Source: Parasynechococcus marenigrum WH 8102 (GTDB lineage: Bacteria > Cyanobacteriota > Cyanobacteriia > PCC-6307 > Cyanobiaceae). Taken from it: 46,001 bases of DNA. The DNA lies in assembly GCF_000195975.1 (NCBI RefSeq), contig NC_005070.1, forward strand, positions 911,000-957,000, in the 5' to 3' direction. Shown here one piece after another: positions 1-46,001 of this stretch (positions within the stretch are counted from its first letter, which is position 1; each line of letters begins with the position of its first letter). The notes beneath the pieces were generated by a model that had not been told where the DNA came from, did no database searches, and saw only the letters and a list, made by a program, of their open reading frames with translations. The position numbers were made by a program, and so were the translations under genes.

Positions 1-4
1 GTTC

Positions 5-922
5 ATGCGCCTGACGTTTCTGCGCCCCTGGCGGCGTCGCTCCCGTTCCCAGGAGACAGTTCCAGATCAGCTCTCCAGAGATGAGCAGCTGCGGGAACTC
101 GGCCAGATGATGAAGCAACACCGGGAAGCTGAGGGCCTGACCCTGCGGGAGCTGGCCCATGAAACCAGGATCACCACGCCCGTGATTGAGGCCCTTGAGC
201 GCGGCTGGTCCGATCGCTTACCGGAGCGTGCCTACCTGGCTTCGATGCTGCCGCAGCTTGAGCGGCGGTTGGCGCTGATGCCGGGGGTGCTGGAGCCGGT
301 TCTTCCCCCTGCTGTGGACCGACAGCGTCAGTTGAACTTGTCGCAGCGACGCTTCACGCTCGGCAGCATCGATGTATTCACCACCTGGCAGGGCAGTGTG
401 GTTTATGCGCTGTTGATCGGCCTGAGTGTGCTGATGATCAACCGTCAGCAGCAGAACCTTGCCCTGCGCAACAGCCAGAGCCTTGAGCCGGTTCGCGCTG
501 ACCTGCGTGGCCTGGATCAGACCGCCGTCCTTCCCGGTGGTGATTCCCAGCTGAAAGCCCTGCGGCCGCTGGATCAGGCCCGGCAACGGCAGCCTCTGGA
601 CTGGTTGAACGCCGCCGGTGGCCCGCCCTTGTCACGTCCTGGAGTGCTCACCCTGCAATTGACGCAGCCGCGGCAATTGCAATTGTCCAGTGGTGGCGGT
701 GATCGGCTGCAACTGCAGCTGCAGGCCGGCACGGCGACGTTGCAGCTGCTGGCCCCTGTGCAAGTGGTGGTTACACCTCCACTGGATAAGGCTGATCAGC
801 TGCTGTGGAATGGTCGGGTGCTGCAGGCCGATACGACCATTCCGGGCACCTATCGGGTGGAAGCGCCTGGGGCGGCACGCTTGGCTCCGTTATGGCCCCA
901 GATGGACTCCCCTTCTCCTTGA
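5..922 (+). CDS. RodZ-like helix-turn-helix membrane protein (XRE-type HTH, one TM segment, Gln/Leu/Pro-rich C-terminal domain)
   Basis: 305-aa ORF with GC-rich codon third positions. The HTH-like stretch LGQMMKQHREAEGLTLRELAHETRITTPVIEALERGWSDRLPERAYL resembles the RodZ N-terminus. A hydrophobic segment (VVYALLIGLSVLMI) follows, then a repetitive LQLQ-rich tail. The ATG at 5 lies 4 nt from the window edge, so the true start is uncertain. Confidence 0.65.
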   Translation: MRLTFLRPWRRRSRSQETVPDQLSRDEQLRELGQMMKQHREAEGLTLRELAHETRITTPVIEALERGWSDRLPERAYLASMLPQLERRLALMPGVLEPVLPPAVDRQRQLNLSQRRFTLGSIDVFTTWQGSVVYALLIGLSVLMINRQQQNLALRNSQSLEPVRADLRGLDQTAVLPGGDSQLKALRPLDQARQRQPLDWLNAAGGPPLSRPGVLTLQLTQPRQLQLSSGGGDRLQLQLQAGTATLQLLAPVQVVVTPPLDKADQLLWNGRVLQADTTIPGTYRVEAPGAARLAPLWPQMDSPSP

Positions 923-1650
923 TGCAGCGCGAATTTGATCGTTCAACAAGGGTTTTTCAGAATCTGGGATTTTTGAGCTGACGGAGAGTTCCTCGCCGAT
1001 TGTGGTTTTTCGAGATGCTTTGCTGAGGAGAGTTGTTTGGAGATTCGGAGGTTGTATTCAACGTGGAGCTGATCAGGGTCTTTGTCTAATTCGATGGTTT
1101 GTTCATCGTTAGGGGAAATTGGTCTCAAATGAGCAAACAGTTGCTGGAGATGAGCTTTGCTGTTGGCGGGTGGCTATCCGAGCACAGCGAAGACCAGTGT
1201 TTATGCGGTGGCCTTCTGGGTAGCAACTCCGTCCTTGTGCAGAAGATGACCATCGACAGGAATAGGTTTCACCCCTTTTCGCTTATTGTGTGGCTGCTTA
1301 AAGCACAAATCAGCATTGGGATTAGACGTACTTGCAGCTTTAAGGCATACAGGACTCAGACTTGGGTATTGCTGAAGTATAAATTAATTAATTTATTGGA
1401 GTTGAGTGGTTAATATTGTAAGTTGTGCTCTGGCCGGGGATAGGAATGTGCCAGGGTTTTACAGTTGTTTGTGGAGGAAATTGTTGCGTTGTTAGATTGA
1501 GGTGCCGAAGCTGGAAATAATAGAATTAGCAGTGTAATTAGAAAGATTGGACTTGTATTTTGACTCTCATGAGCTATATGTTGGTGCTGGTATTTACTGA
1601 GCTAACCATAAAAAGCTCTATATTTTTTTATTAGTGACGTATCGGCGTGC

Positions 1651-2097
1651 TTATTTGACAATATTGCCTTCGAGTTTCTTTATTCTAGCTTCAATACTTT
1701 TAAGCTGGGAAACAATTTCTTCAAAATCTTCTCTATAGATAGCTGTAGCCGTCTCCAACTGCTCGACTGACTTTGCCAAGTTGTCAACTTCTGGCGAACT
1801 GGTTTGAGTACCTATTAAATTCTCTTCCGGGGTATCAAGAATGCTTCCTTGAGAGCCTAAATACAATTCAGCCAATCTTTCTAAAACTTTTGTGTATTGA
1901 CGCGACTGATCACGGCATAAGCTTTTAAAGCTCTCGAGCGTCTCAGGTGAAAAATTCGCATTGAACGAACCTGCGCGTGCTGGTGCCATGAGTTTTACTT
2001 CAGTTATTGGAACAATAACGGCGCCCCACCGCAGTTGGTGGGGTTTGGGGTAGGTCTGTAGATACCGTAACGCAAGGTCTCCAGCACCTGTCGGCAT
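1651..2097 (-). CDS. Hypothetical ribbon-helix-helix (CopG/Arc-like) protein with C-terminal coiled coil
   Basis: 148-aa ORF divergent from swmB. GSFNANFSPETLESFKSLCRDQSRQYTKVLERLAELYL fits the strand-helix-helix pattern of RHH DNA binders. The C-terminus (LAKSVEQLETATAIYREDFEEIVSQLKSIEARIKKLEGN) is heptad-like. An alternative start at M37 (ATG at 1989) would leave a more plausible 150-bp divergent intergenic region instead of 42 bp. Confidence 0.55.
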   Translation of the reverse strand: MPTGAGDLALRYLQTYPKPHQLRWGAVIVPITEVKLMAPARAGSFNANFSPETLESFKSLCRDQSRQYTKVLERLAELYLGSQGSILDTPEENLIGTQTSSPEVDNLAKSVEQLETATAIYREDFEEIVSQLKSIEARIKKLEGNIVK

Positions 2098-2139
2098 CTC
2101 GACACCCTTTTGGGACAGTTGGGAGCTTCATAGGCGATA

Positions 2140-5100
2140 ATGGATACAAGTGGCTACGTGTACCCACCAATGGATGATCTCCTGAAGCGCCAGAACGGAG
2201 GTGGGCAGGGCGGTTTCGACCCCAATAGCTCTGATGGCGGTGACCTCAACGGTGGTGACGGTCTCCATCCGAGGCCGGGGGAATCGGATGTCGGCAGTGG
2301 TTTGGAGCTCGACAGGAGTCTGCAGCGTGTGGCGGCTCACGAGGCTTGGCTGAACGAGCAGAGCCAGCTGCCGGTTGAAAACTGGCTGCAGATCCGTGGT
2401 GGCAAATCAATAGCCCTTGAAAATTTTGGCGTAAACAATAATACAACGAACGAATTCACAAGAGATTTTGAGAAAAGTCTGATAGTTGTCGATCAGCGCT
2501 CAATTGATTTGGAAGATTACAGTCGAAACTTGCCACCTGAAACTGATATCTTAGTTCTCAATCCGAACACCAGCGGTGCAAATCAAATCAGAGAATTTCT
2601 AATTGGTGATAATGCTGCCGACTACAGCAATATATCCATAATAGGTTGCAGGGATGATTTTCATAATGCATGCCTTGGTTCAGACGTGTTATCAGTCGAA
2701 GACTTGTCTAAACAGATTTATTTGTTTCAGCAAGAGAATTTAATTGATACTTCTGTAAACCTCAGGTTATTCACCGCAGAAAATCTAGTAGTAAATGTTA
2801 CACAATCTCCTTCTCAGTCGGCGAGCACTGAACTATTAAGTAGAGCTATTAATATAATTTCAAGCTCATTTGATAGCGGCCGCTTTCAGGAATCTTTAAA
2901 TCATGCATATTCAGCTTCAAAACATTCATATGTATTAGATAGAGCCTATCAATTAATTAATGGTACAAGTGCACCATCTATTGAATTGGTTGACTTTGGA
3001 AAAGCTGAAATAAAAGGAGCTTACCTAAGTGGTCAAGATAGGATTTTGGTCGATTCCAGTCTTCGCAATGCTAATACTTTGCTAGACAGGGTTTTGATTG
3101 AGGAAATTGGTCACTGGCTAGATGAATCTCATGGCGCCGATAGCAAAGGTGATGAAGGTGATATCTTTGCAACATCGTTATTAGGCGGAAATCCTACATC
3201 CTCATCTCGTATTGATAATGTCAAACGTCAGATATTGTCTCTTAATGGTCATTTTTATTATGCTGAATTTGCTAACTTTGGTGTTGACACACTTAGCTCT
3301 TCCTCGGAAGTGCAAAGTGCTGGTTCAAGCATTATCCTTGCCCCAGAGTCTGGATATTCATTTAGAGATGTAATTTCAGACCATAGTGTTAGTGGAGCGA
3401 ATGTTGCTTCGCAATTTAGTGTTTTTGTAAATGGCGGAGCCTCGATATCTCCAACCGGGGCTTCGTTTAGTAGTGGGTCACTTCTTTTGACTGGTATTTC
3501 CCCAGTCATCGAACAAAATGACTACGTTACGATTTCATACTCTCCTTCTGGTACATCAACATTTAATTTAGTTGATAGCTCAAATCCTGGTTCAGATACT
3601 GTCCCAGCATTTTCTGACTTGCCGATTGACAACAATTCAACAAAGGATATAACAGCTGGTTATGTTGACTTTGGTTCTAGTACTACAGCAGTTGCGACCA
3701 ATGGAGCAACAATCGTACTGAAGTTTAACGAAGCGTTAGCAGACATTACCAACGATGCAAATACCAGAAATCAGTTTGCAGTACTGACTAACGGAGCAGC
3801 AAATGCTGTAACCGGAATAGCACTTGGTGGAAGTAATAAGGAAGTGACGTTGACGCTGACGAATACGGTAGAGGACGGCGATGAAGTCACTGTTGCCTAC
3901 ACGAAGGATACTGGCAATAGTGTTCAGCTTGAGGACCGCCATACAGATGCAACTGATATCGACAACTTTAGTGCGACTTCTATTACCAATAATTCAACCA
4001 AGGATTTAACAGCTGGGACCGTTGACTTTGGTTCTAGTACTACAGCGGTTGCGACCAATGGAGCAACAATCGTACTGAAGTTTACTGAGGCGCTGGCAGA
4101 CATTACCAATGATGCAAATACCAGAAATCAGTTTGCAGTACTGACTAATGGAGCAGCAAATGCTGTAACCGGAATAGCACTTGGCGGAAGTAATAAGGAA
4201 GTGACATTGACGCTAACGAATACGGTAGAGGACGGCGATGAAGTCACTGTTGCCTACACGAAGGATACTGGCAATAGTGTTCAGCTTGAGGACCGCCATA
4301 CAGATGCGACTGATATCGACAACTTTAGTGCGACTTCTGTTACCAATAATTCGACCAAGGATATTACTGGTGCGGTTATTGATTTCGGAGCATCTACAAC
4401 AGCAGTTGCTACGAATGGTGCCACATTAGTACTGACATTCCCTGAGGAATTGGCTGACATCAGTGATGGAGCGGATGTGCGTGCACAATTTGCCGTTTTA
4501 ACGAATGGAGCTGCTAATGCTGTTACTGGTGTATCGCTAGGAGGAAGTAATAAGCAAGTCACCTTGACTTTGACGAATGTCGTTGAAGATGAAGATGAGG
4601 TGACGGTTGCTTATACGGCAAATGGTGCTAATGCGTTGAAGGATCGACACGCAGACGCGACGAATATTGCTAATTGGAATGCGACTTCAATTACAAACAA
4701 TTCAACAAAGGATACAACAGCTGGTTATGTTGACTTTGGTTCTAGTACTACAGCAGTTGCGACCAATGGAGCAACAATCGTACTGAAGTTTAACGAAGCG
4801 TTAGCAGACATTACCAACGATGCAAATACCAGAAATCAGTTTGCAGTACTGACTAACGGAGCAGCAAATGCTGTAACCGGAATAGCACTTGGTGGAAGTA
4901 ATAAGGAAGTGACGTTGACGCTGACGAATACGGTAGAGGACGGCGATGAAGTCACTGTTGCCTACACGAAGGATACTGGCAATAGTGTTCAGCTTGAGGA
5001 CCGCCATACAGATGCAACTGATATCGACAACTTTAGTGCGACTTCTATTACCAATAATTCAACCAAGGATTTAACAGCTGGAACCGTTGACTTTGGTTCT

Positions 5101-8100
5101 AGTACTACAGCGGTTGCGACCAATGGAGCAACAATTGTACTGAAGTTTACTGAGGCGCTGGCAGACATTACCAATGATGCAAATACCAGAAATCAGTTTG
5201 CAGTACTGACTAATGGAGCAGCAAATGCTGTAACTGGAATAGCACTTGGCGGAAGTAATAAGGAAGTGACATTGACGCTAACGAATACGGTAGAGGACGG
5301 CGATGAAGTCACTGTTGCCTACACGAAGGATACTGGCAATAGTGTTCAGCTTGAGGACCGCCATACAGATGCGACTGATATCGACAACTTTAGTGCGACT
5401 TCTGTTACCAACAATTCGACCAAGGATATTACTGGTGCGGTTATTGATTTCGGAGCATCTACAACAGCAGTTGCTACGAATGGTGCCACATTAGTACTGA
5501 CATTCCCTGAGGAATTGGCTGACATCAGTGATGGAGCGGATGTGCGTGCACAATTTGCCGTTTTAACGAATGGAGCTGCTAATGCTGTTACTGGTGTATC
5601 GCTAGGAGGAAGTAATAAGCAAGTCACCTTGACTTTGACGAATGTCGTTGAAGATGAAGATGAGGTGACGGTTGCTTATACGGCAAATGGTGCTAATGCG
5701 TTGAAGGATCGACACGCAGACGCGACGAATATTGCTAATTGGAATGCGACTTCAATTACAAACAATTCAACAAAGGATACAACAGCTGGTTATGTTGACT
5801 TTGGTTCTAGTACTACAGCAGTTGCGACCAATGGAGCAACAATCGTACTGAAGTTTAACGAAGCGTTAGCAGACATTACCAACGATGCAAATACCAGAAA
5901 TCAGTTTGCAGTACTGACTAACGGAGCAGCAAATGCTGTAACCGGAATAGCACTTGGTGGAAGTAATAAGGAAGTGACGTTGACGCTGACGAATACGGTA
6001 GAGGACGGCGATGAAGTCACTGTTGCCTACACGAAGGATACTGGCAATAGTGTTCAGCTTGAGGACCGCCATACAGATGCAACTGATATCGACAACTTTA
6101 GTGCGACTTCTATTACCAATAATTCAACCAAGGATTTAACAGCTGGGACCGTTGACTTTGGTTCTAGTACTACAGCGGTTGCGACCAATGGAGCAACAAT
6201 CGTACTGAAGTTTACTGAGGCGCTGGCAGACATTACCAATGATGCAAATACCAGAAATCAGTTTGCAGTACTGACTAATGGAGCAGCAAATGCTGTAACC
6301 GGAATAGCACTTGGCGGAAGTAATAAGGAAGTGACATTGACGCTAACGAATACGGTAGAGGACGGCGATGAAGTCACTGTTGCCTACACGAAGGATACTG
6401 GCAATAGTGTTCAGCTTGAGGACCGCCATACAGATGCGACTGATATCGACAACTTTAGTGCGACTTCTGTTACCAATAATTCGACCAAGGATATTACTGG
6501 TGCGGTTATTGATTTCGGAGCATCTACAACAGCAGTTGCTACGAATGGTGCCACATTAGTACTGACATTCCCTGAGGAATTGGCTGACATCAGTGATGGA
6601 GCGGATGTGCGTGCACAATTTGCCGTTTTAACGAATGGAGCTGCTAATGCTGTTACTGGTGTATCGCTAGGAGGAAGTAATAAGCAAGTCACCTTGACTT
6701 TGACGAATGTCGTTGAAGATGAAGATGAGGTGACGGTTGCTTATACGGCAAATGGTGCTAATGCGTTGAAGGATCGACACGCAGACGCGACGAATATTGC
6801 TAATTGGAATGCGACTTCAATTACAAACAATTCAACAAAGGATACAACAGCTGGTTATGTTGACTTTGGTTCTAGTACTACAGCAGTTGCGACCAATGGA
6901 GCAACAATCGTACTGAAGTTTAACGAAGCGTTAGCAGACATTACCAACGATGCAAATACCAGAAATCAGTTTGCAGTACTGACTAACGGAGCAGCAAATG
7001 CTGTAACCGGAATAGCACTTGGTGGAAGTAATAAGGAAGTGACGTTGACGCTGACGAATACGGTAGAGGACGGCGATGAAGTCACTGTTGCCTACACGAA
7101 GGATACTGGCAATAGTGTTCAGCTTGAGGACCGCCATACAGATGCGACTGATATCGACAACTTTAGTGCGACTTCTGTTACCAACAATTCAACCAAGGAT
7201 TTAACAGCTGGAACCGTTGACTTTGGTTCTAGTACTACAGCGGTTGCGACCAATGGAGCAACAATTGTACTGAAGTTTACTGAGGCACTGGCAGACATTA
7301 CCAATGATGCAAATACCAGAAATCAGTTTGCAGTACTGACTAATGGAACAGCAAATGCTGTAACCGGAATAGCACTTGGCGGAAGTAATAAGGAAGTGAC
7401 GTTGACGTTAACGAATACGGTAGAGGACGGCGATGAAGTCACTGTTGCCTACACGAAGGATACTGTCAATAGCGTTCAGCTTGAGGACCGCCATACAGAT
7501 GCGACTGATATCGACAACTTTAGTGCAACTGCTGTTACCAATAATTCGACCAAGGATATTACTGGTGCCGTCGTCGATTGGGCGGCTGCAACTACCGCAG
7601 TAGCTACCGATGGTGCCACATTAGTACTGACATTCCCTGAGGAATTGGCTGACATCAGTGATGGAGCGGATGTGCGTGCACAATTTGCCGTTTTAACGAA
7701 TGGAGCTGCTAATGCTGTTACTGGTGTATCGCTAGGAGGAAGTAATAAGCAAGTCACCTTGACTTTGACGAATGTCGTTGAAGATGAAGATGAGGTGACG
7801 GTTGCTTATACGGCAAATGGTGCTAATGCGTTGAAGGATCGACACGCAGACGCGACGAATATTGCTAATTTTAATGCTATTAGCATAACCAATAATTCAA
7901 CCAAGGATTTAACAGCTGGAACCGTTGACTTTGGTTCTAGTACTACAGCTGTTGCGACCAATGGAGCAACAATTGTACTGAAGTTTAATGAAGCGTTGGC
8001 TGACATTACCAATAATGCCAATACCAGAAGTCAGTTTGCTGTTCTTGTTAATGGCGCTACTAATAACGTTACTTCAATTTCCCTTGGCGATTCTAATACG

Positions 8101-11100
8101 GCGATTACGTTGACTTTGGCGACTGCTGTTGAGGACGGCGATGAAGTCACTGTTGCCTACACGAAGGATACTGGCAATAGTGTTCAGCTTGAGGACCGCC
8201 ACACAGATGCAACTGATATCGACAACTTTAGTGCGACTGCTATCACTAATAACTCAACGCAGACACTATCAGCCCCAAATCCTCTATTTGGATCAACTTC
8301 TACAGCTGTAGCCTCTGCTGGTAATTTGTTGGTATTAAAGTTTGCTGGGCAGCTTGCAGATGTGACTAACGATGCAAATACTCGTAATCAATTTTCTGTT
8401 ACCACCAATGGCGTTGCTAACACAGTTACAGGTATTTCGTTGGGTGGCAGTAATACTGAGATTACTCTTACACTAACTCAAGTTATTGAGGATAATGACG
8501 AGGTTACTCTTTCATATACCAAGGATTCTGTTAATAATGTAGAACTGGCTGGCCGAACAGCTGGCTCAGCACAAGTGAGCGATTTTCTAAGTACTGCTAT
8601 CACCAACAATTCAACAAAGGATACAACAGCTGGTTATGTTGACTTTGGTTCTAGTACTACAGCAGTTGCGACCAATGGAGCAACAATCGTACTGAAGTTT
8701 AACGAAGCGTTAGCAGACATTACCAACGATGCAAATACCAGAAATCAGTTTGCAGTACTGACTAACGGAGCAGCAAATGCTGTAACCGGAATAGCACTTG
8801 GTGGAAGTAATAAGGAAGTGACGTTGACGCTGACGAATACGGTAGAGGACGGCGATGAAGTCACTGTTGCCTACACGAAGGATACTGGCAATAGTGTTCA
8901 GCTTGAGGACCGCCATACAGATGCAACTGATATCGACAACTTTAGTGCGACTTCTATTACCAATAATTCAACCAAGGATTTAACAGCTGGGACCGTTGAC
9001 TTTGGTTCTAGTACTACAGCGGTTGCGACCAATGGAGCAACAATCGTACTGAAGTTTACTGAGGCGCTGGCAGACATTACCAATGATGCAAATACCAGAA
9101 ATCAGTTTGCAGTACTGACTAATGGAGCAGCAAATGCTGTAACCGGAATAGCACTTGGCGGAAGTAATAAGGAAGTGACATTGACGCTAACGAATACGGT
9201 AGAGGACGGCGATGAAGTCACTGTTGCCTACACGAAGGATACTGGCAATAGTGTTCAGCTTGAGGACCGCCATACAGATGCGACTGATATCGACAACTTT
9301 AGTGCGACTTCTGTTACCAATAATTCGACCAAGGATATTACTGGTGCGGTTATTGATTTCGGAGCATCTACAACAGCAGTTGCTACGAATGGTGCCACAT
9401 TAGTACTGACATTCCCTGAGGAATTGGCTGACATCAGTGATGGAGCGGATGTGCGTGCACAATTTGCCGTTTTAACGAATGGAGCTGCTAATGCTGTTAC
9501 TGGTGTATCGCTAGGAGGAAGTAATAAGCAAGTCACCTTGACTTTGACGAATGTCGTTGAAGATGAAGATGAGGTGACGGTTGCTTATACGGCAAATGGT
9601 GCTAATGCGTTGAAGGATCGACACGCAGACGCGACGAATATTGCTAATTGGAATGCGACTTCAATTACAAACAATTCAACAAAGGATACAACAGCTGGTT
9701 ATGTTGACTTTGGTTCTAGTACTACAGCAGTTGCGACCAATGGAGCAACAATCGTACTGAAGTTTAACGAAGCGTTAGCAGACATTACCAACGATGCAAA
9801 TACCAGAAATCAGTTTGCAGTACTGACTAACGGAGCAGCAAATGCTGTAACCGGAATAGCACTTGGTGGAAGTAATAAGGAAGTGACGTTGACGCTGACG
9901 AATACGGTAGAGGACGGCGATGAAGTCACTGTTGCCTACACGAAGGATACTGGCAATAGTGTTCAGCTTGAGGACCGCCATACAGATGCAACTGATATCG
10001 ACAACTTTAGTGCGACTTCTATTACCAATAATTCAACCAAGGATTTAACAGCTGGAACCGTTGACTTTGGTTCTAGTACTACAGCGGTTGCGACCAATGG
10101 AGCAACAATCGTACTGAAGTTTACTGAGGCGCTGGCAGACATTACCAATGATGCAAATACCAGAAATCAGTTTGCAGTACTGACTAATGGAGCAGCAAAT
10201 GCTGTAACCGGAATAGCACTTGGCGGAAGTAATAAGGAAGTGACATTGACGCTAACGAATACGGTAGAGGACGGCGATGAAGTCACTGTTGCCTACACGA
10301 AGGATACTGGCAATAGTGTTCAGCTTGAGGACCGCCATACAGATGCGACTGATATCGACAACTTTAGTGCGACTTCTGTTACCAACAATTCGACCAAGGA
10401 TATTACTGGTGCGGTTATTGATTTCGGAGCATCTACAACAGCAGTTGCTACGAATGGTGCCACATTAGTACTGACATTCCCTGAGGAATTGGCTGACATC
10501 AGTGATGGAGCGGATGTGCGTGCACAATTTGCCGTTTTAACGAATGGAGCTGCTAATGCTGTTACTGGTGTATCGCTAGGAGGAAGTAATAAGCAAGTCA
10601 CCTTGACTTTGACGAATGTCGTTGAAGATGAAGATGAGGTGACGGTTGCTTATACGGCAAATGGTGCTAATGCGTTGAAGGATCGACACGCAGACGCGAC
10701 GAATATTGCTAATTGGAATGCGACTTCAATTACAAACAATTCAACAAAGGATACAACAGCTGGTTATGTTGACTTTGGTTCTAGTACTACAGCAGTTGCG
10801 ACCAATGGAGCAACAATCGTACTGAAGTTTAACGAAGCGTTAGCAGACATTACCAACGATGCAAATACCAGAAATCAGTTTGCAGTACTGACTAACGGAG
10901 CAGCAAATGCTGTAACCGGAATAGCACTTGGTGGAAGTAATAAGGAAGTGACGTTGACGCTGACGAATACGGTAGAGGACGGCGATGAAGTCACTGTTGC
11001 CTACACGAAGGATACTGGCAATAGTGTTCAGCTTGAGGACCGCCATACAGATGCAACTGATATCGACAACTTTAGTGCGACTTCTATTACCAATAATTCA

Positions 11101-14100
11101 ACCAAGGATTTAACAGCTGGGACCGTTGACTTTGGTTCTAGTACTACAGCGGTTGCGACCAATGGAGCAACAATCGTACTGAAGTTTACTGAGGCGCTGG
11201 CAGACATTACCAATGATGCAAATACCAGAAATCAGTTTGCAGTACTGACTAATGGAGCAGCAAATGCTGTAACCGGAATAGCACTTGGCGGAAGTAATAA
11301 GGAAGTGACATTGACGCTAACGAATACGGTAGAGGACGGCGATGAAGTCACTGTTGCCTACACGAAGGATACTGGCAATAGTGTTCAGCTTGAGGACCGC
11401 CATACAGATGCGACTGATATCGACAACTTTAGTGCGACTTCTGTTACCAATAATTCGACCAAGGATATTACTGGTGCGGTTATTGATTTCGGAGCATCTA
11501 CAACAGCAGTTGCTACGAATGGTGCCACATTAGTACTGACATTCCCTGAGGAATTGGCTGACATCAGTGATGGAGCGGATGTGCGTGCACAATTTGCCGT
11601 TTTAACGAATGGAGCTGCTAATGCTGTTACTGGTGTATCGCTAGGAGGAAGTAATAAGCAAGTCACCTTGACTTTGACGAATGTCGTTGAAGATGAAGAT
11701 GAGGTGACGGTTGCTTATACGGCAAATGGTGCTAATGCGTTGAAGGATCGACACGCAGACGCGACGAATATTGCTAATTGGAATGCGACTTCAATTACAA
11801 ACAATTCAACAAAGGATACAACAGCTGGTTATGTTGACTTTGGTTCTAGTACTACAGCAGTTGCGACCAATGGAGCAACAATCGTACTGAAGTTTAACGA
11901 AGCGTTAGCAGACATTACCAACGATGCAAATACCAGAAATCAGTTTGCAGTACTGACTAACGGAGCAGCAAATGCTGTAACCGGAATAGCACTTGGTGGA
12001 AGTAATAAGGAAGTGACGTTGACGCTGACGAATACGGTAGAGGACGGCGATGAAGTCACTGTTGCCTACACGAAGGATACTGGCAATAGTGTTCAGCTTG
12101 AGGACCGCCATACAGATGCAACTGATATCGACAACTTTAGTGCGACTTCTATTACCAATAATTCAACCAAGGATTTAACAGCTGGGACCGTTGACTTTGG
12201 TTCTAGTACTACAGCGGTTGCGACCAATGGAGCAACAATCGTACTGAAGTTTACTGAGGCGCTGGCAGACATTACCAATGACGCAAATACCAGAAATCAG
12301 TTTGCAGTACTGACTAATGGAGCAGCAAATGCTGTAACCGGAATAGCACTTGGCGGAAGTAATAAGGAAGTGACATTGACGCTAACGAATACGGTAGAGG
12401 ACGGCGATGAAGTCACTGTTGCCTACACGAAGGATACTGGCAATAGTGTTCAGCTTGAGGACCGCCATACAGATGCGACTGATATCGACAACTTTAGTGC
12501 GACTTCTGTTACCAATAATTCGACCAAGGATATTACTGGTGCGGTTATTGATTTCGGAGCATCTACAACAGCAGTTGCTACGAATGGTGCCACATTAGTA
12601 CTGACATTCCCTGAGGAATTGGCTGACATCAGTGATGGAGCGGATGTGCGTGCACAATTTGCCGTTTTAACGAATGGAGCTGCTAATGCTGTTACTGGTG
12701 TATCGCTAGGAGGAAGTAATAAGCAAGTCACCTTGACTTTGACGAATGTCGTTGAAGATGAAGATGAGGTGACGGTTGCTTATACGGCAAATGGTGCTAA
12801 TGCGTTGAAGGATCGACACGCAGACGCGACGAATATTGCTAATTGGAATGCGACTTCAATTACAAACAATTCAACAAAGGATACAACAGCTGGTTATGTT
12901 GACTTTGGTTCTAGTACTACAGCAGTTGCGACCAATGGAGCAACAATCGTACTGAAGTTTAACGAAGCGTTAGCAGACATTACCAACGATGCAAATACCA
13001 GAAATCAGTTTGCAGTACTGACTAACGGAGCAGCAAATGCTGTAACCGGAATAGCACTTGGTGGAAGTAATAAGGAAGTGACGTTGACGCTGACGAATAC
13101 GGTAGAGGACGGCGATGAAGTCACTGTTGCCTACACGAAGGATACTGGCAATAGTGTTCAGCTTGAGGACCGCCATACAGATGCAACTGATATCGACAAC
13201 TTTAGTGCGACTTCTATTACCAATAATTCAACCAAGGATTTAACAGCTGGGACCGTTGATCTTCGCTCTAGTACTACAGCGGTTGCGACCAATGGAGCAA
13301 CAATCGTCCTGAAGTTTACTGAGGCGCTGGCAGACATTACCAATGATGCAAATACCAGAAATCAATTTGCTGTTACTGTTGACGGCTCAACAAATACTGT
13401 TACAGGTATAGCACTTGGAGGAAGTAATCAAGAAGTTACTTTAACACTTACCAATGCTATTAAGGATGGAGCTGAGGTTTTTGTTGCCTACACGAAGGAT
13501 ACTGTCAATAGCGTTCAGCTTGAGGACCGCCATACAGATGCTTCCGATATTTTAGATTTTACTTATTCCATCAATAATTCATCTACCGTTGACAGTACCA
13601 TTCCTGTAGCTGTCGCTGATACTTCTTCAGTTGAAGTTGGAGGTTCTGTTGTCTTCGATGGTACTTCGGGTAATCAACCGATATTAATTACCAATGATAC
13701 TGATAATGTTGGTGTTACTGGTATTGGAGCAGTTGACGGGGTTTCATTTACTTCACTTACAAATTCTGACCATGGGACTTATTCCGGTGCTGCTGGGTAT
13801 AAAAAAGTTGTTGGCACATTTGGTACTCTCTACATTAAGTCGAATGGTGTCGCTGCCTATATACACACGGGTACAAGGGCCACTGATACTGATGTTTTTA
13901 TTTATACGGCAACCGATCTCCAGGGGAATGAGTCAATTCCAATTAAGTTGACAATTAATGCACAAGATACTACAGCCCCGTCTAAATCTGATACCATTAC
14001 TGAAAGTGTTAATGAAGGTTCAACATCTTCGAATCTTCAGCTTTTAAGTATTTTTTCTGACAATTCTTCTACTTTTAGTGTCACGAATATAAAGGTTGGC

Positions 14101-17100
14101 TCTGGTTCGACAGTTGTTCTGCCTTCTGCAGAGACAACCGGCCAATATATTGGGTTCTCTAAGGTTACTTCCACTCAAGGTGATCTTTATCTCAAGGCTG
14201 ATGGAACAGCTTTCTATGTGCATGGTGGATCGGACATTGTAGGAACTGGCACCACTGATGTGTTTACATATACTGTTAATGATGGAACTAACCAAACCAC
14301 TAATACAATTACGATTAACCTCGTTGACACTACTGTTGTTCCTCCTACCAACAGCTCATCGTCAACAAATAGTGCTAGCTCTATCAATCTTGTAATGTCG
14401 GAGGCTATTAAAAGTAATGTCACTGCCCTTCAGTCTATCTCGGACTTTTCCAGTATCGGTCCATTCTTTTCATTACAAATTGGCAATCAGACTCTTGCCT
14501 ATGGAACTGGATCCGGCACATTCTCTATGGACAAAGTCAACAGCACAACACTTACATTTATTGTAAATACCGAGTCTGATTATATTCAAAATGTACATGA
14601 ATTGGTACAACTTGTTTATAATCCAACAGGGGCTAATACTCATCATTTAAAGGATTTGGACGGCAATTTTGCTTCTGGTTTCACGCAACTAGTTACCAAT
14701 CAATTTGTTGCACCATCTGTTTCCAGTGCAACGACGACCAGCTCGAATGTCGTGACAATGGTACTGTCTGAGAATGCATTGAGCAACAGTGCCAATCTCT
14801 CAGCCATTACTAATTTTGCCGATCTTGGTGCTCTATTCTCTGTAAAAGTAGGCAGCCAGACGTTGAGTTATGGAGCTAGCGGTGCAGGCACATTTAGCCT
14901 CGGTAAGGATGGATCCAATAACAACAAGTTAGTCTTTACGATCAATACAGAAGCTGACTACCTGCAAAACGATCAAGAGGTTGTACAGATTATCTATAAC
15001 GCTGATCCCAGCTCTACGACACATAACCTAGTTGATTCTGACGGGAACCAGACAACAGATTTCACATTTACTGCGGCTAATAGCTTCTTAGCACCATCTG
15101 TTTCCAGTGCAACGACGACCAGCTCGAATGTCGTGACAATGGTACTGTCTGAGAATGCATTGAGCAACAGTGCCAATCTCTCAGCCATTACTAATTTTGC
15201 CGATCTTGGTGCTCTATTCTCTGTCAAAGTAGGCAGCCAGACGTTGAGTTATGGAGCTAGCGGTGCAGGCACATTTAGCCTCGGTAAGGATGGATCCAAT
15301 AACAACAAGTTAGTCTTTACGATCAATACAGAAGCTGACTATCTGCAAAGCGATCAAGAGGTTGTTCAGATTATCTATAACGCTGATCCCAGCTCGACGA
15401 CACATAACCTAGTTGATTCTGACGGGAACCAGACAACAGATTTTACATTTACTGCGGCTAATAGCTTCTTAGCACCATCTGTTTCCAGTGCAACGACGAC
15501 CAGCTCGAATGTCGTGACAATGGTACTGTCTGAGAATGCATTGAGCAACAGTGCCAATCTCTCAGCCATTACTGACTTTGCCAATCTTGGTGCTCTATTC
15601 TCTGTCAAAGTAGGCAGCCAGACGTTGAGTTATGGAGCTAGCGGTGCAGGCACATTTAGCCTCGAGAAGGATGGATCCAATAACAACAAGTTAGTCTTTA
15701 CGATCAATACAGAAGCTGATTATCTGCAAAACGATCAAGAGGTTGTTGAAATTATCTATAACGCTGATCCCAGCTCGACGACGCATAATTTAGTTGATTC
15801 TGACGGGAACCAAACAACAGATTTCACATTTACTGCGGCTAATAGCTTCTTAGCACCATCTGTTTCCAGTGCAACGACGACCAGCTCGAATGTCGTGACA
15901 ATGGTACTGTCTGAGAATGCATTGAGCAACAGTGCCAATCTCTCAGCCATTACTAATTTCGCCAATCTTGGTGCTCTATTCTCTGTCAAAGTAGGCAGCC
16001 AGACGTTGACTTATGGAGCTAGCGGTGCAGGCACATTTAGCCTCGGTAAGGATGGATCCAATAACAACAAGTTAGTCTTTACGATCAATACAGAAGCTGA
16101 TTATCTGCAAAACGATCAAGAGATTGTTGAAATTATCTATAACGCTGATCCCAGCTCGACGACGCATAATTTAGTTGATTCTGACGGGAACCAAACAACA
16201 GATTTCACATTTACTGCGGCTAATAGCTTCTTAGCACCATCTGTTTCCAGTGCAACGACGACCAGCTCGAATGTCGTGACAATGGTACTGTCTGAGAATG
16301 CATTGAGTAACAGTGCCAATCTCTCAGCCATTACTAATTTTGCCAATCTTGGTGCTCTATTCTCTGTCAAGGTAGGTAGCCAGACGTTGAGTTATGGAGC
16401 TAGCGGTGCAGGCACATTTAGCCTCGGTAAGGATGGATCCAATAACAACAAGTTAGTCTTTACGATCAATACAGAAGCTGACTATCTGCAAAACGATCAA
16501 GAGGTTGTTCAGATTATCTATAACGCTGATCCCAGCTCGACGACACATAATTTAGTTGATTCTGACGGGAACCAGACAACAGATTTCGCATTTACTGCGG
16601 CTAATAGCTTCTTAGCACCATCTGTTTCCAGTGCAACGACGACCAGCTCGAATGTCGTGACAATGGTACTGTCTGAGAATGCATTGAGCAACAGTGCCAA
16701 TCTCTCAGCCATTACTAATTTTGCCGATCTTGGTGCTCTATTCTCTGTAAAAGTAGGCAGCCAGACGTTGAGTTATGGAGCTAGCGGTGCAGGCACATTT
16801 AGCCTCGGTAAGGATGGATCCAATAACAACAAGTTAGTCTTTACGATCAATACAGAAGCTGACTACCTGCAAAACGATCAAGAGGTGGTTCAGATTATCT
16901 ATAACGCTGATCCCAGCTCGACGACACATAACCTAGTTGATTCTGATGCGAACCAGACAACAGATTTCACATTTACTGCGGCTAATAGCTTCTTAGCACC
17001 ATCTGTTTCCAGTGCAACGACGACCAGCTCGAATGTCGTGACAATGGTACTGTCTGAGAATGCATTGAGCAACAGTGCCAATCTCTCAGCCATTACTAAT

Positions 17101-20100
17101 TTTGCCGATCTTGGTGCTCTATTCTCTGTAAAAGTAGGCAGCCAGACGTTGAGTTATGGAGCTAGCGGTGCAGGCACATTTAGCCTCGGTAAGGATGGAT
17201 CCAATAACAACAAGTTAGTCTTTACGATCAATACAGAAGCTGACTACCTGCAAAACGATCAAGAGGTTGTACAGATTATCTATAACGCTGATCCCAGCTC
17301 TACGACACATAACCTAGTTGATTCTGACGGGAACCAGACAACAGATTTCACATTTACTGCGGCTAATAGCTTCTTAGCACCATCTGTTTCCAGTGCAACG
17401 ACGACCAGCTCGAATGTCGTGACAATGGTACTGTCTGAGAATGCATTGAGCAACAGTGCCAATCTCTCAGCCATTACTAATTTTGCCGATCTTGGTGCTC
17501 TATTCTCTGTCAAAGTAGGCAGCCAGACGTTGAGTTATGGAGCTAGCGGTGCAGGCACATTTAGCCTCGGTAAGGATGGATCCAATAACAACAAGTTAGT
17601 CTTTACGATCAATACAGAAGCTGACTACCTGCAAAACGATCAAGAGGTTGTTCAGATTATCTATAACGCTGATCCCAGCTCGACGACACATAACCTAGTT
17701 GATTCTGACGGGAACCAGACAACAGATTTTACATTTACTGCGGCTAATAGCTTCTTAGCACCATTTGTTTCCAGTGCAACGACGACCAGTTCGAATGTCG
17801 TGACAATGGTACTGTCTGAGAACTCATTGAGCAACAGTGCCAATCTCTCAGCCATTACTAACTTTGCCGATCTTGGTGCTCTATTCTCTGTCAAAGTAGG
17901 CAGCCAGACGTTGAGTTATGGAGCTAGCGGTGCAGGCACATTTAGCCTCGAGAAGGATGGATCCAATAACAACAAGTTAGTCTTTACGATCAATACAGAA
18001 GCTGATTATCTGCAAAACGATCAAGAGGTTGTTCAGATTATCTATAATGCTGATTCCAGCTCTACGACACATAACCTAGTTGATTCTGACGGGAACCAGA
18101 CAATAGATTTTACATTTACTGCGACTAATAGCTTCTTAGCATCGTCTGTATCAAGTGCAACGACCACCAGCTCGAATGTCGTGACGATGGTGCTGTCTGA
18201 GAACTCATTGAGCAACAGTGCCAATCTCTCAGCCATTACTAATTTCGCCAATCTTGGTGCTCTATTCTCTGTCAAAGTAGGCAGCCAGACGTTGACTTAT
18301 GGAGCTAGCGGTGCAGGCACATTTAGCCTCGGTAAGGATGGATCCAATAACAACAAGTTAGTCTTTACGATCAATACAGAAGCTGATTATCTGCAAAACG
18401 ATCAAGAGATTGTTGAAATTATCTATAACGCTGATCCCAGCTCGACGACGCATAATTTAGTTGATTCTGACGGGAACCAAACAACAGATTTCACATTTAC
18501 TGCGACTAATAGCTTCCTAGCACCATCTGTTTCCAGTGCAACGACCACCAGCTCGAATGTCGTGACGATGGTACTGTCTGAGAATGCATTGAGCAACAGT
18601 GCCAATCTCTCAGCCATTACTAACTTTGCCAATCTTGGTGCTCTATTCTCTGTCAAAGTAGGCAGCCAGACGTTGAGTTATGGAGCTAGCGGTGCAGGCA
18701 CATTTAGCCTCGGTAAGGATGGATCCAATAACAACAAGTTAGTCTTTACGATCAATACAGAAGCTGATTATCTGCAAAACGATCAAGAGGTTGTTCAGAT
18801 TATCTATAACGCTGATCCCAGCTCGACGACACATAACCTAGTTGATTCTGATGCGAACCAGACAACAGATTTTACATTTACTGCGACTAATAGCTTCCTA
18901 GCACCATCTGTTTCCAGTGCAACGACCACCAGCTCGAATGTCGTGACAATGGTATTGTCTGAGAATGCATTGAGCAACAGTGCCAATCTCTCAGACATTA
19001 CTAACTTTGCCAATCTTGGTGCTCTATTCTCTGTAAAAGTAGGCAGCCAGACGTTGAGTTATGGAGCTAGCGGTGCAGGCACATTTAGCCTCGGTAAGGA
19101 TGGATCCAATAACAACAAGTTAGTCTTTACGATCAATACAGAAGCTGATTATCTGCAAAACGATCAAGAGATTGTTGAAATTATCTATAACGCTGATCCC
19201 AGCTCGACGACGCATAATTTAGTTGATTCTGACGGGAACCAAACAACAGATTTCACATTTACTGCGGCTAATAGCTTCTTAGCACCATCTGTTTCCAGTG
19301 CAACGACGACCAGCTCGAATGTCGTGACAATGGTACTGTCTGAGAATGCATTGAGTAACAGTGCCAATCTCTCAGCCATTACTAATTTTGCCAATCTTGG
19401 TGCTCTATTCTCTGTCAAGGTAGGTAGCCAGACGTTGAGTTATGCAGCTAGCGGTGCAGGCACATTTAGCCTCGGTAAGGATGGATCCAATAACAACAAG
19501 TTAGTCTTTACGATCAATACAGAAGCTGACTATCTGCAAAACGATCAAGAGGTTGTTCAGATTATCTATAACGCTGATCCCAGCTCGACGACACATAATT
19601 TAGTTGATTCTGACGGGAACCAGACAACAGATTTCGCATTTACTGCGGCTAATAGCTTCTTAGCACCATCTGTTTCCAGTGCAACGACGACCAGCTCGAA
19701 TGTCGTGACAATGGTACTGTCTGAGAATGCATTGAGCAACAGTGCCAATCTCTCAGCCATTACTAATTTTGCCGATCTTGGTGCTCTATTCTCTGTCAAA
19801 GTAGGCAGCCAGACGTTGACTTATGGAGCTAGCGGTGCAGGCACATTTAGCCTCGGTAAGGATGGATCCAATAACAACAAGTTAGTCTTTACGATCAATA
19901 CAGAAGCTGATTATCTGCAAAACGATCAAGAGGTTGTTCAGATTATCTATAACGCTGATCCCAGCTCGACGACACATAACCTAGTTGATTCTGATGCTAA
20001 TCAGACAACAGATTTTACATTTACTGCGACTAATAGCTTCTTAGCACCATCTGTTTCCAGTGCAACGACGACCAGCTCGAATGTCGTGACAATGGTACTG

Positions 20101-23100
20101 TCTGAGAATGCATTGAGCAACAGTGCCAATCTCTCAGCCATTACTAATTTTGCCGATCTTGGTGCTCTATTCTCTGTAAAAGTAGGCAGCCAGACGTTGA
20201 GTTATGGAGCTAGCGGTGCAGGCACATTTAGCCTCGGTAAGGATGGATCCAATAACAACAAGTTAGTCTTTACGATCAATACAGAAGCTGATTATCTGCA
20301 AAACGATCAAGAGGTTGTTCAGATTATCTATAACGCTGATCCCAGCTCGACGACACATAACCTAGTTGATTCTGATGCTAATCAGACAACAGATTTTACA
20401 TTTACTGCGACTAATAGCTTCCTAGCACCATCTGTTTCCAGTGCAACGACGACCAGCTCGAATGTCGTGACAATGGTACTGTCTGAGAATGCATTGAGCA
20501 ACAGTGCCAATCTCTCAGCCATTACTAACTTTGCCAATCTTGGTGCTCTATTCTCTGTCAAAGTAGGCAGCCAGACGTTGAGTTATGGAGCTAGCGGTGC
20601 AGGCACATTTAGCCTCGGTAAGGATGGATCCAATAACAACAAGTTAGTCTTTACGATCAATACAGAAGCTGATTATCTGCAAAACGATCAAGAGGTTGTT
20701 CAGATTATCTATAACGCTGATCCCAGCTCGACGACACATAACCTAGTTGATTCTGATGCTAATCAGACAACAGATTTTACATTTACTGCGACTAATAGCT
20801 TCCTAGCACCATCTGTTTCCAGTGCAACGACGACCAGCTCGAATGTCGTGACGATGGTACTGTCTGAGAACTCATTGAGCAACAGTGCCAATCTCTCAGA
20901 CATTACTAACTTTGCCAATCTTGGTGCTCTATTCTCCGTCAAAGTAGGCAGCCAGACGTTGAGTTATGGAGCTAGCGGTGCAGGCACATTTAGCCTCGGT
21001 AAGGATGGATCCAATAACAACAAGTTAGTCTTTACGATCAATACAGAAGCTGATTATCTGCAAAACGATCAAGAGGTTGTTCAGATTATCTATAACGCTG
21101 ATCCCAGCTCGACAACGCATAATTTAATTGATTCTGACGGGAACCAGACAACAGATTTTACATTTACTGCGGCTAACAGCTTCTTAGCACCATCTGTTCA
21201 ATCACTTACAACTCCGACTAACAGTTCAGTTAAGCTGATATTGACGGAAAATGCGCTTTCCAATTCTACTAATATCTCCTCTATTACTAACTTTGCTAGT
21301 CTTGGTGGTCTATTCACTCTCAAAATTGGCTCACAATCCTTATCTTATGGTACTGGTGCTGGCACATTTAGCTTGACCAAGGATGGCTCTAATAATAATA
21401 TATTGATATTTACCATCAACACTCAGGCAGACTATATACAAAATGTTGAAGAATCTGTTCAGCTTTTATATAATGCAGACTCTAGTTCCACCACACATAA
21501 TCTGATTGATTCTGACGGTAATCATACTTCCGACTTTAATCTCGCGGCTTCTGTTTCTTTCCAAGCAGCACCTTCAGGTCAAATCGTAATTTCTGATATT
21601 CTAGAAAATTCAACGCTTTCACTTTCCTCTACCGATATTCTTTCACTTATCTCTGATCCTAATAATGACACCTTAAATACTTCTTCCATCACCTCTCTCT
21701 CTATTGCAGCTACAAGTAATGCAACTGTAGCCTTAGGTTCTTCAACACTCACTGGTCCTGTGAGTGATACATGGACATTCTCACCTGGCGACTTCTTTGG
21801 TGAGGTTCAGCTCACCGCTGTCGTTAATGACGGCAATAGTGGTGGTGCATTATCAACAACATTTACTTCCACCTTTAATGTTTTACCAGTAAATGATGCA
21901 CCAGTTCAGTCATCCTCTGCTACTTTGTCGTCTGTTGCAAGAGGGCAGAATAAAGACATTACACTTTCTGATTTACTTGGTAATATTACTGATACTGAGA
22001 CCACACAGCTGAGTGGTACTTTAACCTCCGATCTATCTATTGTTGGAAACTCTGTATCGACCAATAAGGGTACTATTACTTACGACAGTGTGAATACTAA
22101 GTGGGTTTACAATTCAACTTCTACCAATTCAGCTGGAGACTCAATCACAGATAGTGGGAGTGTCACTTTATCATATGTCGTCACAGACGGCACTAACCAG
22201 GTATCAGCATCAGCAACCTTTACTGTTGATGATACTAATGCTGCACCTACTGGCTATATAGAGTTCTCTGATATTTTAGAAAATTCTATTTTAAAGTTTA
22301 CTTCTGCTGATATACTTAACAGGATTTCTGACCCTAATGCCGACACTCTAAATTATGCTTCAATTACTAGCCTTACTATTGTAGACAACTCTAATAACTC
22401 ATCTATACCCAATGGTTCACTTCTCCGTCAGGATGATACATCCAATAACTTATCGAATTTTACTTTTTCACCTGCTGAATTTACTGGTGTTGCTAAGATT
22501 TCTGCAGTTGTCGAAGATGGCAATGGTGGGTCTACTACGTTTACGACTACGTTTAATGTTCTTTCCGTTAATGATGATGCACGCTTCAATTCCTCTGATA
22601 GTGTCTCTCCTACCCTTTTATCAGCTTCGTTATCCTCAGCTGATTCTAAGTCTATAAGTTTATATTTCTCGGAGTCTCTTGATAATTCTATTGTTATTGA
22701 AAATAATACATTTGTTGTTAAGGATTCCAATAATGCTACACTTTCTTACACTGTTACTAGAGACACTACTGATTATTCCTCCAACGACTCTGTTATAACT
22801 CTTGTACTTGATTCAGCGATTTCTGATACTAATAATTTAACTGTTTCATATTCTGGATCATCAATTGTAGACGCCTCTAGTGCAAACTCGTATGCTGGTA
22901 ATGCTTTGTCTGCATTTAGCAATCAGGTCGTTTCTAATACACGTGTTAATAGTCCTTTAATTATAAGTGGAAGTCTTGGGCTTGATGGTAAGACTTTAAC
23001 ACTTAACTCCAGCAAGGCCCTTGATTCAACTGACGTTATTTCTTCATCTACATTTACTGTCCAATCCTCAACAGACGGTTCTAACTGGGTGACTGTTCCA

Positions 23101-26100
23101 TATTCTGTTGATGGCGATTCTTCAGACTATATTAACACTGCTTCTTCTATTGTATTGAAACTAGATGATGCCCTGATGTATTCACATCAGGTGCGCGTTA
23201 GCTACGCTTCAACAACTATAGAGGATTCTTCTCAAACTTACGATCTTGCCACGTTTAGTAATTTCTCTATACAAAACCGTTCTAGTGTCTTCACTCTTGA
23301 ATCCCTTGCCTCGACCAATTCAGTTATTTACGAAGACCTTGGTTTTGATGGTACGCCAACAACAGCACAAATAATTTCTCTTGCTGCGGAAGGTACTGTT
23401 AATCCAGATTCAGTTGTTGTTGGTAATTACTATACCATTGAGTCTGTTGGTAGTACTGATTGGACTGCGATTGGTGCTTCCGCTAATGCTGCTGGTACCA
23501 CGTTTAAAGCCACGAATACTGGCACTGGCAATGGTACAGCTTCTACTAATTATTTAATTCTAGATTCTGAGATACTTGGCAAGTATTATGATGTTGAGAG
23601 CTCAGCTCTTTCGCTTTATAACGTCGTAGCTGACAATGGTACCTTTAAACGCAATGATGCTAATACAGGCTGGTTCTATCGACCTGTGGTTAACTATTCA
23701 GGTCAAGTAGTTGTTTCATTTGATGTTTTTGATGGTACTTCTTTTACCCCTGGTAGTGCCACGTTAGATGTTCAATCGATTAATGACATACCTGTCAGGA
23801 TTGCTGGTAATGTTTCAGGTATCATTATTCCTGAAGGGGCTTCAACCGATACGTCACCTCCAACGCTTGCTCATGCTTCTGTAAATGGTTCATCTGTTTT
23901 ACTCCACTTCTCTGAGGCTCTAGATACTTCTACGGTAGTCAACTCCAGTATGTTTGACATTAAAGTTGGCGGGAATGAGGTAACTTATACTGTTAATGGT
24001 AGTACTGCTGATTATTCCAAATCAAATACAACTCTGTCTCTTACACTTTCAAGTGCTGTTTCGGCTACCGATGTTGTAACCATTGATTTTCCCTCTTATA
24101 CTCGCATAACAAGTCTTGGTACAACGACGAACTGGACTAATCATGGTGCTGTCCAAACCGCAGCTGGCAATTTTGTTGTGGGTCGCGAATACATTATTAA
24201 CACAGCAGGTGATACTTCGTTTACGGGTATTGGGGCTACTAACAATAATGTTGGTACTGTGTTTATTGCAACTGGTGCCGGTAGTGGTTCAGGCAATGCA
24301 TTAGAGACAAACTTCGTAGCTACATCTTCGATAACTGGTGATGGTGTCTCTGTTGATAATGTGCTCAAGGACACTGCTTTCTCGGCAAATAAACTAGTTG
24401 CATTTAGTGGAAGTTCAATTTCTAATATTACTGGGACTGATACTACAGTTCCGGTTCTTACCAGTGCTTTACTTGCTCCTGATGGTAAGTCTGTCAAACT
24501 AGTCTTCTCAGAGCCTTTAGATACATCTGTTTCATTAAATAATTCTACCTTTAACGTCAAAATGTCTGCTGATGGTGTTAATTACTCCGCTCACTCATAT
24601 TCTATTGATGCAACCAGTGCTGCTTATTCTGATGGTGATTCAACTATCAGCTTAACCTTTGCCACCGCTGTCGACTATCAAGCCCTCCTTACCCTTGATT
24701 ACCAAGGCACCAACATAAAGGATACTTCTGGTAATGCCTTGGCCACAATCGCGACTGCTTCACCGATGTCTATAAAGAACAATGTTCGTGTTTCTTTGGG
24801 TCTATCTGCGCTTTCCTATCTACCTGGTCTTGGTGATGATGAATCTATCAATTCTTCCACTATTCAAACGCTTACTTACAAGATTACAGCTTTACCCTCT
24901 TCTTTAGTTGGCCAACTGCAGTTGATCGATGGTACTCCAGTAGTCCTTAATGACACCTATAGTATTGATCAGCTCAGGCAACTTCAATTTGAATCTTTCT
25001 CTGGTGCAAATGGTACTACTTCCTTTACTATTAATATAGCTGATTCCGCCGGTTCCTCTATTAATGAGGTGATTCCAATCGGTACGTCTTTTGTCAACGA
25101 CGGTCCAATCCAGACTGGCCCTGCTTTTGTATTTAGCGCTGTTCAAGAGGATAATACGTTAGATATTACAAAGGCTCAGTTGCTGACAGGTTATGTTGAT
25201 GAGGAGGGCAACCCAATGTTTGTTAATGGTTTGTCAGCCTCAAACGGCACACTTAGTCAATCTGGTGACACATGGACGTTCACTCCAATAGAGCATTTTG
25301 TCGGCACCGTTGACCTAATGTATGTTATTAATGACAGTAATGGTGGCGGAATACTTGCAACCAACTCTTTTCAAATTACAGAGGTTAATGATGCACCTGT
25401 TCGTGATGATGGTTCAAGCTTTAATACTTTAACAGTACTTGAAGATGGTCCAGTCTCCTCGATGAATCTTCCATCGACACTTTCGTACTCAACTGGTGGT
25501 GAGGGTCGTTCTACTGGTGAAACCTCTCAGTCCCTCACCTATACAGTTACTTCTTTACCTGTCACTGGCGGTGGTGCCTCTGCTGGCACTATATATAAAG
25601 ATAACGGTACATCTGTCGCTGCCGGTAGTTTTGTTAGTGGTACAAAGTATTATATTTCAGCTTCGGGTACTACTGATTTTACTCAAATCGGTGCTGCTAA
25701 TAACAATGTCGGTACTAGCTTTACAGCAACAGGAGCCGGTGCCGGCACTGGTGAAGCAGTAGCTATAACAACAGTTGACTTATCCAATCCTTCACTAACT
25801 CTTACCGAACTAAAAGGTCTTAAATTTCAACCTGCTGCAAATATAGTTGGTACTTTTACTCTGGGCTTCACTGTTTCTGATGATGGCCCTAATACCAACG
25901 ACGGAAATGTAAAGACCGATAAAAATAGTCTTACTCAATCTGTTGGGATTTCAATTCTTAATTTTAATGATACCCCTGTTTTACCAACCCCATCTATTGC
26001 TTTCACATCGAATGGAACAGAGGACACTGCTTTTACATTTACAGAAGCAGATTTTCTAGCTGGTGTGACAGACCCTGATCTTGATTCCAACGCTAATCCC

Positions 26101-29100
26101 ACCAATCCCTTTGGTGATGTGTTATCAATATCTAATCTTTCCGCTTCGAATGGTACATTAATTGGCCCCGTGAATGGGGTTTATACGTTCACACCGAGTG
26201 CTAACTTTAACAGTGATCTTGGTGGTGTTGTTACTTTTAATTATTTGATTAATGATGGCCAAGGTGGCTCCATCGCTAATACTATTACAAGGACTATTGA
26301 TCCCGGCAACGACTCCCCTGTTGCTACTTTTAATACTGCACAGTTTGCCTCTGAGAATGGAGGTACTCTTACAGGCCAGTTAACTGCTACCGATATTGAA
26401 CTTTCTCGAGGTGACAATGCTGGTAAAACCCTCACTTACACTCAGACGAATACTGTTGCTGGCTTTGCTCTCGCTGTTGATGGCTCCGGTTCATTTACAT
26501 TTGATACTGCTGATACTACCTATCGTTACTTAGCACTTAACGAAACACTTACGCTTACTATTAACTATCAGGTTACAGACGAGGTTCTTGGTACTAATTT
26601 TGGTAGTTTAACAGCTCAGGACCTCGCAAACACTAAAGGTTCTTTCACGATCACTCTGACTGGTTCGAATGACGATCCTTATGCAGTAGGCGGTGCCTTG
26701 GCTGCTCTTACGCCGGGAACGGAAGATACGACGTCTACCTTCACCATTGCAGACTTGACTCAAGGCTATGCTGATTATGATACCTCTGATGTTTTAACTG
26801 TTCAATCACCTACTGCCTATAAGGTTGTTGACGGTGTGACCACTGACGAGATTGTTGGCTCCTTTACTCCTAACCTTGTCAATAATATTCTGCAAAGCTA
26901 TACCTACCAGCCATCTGCCAATTTTACCGGTAATTTAGAAGTCAAATATGTTGTCTCTGATAGTAAGGGGCCCGGTATCGCAGGTTCGTCAACTCTTGTC
27001 ATCAACGCGGTGAATGACACGCCTGTACCGACGTTTGCCTTCAACCAGTCCGCATCGGAGGCTGGTGCTGTCGTGACTGGTCAATTAACTGCGGACGATA
27101 CTGAAATTACTACAGGCGAACAAGCAGCTACTTCCCTTACTTATTCATTAGTTGGAGATGCTATTGCAGGTCTCACCATTGCCGCCGATGGACAATTCAC
27201 CTTTGATCCTACGAATGCTGCGTATGAGTATTTGGCGAACGGTGAAGAGCAGGTAATTACGGTTAATTACCGAGTCACGGACCCTGGCAATTTGTTTGCT
27301 GATAAGTCATTTACTATTACTATTAATGGTACAAATGACAATGTTGTTGTTGATTTGAACGCAATCGCGACTCTTGCTGCAGCAACAGAAGATACTGCTT
27401 TCGTTGTCAGTATTGATCAGCTTTTACAGGGCTTCAGTGATGTAGATACCTCAGATGTTTTGGTCGTTCAGGGTCTGACCGCATTTAAGGCTAATGCTGC
27501 TGGCACTGCTCTCGATGAAGTTGCAGGTACTCTCACTCGTGTTGAGACCAATGGTGTGCTTACTGGATATCAATTCACGCCAGTCGCCAACTACAACGGT
27601 AATGTTGCACTGAAGTACACTGTTGTTGACGGCAATGGTTCTGATATCGCTGGCTCACTTGTTCTCAACGTGAATGCAGTTAATGATATTCCTGTCCCGT
27701 CCTTTGGTATCAATCAGGTTACATACGAGGCCGATACATTGGTTACCGGCCAATTAACTGCTGATGATATTGAGATTGGTACTGGTGAGCAACTTGCAAC
27801 ATCTCTGATTTATACGTTATCCGGAAATGCAATTCCTGGCTTTGCTATTGCCAACGATGGGGCTTTCACCTTTGATCCCACGAATCCTGCGTATGAGTAC
27901 TTGGCTGCTGGTGAAGAGCAGGTGATTACGGTCAATTACCGTGTAACTGATGCCGGCGGATTGTTTGCTGAAAAGAACTTTACCTTCACCGTTAAGGGTA
28001 CGAACGACGATCCTGTCGTTGACTTGGGTGCCATCGCGGCCCTTGCAGCTGCAACTGAGGATACGCCTTACACTGTGAGTGTTGATCAGCTTTTACAAGG
28101 CTTTAGTGATGTTGATACTTCAGATGTTTTGGTCGTACAAGGCCTCACGGCGTTTAAGGCCGATGCTGCTGGAAATGCACTTGATGACGGTGCTGGCACT
28201 ATTTCTCGCGTAGAGGTCAATGGTGTTCTTACTGGGTATCAATTTACTCCTCTTGATAATTACAATGGTAATGTAATACTTAAATATACCGTCGCTGATG
28301 GTAATGGCCCTGGAAGAGCTGGATCCTTGCCCCTTATTGTTAATGCTGTCAATGATCTGCCTGTTCCCACCTATGATACAAATTTGGTTAATACAGAAGG
28401 TAACGAATTAGTCACTGGCCAGTTAACCGCAGTTGACAACGAGATTATTACTGGCGAGCAACTTCCAACTTCACTGACTTATACACTGTCTGGCAATGCA
28501 ATACCGGGACTGACTATTGCTGCAGATGGGGCGTTTACCTTTAATCCTCAGGATGCTGCTTATGACTATTTGGCATTTGGTGAGGAGCAGATAATTAATG
28601 TTAACTATAGAGTAACTGATGCTGGAGCTTTGTTTGCTGAGAAGACCTTTACCATTACTGTTAAGGGTACAAATGATGATCCCGTTGTTGATGTTAACCA
28701 AACTGTAGCACTAGCTGCTGCCACCGAAGATACCGAGTACTTAATTACAACCGCTGATCTTCTCGCGGGTTATAGCGATGTTGATACAACAGATGTTTTG
28801 ACTGTTGAATCACTCGTTGTATACAAAGCTGATAATGCTGGACTTCCTACTACCGAGTTAGGAGGTTCCGTGACGCCTGTTGTTGTGAATGGTGTTACAA
28901 CTGGTTATAATCTTCTGCCTGCTGATGATTATTTTGGTGATGTTGTTGTCACCTATATTGTCTCGGATGGCAATGGGCCTGGAGTACCTGCTACCTCGAC
29001 TATTACTGTCAACCCTGTAGTTGACGTTCCTCGTGTAGGTAATCTAGGTGAAAAGGGATTGAATTTAGGTCAAACACCTGAGGATACTCCTACTACCTTC

Positions 29101-32100
29101 ACCACTGCTGATTTGTTAGCAGGCTTTACTGATCCCGATGGCTTCGAATTGACGATTAAGCCTGATTCTGTGACAAACGCCTATTCCACGATTACTTTGG
29201 AAGGTGATACCTATACCTTTACACCTAATCTAAATTTCTCCGGTTCGACTCAAATTGATTTTACAGTTGTCGATGCTGCTGGTAATGAGGTTCCATTTTC
29301 AAAATTTATCGATGTTATTGAAGTTAATGATCCGCCTTCGATCACTCTTGATCGCGATGCATTGGATTCCGATTATAAGTCTAAGACATATTTGATTCCG
29401 TTTGAGCAGATTTTCGCTGTTGTTCCAGCTAATCCAGTGGTTGAGCTTATTGATCCTGATTTATCTATTACAACTCAAGTCGTTGGTGATTCACTGAGTA
29501 TTGAAATTCCTGCTGCCTATACTGAGGACGTCTCATTTATGTTTGGTGATACCGTTGTTGATCCAAACTCTTTATTTACGTTAGACGTACTTAGACCTTT
29601 ACAGGTTTCTGACCGTAATGTTGTAGCTGGTTTTGAACGCTTCTTTGCCTTATCTGATTTTGGATTCGGTGATGTTGAAGGTTTGCCTTTACAGTCTGTT
29701 CTGATTCAGGTGCCTGATACATCTCTTGGTACTATTCGTGTTGGTTCGGGTAACTTTGACACCGACACTGAGAATGTGATTCAGCTCACCCCACTCGCTT
29801 CTAGTGATTTCAACCAATCAAATGTTTTTGAGGTTACACGGGAACAAATTGAGACCGGTAGTGTTTATTTTGTTGCCAATCCTTCTCCACTAAATGCTGG
29901 CAAGTCTGCTGATCTTGAATTCATAGTAAAAGATGAGAGTGGTGATCTGTCAACACTCCCAGGTCTGCTTAGAATTACTATACAAGAGGCACCAGAATCT
30001 GTCCAAGATTTTATTGCTAATTCAACTTACGAACCTATTTTCGATGCCGAGCTTGGACTTAATCGTTTTGACTCTGTTGACACCATAATCTCTTCTATAG
30101 GTATAACTCGTGACGAAGCCTTGTCTGTTATACGTTCTACTTTGCCTATTCGCACTGCGGCCAATAGCTTTGATGCCAGTGTAGAGACTCCTTTCAGTTA
30201 TGTAACCCAAAATGAGGTTGAATATCGGTGGGATATTGGAGCATTTGACATCTTTGAATATGATTTCACCAGTAACACGCAAACCCTGGTTCTCGACTTC
30301 GCTTCTTTAACAATTGATTCCGACCTATACCAACATTTTGCCGACCTCTATACCTATTCATTAGCTAATGATCTTGATAATGCTTATTTGGCTAGTAAAC
30401 TTGTTGAGTTAATTCCTGGTTCTAATGACCGGCTCAATAAGATTGAAGATGCATTTTCTCTTTCTAATTACGATGATATATATAGCTATTTGACCGCTTC
30501 TGGCAGGAACGGACCTGAGCTACTTGATATTACTACTGATAATACCCAGAAGCAGTTTGTTCGTTTGTACTCTGCTATTGCTTCTTCACCTATTCTTTCT
30601 AATACCTTTAATGAAGGTCGTGATCTACTTGTCCAGAGTGTTCTGGATCTTATTAATCCCCCTTCTCCATTACCCAACCGACTTGTTGATAATCTGAACG
30701 ATCTTTTTACTGAGAAGACTAGTTCTTTAGCCTCTTCTTTTGTTCTGCCCTCTGGTATTGCATTGTCTCCTGAAGGTTTAGATAGATTAAACCGAGTTAC
30801 AAATTTGGTAGGTACGGGTGGTTCTTCTGACTTGTTAGCAGCCTCTGAATTTTCTACTAATACCCCTCAGCTATTAAATACTCTTAGTGACCAAAATATT
30901 ATCTCTGATACAGGGTCTCTTTTGAATAATTTTGGGCAGCCTGTATTGAGTGACGGTGAACCGCTTATTATCTCTGACTACCAATCATTGGTTAGTTCTT
31001 TTGTTGATACAAATCTCACTACATTTTCCGACGACTTCCTTGAGAATGATTCTATCTCGGGCGAATTAGCGCGTAACATTGTCCTCAATGAGATTTCTGA
31101 ACGAGTTGTTCAGGCTGCTGATTCATCTACGGTACCGGAAGTTATTAGTTCTACTCTAAATAATCTACTTGCTGCTGCCTTGCAGTTAGATCCTGTTGCT
31201 GAGGACGCTAAAACTGAGTCGAATCGTCTTCTTAAGATGGCTCTGAGTGTTGATTCTTTGGTTGAGCAGCGTCCCCTTTATGAAGTAGACGAGGCCACAG
31301 GTCAGCCCAAAACTGTTTTTGACCCGAGATCGAATACTGATGTGTTTGTTGTTAATGAGGAAAATCAGGCCTTTTATAATGCTGCACTTGAGCAGCAAGA
31401 TGTTTTACAGGCAGATTATGTTGGTCTTACCTTAGAGCAGTGGAAGGATATTGATAACCAACCTAATTCTGCTAAAGTTAAAGCTGACCGTATTAACGCT
31501 GTTAAGATAGGAATCTCTTATGCTGATTATCTTAATTTTGCGAACTTAAATCCTCTTGACTCTGAGGTTTGGTCTATTTATCCTTTTGTTGGTTACGTTG
31601 AGGCAGGTACATTTGATTCTGATGACTTCTTAGTTGTTGATAATCTCTTTGTTGACCCACAGGCAGCTCTCAATAATCTTATCTCAAGTGGGATTAACAA
31701 AGGTGTCAGCTTTGATGACTTCTCAAGTCTTCTCTTTAATCAGCCAATTTACACACCAAGTACAGTATCGTCTGATTCTGGTGCTGAGATTACACGTGCA
31801 GATGCTATTACATATGCCTCTACTGATCCATCCAGTGCTCTTTATATTGCCGCAATGGACTCTAATTTCCAGGAGGGTAATGTTATTAAGGCATATAAGA
31901 CTACCAACCCCAACCCTTACAAATTTACTATTGAGGATTTTGATGACGCTAATTTACTTACCGATGGCCTTCAAGTTAGTTATCTTGTAAACTATACATA
32001 TGGTGATTTAGCTGTCGGTGATTCTGGTTATACCTTTAATGTTGCTTCTGGTTATTCACCAGATCTTGTTGGTCATGACTTAGATGAGTTTAATTTGGCC

Positions 32101-34515
32101 TTGAAATATGTTTCCGAATATGACTTATTAAGCTACGGTGCCACTCCTGTTGAGTCAAGTAATGATTTACCTGTTGAACCTGGTCAGCAAGTCTTTACAT
32201 GGGAGTCTAACCCAGAAAATATAATTGATAAGTACGGACAGCAAAGTGCGCCACTTTATGATCTAGATGGACGTGTCATTACAAAAGCTGGTTGGTATGA
32301 CTTCACTCTTCGTCCAACAACTGAGACTGAATTTGATCCCGAATTAGAGGAGCAGGTGCCAGTTTGGCGTGACGGTGCTCGCTTTATTTATGCGGATTAT
32401 TATACTGTTGACGTCGGTAACTTCTTAACCGACAATGATCCTGCAAACGACGAACTATTAATACCAGCCAATAGCTGGTATGTACCTTCTCAATCTGACT
32501 TACTTGAAGAGGAAGAGGGTGTTCTACCGGAAGGTGTCGCTTTTAGGCGTATTGTTGGTTTAGAGCTAAACTTTACAGACAACGCATTCGGAGATAAAGA
32601 CCCAGGCATTGGTCGAGTTGTTGACCCCTTTGGTACTGGTGCAAAGTCTAACTCTTCATCGCTGTTTACTTCTAACTTTACTTCAGACAATCTTTTCAAC
32701 GAGGAACCACCTGATCCTAAATTTATTCTTAAAAGAAATGAGAAAAAAGTATTAAAGACTGCGGTAGTTTTAGATGAGACAAAAAAAGCTGTTGATCTCG
32801 AAGCAGTCGTTTTAGACGAGACTCAAAAGGCTGTTGATCTTGATGCTGTTTTGTTAGAGGACGATCAGGTAGCGGTCTCTCGTGATCTTCTTGTCACTGA
32901 TGAATTGTTTACTTCTGATGTTGACATGACAAATCTCCGCCTTGTTGATGAGAATGCTGTGATTCTTGCCCTCAATGAAAAGACTGTCGATATTGATGCG
33001 GTCATACTTGAGGACGATCAGATTGCTATTTCTCGTGATATTTTGGTTACTGACGAGTTATTTACATCTGATGTCGACCTAACTAATCTTCGTCTCGTCG
33101 ATGAAGATGCTGTTGTTCTTGAACCCACTCAGAAGGCAGTTGATATCGACGATGTTGTTTTATTAGACAATCAGATAGCAGTTGATGATGATGCTGTTAT
33201 CCTAGATCCAACCGAAAAAGCTGTAGATATTAATGCAATCATTCTTCTGGATGATCAGGTTGCTTTCAATATTGATGATGTTCCTGTCTCTCTTGATGGA
33301 TTAAAACTTGTTCCTGATGATGCTGTTGTTCTGGATCCTAACCAGCAAGCAGTTGATGTCAACACGGAGATTCTTCAGCCTGATCAGAAGGCTGTACCGC
33401 TTGATGCGCCAGAAGTTGCCAATGACGCATCAGGTTCTGGTAAGTACAAGCAACCACCTTCTGATATTAAGCAATCCGGTTCCGGTGTAGATGCTCCTGG
33501 TATCAGTGATATTGCGGCACTCAAGTTTGGTGAGGATGCTCCTGGTACTGGTAACGGAGACGGTAATGGCCAGGGGGCTGGAAGTTCAAACAGCTCAGGT
33601 TCAGGTGTTGGTGTATCAATGAATGAACAAGCCACTCAATTCCCTGAGGGAGAGGGTGATGGTGATAGCGACTCTGTAGAACAACGAGGTCAGGGAGCGC
33701 CTGGACAGGGTGATGGTGAAGGCGGAGAAGCAGCACTTGGTGATGACCAAACTCCCACAACACAGCGTAAGCGTGGTCTTATGTTGCAGCCTATTGTTGA
33801 ATCAGAAAGTGTGGATGAAGATGCTAAATCTTCCTCGAACCTTTTGAAAAATTTAAGCGAAGGCTCAATAATGGGTACAAATCTCCTTGACGCACTAACA
33901 CTTGGTGGAGGAATTCTTTACGCTCTTTATGCTCCTCAGGCTGTTAAACCTATCAAACGTACTTTTGGCTCTCTTTTGGGCAGACTAACAGGACGTAGTA
34001 CTTCTATTCCAGAGCGAAAAGTAGCTACTGTGTTTGCTATGAAGCTTCCTGATGGAACACAGCGACTTATTGCTGCCAAAGTTACAACCCAGTCAATTGA
34101 TATAATTGCTCAGCAGGACATGCCTTCTGGTATGAGTGTTACGCAAGCTGGTAACCAGGAGCAAGTTGATTTTGCCTTTAACCAATTGTTGGATAAAATA
34201 ACGAATGAATCTTTTGATTTGATGCTTGTTGGACCTCGTCTCCGTAATCAAATATCTCTTGTTGCCAAGCTTGCCTCAGATTCCCTTATCCTTGATACTT
34301 CTTCAATTGAGCAGAAACTTAAATCATGTTCTCAAGATGAGGTTAAGTCATTACAACAATGGCTTGATCGTCCCAGCTCCACTCCTCCTGAGTCCAATCC
34401 TGTCAAGGATCTATTGAGTGTACGTCAAAGTGATTATTCGAAGAGTTTAATGACTCAGCAGGCTTCTATGGCCAGTCTTGTAGAGCTGAGTGTTGCATTA
34501 TCTTGGAAGGACTGA
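2140..34515 (+). CDS. swmB: Giant cell-surface motility protein SwmB (10,791 aa, about 1.1 MDa), a repeat-rich probable type I secretion substrate
   Basis: Single uninterrupted 32,376-nt frame. There is no N-terminal signal peptide. The composition is Thr/Ser/Asn/Asp/Val-rich, and I noticed only 3 Cys by eye. It contains huge in-frame tandem domain arrays and many xVNDxPV domain junctions typical of cadherin/VCBS-like adhesins. A dedicated T1SS lies adjacent. The 10,791-aa length and 32.4-kb gene size match what I recall for SwmB (SYNW0953) of Synechococcus WH8102. This is recall, not a search. Confidence 0.9.
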   Translation: MDTSGYVYPPMDDLLKRQNGGGQGGFDPNSSDGGDLNGGDGLHPRPGESDVGSGLELDRSLQRVAAHEAWLNEQSQLPVENWLQIRGGKSIALENFGVNNNTTNEFTRDFEKSLIVVDQRSIDLEDYSRNLPPETDILVLNPNTSGANQIREFLIGDNAADYSNISIIGCRDDFHNACLGSDVLSVEDLSKQIYLFQQENLIDTSVNLRLFTAENLVVNVTQSPSQSASTELLSRAINIISSSFDSGRFQESLNHAYSASKHSYVLDRAYQLINGTSAPSIELVDFGKAEIKGAYLSGQDRILVDSSLRNANTLLDRVLIEEIGHWLDESHGADSKGDEGDIFATSLLGGNPTSSSRIDNVKRQILSLNGHFYYAEFANFGVDTLSSSSEVQSAGSSIILAPESGYSFRDVISDHSVSGANVASQFSVFVNGGASISPTGASFSSGSLLLTGISPVIEQNDYVTISYSPSGTSTFNLVDSSNPGSDTVPAFSDLPIDNNSTKDITAGYVDFGSSTTAVATNGATIVLKFNEALADITNDANTRNQFAVLTNGAANAVTGIALGGSNKEVTLTLTNTVEDGDEVTVAYTKDTGNSVQLEDRHTDATDIDNFSATSITNNSTKDLTAGTVDFGSSTTAVATNGATIVLKFTEALADITNDANTRNQFAVLTNGAANAVTGIALGGSNKEVTLTLTNTVEDGDEVTVAYTKDTGNSVQLEDRHTDATDIDNFSATSVTNNSTKDITGAVIDFGASTTAVATNGATLVLTFPEELADISDGADVRAQFAVLTNGAANAVTGVSLGGSNKQVTLTLTNVVEDEDEVTVAYTANGANALKDRHADATNIANWNATSITNNSTKDTTAGYVDFGSSTTAVATNGATIVLKFNEALADITNDANTRNQFAVLTNGAANAVTGIALGGSNKEVTLTLTNTVEDGDEVTVAYTKDTGNSVQLEDRHTDATDIDNFSATSITNNSTKDLTAGTVDFGSSTTAVATNGATIVLKFTEALADITNDANTRNQFAVLTNGAANAVTGIALGGSNKEVTLTLTNTVEDGDEVTVAYTKDTGNSVQLEDRHTDATDIDNFSATSVTNNSTKDITGAVIDFGASTTAVATNGATLVLTFPEELADISDGADVRAQFAVLTNGAANAVTGVSLGGSNKQVTLTLTNVVEDEDEVTVAYTANGANALKDRHADATNIANWNATSITNNSTKDTTAGYVDFGSSTTAVATNGATIVLKFNEALADITNDANTRNQFAVLTNGAANAVTGIALGGSNKEVTLTLTNTVEDGDEVTVAYTKDTGNSVQLEDRHTDATDIDNFSATSITNNSTKDLTAGTVDFGSSTTAVATNGATIVLKFTEALADITNDANTRNQFAVLTNGAANAVTGIALGGSNKEVTLTLTNTVEDGDEVTVAYTKDTGNSVQLEDRHTDATDIDNFSATSVTNNSTKDITGAVIDFGASTTAVATNGATLVLTFPEELADISDGADVRAQFAVLTNGAANAVTGVSLGGSNKQVTLTLTNVVEDEDEVTVAYTANGANALKDRHADATNIANWNATSITNNSTKDTTAGYVDFGSSTTAVATNGATIVLKFNEALADITNDANTRNQFAVLTNGAANAVTGIALGGSNKEVTLTLTNTVEDGDEVTVAYTKDTGNSVQLEDRHTDATDIDNFSATSVTNNSTKDLTAGTVDFGSSTTAVATNGATIVLKFTEALADITNDANTRNQFAVLTNGTANAVTGIALGGSNKEVTLTLTNTVEDGDEVTVAYTKDTVNSVQLEDRHTDATDIDNFSATAVTNNSTKDITGAVVDWAAATTAVATDGATLVLTFPEELADISDGADVRAQFAVLTNGAANAVTGVSLGGSNKQVTLTLTNVVEDEDEVTVAYTANGANALKDRHADATNIANFNAISITNNSTKDLTAGTVDFGSSTTAVATNGATIVLKFNEALADITNNANTRSQFAVLVNGATNNVTSISLGDSNTAITLTLATAVEDGDEVTVAYTKDTGNSVQLEDRHTDATDIDNFSATAITNNSTQTLSAPNPLFGSTSTAVASAGNLLVLKFAGQLADVTNDANTRNQFSVTTNGVANTVTGISLGGSNTEITLTLTQVIEDNDEVTLSYTKDSVNNVELAGRTAGSAQVSDFLSTAITNNSTKDTTAGYVDFGSSTTAVATNGATIVLKFNEALADITNDANTRNQFAVLTNGAANAVTGIALGGSNKEVTLTLTNTVEDGDEVTVAYTKDTGNSVQLEDRHTDATDIDNFSATSITNNSTKDLTAGTVDFGSSTTAVATNGATIVLKFTEALADITNDANTRNQFAVLTNGAANAVTGIALGGSNKEVTLTLTNTVEDGDEVTVAYTKDTGNSVQLEDRHTDATDIDNFSATSVTNNSTKDITGAVIDFGASTTAVATNGATLVLTFPEELADISDGADVRAQFAVLTNGAANAVTGVSLGGSNKQVTLTLTNVVEDEDEVTVAYTANGANALKDRHADATNIANWNATSITNNSTKDTTAGYVDFGSSTTAVATNGATIVLKFNEALADITNDANTRNQFAVLTNGAANAVTGIALGGSNKEVTLTLTNTVEDGDEVTVAYTKDTGNSVQLEDRHTDATDIDNFSATSITNNSTKDLTAGTVDFGSSTTAVATNGATIVLKFTEALADITNDANTRNQFAVLTNGAANAVTGIALGGSNKEVTLTLTNTVEDGDEVTVAYTKDTGNSVQLEDRHTDATDIDNFSATSVTNNSTKDITGAVIDFGASTTAVATNGATLVLTFPEELADISDGADVRAQFAVLTNGAANAVTGVSLGGSNKQVTLTLTNVVEDEDEVTVAYTANGANALKDRHADATNIANWNATSITNNSTKDTTAGYVDFGSSTTAVATNGATIVLKFNEALADITNDANTRNQFAVLTNGAANAVTGIALGGSNKEVTLTLTNTVEDGDEVTVAYTKDTGNSVQLEDRHTDATDIDNFSATSITNNSTKDLTAGTVDFGSSTTAVATNGATIVLKFTEALADITNDANTRNQFAVLTNGAANAVTGIALGGSNKEVTLTLTNTVEDGDEVTVAYTKDTGNSVQLEDRHTDATDIDNFSATSVTNNSTKDITGAVIDFGASTTAVATNGATLVLTFPEELADISDGADVRAQFAVLTNGAANAVTGVSLGGSNKQVTLTLTNVVEDEDEVTVAYTANGANALKDRHADATNIANWNATSITNNSTKDTTAGYVDFGSSTTAVATNGATIVLKFNEALADITNDANTRNQFAVLTNGAANAVTGIALGGSNKEVTLTLTNTVEDGDEVTVAYTKDTGNSVQLEDRHTDATDIDNFSATSITNNSTKDLTAGTVDFGSSTTAVATNGATIVLKFTEALADITNDANTRNQFAVLTNGAANAVTGIALGGSNKEVTLTLTNTVEDGDEVTVAYTKDTGNSVQLEDRHTDATDIDNFSATSVTNNSTKDITGAVIDFGASTTAVATNGATLVLTFPEELADISDGADVRAQFAVLTNGAANAVTGVSLGGSNKQVTLTLTNVVEDEDEVTVAYTANGANALKDRHADATNIANWNATSITNNSTKDTTAGYVDFGSSTTAVATNGATIVLKFNEALADITNDANTRNQFAVLTNGAANAVTGIALGGSNKEVTLTLTNTVEDGDEVTVAYTKDTGNSVQLEDRHTDATDIDNFSATSITNNSTKDLTAGTVDLRSSTTAVATNGATIVLKFTEALADITNDANTRNQFAVTVDGSTNTVTGIALGGSNQEVTLTLTNAIKDGAEVFVAYTKDTVNSVQLEDRHTDASDILDFTYSINNSSTVDSTIPVAVADTSSVEVGGSVVFDGTSGNQPILITNDTDNVGVTGIGAVDGVSFTSLTNSDHGTYSGAAGYKKVVGTFGTLYIKSNGVAAYIHTGTRATDTDVFIYTATDLQGNESIPIKLTINAQDTTAPSKSDTITESVNEGSTSSNLQLLSIFSDNSSTFSVTNIKVGSGSTVVLPSAETTGQYIGFSKVTSTQGDLYLKADGTAFYVHGGSDIVGTGTTDVFTYTVNDGTNQTTNTITINLVDTTVVPPTNSSSSTNSASSINLVMSEAIKSNVTALQSISDFSSIGPFFSLQIGNQTLAYGTGSGTFSMDKVNSTTLTFIVNTESDYIQNVHELVQLVYNPTGANTHHLKDLDGNFASGFTQLVTNQFVAPSVSSATTTSSNVVTMVLSENALSNSANLSAITNFADLGALFSVKVGSQTLSYGASGAGTFSLGKDGSNNNKLVFTINTEADYLQNDQEVVQIIYNADPSSTTHNLVDSDGNQTTDFTFTAANSFLAPSVSSATTTSSNVVTMVLSENALSNSANLSAITNFADLGALFSVKVGSQTLSYGASGAGTFSLGKDGSNNNKLVFTINTEADYLQSDQEVVQIIYNADPSSTTHNLVDSDGNQTTDFTFTAANSFLAPSVSSATTTSSNVVTMVLSENALSNSANLSAITDFANLGALFSVKVGSQTLSYGASGAGTFSLEKDGSNNNKLVFTINTEADYLQNDQEVVEIIYNADPSSTTHNLVDSDGNQTTDFTFTAANSFLAPSVSSATTTSSNVVTMVLSENALSNSANLSAITNFANLGALFSVKVGSQTLTYGASGAGTFSLGKDGSNNNKLVFTINTEADYLQNDQEIVEIIYNADPSSTTHNLVDSDGNQTTDFTFTAANSFLAPSVSSATTTSSNVVTMVLSENALSNSANLSAITNFANLGALFSVKVGSQTLSYGASGAGTFSLGKDGSNNNKLVFTINTEADYLQNDQEVVQIIYNADPSSTTHNLVDSDGNQTTDFAFTAANSFLAPSVSSATTTSSNVVTMVLSENALSNSANLSAITNFADLGALFSVKVGSQTLSYGASGAGTFSLGKDGSNNNKLVFTINTEADYLQNDQEVVQIIYNADPSSTTHNLVDSDANQTTDFTFTAANSFLAPSVSSATTTSSNVVTMVLSENALSNSANLSAITNFADLGALFSVKVGSQTLSYGASGAGTFSLGKDGSNNNKLVFTINTEADYLQNDQEVVQIIYNADPSSTTHNLVDSDGNQTTDFTFTAANSFLAPSVSSATTTSSNVVTMVLSENALSNSANLSAITNFADLGALFSVKVGSQTLSYGASGAGTFSLGKDGSNNNKLVFTINTEADYLQNDQEVVQIIYNADPSSTTHNLVDSDGNQTTDFTFTAANSFLAPFVSSATTTSSNVVTMVLSENSLSNSANLSAITNFADLGALFSVKVGSQTLSYGASGAGTFSLEKDGSNNNKLVFTINTEADYLQNDQEVVQIIYNADSSSTTHNLVDSDGNQTIDFTFTATNSFLASSVSSATTTSSNVVTMVLSENSLSNSANLSAITNFANLGALFSVKVGSQTLTYGASGAGTFSLGKDGSNNNKLVFTINTEADYLQNDQEIVEIIYNADPSSTTHNLVDSDGNQTTDFTFTATNSFLAPSVSSATTTSSNVVTMVLSENALSNSANLSAITNFANLGALFSVKVGSQTLSYGASGAGTFSLGKDGSNNNKLVFTINTEADYLQNDQEVVQIIYNADPSSTTHNLVDSDANQTTDFTFTATNSFLAPSVSSATTTSSNVVTMVLSENALSNSANLSDITNFANLGALFSVKVGSQTLSYGASGAGTFSLGKDGSNNNKLVFTINTEADYLQNDQEIVEIIYNADPSSTTHNLVDSDGNQTTDFTFTAANSFLAPSVSSATTTSSNVVTMVLSENALSNSANLSAITNFANLGALFSVKVGSQTLSYAASGAGTFSLGKDGSNNNKLVFTINTEADYLQNDQEVVQIIYNADPSSTTHNLVDSDGNQTTDFAFTAANSFLAPSVSSATTTSSNVVTMVLSENALSNSANLSAITNFADLGALFSVKVGSQTLTYGASGAGTFSLGKDGSNNNKLVFTINTEADYLQNDQEVVQIIYNADPSSTTHNLVDSDANQTTDFTFTATNSFLAPSVSSATTTSSNVVTMVLSENALSNSANLSAITNFADLGALFSVKVGSQTLSYGASGAGTFSLGKDGSNNNKLVFTINTEADYLQNDQEVVQIIYNADPSSTTHNLVDSDANQTTDFTFTATNSFLAPSVSSATTTSSNVVTMVLSENALSNSANLSAITNFANLGALFSVKVGSQTLSYGASGAGTFSLGKDGSNNNKLVFTINTEADYLQNDQEVVQIIYNADPSSTTHNLVDSDANQTTDFTFTATNSFLAPSVSSATTTSSNVVTMVLSENSLSNSANLSDITNFANLGALFSVKVGSQTLSYGASGAGTFSLGKDGSNNNKLVFTINTEADYLQNDQEVVQIIYNADPSSTTHNLIDSDGNQTTDFTFTAANSFLAPSVQSLTTPTNSSVKLILTENALSNSTNISSITNFASLGGLFTLKIGSQSLSYGTGAGTFSLTKDGSNNNILIFTINTQADYIQNVEESVQLLYNADSSSTTHNLIDSDGNHTSDFNLAASVSFQAAPSGQIVISDILENSTLSLSSTDILSLISDPNNDTLNTSSITSLSIAATSNATVALGSSTLTGPVSDTWTFSPGDFFGEVQLTAVVNDGNSGGALSTTFTSTFNVLPVNDAPVQSSSATLSSVARGQNKDITLSDLLGNITDTETTQLSGTLTSDLSIVGNSVSTNKGTITYDSVNTKWVYNSTSTNSAGDSITDSGSVTLSYVVTDGTNQVSASATFTVDDTNAAPTGYIEFSDILENSILKFTSADILNRISDPNADTLNYASITSLTIVDNSNNSSIPNGSLLRQDDTSNNLSNFTFSPAEFTGVAKISAVVEDGNGGSTTFTTTFNVLSVNDDARFNSSDSVSPTLLSASLSSADSKSISLYFSESLDNSIVIENNTFVVKDSNNATLSYTVTRDTTDYSSNDSVITLVLDSAISDTNNLTVSYSGSSIVDASSANSYAGNALSAFSNQVVSNTRVNSPLIISGSLGLDGKTLTLNSSKALDSTDVISSSTFTVQSSTDGSNWVTVPYSVDGDSSDYINTASSIVLKLDDALMYSHQVRVSYASTTIEDSSQTYDLATFSNFSIQNRSSVFTLESLASTNSVIYEDLGFDGTPTTAQIISLAAEGTVNPDSVVVGNYYTIESVGSTDWTAIGASANAAGTTFKATNTGTGNGTASTNYLILDSEILGKYYDVESSALSLYNVVADNGTFKRNDANTGWFYRPVVNYSGQVVVSFDVFDGTSFTPGSATLDVQSINDIPVRIAGNVSGIIIPEGASTDTSPPTLAHASVNGSSVLLHFSEALDTSTVVNSSMFDIKVGGNEVTYTVNGSTADYSKSNTTLSLTLSSAVSATDVVTIDFPSYTRITSLGTTTNWTNHGAVQTAAGNFVVGREYIINTAGDTSFTGIGATNNNVGTVFIATGAGSGSGNALETNFVATSSITGDGVSVDNVLKDTAFSANKLVAFSGSSISNITGTDTTVPVLTSALLAPDGKSVKLVFSEPLDTSVSLNNSTFNVKMSADGVNYSAHSYSIDATSAAYSDGDSTISLTFATAVDYQALLTLDYQGTNIKDTSGNALATIATASPMSIKNNVRVSLGLSALSYLPGLGDDESINSSTIQTLTYKITALPSSLVGQLQLIDGTPVVLNDTYSIDQLRQLQFESFSGANGTTSFTINIADSAGSSINEVIPIGTSFVNDGPIQTGPAFVFSAVQEDNTLDITKAQLLTGYVDEEGNPMFVNGLSASNGTLSQSGDTWTFTPIEHFVGTVDLMYVINDSNGGGILATNSFQITEVNDAPVRDDGSSFNTLTVLEDGPVSSMNLPSTLSYSTGGEGRSTGETSQSLTYTVTSLPVTGGGASAGTIYKDNGTSVAAGSFVSGTKYYISASGTTDFTQIGAANNNVGTSFTATGAGAGTGEAVAITTVDLSNPSLTLTELKGLKFQPAANIVGTFTLGFTVSDDGPNTNDGNVKTDKNSLTQSVGISILNFNDTPVLPTPSIAFTSNGTEDTAFTFTEADFLAGVTDPDLDSNANPTNPFGDVLSISNLSASNGTLIGPVNGVYTFTPSANFNSDLGGVVTFNYLINDGQGGSIANTITRTIDPGNDSPVATFNTAQFASENGGTLTGQLTATDIELSRGDNAGKTLTYTQTNTVAGFALAVDGSGSFTFDTADTTYRYLALNETLTLTINYQVTDEVLGTNFGSLTAQDLANTKGSFTITLTGSNDDPYAVGGALAALTPGTEDTTSTFTIADLTQGYADYDTSDVLTVQSPTAYKVVDGVTTDEIVGSFTPNLVNNILQSYTYQPSANFTGNLEVKYVVSDSKGPGIAGSSTLVINAVNDTPVPTFAFNQSASEAGAVVTGQLTADDTEITTGEQAATSLTYSLVGDAIAGLTIAADGQFTFDPTNAAYEYLANGEEQVITVNYRVTDPGNLFADKSFTITINGTNDNVVVDLNAIATLAAATEDTAFVVSIDQLLQGFSDVDTSDVLVVQGLTAFKANAAGTALDEVAGTLTRVETNGVLTGYQFTPVANYNGNVALKYTVVDGNGSDIAGSLVLNVNAVNDIPVPSFGINQVTYEADTLVTGQLTADDIEIGTGEQLATSLIYTLSGNAIPGFAIANDGAFTFDPTNPAYEYLAAGEEQVITVNYRVTDAGGLFAEKNFTFTVKGTNDDPVVDLGAIAALAAATEDTPYTVSVDQLLQGFSDVDTSDVLVVQGLTAFKADAAGNALDDGAGTISRVEVNGVLTGYQFTPLDNYNGNVILKYTVADGNGPGRAGSLPLIVNAVNDLPVPTYDTNLVNTEGNELVTGQLTAVDNEIITGEQLPTSLTYTLSGNAIPGLTIAADGAFTFNPQDAAYDYLAFGEEQIINVNYRVTDAGALFAEKTFTITVKGTNDDPVVDVNQTVALAAATEDTEYLITTADLLAGYSDVDTTDVLTVESLVVYKADNAGLPTTELGGSVTPVVVNGVTTGYNLLPADDYFGDVVVTYIVSDGNGPGVPATSTITVNPVVDVPRVGNLGEKGLNLGQTPEDTPTTFTTADLLAGFTDPDGFELTIKPDSVTNAYSTITLEGDTYTFTPNLNFSGSTQIDFTVVDAAGNEVPFSKFIDVIEVNDPPSITLDRDALDSDYKSKTYLIPFEQIFAVVPANPVVELIDPDLSITTQVVGDSLSIEIPAAYTEDVSFMFGDTVVDPNSLFTLDVLRPLQVSDRNVVAGFERFFALSDFGFGDVEGLPLQSVLIQVPDTSLGTIRVGSGNFDTDTENVIQLTPLASSDFNQSNVFEVTREQIETGSVYFVANPSPLNAGKSADLEFIVKDESGDLSTLPGLLRITIQEAPESVQDFIANSTYEPIFDAELGLNRFDSVDTIISSIGITRDEALSVIRSTLPIRTAANSFDASVETPFSYVTQNEVEYRWDIGAFDIFEYDFTSNTQTLVLDFASLTIDSDLYQHFADLYTYSLANDLDNAYLASKLVELIPGSNDRLNKIEDAFSLSNYDDIYSYLTASGRNGPELLDITTDNTQKQFVRLYSAIASSPILSNTFNEGRDLLVQSVLDLINPPSPLPNRLVDNLNDLFTEKTSSLASSFVLPSGIALSPEGLDRLNRVTNLVGTGGSSDLLAASEFSTNTPQLLNTLSDQNIISDTGSLLNNFGQPVLSDGEPLIISDYQSLVSSFVDTNLTTFSDDFLENDSISGELARNIVLNEISERVVQAADSSTVPEVISSTLNNLLAAALQLDPVAEDAKTESNRLLKMALSVDSLVEQRPLYEVDEATGQPKTVFDPRSNTDVFVVNEENQAFYNAALEQQDVLQADYVGLTLEQWKDIDNQPNSAKVKADRINAVKIGISYADYLNFANLNPLDSEVWSIYPFVGYVEAGTFDSDDFLVVDNLFVDPQAALNNLISSGINKGVSFDDFSSLLFNQPIYTPSTVSSDSGAEITRADAITYASTDPSSALYIAAMDSNFQEGNVIKAYKTTNPNPYKFTIEDFDDANLLTDGLQVSYLVNYTYGDLAVGDSGYTFNVASGYSPDLVGHDLDEFNLALKYVSEYDLLSYGATPVESSNDLPVEPGQQVFTWESNPENIIDKYGQQSAPLYDLDGRVITKAGWYDFTLRPTTETEFDPELEEQVPVWRDGARFIYADYYTVDVGNFLTDNDPANDELLIPANSWYVPSQSDLLEEEEGVLPEGVAFRRIVGLELNFTDNAFGDKDPGIGRVVDPFGTGAKSNSSSLFTSNFTSDNLFNEEPPDPKFILKRNEKKVLKTAVVLDETKKAVDLEAVVLDETQKAVDLDAVLLEDDQVAVSRDLLVTDELFTSDVDMTNLRLVDENAVILALNEKTVDIDAVILEDDQIAISRDILVTDELFTSDVDLTNLRLVDEDAVVLEPTQKAVDIDDVVLLDNQIAVDDDAVILDPTEKAVDINAIILLDDQVAFNIDDVPVSLDGLKLVPDDAVVLDPNQQAVDVNTEILQPDQKAVPLDAPEVANDASGSGKYKQPPSDIKQSGSGVDAPGISDIAALKFGEDAPGTGNGDGNGQGAGSSNSSGSGVGVSMNEQATQFPEGEGDGDSDSVEQRGQGAPGQGDGEGGEAALGDDQTPTTQRKRGLMLQPIVESESVDEDAKSSSNLLKNLSEGSIMGTNLLDALTLGGGILYALYAPQAVKPIKRTFGSLLGRLTGRSTSIPERKVATVFAMKLPDGTQRLIAAKVTTQSIDIIAQQDMPSGMSVTQAGNQEQVDFAFNQLLDKITNESFDLMLVGPRLRNQISLVAKLASDSLILDTSSIEQKLKSCSQDEVKSLQQWLDRPSSTPPESNPVKDLLSVRQSDYSKSLMTQQASMASLVELSVALSWKD
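3631..13578 (+). repeat. Tandem array 1 inside swmB: 28 Ig-like domains of 117-119 aa, organised as (ABC)4+2 units, twice
   Basis: The NNSTKD phase marker recurs at 3631, 3988, 4345 and 4696, so A=357, B=357, C=351 nt and the triplet is 1065 nt. Shadow ORFs recur at exact 1065-nt spacing (3736, 4801, 5866, 6931 and 8710, 9775, 10840, 11905, 12970). The second block starts at 8605, which is 3631+4974. Most triplets are near-identical at nucleotide level. Confidence 0.97.
14329..21567 (+). repeat. Tandem array 2 inside swmB: 19 units of 381 bp (127 aa), 17 near-identical plus one divergent unit at each end
   Basis: The marker gcaccatctg recurs at 14710, 15091 ... 21187, and (21187-14710)/381 = 17 exactly. 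Shadow ORFs sit every 381 nt from 14994 to 19566. The unit consensus is APSVSSATTTSSNVVTMVLSENALSNSANLSAITNFADLGALFSVKVGSQTLSYGASGAGTFSLGKDGSNNNKLVFTINTEADYLQNDQEVVQIIYNADPSSTTHNLVDSDGNQTTDFTFTAANSFL. Confidence 0.97.
26305..29016 (+). repeat. Four tandem bipartite modules (235, 223, 223, 223 aa) of VCBS/cadherin-like domains inside swmB
   Basis: The xNDxPV junction codons sit at 26305, 27010, 27679, 28348 and 29017, giving a 669-nt period for the last three. Each module has TGQLTAxDxE...FTFDP...YEYLAxGEEQVITVNYRVTD...FTITVKGTNDDPVVD followed by LAAATEDT...LLQGFSDVDTSDVLVVQGLTAFKA...GYQFTP..NYNGNV.LKYTV.DGNG. The copies are diverged (protein-level similarity only), unlike arrays 1 and 2. Confidence 0.8.
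32761..33417 (+). repeat. Acidic short-period repeats (about 11 aa, AVVLDxxQKAVDxD-like) including a 51-aa duplication, near the SwmB C-terminus
   Basis: AVVLDETKKAVDLEAVVLDETQKAVDLDAVLLEDDQVAVSRDLLVTDELFTSDVDMTNLRLVDENAVILALNEKTVDID is followed by AVILEDDQIAISRDILVTDELFTSDVDLTNLRLVDEDAVVLEPTQKAVDID, then further DxAVxLDxxQKAVD units. Confidence 0.75.
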
Positions 34516-35054
34516 ATTTTAGAATAGCGGCATATATTAGTTTCTTCCTTTATCTTGTATCATCTGCTTTAATTTTAGCTCATTTAGCTTATTTTCTTCT
34601 TTTTCTCTCTTTCGTCGCTAGTTACTTGTTGTTTTATGCCTTTTCAAGGTCTTTTATTTGTTCTGGCCTAATATTTGTTTTATACCGATTCGGCATGTTT
34701 TGTTATTTTAAATCCTAAACTTACCCGCGACGTTCTAATCCTTTGATATCTGTACATTGTATGATAGGCTGATGTTTGTTTTTTTCCTGTGCAACCACAG
34801 CACTATTAACTATTTTTGAATAATTCTTATGATGTTACGGTCACTATATGGAGACTGCGATAATACCTTTTTAACGTCAAGTGAAGAGGCTTAGTCTTGT
34901 TACAACTCCCCACAGTAACCATACCAAGTGCTTTGATTTTATTCCCAAAATTATTGATTACCTACTTAGTATTTTAATCTGCCTGACAATACTATATATT
35001 TTTTCTTGATTTGTTCTAGTTCTCATTCGTTCTTCTTGTTTTTGTGTATTATTT

Positions 35055-35537
35055 TCAACAGTGGTCTTTCAGTTCTCTCCTGATCTTTGGCACGGCGTCC
35101 GGCTGTCCTTGCATCAAGAAAGCTTCTCTTTCTATATCAAATTTCTCGCTTTCATAATTTCGATATAGGATTGACTCTATTGCTATTTTTACCGCTTCAT
35201 CAACATTTGGCATCCATCCAATTGGCTGTAATGATCCTGTCCTACAGGTTTGCGCTGCATGAACAGCTTCATGTAAAAATGTTGTCCTAAAGATTCTCAT
35301 TTGTTGTGTTATAGGTGCAATCCATATAACTTTCTTTTTTGTATTTATCAATCCGTAGGTACCTTGCATCGGCGGTTTCTCAAATTTGATTTTAAATCCA
35401 GCCTCTATCAATGACAATCTAAGTTCATTCAAGTCTTTTACTAGATCTATTTCTTCTGCCCTAGATGGATTTACTGTAGTTAGAGCCAAAAGCGATGCAA
35501 TTATGGCTGTCGAAATGTGTCTGTTAATATTTATCAT
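35055..35537 (-). CDS. Small secreted HExxH-motif protein (putative Zn-metallopeptidase-like), last gene of the operon
   Basis: 160-aa ORF. The N-terminus is signal-peptide-like (MININRHISTAIIASLLALTTVNPSRAEE). HEAVH at aa 89-93 was verified on the DNA (35259-35273, reverse complement CATGAAGCTGTTCAT). Its start overlaps the upstream stop by 4 nt (ATGA). Confidence 0.65.
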   Translation of the reverse strand: MININRHISTAIIASLLALTTVNPSRAEEIDLVKDLNELRLSLIEAGFKIKFEKPPMQGTYGLINTKKKVIWIAPITQQMRIFRTTFLHEAVHAAQTCRTGSLQPIGWMPNVDEAVKIAIESILYRNYESEKFDIEREAFLMQGQPDAVPKIRRELKDHC

Positions 35538-36208
35538 TGAATTGTCATGCTACGGCCTGAATTACCCCAGAAATTGATAGGGTCATCTTTGTACCAGGGT
35601 TCCCAACCAATAGGAACTTTATTTTTTCTGGCAGATCGTTTTATCTCTCTGTACATCTTATACCCTGATGCTTCTAGTACTATGAAAACGGCTTGATTAT
35701 TTGTGTTTAGGTTTTTCATTAGTGTGTCTAGCCAATCTCTCAATTCTTCACTCTCAGAGTCAATCGTAGGTTCTTGTGACCTTAGGATTTGTCCTTTCTC
35801 ATGATTGATTGTCATTGATATACCATTAATTTGCTCTTCCTTTTCCCATCCGTTTAATTTGCTATTGCAGATTTCTAGCTCTGGAGATAACAAGTTTTCA
35901 CAACTTCTTACCTCTTTGGCCCTCTCGCGGTCTAGTTCAGCCATTCTATTTATTGCAGGCTGTAAATCCCACACTCCTTCTTTTGCTGCTTGTAAAGTCC
36001 AGAATTGTTTCTTTGTTTCTTTTTTCATTGGCGCTTGTATATTGACTGCACTTGTTGCAGCGAAGACACCAGCAAGTGAGCTAACTAGCACAAGTACCCC
36101 AACAACATTGCATAAGAGATCTAATAGGCTGTCTGAGCTGTCAGCTAACCCAGATGAACTTTTTTTGCCCTTTTTACGGAGAAGGATTTGTTTCTGTTCG
36201 GTATTCAT
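35534..36208 (-). CDS. ExbD/TolR-like single-pass membrane protein, long paralog (224 aa), retains the TM aspartate
   Basis: A basic N-terminus (KKGKKSSS) precedes SLLDLLCNVVGVLVLVSSLAGVF, which resembles the ExbD/TolR TPFIDVMLVLL motif with Asp30 (codon 36119-36121 = gat). The C-terminal VFIVLEASGYKMYREIKRSARKNKVPIGWEP parallels the ExbD periplasmic domain and the neighbouring paralog. There are 4-nt overlaps with both neighbouring genes. Confidence 0.5.
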   Translation of the reverse strand: MNTEQKQILLRKKGKKSSSGLADSSDSLLDLLCNVVGVLVLVSSLAGVFAATSAVNIQAPMKKETKKQFWTLQAAKEGVWDLQPAINRMAELDRERAKEVRSCENLLSPELEICNSKLNGWEKEEQINGISMTINHEKGQILRSQEPTIDSESEELRDWLDTLMKNLNTNNQAVFIVLEASGYKMYREIKRSARKNKVPIGWEPWYKDDPINFWGNSGRSMTIQ

Positions 36209-36654
36209 TTGGGACTCTCCGGAAACTTAACTTTAAGTTCACTTTCGATTGGTTCGTAGCCATATTCTAACTTATTGAACTCTGCTTTCGATCTTAGTTT
36301 TTCAAAACAAAGATATCCTTCAGGTCGTACACCTATGATTATGTATTGGGGTGTTTCATCAGTTCCTAGGCTTTTTATGATGACATCTACTTTCTCATCG
36401 TTTATATTCATATCCATACTTTCGTTTCGGATTAACATGTTCATATTTCCCTCCTTATTGCATACAATATAATTTCCATTTTTACCTTTACCTTCTCCTC
36501 CGGCAGGCAGGAGTTTCACCACATTGACTCCTGGTTTAATTTGCAAAGCGAATATTACGAGTGTCAATGTCTGGACACCAATTGTTGCAGTCATTATGTT
36601 TAGGAACGATGACAGATCCATACCTGCGTCGCCCTTTTTTCTGCGTCTTCCCAT
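36205..36654 (-). CDS. ExbD/TolR-like single-pass membrane protein, short paralog (149 aa), with Asn at the TM acidic position
   Basis: MGRRRKKGDAGMDLSSFLNIMTATIGVQTLTLVIFAL has a basic N-terminus and one TM segment. FLNIM aligns by eye to the ExbD FIDVM motif. YIIIGVRPEGYLCFEKLRSKAEFNKLEYGYEP matches the paralog pattern. The start overlaps the MotA-like stop (TAATG). Confidence 0.55.
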   Translation of the reverse strand: MGRRRKKGDAGMDLSSFLNIMTATIGVQTLTLVIFALQIKPGVNVVKLLPAGGEGKGKNGNYIVCNKEGNMNMLIRNESMDMNINDEKVDVIIKSLGTDETPQYIIIGVRPEGYLCFEKLRSKAEFNKLEYGYEPIESELKVKFPESPK

Positions 36655-37967
36655 TATCTTGACCTAATTTTGTCCATAAGTATACCTATGCCAAATCCAT
36701 TCCTTTCTCTTCTCATGTTCTTATTCAGCAGGTCAATGGATTCTTTCAATTCAATCAACGATCGTAATTGAGCTTTTTGATCTATACCGATCCTATTTTC
36801 AGCTAACAAGTCGCTTAGTTCACCGGCAAGCAAATTCATTGCATTTCTTATGATGTCAGTCTGTTCCTGTAAGCTTAGGCGTGCTTCACTCACTCCTTCT
36901 ACAGAATCTCTGACAATTGTTGTAAGTGGTGTTAGTTTTTCTATCGTTGCTTCCGTTAATTTTTCTGCATAAACCTGGGCTGGTTCTACCAGTACTGATG
37001 GATCTGGTAGATGTTTTTCGAACGCATCGCTTATCAACCCTGCAATGTCGTCCCCAAAAATCTCTTTTGGTGTGGGTTTCTCTGGAGTTTTCTCTGATGT
37101 TCCACCGCCAGCACCACCTCCAGTCCCTTCTCCAGACTGTGACGCTATTTCACCGCTACCCAGAGGACTCAGTGATAAGACTCCATCTCTCACAACTCCG
37201 TCAATTTGGCTCAGTAATCTATCTTCAATCTTTTCACAAAGTGTGAGTGGGAATGCCAAAAATACTGATATTACCAGTGCTAGGAATGTTGTGTCGAACG
37301 CTGTACCAAGTCCCCCAGTAACTTGAACCAAGCCATCTTTTAGACCATCAACGTTGTCTGCGTTACTAAGAACGGCATCAAATGAACCAACAGCTTGGGA
37401 CATTCCAATAACAGTTCCTATAAATCCAGTCAGTGGAATTGCCCATAATAATAGCTTTGGAAAACTAAAACTACTACTCATGGATAATTCGTAAAGATCA
37501 ACATCTCCATCGGCAGCTCGTTCCAGCTGAAACGCTGATCCTGTTGATTCCCATACATCCAATAGGTGTAGAAGTCGTTTACCGACGAGAGATCCAGAAT
37601 TCTCAGATTTAAGTTTTATAGCCTCTAAATCACCTTGCCTTACTAAACTTGGTATTTCTAGATCAAATGCTAAATAATCTTTCTGTGCTTTTTGCAAAAT
37701 GCGTAATTTGTTAAATAAGAACCACCCCAGCATTCCGCCCAATATGAGTGTTGCAACTTGGGTTGGTCCACGCTGATGAAAAAGGGCATGCCCTGGCATT
37801 GCGTCTGGAAAGTTCACCGCCCAGATCAAAAAGCCAGCAATCCCCCCGGTGATGATCCACCGACCGAATTTTGGATCAAGGTCATTGCCAAGGCCCAAGC
37901 TTACCGAAGGTACAGGTACGCTTCTGCTTCTTGCATCTGCTTCGAGTTGTCCTGTGGAGGTTGTCAC
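36654..37967 (-). CDS. MotA/TolQ/ExbB-family ion-channel protein (437 aa, 4 predicted TM segments) with a C-terminal extension of about 170 aa
   Basis: The family core is recognisable. LLLWAIPLTGFIGTVIGMSQAVGSF aligns with TolQ APFIGLFGTVWGIMHAF. VTGGLGTAFDTTFLALVISVFLAFPL aligns with TolQ [23 protein letters not shown]. Two N-terminal TM segments (WIITGGIAGFLIWAV and VATLILGGMLGWFLF) are separated from TM3 by a loop of about 90 aa, a MotA-like topology. The tail has a Gly-rich linker and then helical, Glu/Leu-rich sequence. Confidence 0.75.
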   Translation of the reverse strand: MTTSTGQLEADARSRSVPVPSVSLGLGNDLDPKFGRWIITGGIAGFLIWAVNFPDAMPGHALFHQRGPTQVATLILGGMLGWFLFNKLRILQKAQKDYLAFDLEIPSLVRQGDLEAIKLKSENSGSLVGKRLLHLLDVWESTGSAFQLERAADGDVDLYELSMSSSFSFPKLLLWAIPLTGFIGTVIGMSQAVGSFDAVLSNADNVDGLKDGLVQVTGGLGTAFDTTFLALVISVFLAFPLTLCEKIEDRLLSQIDGVVRDGVLSLSPLGSGEIASQSGEGTGGGAGGGTSEKTPEKPTPKEIFGDDIAGLISDAFEKHLPDPSVLVEPAQVYAEKLTEATIEKLTPLTTIVRDSVEGVSEARLSLQEQTDIIRNAMNLLAGELSDLLAENRIGIDQKAQLRSLIELKESIDLLNKNMRRERNGFGIGILMDKIRSR

Positions 37968-38001
37968 TGTTCAGTTGATGTAATGTTGATTTGCTGATAG
38001 T

Positions 38002-38325
38002 TTACTTTTTTTCTGTATTCCATTCTTGCCATTCTACTTCTAACTCTCCAGCATCATTAGCTCCTGGTGCTGGAATCTTTGTTAGCAGTTCGTCTGGTAG
38101 TCCGAGACGTTGAAAGACCGTTTGTCTTTGTACCGCCGGCATTGCGGAAAACGACCTCACCACATCTCTTACTTTGTACTCTGAGTAGACCATTTTCATT
38201 AATTCATCTTGATCCTCATCTGGAAGATTTTTAAACCAATTGACAAACTTTTCGGTTTTAGTTTTAAGGTCCATTTTCGGAGGGTTCAGCGGGGGCATCC
38301 CTCCAATTATAGCCCCTAATGTCAA
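38002..38325 (-). CDS. Hypothetical small protein (107 aa) between the HlyD and MotA-like genes
   Basis: The ORF fits the operon spacing (18 nt after the HlyD stop, 34 nt before the next start) and shares the island composition. I recognise no motif. Confidence 0.5.
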   Translation of the reverse strand: MTLGAIIGGMPPLNPPKMDLKTKTEKFVNWFKNLPDEDQDELMKMVYSEYKVRDVVRSFSAMPAVQRQTVFQRLGLPDELLTKIPAPGANDAGELEVEWQEWNTEKK

Positions 38326-38343
38326 GCAGTCCCCAGCTCTAGT

Positions 38344-39504
38344 TTACTTACTTGATTTTATTCTAGTAAGCGAATCTAAGGCCTTTTGTACCGCATCTGT
38401 TAGTAATGATATGACCCGCTTATCTCTAAGAATGAGATTCACTTGTACACTTTGGCCCGCACTGATTTCGTATTTTTCTCCATCTTTTTCAAGATAGTCC
38501 TTGTCAATCTTCACGTATGCCGGGAACCTAGGCATTGGATTTTGTTGATCTGGTTCTAGTGGAAGTGTCCCCACTGACTTCAAGGACCCTGTAATTGATC
38601 CAAATTGTGTATACGGAAAAGCATCGACCCTTATTTGGGCTTTCATTCCAGGCTTCATAAAACCAACATCTTGATTAGTAATGTATATTTTTGCCTCGAT
38701 TTCCCCTCCTGGGACAACTTTTACGAGTGTCTCTCCCGCCGAAGCCGCATACCCTGCGCTTGATGGAATCATCCCATAGACAATTCCTGCAATCGGTGCG
38801 CTCAATTTTTCTTTTGTTATCGTATCCTGAACTTCAACCATTTGCCGTTCTAGTTCTGATATTTCACGCAGGGATTCTTGTTTTAGTTTGTTGAGCTGTG
38901 CTTCTACTTCCTCCAAGTCCGCTTTTACAACTTGTGCCTCTGACTCCAGTTGTTCTACTTTATTCCTTTGCCTTAGCAGCTCTGTTAGTTGCATTGCGCC
39001 AATCTCTGCTAAGGGTATGATATTTGTATATATACTTGATTCTGTATTTAACGATCTATTTATACCATTTAATCGCTCGACTACTCCTCTCTTTCTAGCC
39101 TCGACAGCTCTCGACTCTTCTTCAAATCTTTTTCTTTCGAGCTTTATTTGTGTTTCTAATGTTTCTTTTCTCTTTCGAGATACGTCTGCGTCAAATCTCA
39201 ATAAGGTGTCTCCTGCATTAACTTTTTGCCCCTCCTTAGCTACAATATCCTTAATTACTCCCCCGAATGGTGCTTTGACTGGTCTTTCAGCACCCAGCGG
39301 TTGTAATTCTCCAGGAGCCAGTACTACTTCGTCAATTTTTGCAAATACAGCAAATATAAATCCGAGTGATGCTGTCGAAATAATGGTCCATGCCAGAGCC
39401 TTGCTCCAAAGAGGTGCCGGCCTTAGTTGTACTTCTTGATGATTGAGTGGCCTTACAGCCAGACTTGAGTTGGTTTTTGGGCTATTTGAATTTGAGGTAG
39501 TCAT
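38344..39504 (-). CDS. HlyD-family periplasmic adaptor (membrane fusion protein) of a type I secretion system
   Basis: 386 aa with an N-terminal TM segment (ALAWTIISTASLGFIFAVFA). Lipoyl-like hairpin motifs are present (VKAPFGGVIKDIVAKEGQKVNAGDTLLRFD and LSAPIAGIVYGMIPSSAGYAASAGETLVKVVP). A long central coiled coil is present (ERKRFEEESRAVEARK...QLESEAQVVKADLEEVEAQLNKLKQESL). The gene starts 2 nt after the ABC gene stop. Confidence 0.9.
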   Translation of the reverse strand: MTTSNSNSPKTNSSLAVRPLNHQEVQLRPAPLWSKALAWTIISTASLGFIFAVFAKIDEVVLAPGELQPLGAERPVKAPFGGVIKDIVAKEGQKVNAGDTLLRFDADVSRKRKETLETQIKLERKRFEEESRAVEARKRGVVERLNGINRSLNTESSIYTNIIPLAEIGAMQLTELLRQRNKVEQLESEAQVVKADLEEVEAQLNKLKQESLREISELERQMVEVQDTITKEKLSAPIAGIVYGMIPSSAGYAASAGETLVKVVPGGEIEAKIYITNQDVGFMKPGMKAQIRVDAFPYTQFGSITGSLKSVGTLPLEPDQQNPMPRFPAYVKIDKDYLEKDGEKYEISAGQSVQVNLILRDKRVISLLTDAVQKALDSLTRIKSSK

Positions 39505-39506
39505 TT

Positions 39507-42500
39507 TTAGGATTCTTGTTGGTGGTAAAGTGTTGCATAGCGGCCATCCAATGCCATAAGTTCTTCATGAGTACCTTTTTCAACTAATGCCCCTTGATCC
39601 ATTACAAGAATAACATCAGCAAATTTGAGAGATGCCAATCTATGAGTTATAAAGAAAACGGTGCTATCCTTATACAATTCTATCAGATTTGCCGTTAATC
39701 TTCTTTCAGTGTCTACATCAAGAGCACTTGTTGCTTCATCTAGTACTAGTAATCTTGGTCTCCTGATTATCATTCTTGCTATTGCCATTCTTTGTCTTTG
39801 TCCTCCACTCATTCCAGCTCCTCTTTCCCCTACGGAGCTGTTGTAGCCGGCGGGCATAGCTTGAATAAATTCGTGTGCACAGGCAATTTGTGCTGCTACT
39901 ACAACTTCCTCAAATGATGCATCAGGCCTTGCTAACGCAATATTTGACATTACTGACCCGTCGAACAACAGACTATCTTGTGGTACTACACCGATTTGCG
40001 ATCTTAAGGAGTAGAGATCTACTTTGCTAATGTCATTATCGTCTATGAGAATTTGGCCATCGTTTATTTCGTATAACCTTGTTAGCATTTTCAACATTGT
40101 GCTTTTGCCAGAGCCACTACTTCCCACGACCCCAATGAATGAACCTTGTTCAATTTTGAAATTAATGTTTGATAGATTAAGTGCTCCTTCCTTCCCAAAT
40201 CTAAAGTTAACACCTTTATATTCCACTGTTCCTACTATGGGAGGTATTGGTGGCTTTTGTTCTCCAGTAATTTCTAATTCTTGGGGATGATCTACGATAT
40301 CAGCCAGTCTCTCTAACGATAATGCAGTTTCTTGAAAATTTTGCCATAAGTTTGCCATCCTAAGCAAAGGACTTGTCACGTAACTTGCTAGGATTCTGAA
40401 GGCAATTAATTGTCCAAGTGTTAGTTCACCTTTTAATACTAGTGAGGCTCCAATCCACAAAACAATAAGTCCTGAAAGCTGTTCAAGAAACTGACTTGCT
40501 GATCCGGCCGCTGTGCTTGTTACGGTGTTCCTAAAACCCGATGTTATCTGACCTCCGTAGAGCTGTTGCCATCGCCACCGACTATGAATTTCCATACTCT
40601 GGCCCTTAATGGTTTCCATTCCTCCAACGGTCTCAACTAAGTGACTTTGTACCCGAGCGTTAGCTTCAGCCTGTTCTCTAAGTTGCTTTCGTATGATTGG
40701 TGCTGATACTAATGTCAACCCCACAAATAATGGAACTACTACTAATGACCATACTGTTAATTGGACTGAGTAAAGTAACATAACAGCAATGTAGATGATT
40801 GCAAAAATTGCATCTAACACTACCGTTAGCGCTGTTCCGGTCAAAAACTGTCTTATTTTTTGTAGTTCATTGATTCTGCTGCTTACTTCACCGACTGGTC
40901 GATCTGAAAAGTAACCTAATGGAAGCCTAAGTAGGTGATCGATGATTGATGAACCTAATGAGATATCGATTCGATTTGTAGTATCTGCAAATAGGTATGT
41001 CCTTAGCGAAGATAATACCGCTTGAGCTAGACTCATGCCTATTAACAATGTTCCAAGCACATTAAGGCTGCTAACATTTCCTTGGCTGATCACAGCATCT
41101 ATTATTTGTTGTATCAAAAGTGGATTTAATAATCCAAATAGTTGTACAAAAAAACTGGCGACTAGAACCTGAATAAGGACTGCTTTATGTTCTTTTAAAG
41201 CTGGTATAAACCATCCCAACCCAAATCGTTTCTTAGGTGATACTTTGCTTCTTTGAATCGTTAAAACCTGTATTGTTCCATCATCGTTTCTAGCACCTAA
41301 GTCTTTTGTTGAAACTTTTATTTGTCCTTCTTCGGGGCAACTGATCAGTGCTTGGCCAACCATGTCCGCTGACCATAATATTATTGGTTTATTCTTACGT
41401 ATTGCTATTGCAGGTAATTGTAAACGCCCTATCTGGTTTTCCGTTACATTTATTTGTGTTGCTCTAAGGCCAATTAAGTCAGCAGTAGCAGCAAGTTGAA
41501 TCAAACCAATTGATCTTTCTCCCGTTTCTGATAATTCATTTCTCATCAATTGATCTTCAATTATTCTCTGTATTACATCTTTTCTAAAAGGTATATCAAA
41601 GTATCTCGCAAGCATTCTTAATGCAGCCATTGGAATCCCTACAGGTCCAGACCCATCCAACTGTGGAAAGCTCCCGTCATCGCCAAGCTTTCCATACCAA
41701 TCTTCAAGAGCCTCCTGCTGTTTTTCTACTGCAACTATTGCTGTGCTGCTTTCTTGCCAGTCAGGTTCTACGACTTCAGCCTCAATTTGGAGAGGTGCAG
41801 CCTCGCTAGAGTCTGGGCTTACGACTAATACTTGTGGGACATTGATTGGAGGTGTAGCTCCACTTTTAGAGATTAATCTTGCAGGAACTTTCCCTTGAAC
41901 TATTAACTTCATTGGTCCAAGTAATTCTTCACCTGGCTTGCATCCAGAAATGTTTGAACTGCTTACCAACCACGGCCCCCATTTAGAATCAACAAAGTGT
42001 TCACCTGGAGGTAGTAATAATATTTTGTGATCTCCTTTTGATTCTGCTATTTTGTTGCTTGCCCAGTCTTTTATCTCGTTTTTCGTGTTATTTAGAGGCG
42101 AATTTGTTAATATACTAACTCCATACAATTCTTCAATGTTAGGTTCAAGAAATTCATTTGCAAATTCTGCGTTTTCCGCTATTACTTGCAGAAATCCAGT
42201 TTGAGGAAGCAGCCATAGCAAGCTTGGCTGCGATGCGGCTAATGCATAACCAGTTACCCCCCTGAGGATTCCAATATGTCCAGCTTGATCTCCTGGAGCT
42301 AATCTATATAGTGTGAAAGGTTCTTCTCTTTCATCTAATGCAAGCAATCTCATCTGACCCTCTGCTATGAGGGCTATCCCTGGAGGAAGGTCTGAAAAAT
42401 CATATAATTTTTGACCCGGACGTAATCGTAATGGTTGAATTGTTTCTGCTAGTTTTGCCTTTTGCTCTGTTGATAGTTTTGAGAAAGGCGCCCAGGAGTT

Positions 42501-42530
42501 GATTAGGCGCAATGCCTGTCTTAATTGCAT
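39507..42530 (-). CDS. Type I secretion ABC transporter (HlyB-like) with an N-terminal cyclic-nucleotide-binding domain and a catalytically inactive C39-like domain
   Basis: 1007 aa. The N-terminus is cNMP-binding-like (LRLRPGQKLYDFSDLPPGIALIAEGQMRLLAL...LAPGDQAGHIGIL). The C39-like region (GIPMAALRMLARYFDIPF...LPAIAIRKNKPIILW) lacks the Cys and His of active C39 peptidases. A six-helix TMD follows. The NBD has Walker A GSSGSGKST, signature MSGGQRQR and Walker B LLVLDEATSALD. Confidence 0.93.
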   Translation of the reverse strand: MQLRQALRLINSWAPFSKLSTEQKAKLAETIQPLRLRPGQKLYDFSDLPPGIALIAEGQMRLLALDEREEPFTLYRLAPGDQAGHIGILRGVTGYALAASQPSLLWLLPQTGFLQVIAENAEFANEFLEPNIEELYGVSILTNSPLNNTKNEIKDWASNKIAESKGDHKILLLPPGEHFVDSKWGPWLVSSSNISGCKPGEELLGPMKLIVQGKVPARLISKSGATPPINVPQVLVVSPDSSEAAPLQIEAEVVEPDWQESSTAIVAVEKQQEALEDWYGKLGDDGSFPQLDGSGPVGIPMAALRMLARYFDIPFRKDVIQRIIEDQLMRNELSETGERSIGLIQLAATADLIGLRATQINVTENQIGRLQLPAIAIRKNKPIILWSADMVGQALISCPEEGQIKVSTKDLGARNDDGTIQVLTIQRSKVSPKKRFGLGWFIPALKEHKAVLIQVLVASFFVQLFGLLNPLLIQQIIDAVISQGNVSSLNVLGTLLIGMSLAQAVLSSLRTYLFADTTNRIDISLGSSIIDHLLRLPLGYFSDRPVGEVSSRINELQKIRQFLTGTALTVVLDAIFAIIYIAVMLLYSVQLTVWSLVVVPLFVGLTLVSAPIIRKQLREQAEANARVQSHLVETVGGMETIKGQSMEIHSRWRWQQLYGGQITSGFRNTVTSTAAGSASQFLEQLSGLIVLWIGASLVLKGELTLGQLIAFRILASYVTSPLLRMANLWQNFQETALSLERLADIVDHPQELEITGEQKPPIPPIVGTVEYKGVNFRFGKEGALNLSNINFKIEQGSFIGVVGSSGSGKSTMLKMLTRLYEINDGQILIDDNDISKVDLYSLRSQIGVVPQDSLLFDGSVMSNIALARPDASFEEVVVAAQIACAHEFIQAMPAGYNSSVGERGAGMSGGQRQRMAIARMIIRRPRLLVLDEATSALDVDTERRLTANLIELYKDSTVFFITHRLASLKFADVILVMDQGALVEKGTHEELMALDGRYATLYHQQES

Positions 42531-42648
42531 TTATCAAATTTGACCTTTCAACGTTAGCACATAGGTATATTACTTAGCAGTAATTTTTTTGTTTGTCAGT
42601 ACAATCTAACGCAGAGGCTCGTCTGTCTTCTTTGCTACTGAATTATTT

Positions 42649-43374
42649 TCACATCGTCTTCTGGGACACTATATCTCTTGACTTCTTCAGTTCTTCTGCT
42701 AGGAGTTCCTCGCCCAGTTCCGACAATATTTTCAACCTCTCTTCTTTGTTGAAGACTGCCGGCCAGAGTTTTTCACTTATAACGATTCCCCATCCGTTTT
42801 CAATTTTTATTGGCGGCCATACTTGTTTGGGTTGACTAATCCTTAGCAATTCAGCAAGTGCATCAGGTAACTCTTGTAGTTTAACTGGTCCAACCCTACC
42901 GATTTTTAATCCCTGAGGAGGATTTGTCGAGAGTAGAATAGCATCATCAACGGAGCATTCTCCCTCTTTGATGCGAACAAATACTTCGCCAGCAAACGCT
43001 TCGTCATCTATCCATATCATTGAGTAGCTAACTTTGTCTAACTTTGCCTTTTCTTTTAGGAATTTTGTTGCAGCTTGGTTTTTGAACTTCTTTTCGCAAA
43101 CTTTAATCCATCTATAATATCTTGTTGCCCTTGTTAGTAACGATTCCTTGTCTACGTTCTCGCTCCTCATCCATTTCGCAAGTTCTTCTTGGGTATAGAT
43201 GTTCATGCTACTTAAATATACTTGTATTACCTCTTCCTCCGATGCGTCTAGTGTTATTTCCGTCTCGATCAATTCATCAAGTACTAGTTCTCGTTTTATG
43301 GAGCCTTCGATGCCCCATCTTTTCAGATCTTCAGGATTTATAGCTTTTGTGCTCACTTGGTGCTTTGCCGACAC
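42649..43374 (-). CDS. PpiC/parvulin-like (rotamase-fold) protein, probably catalytically degenerate; first gene of the operon
   Basis: 241 aa. The C-terminal half aligns by eye to E. coli PpiC. YSMIWIDDEAFAGEVFVRIKEGE..LSTNPPQGLKIGRVGPV..LPDALAELL...PIKIENGWGIVISEKL compares with [47 protein letters not shown]...PLHTQFGYHIIKVL. Both conserved His positions are replaced (M/W and G). Confidence 0.5.
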   Translation of the reverse strand: MSAKHQVSTKAINPEDLKRWGIEGSIKRELVLDELIETEITLDASEEEVIQVYLSSMNIYTQEELAKWMRSENVDKESLLTRATRYYRWIKVCEKKFKNQAATKFLKEKAKLDKVSYSMIWIDDEAFAGEVFVRIKEGECSVDDAILLSTNPPQGLKIGRVGPVKLQELPDALAELLRISQPKQVWPPIKIENGWGIVISEKLWPAVFNKEERLKILSELGEELLAEELKKSRDIVSQKTM

Positions 43375-44321
43375 TTGACGTATTTTAATTATCCTAGCAA
43401 ATAGGGTGTTGATTTCATTTGTTTATTTCTCTATTCACCTTTTGCTTGGGTTTGTTCACTTCTTTTTTGTTTCCGTCCTGTTCTGTTAGAGGAACTTTAT
43501 TTTTTGCACTGTATGAGCGTGTTTTTTAGTTTTTTATCTCTTTTGGTATTGGCGCCTGACTAATAAACCTGATTTATTAACTCTTTTTTGTATTGATTGT
43601 TTTTTCTTAGTCTTTTTCCCGACCTTTTCTTCACTATCTAGATAAAGTACCTTATCGTTTGGTTTTCTCTTTTTCCCCTGCCTTTTTGAAATTTCTTGTA
43701 GTTTCTTTTGGTTTCGCAGCTGACTTTCTTTTTGCCGCAATAAATTTTCCTCTTCGGTTCTTGCATGTGTGTAAATATTTTGCAGTTTTTCTTTTCATTT
43801 CTGTATCTCTTGTTTCCTTGATATGCGTTTATTTGCTATTTATTGCTCTTTCTATTGTGGTTGCAGGTCTATTATTCCAAGGATTTTGTGCTGTTTTTTG
43901 TCGTGTATTGATGTTGCTCTGTTTTGTCTTTTTTCTTGAGTGCAGTTTCTGCGACATGCTCTATGAGGTTCTGTTTCTTGTTTGTCTGTGATTGTCCTGG
44001 TCTTGATCCCTTCTATTTGTTTCTCGTTTCTTTCGTTAATGTCTCCAAGGTATGATTTAAGTTTACTCTTGTTTTAGTGTTTCCTTTTTGGTTTCTACTT
44101 AATTGATTCTTTCACCTCCCTGTGAATGTATCTTGCGTCGTTCGTAGAACGTTTGATTGACTTTTCGATCGCTTTATTTTTGTCTGCCTAAGTTTTTGGG
44201 TGCTTATAGGCTGAAGGCTTTTCGGTGATGTCTAATTCCTTCCTTTCTTGAGTCATGGTAATTCTATTGTATCGCTTTGATTCCCAGTCGCTGATTTATT
44301 TTGGATCGGTTGGTTTCAACT

Positions 44322-45860
44322 CTAATTTTTTGTCATGTGCTTGGCTCCATTTTTGGAGCGTCCCCAGATCGATCCTCTTTCTCCAAAACCCTGAAGTGCA
44401 CCTTCCACGTTTTTATCAAAGTTCGGTTGACGCCAGTTCCAATTTCCTGTGGATGTCCCTGGTGTGTTGAAACGAGCTGAATCATCTAAGTGAAGCAGAT
44501 CCTGCAGTGGGGCGACGACCAGTTCTGCCGATGTTGCAAATGCCATGTCGAGCAACTGCCAAGCCGGTGCGTTCACTGCTCCATTGATTCGACATGTGAT
44601 TCGGTTGCGGCTGTCCTGATCAAGTGTGTTCCACCAGCCCAGTGTAGTCGGGTTGTCGTGGGTGCCGGTGTAGACCACCCAACGTCGTCCCTCGATATTT
44701 TCAGGCAGGTATGGGTTGTCGGCCTGTCCATCGAAGGCAAATTGAAGCACTTTCATCCCTCGCAATTTAAAGTTATCGCGTAGCTCCTCTACATCGGGTG
44801 TGATGACCCCTAGGTCTTCAGCAATTAAAGGTAATTCTCCATTGCCATCTTGACGAAGCTTCTTCAGCAGCTCGTTTCCCGGAGACGGCTGCCACTGTCC
44901 GTTTTTAGCTGTCTTGTCTGCTCCGGGGACTGCCCAGTAGGCAGCTAGTGCTCGAAAGTGATCGAGTCGCAACAGGTCCGCTAGCTGGCGTTGTCGTGTG
45001 AATCGCTGTCTCCACCATCTATAGCGCGTTAAGCGATGTCGTCCCCAGCGATAAACCGGTGAACCCCAGAGCTGTCCGCTTTCGGAGAAGTAGTCAGGAG
45101 GTACGCCACTTTGGGTTGTGAGTTCACCGTTCTCCTTGATGGTGAATAAGTGACGATTGCTCCAGACATCAGCGCTGTCTGCACTGACATAGAACGGCAG
45201 ATCTCCGAACAGTATGACGCCTTTCTCTCGTGCTAGCTCCCTGATTGCATTCCACTGTTGATCCAAGTGCCATTGCTGCAGCTTGATGGCCAGCAGTGCA
45301 TCGGCATGATCACGTTTCCATTCACGCAGCGCCTTGCGGTTGTTACTTGCAAGCCCATCAGGCCAGGTCCACCAGGCTTCACCCTGCTGTTCATGCAGAA
45401 CGCTGAAGCAGGCGTGAGCTTCCAGCCACGGCTGTTTTTTGCACCAACGTTCAAACGTCTGGTGATGATTGGTCGGCTGCTTCGGCCATCCTTTGAGCAG
45501 TGTTTGGGCAAGGGCGCCGCTTCGCTGTTGGGCCAGGCCAAAGTCCAATCTCTCGACGCCACTGCTTGGTTCACTCGCTCCAGGTAAGTCTTGGCAATCC
45601 TGCTCACTGATGAAGCCATCCCGGCGAAGTTCCTCGGCATCAAGAAACCAGGGATTCAGCGCGAAGCTGGAGGGTGAGTTGTAAGGCGAGCCGGTTCCGT
45701 CAGGAGGTGCAAGTGGCAGAAGTTGCCACACGCCGATGTTGTTGTCCGCCAGCAGATTGATCCAACGGCGGCATGGTTCTCCGAAGCTTCCGCAGACTGC
45801 ACTCCCAGGAAGTGCTGTGGGATGTAGAAGCACCCCTGTGCTTCGGGATGGAGTCGTCAT
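44322..45860 (-). CDS. malQ: 4-alpha-glucanotransferase (amylomaltase, GH77)
   Basis: 512 aa, high GC. GH77 hallmarks are present: GVLLHPTALPG, SPYNSPSSFALNPWFLD, LFGDLPFYVSADSADVW, GVPPDYFSESGQLWGSPVY, LRLDHFRAL, IAEDLGVITPDV and VVYTGTHDNPT. Confidence 0.95.
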   Translation of the reverse strand: MTTPSRSTGVLLHPTALPGSAVCGSFGEPCRRWINLLADNNIGVWQLLPLAPPDGTGSPYNSPSSFALNPWFLDAEELRRDGFISEQDCQDLPGASEPSSGVERLDFGLAQQRSGALAQTLLKGWPKQPTNHHQTFERWCKKQPWLEAHACFSVLHEQQGEAWWTWPDGLASNNRKALREWKRDHADALLAIKLQQWHLDQQWNAIRELAREKGVILFGDLPFYVSADSADVWSNRHLFTIKENGELTTQSGVPPDYFSESGQLWGSPVYRWGRHRLTRYRWWRQRFTRQRQLADLLRLDHFRALAAYWAVPGADKTAKNGQWQPSPGNELLKKLRQDGNGELPLIAEDLGVITPDVEELRDNFKLRGMKVLQFAFDGQADNPYLPENIEGRRWVVYTGTHDNPTTLGWWNTLDQDSRNRITCRINGAVNAPAWQLLDMAFATSAELVVAPLQDLLHLDDSARFNTPGTSTGNWNWRQPNFDKNVEGALQGFGERGSIWGRSKNGAKHMTKN

Positions 45861-45901
45861 TTTTGCCGTCGGAGCTCCGATCTGATCTCAGCATGGCTGC
45901 G

Positions 45902-46001
45902 TCAGAACAAAGCTGCATCGCCGAGGTCCTGTCCCGCCATGCCATCCCGCACCACCCGTTCAAAGAACCGCTCCAGGGTGTCTTCTCCGTAGGAGGGGGT
46001 G
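45902..46001 (-). CDS. 3' end of an unidentified core-genome gene (C-terminal 32 aa, truncated by the window edge)
   Basis: The minus-strand frame reads ...[32 protein letters not shown] then TGA (stop at 45902-45904). It has GC-rich third positions like malQ, and the stop lies 41 nt upstream of the malQ start. It is too short to identify. Confidence 0.4.

Follow-up and report, generated by a model that had tools for sequence, protein, structure and literature searches.

A picocyanobacterial gene cluster that probably joins a type I secretion system for giant SwmB-type surface proteins to a TolQR/ExbBD-type motor

The closest analogue of the locus described here is siiABCDEF of Salmonella SPI-4, in which the type I secretion system (T1SS) SiiCDF and the 595-kDa adhesin SiiE are accompanied by an accessory proton channel, SiiAB. 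In the LapA/LapBCE system of Pseudomonas, which also involves LapD, a giant T1SS adhesin is held at the surface by its N-terminus and freed by LapG, a protease of the periplasm whose gene lies close by. Adhesion through SiiE requires the proton channel that SiiA and SiiB make up (bioRxiv 10.1101/641415), and the pair is counted among the 5:2 motors (PMC12204202), the use made of the ion-motive force in SPI-4 being still unknown (bioRxiv 10.1101/641415; PMC12204202). An ion motor is likewise tied to a secretion system in Flavobacterium, where a giant adhesin is exported and moved by GldLM/type IX/SprB in a non-flagellar motility (PMC8986121). The MotA-family A subunit of Zorya ZorAB carries a long cytoplasmic helical tail (PMC12422006), and Zorya requires effectors (ZorC/D, E or F/G).

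The window (the whole stretch of Synechococcus WH8102 DNA that was analysed, 46,001 nt) contains a minus-strand cluster of eight ORFs at 35055-43374 (g1 first, g8 last; Table 1). We read this cluster, with a probability of roughly 0.6, as a conserved picocyanobacterial genomic island in which a dedicated T1SS for SwmB-type giant surface proteins is permanently joined to a TolQR/ExbBD-type ion-driven motor. In a transposon study of WH8102, insertions abolishing swimming reportedly fell in swmB and in multicomponent transporters, in three clusters.

Table 1. Positions and assignments of the features at the swmB locus
Feature	Position	Strand	Assignment	Remark
swmB (SYNW0953)	2140..34515	+	giant surface protein, 10,791 aa	presumed substrate
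convergent spacer	34516..35054	.	AT-rich, 539 nt, swmB stop to g8 stop	
g8	35055..35537	-	signal peptide + HExxH, 160 aa	putative periplasmic zinc metallopeptidase
g7 (B2)	35534..36208	-	single-pass, 224 aa	proposed ion-binding axle subunit
g6 (B1)	36205..36654	-	single-pass, TolR/ExbD-fold periplasmic domain, 149 aa	AF2/Foldseek
g5 (CAE07472.1 / WP_011127822.1)	36654..37967	-	TolQ/ExbB/MotA-family A subunit, 437 aa	Pfam, fold
g4	38002..38274	-	small conserved soluble cytoplasmic protein, ~90 aa	ORF extends to TTG 38325
g3	38344..39504	-	HlyD-family membrane-fusion (periplasmic adaptor) protein, 386 aa	Pfam, TIGR01843
g2 (SYNW0959)	39507..42530	-	HlyB-type ABC exporter, 1007 aa	Pfam, TIGR01846
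g1-g2 spacer	42531..42648	.	118 nt	no conserved sequence
g1	42649..43374	-	divergent parvulin-like, cytoplasmic, 241 aa	GTG start uncertain

The initial annotation placed eight ORFs on the minus strand, convergent on swmB, and both the ORF coordinates and the convergence (the 10,791-aa ORF lies 539 nt away) were borne out; these are real genes, retaining 31-98% amino-acid identity in more than 35 loci. Its junction list was correct on the measured gaps (ABC-HlyD, 2 nt; HlyD-107-aa ORF, 18 nt; 107-aa ORF-MotA-like gene, 34 nt) and overlaps (g5/g6, -1, TAATG at 36654; g6/g7, -4, ATGA at 36205-36208; g7/g8, -4, ATGA at 35534-35537) but left out the 118-nt spacer that follows g1. The 18-nt gap holds if the 107-aa ORF (g4) begins at its TTG codon; nine orthologues start at the position of Met18 (ATG 38274), so that g4 probably begins at this internal ATG, 69 nt from HlyD. 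Coupling-type junctions are thus confined to ABC-HlyD and g5-g6-g7-g8, and the proposed coupling of all eight genes stands for these and fails at the remaining spacers (118, ~69, and 34 nt). The gap pattern is found again in nine other loci, the g5-g8 stop/start overlaps are kept across loci, and the GTG start of g5 is backed by orthologue N-termini. No terminator-like hairpin was detected by simple scan in the convergent spacer.

The designation of g2 and g3 as a type I secretion pair is supported by Pfam domains and family profiles. In g2, which bears its locus tag in PMC3091678, a weak N-terminal cNMP-binding-like region (26.1 bits against a cut-off of 27.5) is followed by a C39-like domain (Peptidase_C39, E 0.0036) that has lost the catalytic Cys and His as judged by eye, a membrane domain (ABC_membrane, E 2.6e-50) and an ATPase domain (ABC_tran, E 2.9e-32). 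TIGR01846 gives 700 bits for this protein (cut-off 726) and TIGR01843 gives 158 bits for g3 (E 2.9e-46; cut-off 209), which also matches HlyD_3 (E 1.8e-18); both proteins thus fall slightly under the NCBIfam type I secretion cut-offs, which counts against the joint reading of secretion and motor. No gene for an outer-membrane channel lies within the cluster, and this component is encoded elsewhere. The parvulin-like label of g1 finds weak but consistent support across orthologues, six of six matching Rotamase_2 below the cut-off (best E 5.7e-5), and a PpiC-type isomerase and SurA head its PDB profile search (E 0.056-0.23). For g4, five of nine orthologues show a weak MgtE_N match (best E 0.047), and a sequence search of the PDB returned no relatives.

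The presumed substrate, whose name and size are taken from PMC4949707, matches SWM_repeat (E 5e-34) and, weakly, an N-terminal DUF4347 (E 0.0014). It contains no GGxGxD RTX motif and is therefore not a classical T1SS substrate, a further point against the joint reading. Its conserved C-terminal module of ~230 aa, ending in ...MASLVELSVALSWKD, is common to the convergent genes of related loci, the products of which keep the N- and C-terminal modules while ranging from ~1,500 aa to 10,791 aa. Neither a retention module nor a cleavage site was identified in SwmB.

The assignment of g5 to the MotA/TolQ/ExbB family is upheld by its Pfam MotA_ExbB score (29.3 bits, over the cut-off of 22.9) and by its AF2 model, for which TolQ, ExbB, PomA, ZorA, and MotA chains, all A subunits of 5:2 motors, make up 47 of the 48 best Foldseek matches, TolQ being the best (E 2.7e-3, TM 0.57-0.62). 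Four helices are followed by a cytoplasmic tail of ~190 aa (a Gly-rich linker and a long helix); T185 and T227 align with TolQ T145 and T178 (hhalign), and the equivalents of T145, T178, and P187 are conserved. The fold also agrees with the ExbD/TolR-like label of g6: the C-terminal domain of its model (pLDDT ~83) matches TolR 5by4 first (E 5.9e-3, TM 0.60) and ExbD 8p9r/8vgc (TM 0.61-0.66). Asn19 of g6, invariant in 32 of 32 sequences, occupies the position of TolR D23 and ExbD D25; the absence of the canonical Asp there counts against the joint reading, as do the modest models (pLDDT 61 and 68; Foldseek E ~1e-2 to 1e-3). By sequence comparison, g7 is a second TolR/ExbD-like paralogue and the Asp-bearing one of the two: its helix holds Asp30 (LLDLL), invariant in 10/10 aligned sequences that include distant relatives, and a Cys-containing periplasmic linker leads to a C-terminal TolR/ExbD-like domain, which hhalign shows to be homologous to its counterpart in g6 (probability 90%, E 1.6e-6). 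The module, first described as stator-like, is instead of the TolQR/ExbBD kind and not a flagellar stator; an OmpA-like peptidoglycan-binding domain is absent. The HExxH label of g8 is weakly but consistently supported across orthologues, which share the invariant motif HEAVHAAQxC...EREAF...C and in 5/7 cases match DUF6782 (putative metallopeptidase; best E 3.7e-4, short of the curated threshold); the two invariant Cys would fit a periplasmic location.

The g1-g8 order and a convergent gene with a SwmB-like C-terminus were found in all 22 related picocyanobacterial loci of sufficient length (5/5 from genomes and 17/17 from metagenomes), and each of the 28 metagenome loci in which g5 identity is at least 49% has the T1SS genes wherever the contig extends far enough. 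The initial annotation had linked the cluster to SwmB-like genes and motility; with its gene order kept, the cluster is widespread in Cyanobium and Vulcanococcus from fresh water and also occurs in Synechococcus UW140 lineages, none of them known to swim, yet the SwmB-like partner is never missing. Elsewhere among cyanobacteria, more distant, ZorA-like relatives of the g5-g7 trio stand alone, without a T1SS, and some of them lie within defence islands; the trio would thus be able to work independently, which also counts against the joint reading.

On the joint reading, the ABC and HlyD proteins would export SwmB, recognised by its C-terminal module. A g5 pentamer may surround a dimer that includes g7 and might be a g6:g7 heterodimer, and would use a flow of H+ or Na+ to rotate or pull. 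This work could act on the secretion complex or on the still-engaged giant protein, as proposed for Salmonella SiiAB, so that the motor would govern retention, tension, display, or release of the giant protein rather than drive its ATP-powered translocation. In the periplasm g8 may cut or free SwmB, and g1 and g4 would work on the cytoplasmic side.

As in SPI-4, a MotA/ExbB-family protein and its single-pass partner with a membrane Asp (essential in SPI-4) are encoded together with a T1SS for a giant surface protein of repetitive sequence. The cluster differs from SPI-4 in having TolR/ExbD-like domains where SiiA has a MotB/OmpA-like peptidoglycan-binding domain, two B-type paralogues (one without the Asp), a long-tailed A subunit, three additional genes (parvulin-like, 90-aa, and HExxH) and a convergent substrate gene outside the operon, and in lacking an outer-membrane channel gene; an independent origin is likely. 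TolQ-TolR and ExbB-ExbD, the best fold matches, share the channel Thr and Pro residues and the membrane Asp (in g7), whereas the four-helix, tailed g5, the paired B paralogues and the linkage to secretion set the cluster apart, as does the lack of TolA, TonB, Pal, TolB, and a TonB-dependent receptor. Compared with GldLM, the secretion system is another one, the motor subunit architecture is unrelated, GldLM drives gliding on surfaces and not swimming, and movement of SwmB is conjectural; compared with Lap, g8 is an HExxH protein and not a LapG-type Cys protease, and LapD is absent from the cluster.

Some doubt attaches to stoichiometric co-production: the genes may, though this is not favoured, be transcribed as two or three units, each from a promoter of its own (g1; g2-g3; g4-g8 or g5-g8). 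The 118-, ~69- and 34-nt spacers, whose room for separate transcripts also counts against the joint reading, are non-coding and recur in all orthologous loci (39-134 nt for the g1-g2 spacer, which could hold an internal promoter), a LexA site has been predicted upstream of SYNW0959 (PMC3091678) and promoter-like hexamers occur inside the cluster; however, these hexamers are no more frequent than in shuffled sequence, the LexA consensus with up to three mismatches is absent from the g1-g2 spacer, a simple scan of the minus strand revealed no terminator-like site within the cluster, gene order is invariant and mitomycin C co-induces SYNW0951-0961 as a block, swmB excepted (PMC3744912), which also favours the joint reading. 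That same response, together with low GC content in every host, would suit a Zorya-like module for envelope sensing or defence whose only tie to swmB is a common variable island. Such a module would be independent of secretion, detect envelope perturbation (phage attack, for example) and signal via the g5 tail. Homologous trios do lie in plasmid defence islands of Microcystis aeruginosa NIES-2481 and Anabaena cylindrica PCC 7122, beside a type III-B Cmr module, a CARF-HEPN protein, viperin, a methylase, SLATT, and an HKD/Snf2 helicase, and PADLOC ranks ZorA best for their A subunits, tail included (E 1.7e-8 and 3.7e-7); WH8102 g5 matches ZorA1 (E 0.0011), and the ZorA structure 8qyh is among its fold matches. 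Against this, every PADLOC score is far under family level, the cluster holds no nuclease or other effector gene, the g6/g7 domains are not ZorB-like peptidoglycan-binding ones, g7 and g8 overlap, and the order of g1-g8 and partner is invariant in the T1SS-linked clade to ~50% g5 identity, which chance co-location would not yield; such a module is improbable here. Least credible is a Ton-like energiser of outer-membrane uptake unrelated to SwmB, for which speak the TolQ/ExbB- and TolR/ExbD-like folds and a layout of one A gene and two ExbD-like genes shared with Synechocystis exbB-exbD-exbD (sll0477-0479; PMC8634477, PMC4195498): none of the loci contains a TonB-like or TonB-dependent receptor gene, and the trio is strictly syntenic with T1SS and partner gene.

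The motor genes are also fixed beside swmB, which swimming requires (PMC3342319, PMC7004002), and reviews of Synechococcus swimming name neither a motor nor a known source of energy (PMC7004002). The trio might be the engine itself, g5/g7 ion flow producing a torque or travelling force that the T1SS conduit or the envelope would transmit to SwmB tethered at the surface and on to the SwmA S-layer, much as GldLM/type IX drives SprB, and the cluster is a testable candidate for the engine of this flagellum-less swimming. The invariant Asp of g7 suits such a role, and swimming is said to depend on the sodium-motive force (Willey et al., 1987). This reading is nevertheless unlikely, and a role only in SwmB export or anchoring is more likely: the cluster and partner occur in the freshwater Cyanobium, Vulcanococcus, and UW140 lineages, not known to swim, with partner proteins as short as ~1,500 aa, SiiAB, the best-studied analogue, serves adhesion and not motility, no rotor- or track-like partner was found and the swmA cluster is located elsewhere in the genome. 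In favour of an engine, swmA mutants keep rotating, which places the origin of torque beneath the S-layer (PMC3034196), and each of the two non-flagellar surface motilities known (AglRQS, GldLM) runs on a 5:2 motor (PMC12204202, PMC8986121).

Eight minus-strand genes of Parasynechococcus marenigrum (Synechococcus) WH8102, here g1 to g8 in the order of transcription, converge on the giant gene swmB, and the best-supported interpretation of this cluster is a dedicated type I secretion system (T1SS) for SwmB-type proteins with an attached ion-driven motor. The genes encode a parvulin-like protein (g1), an ABC exporter (g2), an HlyD adaptor (g3), a small protein (g4), a trio consisting of a MotA-like A subunit (g5, 437 aa) and two B-type subunits (g6, 149 aa and g7, 224 aa), and an HExxH protein (g8). 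The interpretation builds on the protein families encoded, on a conserved membrane Asp and on strict co-inheritance of the cluster with its partner gene. The length of the giant ORF is that published for SwmB, SYNW0953 (PMC4949707), g2 is SYNW0959 (PMC3091678) and g5 is identical to CAE07472.1/WP_011127822.1 of WH8102, the latter already named MotA/TolQ/ExbB proton channel family protein in RefSeq. In a microarray study mitomycin C induced most of SYNW0951-0961, swmB excepted, and the authors noted the near-absence of functional information on these genes (PMC3744912). Papers tying g1-g8 to TolQ, ExbB, stator proteins or swimming were not found in the searchable literature. Transposon insertions that abolish swimming in WH8102 reportedly map to swmB and to multicomponent transporters.

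The initial annotation had described a single operon, translationally coupled from end to end and with minimal gaps throughout. Its ORFs, their overlaps on the minus strand and the convergence on swmB are real, and its junction list agrees with the measured gaps (see table). Minimal gaps hold for ABC-HlyD and g5 to g8 and not for the rest: the 118-nt g1-g2 spacer had been omitted, and g4 orthologues (n = 9) all start at the position of Met18 (ATG at 38274), so that g4 is about 90 aa long and its gap to the HlyD gene is 69 nt. Coupling over all eight genes was thus an overstatement, near-zero gaps or overlaps being confined to ABC-HlyD and g5-g6-g7-g8. The GTG start of g5 is supported, as its orthologues begin at the same alignment column and are conserved from residue 23. 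Near-zero gaps recur at the same junctions in nine related loci, where the spacers measure 39–134 (g1-g2), 45–131 (g3-g4) and 33–40 nt (g4-g5). No terminator-like hairpin was found on the coding strand within the cluster, and promoter-like hexamers are no more frequent there than in shuffled sequence. A LexA site has been suggested in the g1-g2 spacer, upstream of SYNW0959 (PMC3091678); no LexA box with three or fewer mismatches was detected in this spacer, matches across the window are at chance level, and the spacer sequence is not conserved among orthologous loci. Internal promoters within the conserved spacers, irrespective of the function of the cluster, are plausible, though less likely than not.

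Coordinates and junctions of the features discussed (positions in the window unless a locus is named)
Feature	Position	Strand	Spacing, source or remark
Giant ORF, 10,791 aa	2140-34515	+	ORF call
Eight ORFs convergent on giant ORF	35055-43374	-	ORF call
Junction g1 to ABC (g2)			118-nt gap
Junction ABC (g2) to HlyD (g3)			2-nt gap
Junction HlyD (g3) to 107-aa ORF (g4)			18-nt gap, from mechanically chosen TTG
Junction 107-aa ORF (g4) to MotA-like (g5)			34-nt gap
Junction MotA-like (g5) to g6			TAATG, 1-nt overlap
Junction g6 to g7			ATGA overlap
Junction g7 to g8			ATGA overlap
g4, 90-aa form	38002-38274	-	
g2 N-terminus, residues 1-120	42200-42530	-	cNMP-binding-like
LIEEIGHWLDESHG motif of SwmB	3100-3200	+	SwmB residues about 320-355
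SwmB C-terminal 230 aa	33800-34512	+	
Regularly spaced pattern hits in swmB	3679-12926 and 15059-19263		
148-aa ORF upstream of swmB	1651-2097	-	divergent from swmB
Non-coding stretch between malQ and g1	43375-44321		~950 nt
Two tandem SwmB-like genes convergent on cluster	L009:11113-19044		Synechococcus UW140 MAG, freshwater
Stand-alone trio in defence island	L023:7998-10598		Microcystis aeruginosa NIES-2481 plasmid p1
Stand-alone trio in defence island	L024:7989-10568		Anabaena cylindrica PCC 7122 pANACY.03

Relatives of g5 at 49–98% identity occur exclusively in picocyanobacteria (marine Synechococcus, Vulcanococcus, Cyanobium and freshwater Synechococcus UW140). Five loci from genomes or long contigs contain all eight genes in identical order and convergent on a SwmB-like gene, the last 250–500 residues of the partner sharing 31–72% identity with the SwmB C-terminus. 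Among metagenome loci with g5 identity ≥49%, the same order is kept up to the contig ends in 28/28, and a convergent SwmB-like gene is present in all 17 that have room beyond g8. Co-occurrence of the eight genes with a SwmB-like gene, a check proposed with the initial annotation, is thus found in every related locus long enough to be assessed (22/22; five genomic or long-contig loci and 17 metagenomic ones). Partner proteins range from ~1,500 aa (freshwater MAG) to 10,791 aa (WH8102) and have in common an N-terminal region, DUF4347-like plus an EEIGHW motif, and a C-terminal module of ~230 aa (NLLDALxLGxG..., QxWLxxPS... and, at the very end, QAxMAxxxELSxAL). The tandem partners of L009, the freshwater UW140 locus, measure 1,506 aa and at least 1,136 aa (contig end) and both carry the C-terminal module; L043 and L048, two further loci compared, may likewise hold tandem SwmB-like genes.

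The secretion pair is represented by g2 and g3. g2 (1007 aa) contains the membrane and ATPase domains of ABC exporters (Pfam ABC_membrane, E 2.6e-50; ABC_tran, E 2.9e-32) and matches the HlyB type I secretion model TIGR01846 with E 2.7e-210 and 700 bits, just under the curated 726, and g3 is a periplasmic adaptor of the HlyD family (HlyD_3, E 1.8e-18; TIGR01843, E 2.9e-46, 158 bits, under the curated 209). An HlyB-type exporter and an adjoining HlyD adaptor, two marks of type I secretion, are both present. Domain searches gave no match to an outer-membrane factor (TolC-like channel) among the eight products; since the outer-membrane channel of type I systems is often encoded elsewhere, this does not exclude the cluster from the class. 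g2 has in addition a C39-like domain in which, judged by eye, other residues appear to stand in for the peptidase Cys and His needed for catalysis, as in the substrate-binding domains of HlyB-type exporters. Its N-terminus is cNMP-binding-like, just below the Pfam threshold, and may not bind cyclic nucleotides because, by eye, it is without the Glu and Arg typical of a phosphate-binding cassette.

SwmB contains no GGxGxD or RTX nonapeptides. All partner genes share its C-terminal module, which opens with a helix rich in Gly and moderately hydrophobic (NLLDALTLGGGILYALYAP; Kyte-Doolittle mean 1.17), ends with MASLVELSVALSWKD and is preceded by an acidic VLD-type repeat run and a Gly/Asp/Ser-rich linker; judged from its sequence, it does not look like an RTX-type signal. 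The stretch LIEEIGHWLDESHG...GDEGDIFA is kept in the N-terminal regions of SwmB-like proteins, including the L009 substrate, and resembles an HExxH site with Glu in place of the first His. Within swmB, pattern hits recur at an exact spacing of 1,065 nt, and also at 381 nt and multiples, owing to near-identical tandem repeat units of ~355 and 127 codons.

The trio g5-g6-g7 is a predicted TolQR/ExbBD-type motor with two B-type subunits. g5 carries a MotA_ExbB channel domain (Pfam PF01618, 29.3 bits vs. a cut-off of 22.9), and although confidence in its AlphaFold model is modest (pLDDT 61 on average, ~70 in the membrane core), all but one of its best 48 Foldseek matches are TolQ, ExbB, PomA, ZorA or MotA chains, with TolQ at the top (E 2.7e-3, TM-score 0.57–0.62 on the target) and TolQ and ExbB above PomA and MotA. 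In a profile alignment g5 P178/T185 correspond to TolQ P138/T145, T227 to T178 and P240 to P187, and these Pro and Thr residues are the channel-lining positions of the family. Past the fourth helix g5 continues with a Gly-rich linker and a helix of ~100 residues. For the modelled periplasmic domain of g6 (pLDDT ~83), E. coli TolR ranks first among structural matches (E 5.9e-3, TM 0.60) and periplasmic domains of ExbD come next (TM 0.61–0.66). These likenesses surfaced by fold comparison only: profile searches of g5, g6, g7, g4 and g8 against PDB chains returned no TolQ, ExbB, TolR or ExbD, g6 gave no sequence-level match in Pfam, PADLOC or PDB profile searches, and g7 gave nothing in Pfam or PADLOC. 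The C-terminal domain of g7, a protein left unnamed by the initial annotation, is a paralogue of that of g6 (hhalign probability 90%, E 1.6e-6), and neither profile aligned significantly with E. coli TolR or ExbD (hhalign). In a MAFFT alignment of E. coli TolR and ExbD with g6, g7 and more distant relatives of both, the position of the essential membrane Asp (TolR D23, ExbD D25) is taken by Asn19 in g6, and g7 has a membrane Asp30 (LLDLL) kept in 10/10 sequences compared. The Asn of g6 is invariant in 32/32 sequences. Two features of 5:2 motors are found here, namely a MotA_ExbB A subunit and, directly downstream, a single-pass B subunit with a conserved Asp near the cytoplasmic end of its helix (g7). 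The earlier description of a T1SS joined to a stator-like module was right in kind; correction is needed as to which type of motor this is, how far coupling extends and how specific the cluster is to swimming. The trio is not a flagellar stator (MotAB/PomAB), a candidate rejected for want of an OmpA-like peptidoglycan-binding domain in g6 and g7; in its periplasmic part g6 matches TolR/ExbD and not MotB, and domain searches of the cluster gave no OmpA-family match.

A comparable association is known from Salmonella SPI-4, where SiiA (MotB-like) and SiiB (MotA-like) form a proton channel and the SiiA D13N substitution abolishes proton flux as well as invasion that depends on SiiE, the study leaving open what the energy serves (bioRxiv 10.1101/641415); SiiAB is counted among the 5:2 motors (PMC12204202). 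There as here, a MotA-like protein and a B-type partner are encoded with a T1SS and a giant surface protein, in the present case in the window and in 22/22 related loci. SiiA has a peptidoglycan-binding domain whereas g6 and g7 have TolR/ExbD-like domains, and no SiiA chain appeared among the matches of g6 and g7 in PDB profile searches. Four differences (partners of the TolR and not the MotB kind, a pair of B paralogues, an A subunit with a tail, and three further genes) point to an independently assembled variant of SiiAB-like coupling. The finding is not categorically new, given SiiAB and the existing RefSeq name of g5. Four aspects appear to be undescribed in the searchable literature: the architecture, the strict tie of the cluster to SwmB-type proteins, the presence of Asp in one TolR-like paralogue and Asn in the other, and the kinship with stand-alone trios, some of them defence-associated.

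Such trios form a family that can be defined across cyanobacteria by one long-tailed A subunit and two TolR-like proteins. An exhaustive profile search recovered 80 cluster representatives at E ≤1e-30 and 1,410 at ≤1e-10. Relatives outside the picocyanobacterial clade are long-tailed (410–780 aa, many ending in PRRVxLVE), and in the six contexts examined two overlapping genes (~150 aa and 206–256 aa) come after the A gene, their products being clearly homologous to g6 (E 1e-37 to 1e-39) and g7 (E 1e-47 to 1e-63), with no ABC, HlyD, g1, g4 or g8 homologue; 52 metagenome loci with g5 identity ≤48% likewise showed no T1SS genes. Because these relatives stand alone in cyanobacteria, the picocyanobacterial cluster looks like the capture of an older trio by a T1SS/giant-protein island, g1, g4 and g8 being apparent additions peculiar to the fused form. 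In g6-type subunits the residue at the canonical position, that of TolR D23, is Asp in most stand-alone trios (L016, L017, L020 and L022 were compared), Ser in L019 and the two plasmid trios, and without exception Asn throughout the T1SS-linked clade; only in g7-type subunits is Asp always retained, stand-alone trios included. The plasmid trio L023 directly follows a type III-B Cmr module and a CARF-HEPN gene, with viperin near, and its counterpart L024 adjoins a methylase, SLATT with a nucleotidyltransferase, an HKD/Snf2 helicase and a DUF559 protein. The A subunits of both match ZorA profiles best, tail included (E 1.7e-8 and 3.7e-7), and the two loci may represent an undescribed Zorya-like system with TolR-like B subunits. 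In L022 (4913-9123) the trio is followed by two transposase-related genes and then by a 990-aa Tubulin_2-domain protein and a LysM/SBP protein, and in L017 a LysM protein lies upstream; these neighbours hint at a link of the trio to the cell wall.

In the proposed mechanism g2 and g3 would export SwmB by recognising its C-terminal module, a g5 pentamer ring would enclose a dimer containing g7, possibly a g6:g7 heterodimer with a single ion-binding Asp, and the work of the motor would go into the secretion complex or the protein engaged in it. A bolder proposal is that the trio, fixed to the SwmB secretion system, is the ion-driven engine of flagellum-less swimming in marine Synechococcus, which we consider unlikely at present, as we do its corollary that force would travel along the secretion conduit to SwmB (1.1 MDa, tethered) and the S-layer. 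Reviews list the motor and energy source of this motility as unknown (PMC7004002), torque is still generated in swmA mutants (PMC3034196) and both known non-flagellar motilities are driven by 5:2 motors (PMC12204202, PMC8986121), but the cluster is conserved in apparently non-motile freshwater lineages. A syntenic operon in many genomes lacking SwmB-like genes and motility was to count against the initial annotation; half of this was found, as the cluster keeps its synteny across many lineages for which swimming is not known, yet is always accompanied by a SwmB-like gene (22/22).

Two other explanations seem less probable still. A Zorya-like sensor or defence module that merely shares the island with swmB would account for relatives in defence islands and for the ZorA-like tail of the A subunit; the invariant gene order, the overlap of g7 with g8 and the absence of an effector speak against it and make it quite improbable. 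The likeness of g5 itself to ZorA is weak (E 0.0011 and 0.014), and the cluster has neither a ZorB match nor effector genes. A Ton-like energiser of uptake was rejected as highly improbable, since neither the eight products nor the genes next to them in related loci showed a TonB or TonB-dependent receptor domain.

The mechanism of flagellum-less swimming in Synechococcus has been a puzzle since 1985. The locus places a complete candidate ion-driven motor beside SwmB, one of the two proteins known to be required for swimming, offers in g7 Asp30 one obvious residue to mutate and reduces a forty-year-old question to a small set of decisive mutants. Should the trio prove to be the engine, it would represent a third way, after flagella and Bacteroidetes gliding, from a 5:2 motor to cell propulsion, and the first built on a T1SS; even if the motor merely aids SwmB display, this would be a second, independently assembled T1SS with its own ion-motive-force motor.

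The remaining gene products are more divergent. The window protein g1 reaches 16.6 bits against a Rotamase cut-off of 21.7, Rotamase_2 was matched in 6/6 orthologues (best E 5.7e-5) and PDB profile matches include PpiC and SurA (E 0.056–0.23), in agreement with a putative, divergent parvulin-like protein without signal peptide. For g4, which is soluble and conserved, Pfam and PDB profile searches gave no convincing relative; 5/9 orthologues show a very weak likeness to MgtE_N, which is related to the FliG C-terminal region (best E 0.047), and which, if real, would provide a rotor-like partner for the motor, an E of ~0.05 being insufficient to claim it. g8 begins with a signal peptide and contains HEAVH...ERE and a pair of Cys, all of them invariant; profile searches found no PDB relative, and weak matches to DUF6782, a family of putative metallopeptidases, come from 5/7 orthologues (best E 3.7e-4, which is under the cut-off).

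G+C content is 41–43% in the cluster and swmB and 54–64% in the flanking malQ and rodZ-like genes. In every host, at 51% or 71% G+C alike, the island formed by the cluster and its partner gene (1001-44300 in the window) lies 6–13 G+C points under the adjacent malQ, a gene found near the cluster in WH8102 and in four related loci (L001, L002, L004 and L008); by composition the island looks like a long resident that is incompletely equilibrated. An Rfam scan of the window returned no RNA families. The non-coding stretch between malQ and g1, read on the strand that encodes the cluster, has an extreme excess of A (AT skew -0.5, 36% G+C); it is of similar length in L004, and in Vulcanococcus it spans only 48 nt. 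On the other side, the 148-aa ORF that precedes swmB lies in a low-GC stretch and has a coiled-coil C-terminus.

What the first reader, a model, noticed from the sequence alone, without database searches (positions are those of the whole stretch)
35534..37967. MotA/TolQ/ExbB-type channel plus two ExbD/TolR-like subunits next to swmB: candidate ion-driven motor or energiser of non-flagellar swimming
Seen in the sequence: the 437-aa protein carries the diagnostic MotA_ExbB core (GFIGTVIGM ... GLGTAFDTTFLALVISVFLAFP). It has a 4-TM, MotA-like topology and a large cytoplasmic loop and tail. It is followed by two single-pass proteins with ExbD-like N-termini and a shared C-terminal motif.

Established knowledge: complexes of this family (MotAB/PomAB, ExbBD, TolQR, Myxococcus AglRQS with one TolQ-like plus two TolR-like subunits) convert ion-motive force into mechanical work across the envelope. 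Synechococcus swimming was reported to depend on sodium-motive force, and no motor has been identified.

Inference: this module may power SwmB-dependent surface movement. Alternatively it may energise an outer-membrane step of SwmB export or anchoring. The one-channel, two-TolR-like composition mirrors the gliding motor. The 170-aa cytoplasmic tail has no counterpart I know of in ExbB/TolQ.
Basis: partly seen in the sequence, partly recalled or inferred. Interest (0 to 1): 0.88.

Follow-up and report, generated by a model that had tools for sequence, protein, structure and literature searches.

The report
Ion-motor-like accessory of SwmB secretion system
Next to the giant swimming protein gene swmB, a type I secretion operon also encodes a MotA/ExbB-type ion channel and two distant TolR-like partners; this conserved three-gene module is a real, testable candidate for powering SwmB export, anchoring or movement, but it also occurs in relatives not known to swim.

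Summary
The three ORFs exist as described. The 437-aa protein is a genuine MotA/TolQ/ExbB homologue: Pfam scores above its cut-off, and hhalign gives 97% against ExbB/TolQ/MotA with the channel Thr/Pro/Gly residues conserved.

The 149-aa and 224-aa proteins are single-pass paralogues of each other (hhalign 99.3%). They do not match Pfam ExbD. Their link to ExbD/TolR rests on three things: topology, a borderline profile match (59%), and TolR being the best structural hit for p149.

p224 keeps an invariant transmembrane Asp in every lineage sampled. p149 has Asn at that position.

The triad is translationally coupled to a cNMP-ABC/HlyD type I secretion operon. That eight-gene cassette keeps its gene order across marine, brackish and freshwater picocyanobacteria, convergent with a SwmB-family substrate wherever the contig reaches that far (about 1,100 to 10,791 aa where complete).

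The closest precedent is Salmonella SiiAB with SiiCDF and SiiE.

Distant triads also occur without a T1SS, so the triad is an autonomous module.

The best reading is an ion-driven accessory of SwmB secretion or display. "Swimming motor" is not excluded, but the distribution does not favour it.

The parts
36654..37967 (-). p437: MotA/TolQ/ExbB-type channel ('A') subunit. It has a conserved ~170-aa cytoplasmic tail with the motif DAFEKHLPDPSVLVEPAQ.YAEKL followed by a coiled-coil-like end.
   Evidence: PF01618 scores 29.3 bits against a cut-off of 22.9. hhalign to ExbB/TolQ/MotA gives 97%, E 1e-10, and aligns P178/G181/T185/V186/G188 and T227 with the ExbB channel positions. Those residues are invariant down to 23% identity. 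The tail is nearly invariant within the family. The tail profile hits only coiled-coil and SNARE chains in the PDB.
36205..36654 (-). p149: single-pass TolR/ExbD-like subunit (B') with Asn19 at the position of the ExbD/TolR Asp.
   Evidence: One TM helix at 16-39 after a basic N-terminus. The AF2 periplasmic domain has pLDDT 72-80. The best PDB match is TolR 5by4 (probability 1.00, target-normalised TM-score 0.60), with ExbD and TolR domains at 0.61-0.72. N19 is invariant in 22 homologues. In the wider family the position is S/N/D/A. The start overlaps the p437 stop by 1 nt.
35534..36208 (-). p224: single-pass paralogue of p149 (B) with an invariant TM Asp30 in a D-x-x-x-N motif and a larger periplasmic domain that ends in GWEPWY..DP..FWGN.GR.
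   Evidence: One TM helix at 24-57. D30, N34 and G37 are invariant, including in distant triads. The AF2 periplasmic domain has pLDDT 80-96. It is homologous to the p149 superfamily at 99.3%, E 1e-20. It overlaps p149 by 4 nt.
35055..35537 (-). p160: last gene of the cassette, with a signal-peptide-like N-terminus and an invariant HEAVH...EREAF. Candidate periplasmic Zn-metallopeptidase.
   Evidence: The motifs are invariant in every homologue that covers them: the window protein plus L002, L004, L006, L007, L019, L021 and L022. There is a weak DUF6782 hit at E 0.027. It overlaps p224 by 4 nt. It is syntenic in L002, L004, L006, L007, L019, L021 and L022.
38002..38325 (-). p107: small, strongly conserved soluble protein between HlyD and p437. 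The likely true start is Met18 (about 90 aa).
   Evidence: No TM helix and no family hit. It is conserved in every T1SS-linked cassette at 52-82% identity.
38344..39504 (-). HlyD-family periplasmic adaptor of a type I secretion system.
   Evidence: TIGR01843 type_I_hlyD at E 2.9e-46 and HlyD_3 at E 1.8e-18.
39507..42530 (-). HlyB-type T1SS ABC permease/ATPase with an extra N-terminal cNMP-binding domain and a weak C39-like domain.
   Evidence: TIGR01846 scores 700 bits. ABC_membrane, ABC_tran, cNMP_binding (E 8e-6) and Peptidase_C39 (E 0.004) all hit.
42649..43374 (-). p241: conserved first gene of the cassette, with no recognisable family.
   Evidence: Syntenic at 35-71% identity in L002, L006, L007, L017, L021 and L022. 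No Pfam hit.
2140..34515 (+). SwmB (10,791 aa): giant repetitive surface protein and presumed cognate T1SS substrate, convergent with the cassette.
   Evidence: ORF. SWM_repeat, Cadherin_4, Cadherin_5 and Big_9 domains, plus a weak N-terminal DUF4347. The convergent genes next to homologous cassettes share its C-terminal ~250-450 aa and, in L007, its N-terminal domain. The size matches the published WH8102 SwmB (PMC4949707).

Best explanation
p437, p149 and p224 form an inner-membrane, ion-driven complex of the MotA/ExbB-TolR kind (the '5:2 motor' class). This complex is a dedicated accessory of the type I secretion system encoded in the same operon (cNMP-ABC plus HlyD). The substrate of that system is the convergent SwmB-family giant surface protein.

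**Proposed working.**
1. A ring of p437 surrounds the TM helices of the single-pass subunits.
2. H+ or Na+ passes via Asp30 of p224 and the conserved Thr185/Thr227 of p437.
3. The resulting rotation or conformational work is passed on in two directions. On the periplasmic side it goes through the TolR-like domains of p149 and p224. On the cytoplasmic side it goes through the conserved tail of p437.
4. That work reaches the ABC/HlyD conduit and assists translocation, retention or tensioning of the giant substrate at the cell surface. This is what Salmonella SiiAB is thought to do for SiiCDF and SiiE.

**Shown here:**
- homology of p437 to the MotA/ExbB/TolQ family;
- paralogy of p149 and p224;
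- conservation of the ion-path residues;
- the operon structure;
- synteny of the cassette with a SwmB-like substrate.

**Inferred:**
- the 5:2-type assembly;
- ion flow;
- the physical coupling to the T1SS;
- what the output does.
For: - **p437 is a family member.** Pfam scores above its cut-off. hhalign gives 97%. The channel-lining positions are invariant from WH8102-type proteins down to 23%-identical relatives.
- **p224 carries the conserved Asp.** An invariant TM Asp sits in a D-x-x-x-N motif in every lineage sampled.
- **p149 looks like TolR.** Its model best matches TolR and ExbD periplasmic domains. A superfamily profile matches ExbD/TolR over the TM helix plus the domain at 59%, E 9e-5. 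A close relative (E 6e-30) is named ExbD by IMG.
- **The genes are translationally coupled.** Overlaps of 1-4 nt link p437, p149, p224 and p160. Gaps of 2-34 nt link ABC, HlyD, p107 and p437.
- **The cassette is conserved.** The eight genes keep their order in L001-L007, L017-L019, L021 and L022. A convergent gene with a SwmB-like C-terminus follows wherever the contig extends that far: L002, L006, L007, L019, L021 and L022.
- **The tail tracks the T1SS.** The p437 tail motif is conserved in T1SS-linked members down to 41% identity, but degenerates in a triad with no T1SS.
- **There is a precedent.** SiiAB is a MotAB-like proton channel encoded with a T1SS for a 595-kDa adhesin, and its TM Asp is required for function (bioRxiv 10.1101/641415).
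Against: - Neither small protein matches Pfam ExbD.
- The close-family profiles do not match ExbD/TolR significantly.
- No Foldseek E-value is below 1e-3, and p224's own structural match to TolR is weak.
- The p437 profile finds no solved MotA, ExbB, TolQ or ZorA chain by sequence.
- Distant triads exist without any T1SS: beside a ~1,500-aa multihaem protein and an FGE-sulfatase in L015 and L023, and beside an nSTAND/CHAT protein in L020. T1SS coupling is therefore lineage-specific and not intrinsic to the triad.
- No outer-membrane channel gene is in the window.
- A microarray study reports SYNW0951-0961 induced by mitomycin C, with swmB as the exception. The cassette and swmB are therefore not strictly co-regulated (PMC3744912).
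- No assembly, ion flux or interaction was tested.
Confidence: 0.6

Rival explanations
1. The triad is the long-sought motor of non-flagellar swimming. Its ion-driven rotation is transmitted through the T1SS conduit to surface-exposed SwmB. SwmB then moves relative to the cell and the SwmA S-layer and generates thrust. This would parallel GldLM, which both powers type IX secretion and drives the giant adhesin SprB along the surface of Flavobacterium.
For: - The module sits in the same low-GC island as swmB, convergent with it.
- It is of the only protein class known to turn ion flow into envelope-spanning mechanical work (PMC9389320).
- GldLM sets a precedent for a motor that both secretes and propels a giant adhesin (PMC8986121 abstract; PMC9389320).
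- Reviews up to 2020-2025 list no motor and give the energy source as 'Unknown'.
- Sodium dependence of swimming (Willey et al. 1987, from my memory) would fit an ion-driven stator.
- No held paper connects ExbB or MotA genes to SwmA/SwmB swimming.
Against: - The complete cassette, with a SwmB-like substrate of only ~1,100-1,500 aa, occurs in Vulcanococcus, Cyanobium and freshwater Synechococcus MAGs. Swimming has been described only for marine clade III (PMC7522525).
- Strain RS9916 is reported to have a 1,159-aa SwmB-like protein (PMC4949707).
- The SiiAB precedent has nothing to do with motility.
- p149 has lost the TM Asp in exactly the marine lineage that swims.
- Nothing here links the module to SwmA, the S-layer or a track.
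Confidence: 0.2
2. The triad does not produce mechanical work. It is an ion- or membrane-potential-sensing gate or regulator of the T1SS, for example coupling secretion to energisation state or to cyclic-nucleotide signalling through the cNMP domain of the ABC protein.
For: - The ABC transporter carries an N-terminal cNMP-binding domain.
- p149 has replaced the Asp with Asn.
- The wider family often has Ser or Ala at that position, which would be compatible with a degenerate, non-rotating assembly.
- How SiiAB's proton flux helps its T1SS is also unknown.
Against: - p224's Asp is invariant in all sampled lineages, and the Thr, Pro and Gly channel positions of p437 are invariant across five sequences down to 23% identity. 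This argues for a conserved ion pathway of the working-motor type.
- No family member of this class is known to be a pure sensor (my knowledge).
Confidence: 0.1
3. It is a Ton- or Tol-like energiser (ExbB-ExbD-ExbD or TolQ-TolR) that serves outer-membrane uptake or envelope integrity. It would be unrelated to SwmB and lie next to it only because of island structure.
For: - IMG and PGAP annotate p437 homologues as 'biopolymer transport protein ExbB/TolQ' or 'MotA/TolQ/ExbB proton channel family protein'.
- ExbB followed by two ExbD genes is a common Ton layout, for example in the Bacteroidota locus L010.
Against: - There is no TonB, TolA or TonB-dependent receptor in the window. None of the cassette proteins matches such a family.
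- The triad is translationally coupled to T1SS genes, and the gene order is conserved across lineages together with a SwmB-like substrate.
- The small proteins fail PF02472, whereas the bona fide ExbD genes I used as reference align with each other normally.
Confidence: 0.05
4. It is a Zorya-like anti-phage module (ZorA-like channel with a tail) carried on a genomic island.
For: - Weak hits of the p437 core to ZorA models: NCBIfam ZorA_2 at E 0.014 and PADLOC ZorA1 at E 0.0011.
- A long cytoplasmic tail.
- The location in a low-GC island.
- One distant triad (L020) lies beside an nSTAND/CHAT protein.
Against: - The scores are far below family cut-offs (14.5 bits against 100).
- There is no ZorB-type OmpA domain and no ZorC, ZorD or ZorE. 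The other five cassette proteins scanned (p149, p224, p107, p160, p241) gave no hit to a defence-system component; p160's only hit, HORMA at E 0.046, is not meaningful.
- The conserved partners are T1SS genes.
Confidence: 0.02

Closest known systems
Salmonella SPI-4 SiiAB with T1SS SiiCDF and the giant adhesin SiiE
   Same: - A MotA-like plus MotB-like inner-membrane ion channel is encoded in the same locus as a T1SS ABC protein and adaptor.
- The sole substrate is a giant repetitive surface protein.
- A TM Asp in the single-pass subunit is functionally critical in SiiA (D13), and the corresponding Asp is invariant here (p224 D30).
- How ion flow helps the T1SS is unknown in both (10.1101/641415).
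   Different: - Here there are two single-pass subunits, not one.
- Their periplasmic domains are TolR/ExbD-like, not OmpA-like peptidoglycan-binding domains. No OmpA-type hit appeared in Pfam, and the profile searches of PDB sequences found no SiiA, MotB or other OmpA-like chain.
- No outer-membrane component is in the operon.
- There are extra conserved genes (p241, p107, HExxH p160).
- The ABC protein has a cNMP-binding domain.
- Sequence homology to SiiA and SiiB themselves could not be tested, because I had no sequences.
Myxococcus AglRQS gliding motor (one TolQ-like plus two TolR-like subunits)
   Same: - The composition is one channel subunit and two paralogous single-pass subunits.
- It is not known whether the two form heterodimers or homodimers (PMC9389320).
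- It is linked to non-flagellar motility.
   Different: - AglQ and AglS are both described as having the mid-membrane Asp (PMC9389320). Here p149 has Asn in the picocyanobacterial lineage.
- AglRQS works with the Glt trans-envelope complex, not with a T1SS. No Glt-like genes are present here.
ExbB-ExbD(-TonB) and TolQ-TolR(-TolA)
   Same: - p437 aligns to ExbB, TolQ and MotA over the cytoplasmic loop and the two C-terminal TM helices, with the conserved Pro, Gly and Thr positions.
- p149's periplasmic domain best matches TolR and ExbD structures.
- Topology and gene order (channel gene first, then the single-pass genes) are the same.
   Different: - There is no TonB or TolA partner.
- The small proteins fail PF02472.
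- p437 has an extra N-terminal hydrophobic segment and a conserved ~170-aa tail that the ~230-245-aa ExbB and TolQ used as reference lack.
- p224 has an insertion of about 60-75 residues in its periplasmic domain.
Bacteroidota GldLM / type IX secretion / SprB
   Same: This is a functional analogy only. An ion-driven 5:2 motor is attached to a protein-secretion machine, and that machine exports and then moves a giant surface adhesin needed for non-flagellar motility (PMC8986121 abstract; PMC9389320).
   Different: - There is no sequence relationship.
- The secretion system is different (T9SS versus T1SS).
- Movement of SwmB on the cell surface has not been shown.
Zorya ZorAB
   Same: A MotA-like subunit with a long cytoplasmic tail. 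There are weak HMM hits to the channel core.
   Different: - The scores are far below the cut-offs.
- There is no ZorB-type partner and no ZorC, ZorD or ZorE.
- The conserved neighbours are secretion genes.

Membership tests
MotA/TolQ/ExbB proton channel family (PF01618) - p437 | Match to the family HMM above the curated threshold | tested here: met
   29.3 bits against a gathering score of 22.9, E 7.8e-7. PF01618 is precomputed for all but one of the 120 listed homologues; the exception is a truncated sequence.
MotA/TolQ/ExbB proton channel family (PF01618) - p437 | Profile-level homology to bona fide ExbB, TolQ and MotA across the loop and the last two TM helices | tested here: met
   hhalign of A1 against A5 (E. 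coli ExbB, TolQ and MotA plus a Bacteroidota ExbB): 97% probability, E 1.1e-10, 155 columns.
MotA/TolQ/ExbB proton channel family (PF01618) - p437 | Conserved channel-lining residues in the two C-terminal TM helices: the Pro/Gly/Thr motif and the second Thr, equivalent to ExbB T148/T181 (residue numbering from my knowledge) | tested here: met
   P178, G181, T185, V186, G188 and T227 align to the conserved ExbB positions. They are invariant in five sequences down to 23% identity.
MotA/TolQ/ExbB proton channel family (PF01618) - p437 | Pentameric ring around a dimer of single-pass subunits (5:2), and ion conduction | not testable with these tools
ExbD/TolR family (PF02472) - p149 and p224 | Match to the family HMM | tested here: not met
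   No hit for either protein. None of 22 p149 and 21 p224 homologues hit at E <= 10. One of 79 distant superfamily members hit at E 0.002.
ExbD/TolR family (PF02472) - p149 and p224 | Profile-profile homology to bona fide ExbD/TolR | tested here: inconclusive
   Close-family profiles give 9.9%, 0.2% and 6.6%, covering the TM region only. The 79-member superfamily profile gives 59%, E 9.2e-5, over 117 columns that include the periplasmic domain. The reference profile had only 4 sequences.
ExbD/TolR family (PF02472) - p149 and p224 | Single N-terminal TM helix, N-in, encoded directly after the channel gene | tested here: met
   One hydrophobic segment in each protein after a Lys/Arg-rich N-terminus. 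The gene order is conserved in all loci.
ExbD/TolR family (PF02472) - p149 and p224 | Conserved Asp in the TM helix (ExbD D25, TolR D23, MotB D32/33) | tested here: met
   This row is p224 only. D30 is invariant, including in distant triads, and aligns with ExbD D25.
ExbD/TolR family (PF02472) - p149 and p224 | Conserved Asp in the TM helix - p149 | tested here: not met
   N19 is invariant in 22 homologues and aligns with ExbD D25. Other lineages have D or S at this position.
ExbD/TolR family (PF02472) - p149 and p224 | Periplasmic alpha/beta domain with the TolR/ExbD fold | tested here: inconclusive
MotB/PomB/SiiA-type stator subunit | C-terminal OmpA-like peptidoglycan-binding domain | tested here: not met
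   No OmpA-family hit in Pfam or NCBIfam. No MotB, SiiA or other OmpA-like chain appeared in the profile searches of PDB sequences at E <= 10.
SiiAB-type T1SS with a stator-like accessory (system level) | Channel and single-pass subunit genes in one locus with a T1SS ABC protein, an adaptor and a giant repetitive substrate | tested here: met
   with conserved synteny.
SiiAB-type T1SS with a stator-like accessory (system level) | Sequence homology to SiiA and SiiB themselves, and an outer-membrane component in the operon | not tested
No outer-membrane protein gene is present in the window.
Ton system (ExbB-ExbD-TonB) | TonB-like transducer and a TonB-dependent receptor associated with the module | tested here: not met
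   None of the cassette proteins matches TonB or receptor families. This was tested within the window only.
Zorya (ZorABCD/E) | ZorA above threshold, plus ZorB and ZorC/ZorD or ZorE | tested here: not met
   ZorA_2 scores 14.5 bits against a cut-off of 100. PADLOC ZorA1 gives E 0.0011 on the channel core only. The other five cassette proteins scanned gave no hit to any Zorya component.

The most novel reading that the evidence does not exclude
The p437/p149/p224 triad is the missing ion-driven motor of Synechococcus non-flagellar swimming. A 5:2-type stator docks on a type I secretion conduit, and its rotation or pulling is transmitted to the 1.1-MDa SwmB on the cell surface and from there to the SwmA S-layer. 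This would be the T1SS counterpart of GldLM/T9SS/SprB. The same triad family, which consists of a channel subunit, an Asp-bearing subunit and a frequently degenerate paralogue, would be a previously undescribed and widespread class of three-component envelope motors. It would be coupled to different cargo systems in other bacteria.
Probability: 0.2. Interest if true: 0.95.

Novelty: new variant of a known kind. Interest (0 to 1): 0.7.

Why it matters
**The open question.** How marine Synechococcus swims without flagella has been unresolved since 1985. Reviews still list only SwmA and SwmB, give the energy source as 'Unknown', and refer to hypothetical motors.

**What this module offers.**
- It is the only gene set in the swmB island that belongs to the protein class known to convert ion flow into mechanical work across the envelope.
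- It offers single-residue handles: p224 D30, p149 N19, p437 T185/T227.
- These can separate three possibilities: a secretion defect, an anchoring defect, or a true motor defect.

**Why it matters apart from swimming.**
- It would be the second example, after Salmonella SiiAB, of a stator-like complex attached to a type I secretion system for a giant surface protein.
- It is phylogenetically distant from SiiAB.
- It comes with a natural series of substrates from about 1 to 10.8 kaa.
- It could therefore help explain what ion-motive force contributes to the secretion or display of giant adhesins.

**The wider family.** The triad belongs to a family of 272 representative clusters that also occurs without a T1SS. 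That points to an unrecognised family of envelope motors.

Tried and rejected
- **PDB sequence searches with family profiles.** The p437, p149 and p224 profiles returned no MotA, ExbB, TolQ, ZorA, ExbD, TolR, MotB or SiiA chain. p437's tail hit only coiled-coil proteins. This shows how remote the families are and is not evidence against homology.
- **Pfam at permissive thresholds on every member of both small-protein families.** No ExbD hit.
- **Structure prediction of p437.** Not done, because both jobs went to the small proteins. The 4-TM topology and the fold of the tail are unverified.
- **Primary papers.** McCarren & Brahamsha 2005, 2007 and 2009 and the Scanlan 2009 review are not held. 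I could not check whether the transposon screen hit these genes. I recall only that it reported 'multicomponent transport systems' in three clusters.
- **Asymmetric heterodimer idea.** I considered that one Asp (p224) paired with one Asn (p149) is a defining feature of the triad. I rejected this as a general rule, because p149-like proteins have Asp in L015, L017 and L023 and Ser in L020, L025 and L026. It remains a feature of the picocyanobacterial lineage.
- **D225 of p437 as a conserved extra charge in TM4.** Rejected, because it is His in L017.
- **Promoter and terminator scans.** Nothing above shuffled expectation.
- **Zorya/defence reading.** Rejected.
- **L016.** The 576-aa protein upstream of a p149-like gene is not p437-like, so not every family member follows a MotA-like gene.

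Full report
**1. What is there**

The window is a low-GC island (GC 0.37-0.45) set between higher-GC flanks (0.56-0.63). It holds one 10,791-aa ORF on the plus strand (2140..34515). That size matches the published SwmB of Synechococcus WH8102 (PMC4949707).

Convergent with it, on the minus strand, are eight genes:

| Gene | Coordinates | Identification |
|---|---|---|
| p241 | 42649..43374 | no family |
| ABC protein, 1007 aa | 39507..42530 | HlyB-type T1SS transporter |
| HlyD-type adaptor, 386 aa | 38344..39504 | T1SS periplasmic adaptor |
| p107 | 38002..38325 | no family |
| p437 | 36654..37967 | MotA/TolQ/ExbB type |
| p149 | 36205..36654 | TolR/ExbD-like, single pass |
| p224 | 35534..36208 | paralogue of p149, single pass |
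| p160 | 35055..35537 | candidate metallopeptidase |

The last four genes overlap by 1-4 nt. The others are separated by 2-34 nt, apart from 118 nt between p241 and the ABC gene, so the sequence reads as one operon. Consensus promoter and terminator scans added nothing above shuffled expectation.

The ABC protein is a HlyB-type T1SS transporter (TIGR01846, 700 bits). It has an additional N-terminal cNMP-binding domain and a weak C39-like domain. The adaptor matches type_I_hlyD at E 3e-46.

**2. The 437-aa protein**

Pfam MotA_ExbB matches above its gathering score (29.3 vs 22.9 bits). A 14-sequence family profile aligns to a profile of E. coli ExbB, TolQ and MotA plus a Bacteroidota ExbB at 97% probability, E 1e-10, over 155 columns. 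This covers the cytoplasmic loop and the last two TM helices.

In that alignment P178, G181, T185, V186 and G188 fall on the invariant Pro, Gly and Val columns and the conserved Thr of the reference set. T227 falls on its second conserved Thr. By established knowledge of ExbB (T148/T181) and TolQ (T145/T178), these threonines line the ion path. All of these residues are invariant across five sequences down to 23% identity.

The family profile finds no solved MotA, ExbB, TolQ or ZorA chain by sequence. Hits to ZorA models are far below threshold. The protein is therefore a remote branch of the superfamily.

Hydropathy shows two strong C-terminal TM helices and two weaker N-terminal hydrophobic stretches. 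A 4-TM MotA-like topology is plausible but was not verified.

The tail is not a low-complexity appendage. Residues ~307-375 are almost invariant in the family, and the end resembles coiled coils.

**3. The two small proteins**

Both have a basic N-terminus and a single TM helix. They are paralogues: hhalign gives 89% on the close families and 99.3%, E 1e-20, over the full length with broader profiles. p224 carries an insertion of about 60-75 residues.

*Evidence against ExbD/TolR membership:*
- Neither protein, nor any of 43 close homologues, matches Pfam ExbD, even at E <= 10.
- The close-family profiles do not match a small ExbD/TolR profile.

*Evidence for a distant relationship:*
- An exhaustive HMMER search with the p149 profile found 272 representative clusters at E <= 1e-3.
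- A 79-member alignment of these has the N-terminal consensus basic-(S/D)LFPF(L)x(I/V)L..TLG.L.LI, which resembles the ExbD/TolR motif.
- That alignment matches ExbD/TolR at 59%, E 9e-5, over 117 columns spanning the TM helix and the periplasmic domain.
- One of its members hits PF02472 at E 0.002.
- IMG names one close relative (E 6e-30) 'ExbD'.
- The AF2 model of p149 (domain pLDDT 72-80) has E. coli TolR as its best PDB match (probability 1.00, target-normalised TM-score 0.60). H. influenzae TolR scores 0.72 and ExbD domains 0.61-0.66. No E-value is below 1e-3.
- p224's periplasmic domain is modelled with high confidence (pLDDT 80-96). Its direct match to TolR is weak.

I therefore call them distant TolR/ExbD-like proteins and not members of PF02472.

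**4. The critical polar residue**

All alignments place p224 D30 and p149 N19 at the position of ExbD D25.

- p224-like proteins keep Asp, in a D-x-x-x-N motif, in every lineage examined. This includes distant triads at ~17-24% identity.
- p149-like proteins vary:

| Residue | Where |
|---|---|
| Asn | all picocyanobacterial cassettes of the window's type |
| Asp | L015, L017, L023 |
| Ser | L020, L025, L026 |

Across the 79-member family the counts are S 23, N 19, D 19 and A 9.

p224 is therefore the conserved ion-binding subunit. p149 is a frequently degenerate paralogue. Whether the two form a heterodimer inside one ring, or separate complexes, cannot be decided here. The same question is open for AglQ and AglS (PMC9389320).

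**5. Context: the decisive evidence**

tblastn of the window's proteins against loci recovered with the p437 profile shows the same eight genes in the same order in:
- marine Synechococcus (L001, L002, L022);
- Vulcanococcus (L004, L021);
- Cyanobium (L005, L006);
- freshwater Synechococcus UW140 (L007);
- other MAGs (L003, L017-L019).

Wherever the contig continues, the next gene is convergent and shares SwmB's C-terminal ~250-450 residues. In L007 it also shares SwmB's N-terminal domain. The sizes differ widely:

| Locus | Substrate |
|---|---|
| L007 | two proteins, 1,502 and 1,109 aa |
| L021 (Vulcanococcus) | at least 1,496 aa, with Cadherin_4/Cadherin_5/Big_9 repeats |
| L002 | at least 1,787 aa |
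| window | 10,791 aa |

SwmB itself is built of SWM_repeat, Cadherin_4/5 and Big_9 domains. That is the make-up of T1SS adhesins.

The cassette occupies the same chromosomal neighbourhood (malQ and an HTH_25 gene) in the window, L021 and L022.

The cassette is therefore a dedicated T1SS with accessories for SwmB-family proteins. It is not confined to the swimming clade III. Doré et al. describe swmA and the giant swmB as specific to clade III (PMC7522525).

**6. The triad as an autonomous module**

Distant p149-like genes are again preceded by a long MotA_ExbB gene (471-618 aa) and followed by a 208-235-aa p224-like gene. For L015, hhalign gives 99.4% to the p437 family and 95.5% to the p224 family.

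These triads have no T1SS:
- L015 and L023 sit beside a ~1,500-aa multihaem (CXXCH) protein and an FGE-sulfatase.
- L020 sits beside an nSTAND/CHAT protein.

The p437 tail motif DAFExHLPDPSVLVxPAxxYAEKL is kept in T1SS-linked members down to 41% identity. It is partly kept in L020, whose upstream region is missing. It is degenerate in L015, which has no T1SS. I infer, and have not shown, that the tail is the adaptor to the T1SS side. Candidate partners are the ABC N-terminal domains or p107, which is found only in T1SS-linked cassettes.

**7. How it most likely works**

By homology to the 5:2 motors (PMC9389320), the model is as follows:
1. A p437 ring encloses the TM helices of p224 and/or p149.
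2. Ions pass via D30 and T185/T227.
3. The relative movement is delivered on two sides: to the periplasm through the TolR-like domains, and to the cytoplasm through the tail.
4. The operon and its synteny tie the output to the ABC/HlyD conduit and its giant substrate.

The nearest documented system is Salmonella SiiAB. It is a MotAB-like proton channel whose TM Asp is needed for SiiE-dependent adhesion, and which is encoded with T1SS SiiCDF and the 595-kDa SiiE. Its mechanistic contribution is still unknown (10.1101/641415).

I put 0.6 on 'ion-driven accessory of SwmB-family secretion or display'.

GldLM shows that a secretion-coupled 5:2 motor can also propel a giant adhesin. The motor of Synechococcus is still unidentified. 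However, the cassette's presence with small substrates outside clade III argues that motility, if involved, is a derived use.

The regulator, Ton/Tol-like and Zorya-like readings are less likely, for the reasons given under the rivals.

**8. Novelty and limits**

Databases already label p437 homologues as 'ExbB/TolQ' or 'MotA/TolQ/ExbB family'. The family assignment alone is therefore not new.

The held literature does not cover:
- the coupling of such a module to the swmB T1SS;
- the two small subunits;
- the wider triad family.

Specifically:
- The SwmA/SwmB papers returned by that search contain no occurrence of 'ExbB'.
- The 2022 5:2-motor review and a 2025 MotAB-evolution survey mention neither cyanobacteria nor T1SS.

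Limits:
- I could not read the original transposon-mutagenesis papers.
- No multimer model or p437 structure was made.
- The fold evidence for the small proteins is moderate.
- All functional steps are inferred.

Noticed in passing
window 35055-35537 (-): p160, the last gene of the cassette, has a signal-peptide-like N-terminus, an invariant HEAVH (HExxH) with a downstream EREAF, and conserved Cys residues in every homologue that covers the region. It looks like a small periplasmic Zn-metallopeptidase that could process or release the SwmB-type substrate, by analogy with LapG. The only family hint is a weak DUF6782 match (E 0.027).
   Followed up: partly
window 39507-42530 (-): The T1SS ABC transporter carries an N-terminal cyclic-nucleotide-binding domain (E 8e-6) ahead of a weak C39-like domain. 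The same architecture is precomputed for the orthologues in L017, L018 and L021. This suggests that secretion is gated by cNMP.
   Followed up: no
window 38002-38325 (-): p107 is a small soluble protein with no family. It is 52-82% identical across all T1SS-linked cassettes and absent from triads with no T1SS. Homologues start at its Met18, so the real protein is probably about 90 aa. It is a candidate adaptor between the T1SS and the p437 tail.
   Followed up: partly
window 1-2100 and 43400-46001; L021 and L022: The swmB/cassette island (GC 0.37-0.45) lies between an HTH_25 gene (5-922) and malQ, a Glyco_hydro_77 gene (44322-45860). In Vulcanococcus (L021) and a marine MAG (L022), malQ and the HTH_25 gene are adjacent and the cassette follows them. 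This looks like a conserved insertion hot-spot, with the giant gene expanded in the window.
   Followed up: partly
window 43400-44300: A non-coding-looking stretch upstream of p241 has the lowest GC in the window (0.358) and an extreme AT skew (-0.495). It contains only a Lys-rich 68-aa ORF (43534-43740). It may be the promoter or regulatory region of the cassette, or an island boundary.
   Followed up: no
L015 8342-16035; L023 1497-10292: Distant triads (MotA_ExbB of 548-618 aa, then 152-165 aa, then 212 aa) lie next to a ~1,500-aa protein packed with paired CXXCH and MtrC-like multihaem domains, and next to an FGE-sulfatase. This suggests the same motor family serves a quite different cargo system.
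   Followed up: partly
L009 9512-10954; L011 9605-11044 (Bradyrhizobium MAGs): A 260-aa MotA/ExbB-like protein sharing the GFIGTVIGM motif is followed by a 217-aa single-pass protein with a 'VLDLF' TM Asp. Both lie next to PP2C phosphatase and FHA-domain genes. L023 also has PP2C, FHA and Ser/Thr-kinase genes nearby. This may be a recurrent link between these channels and Ser/Thr phospho-signalling.
   Followed up: no
L022 5604-9607 and 13225-21326: In this marine MAG the ABC gene, the HlyD gene and the SwmB-like gene are each split into several ORFs. This is either long-read assembly frameshifts or a decaying cassette.
   Followed up: no
window 2140-34515 (+): SwmB contains long runs of near-identical ~300-aa and ~140-aa repeat blocks at the protein level (SWM_repeat and an unassigned repeat). 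Published work notes assembly gaps in swmB in other strains (PMC7522525), so copy number may vary.
   Followed up: no
literature: PMC3744912: A microarray study reports that most of SYNW0951-0961 is strongly induced by mitomycin C, with swmB (SYNW0953) as the exception. Another paper predicts a LexA site for SYNW0959, the ABC transporter (PMC3091678). The secretion cassette may therefore be SOS- or stress-regulated independently of its substrate.
   Followed up: no
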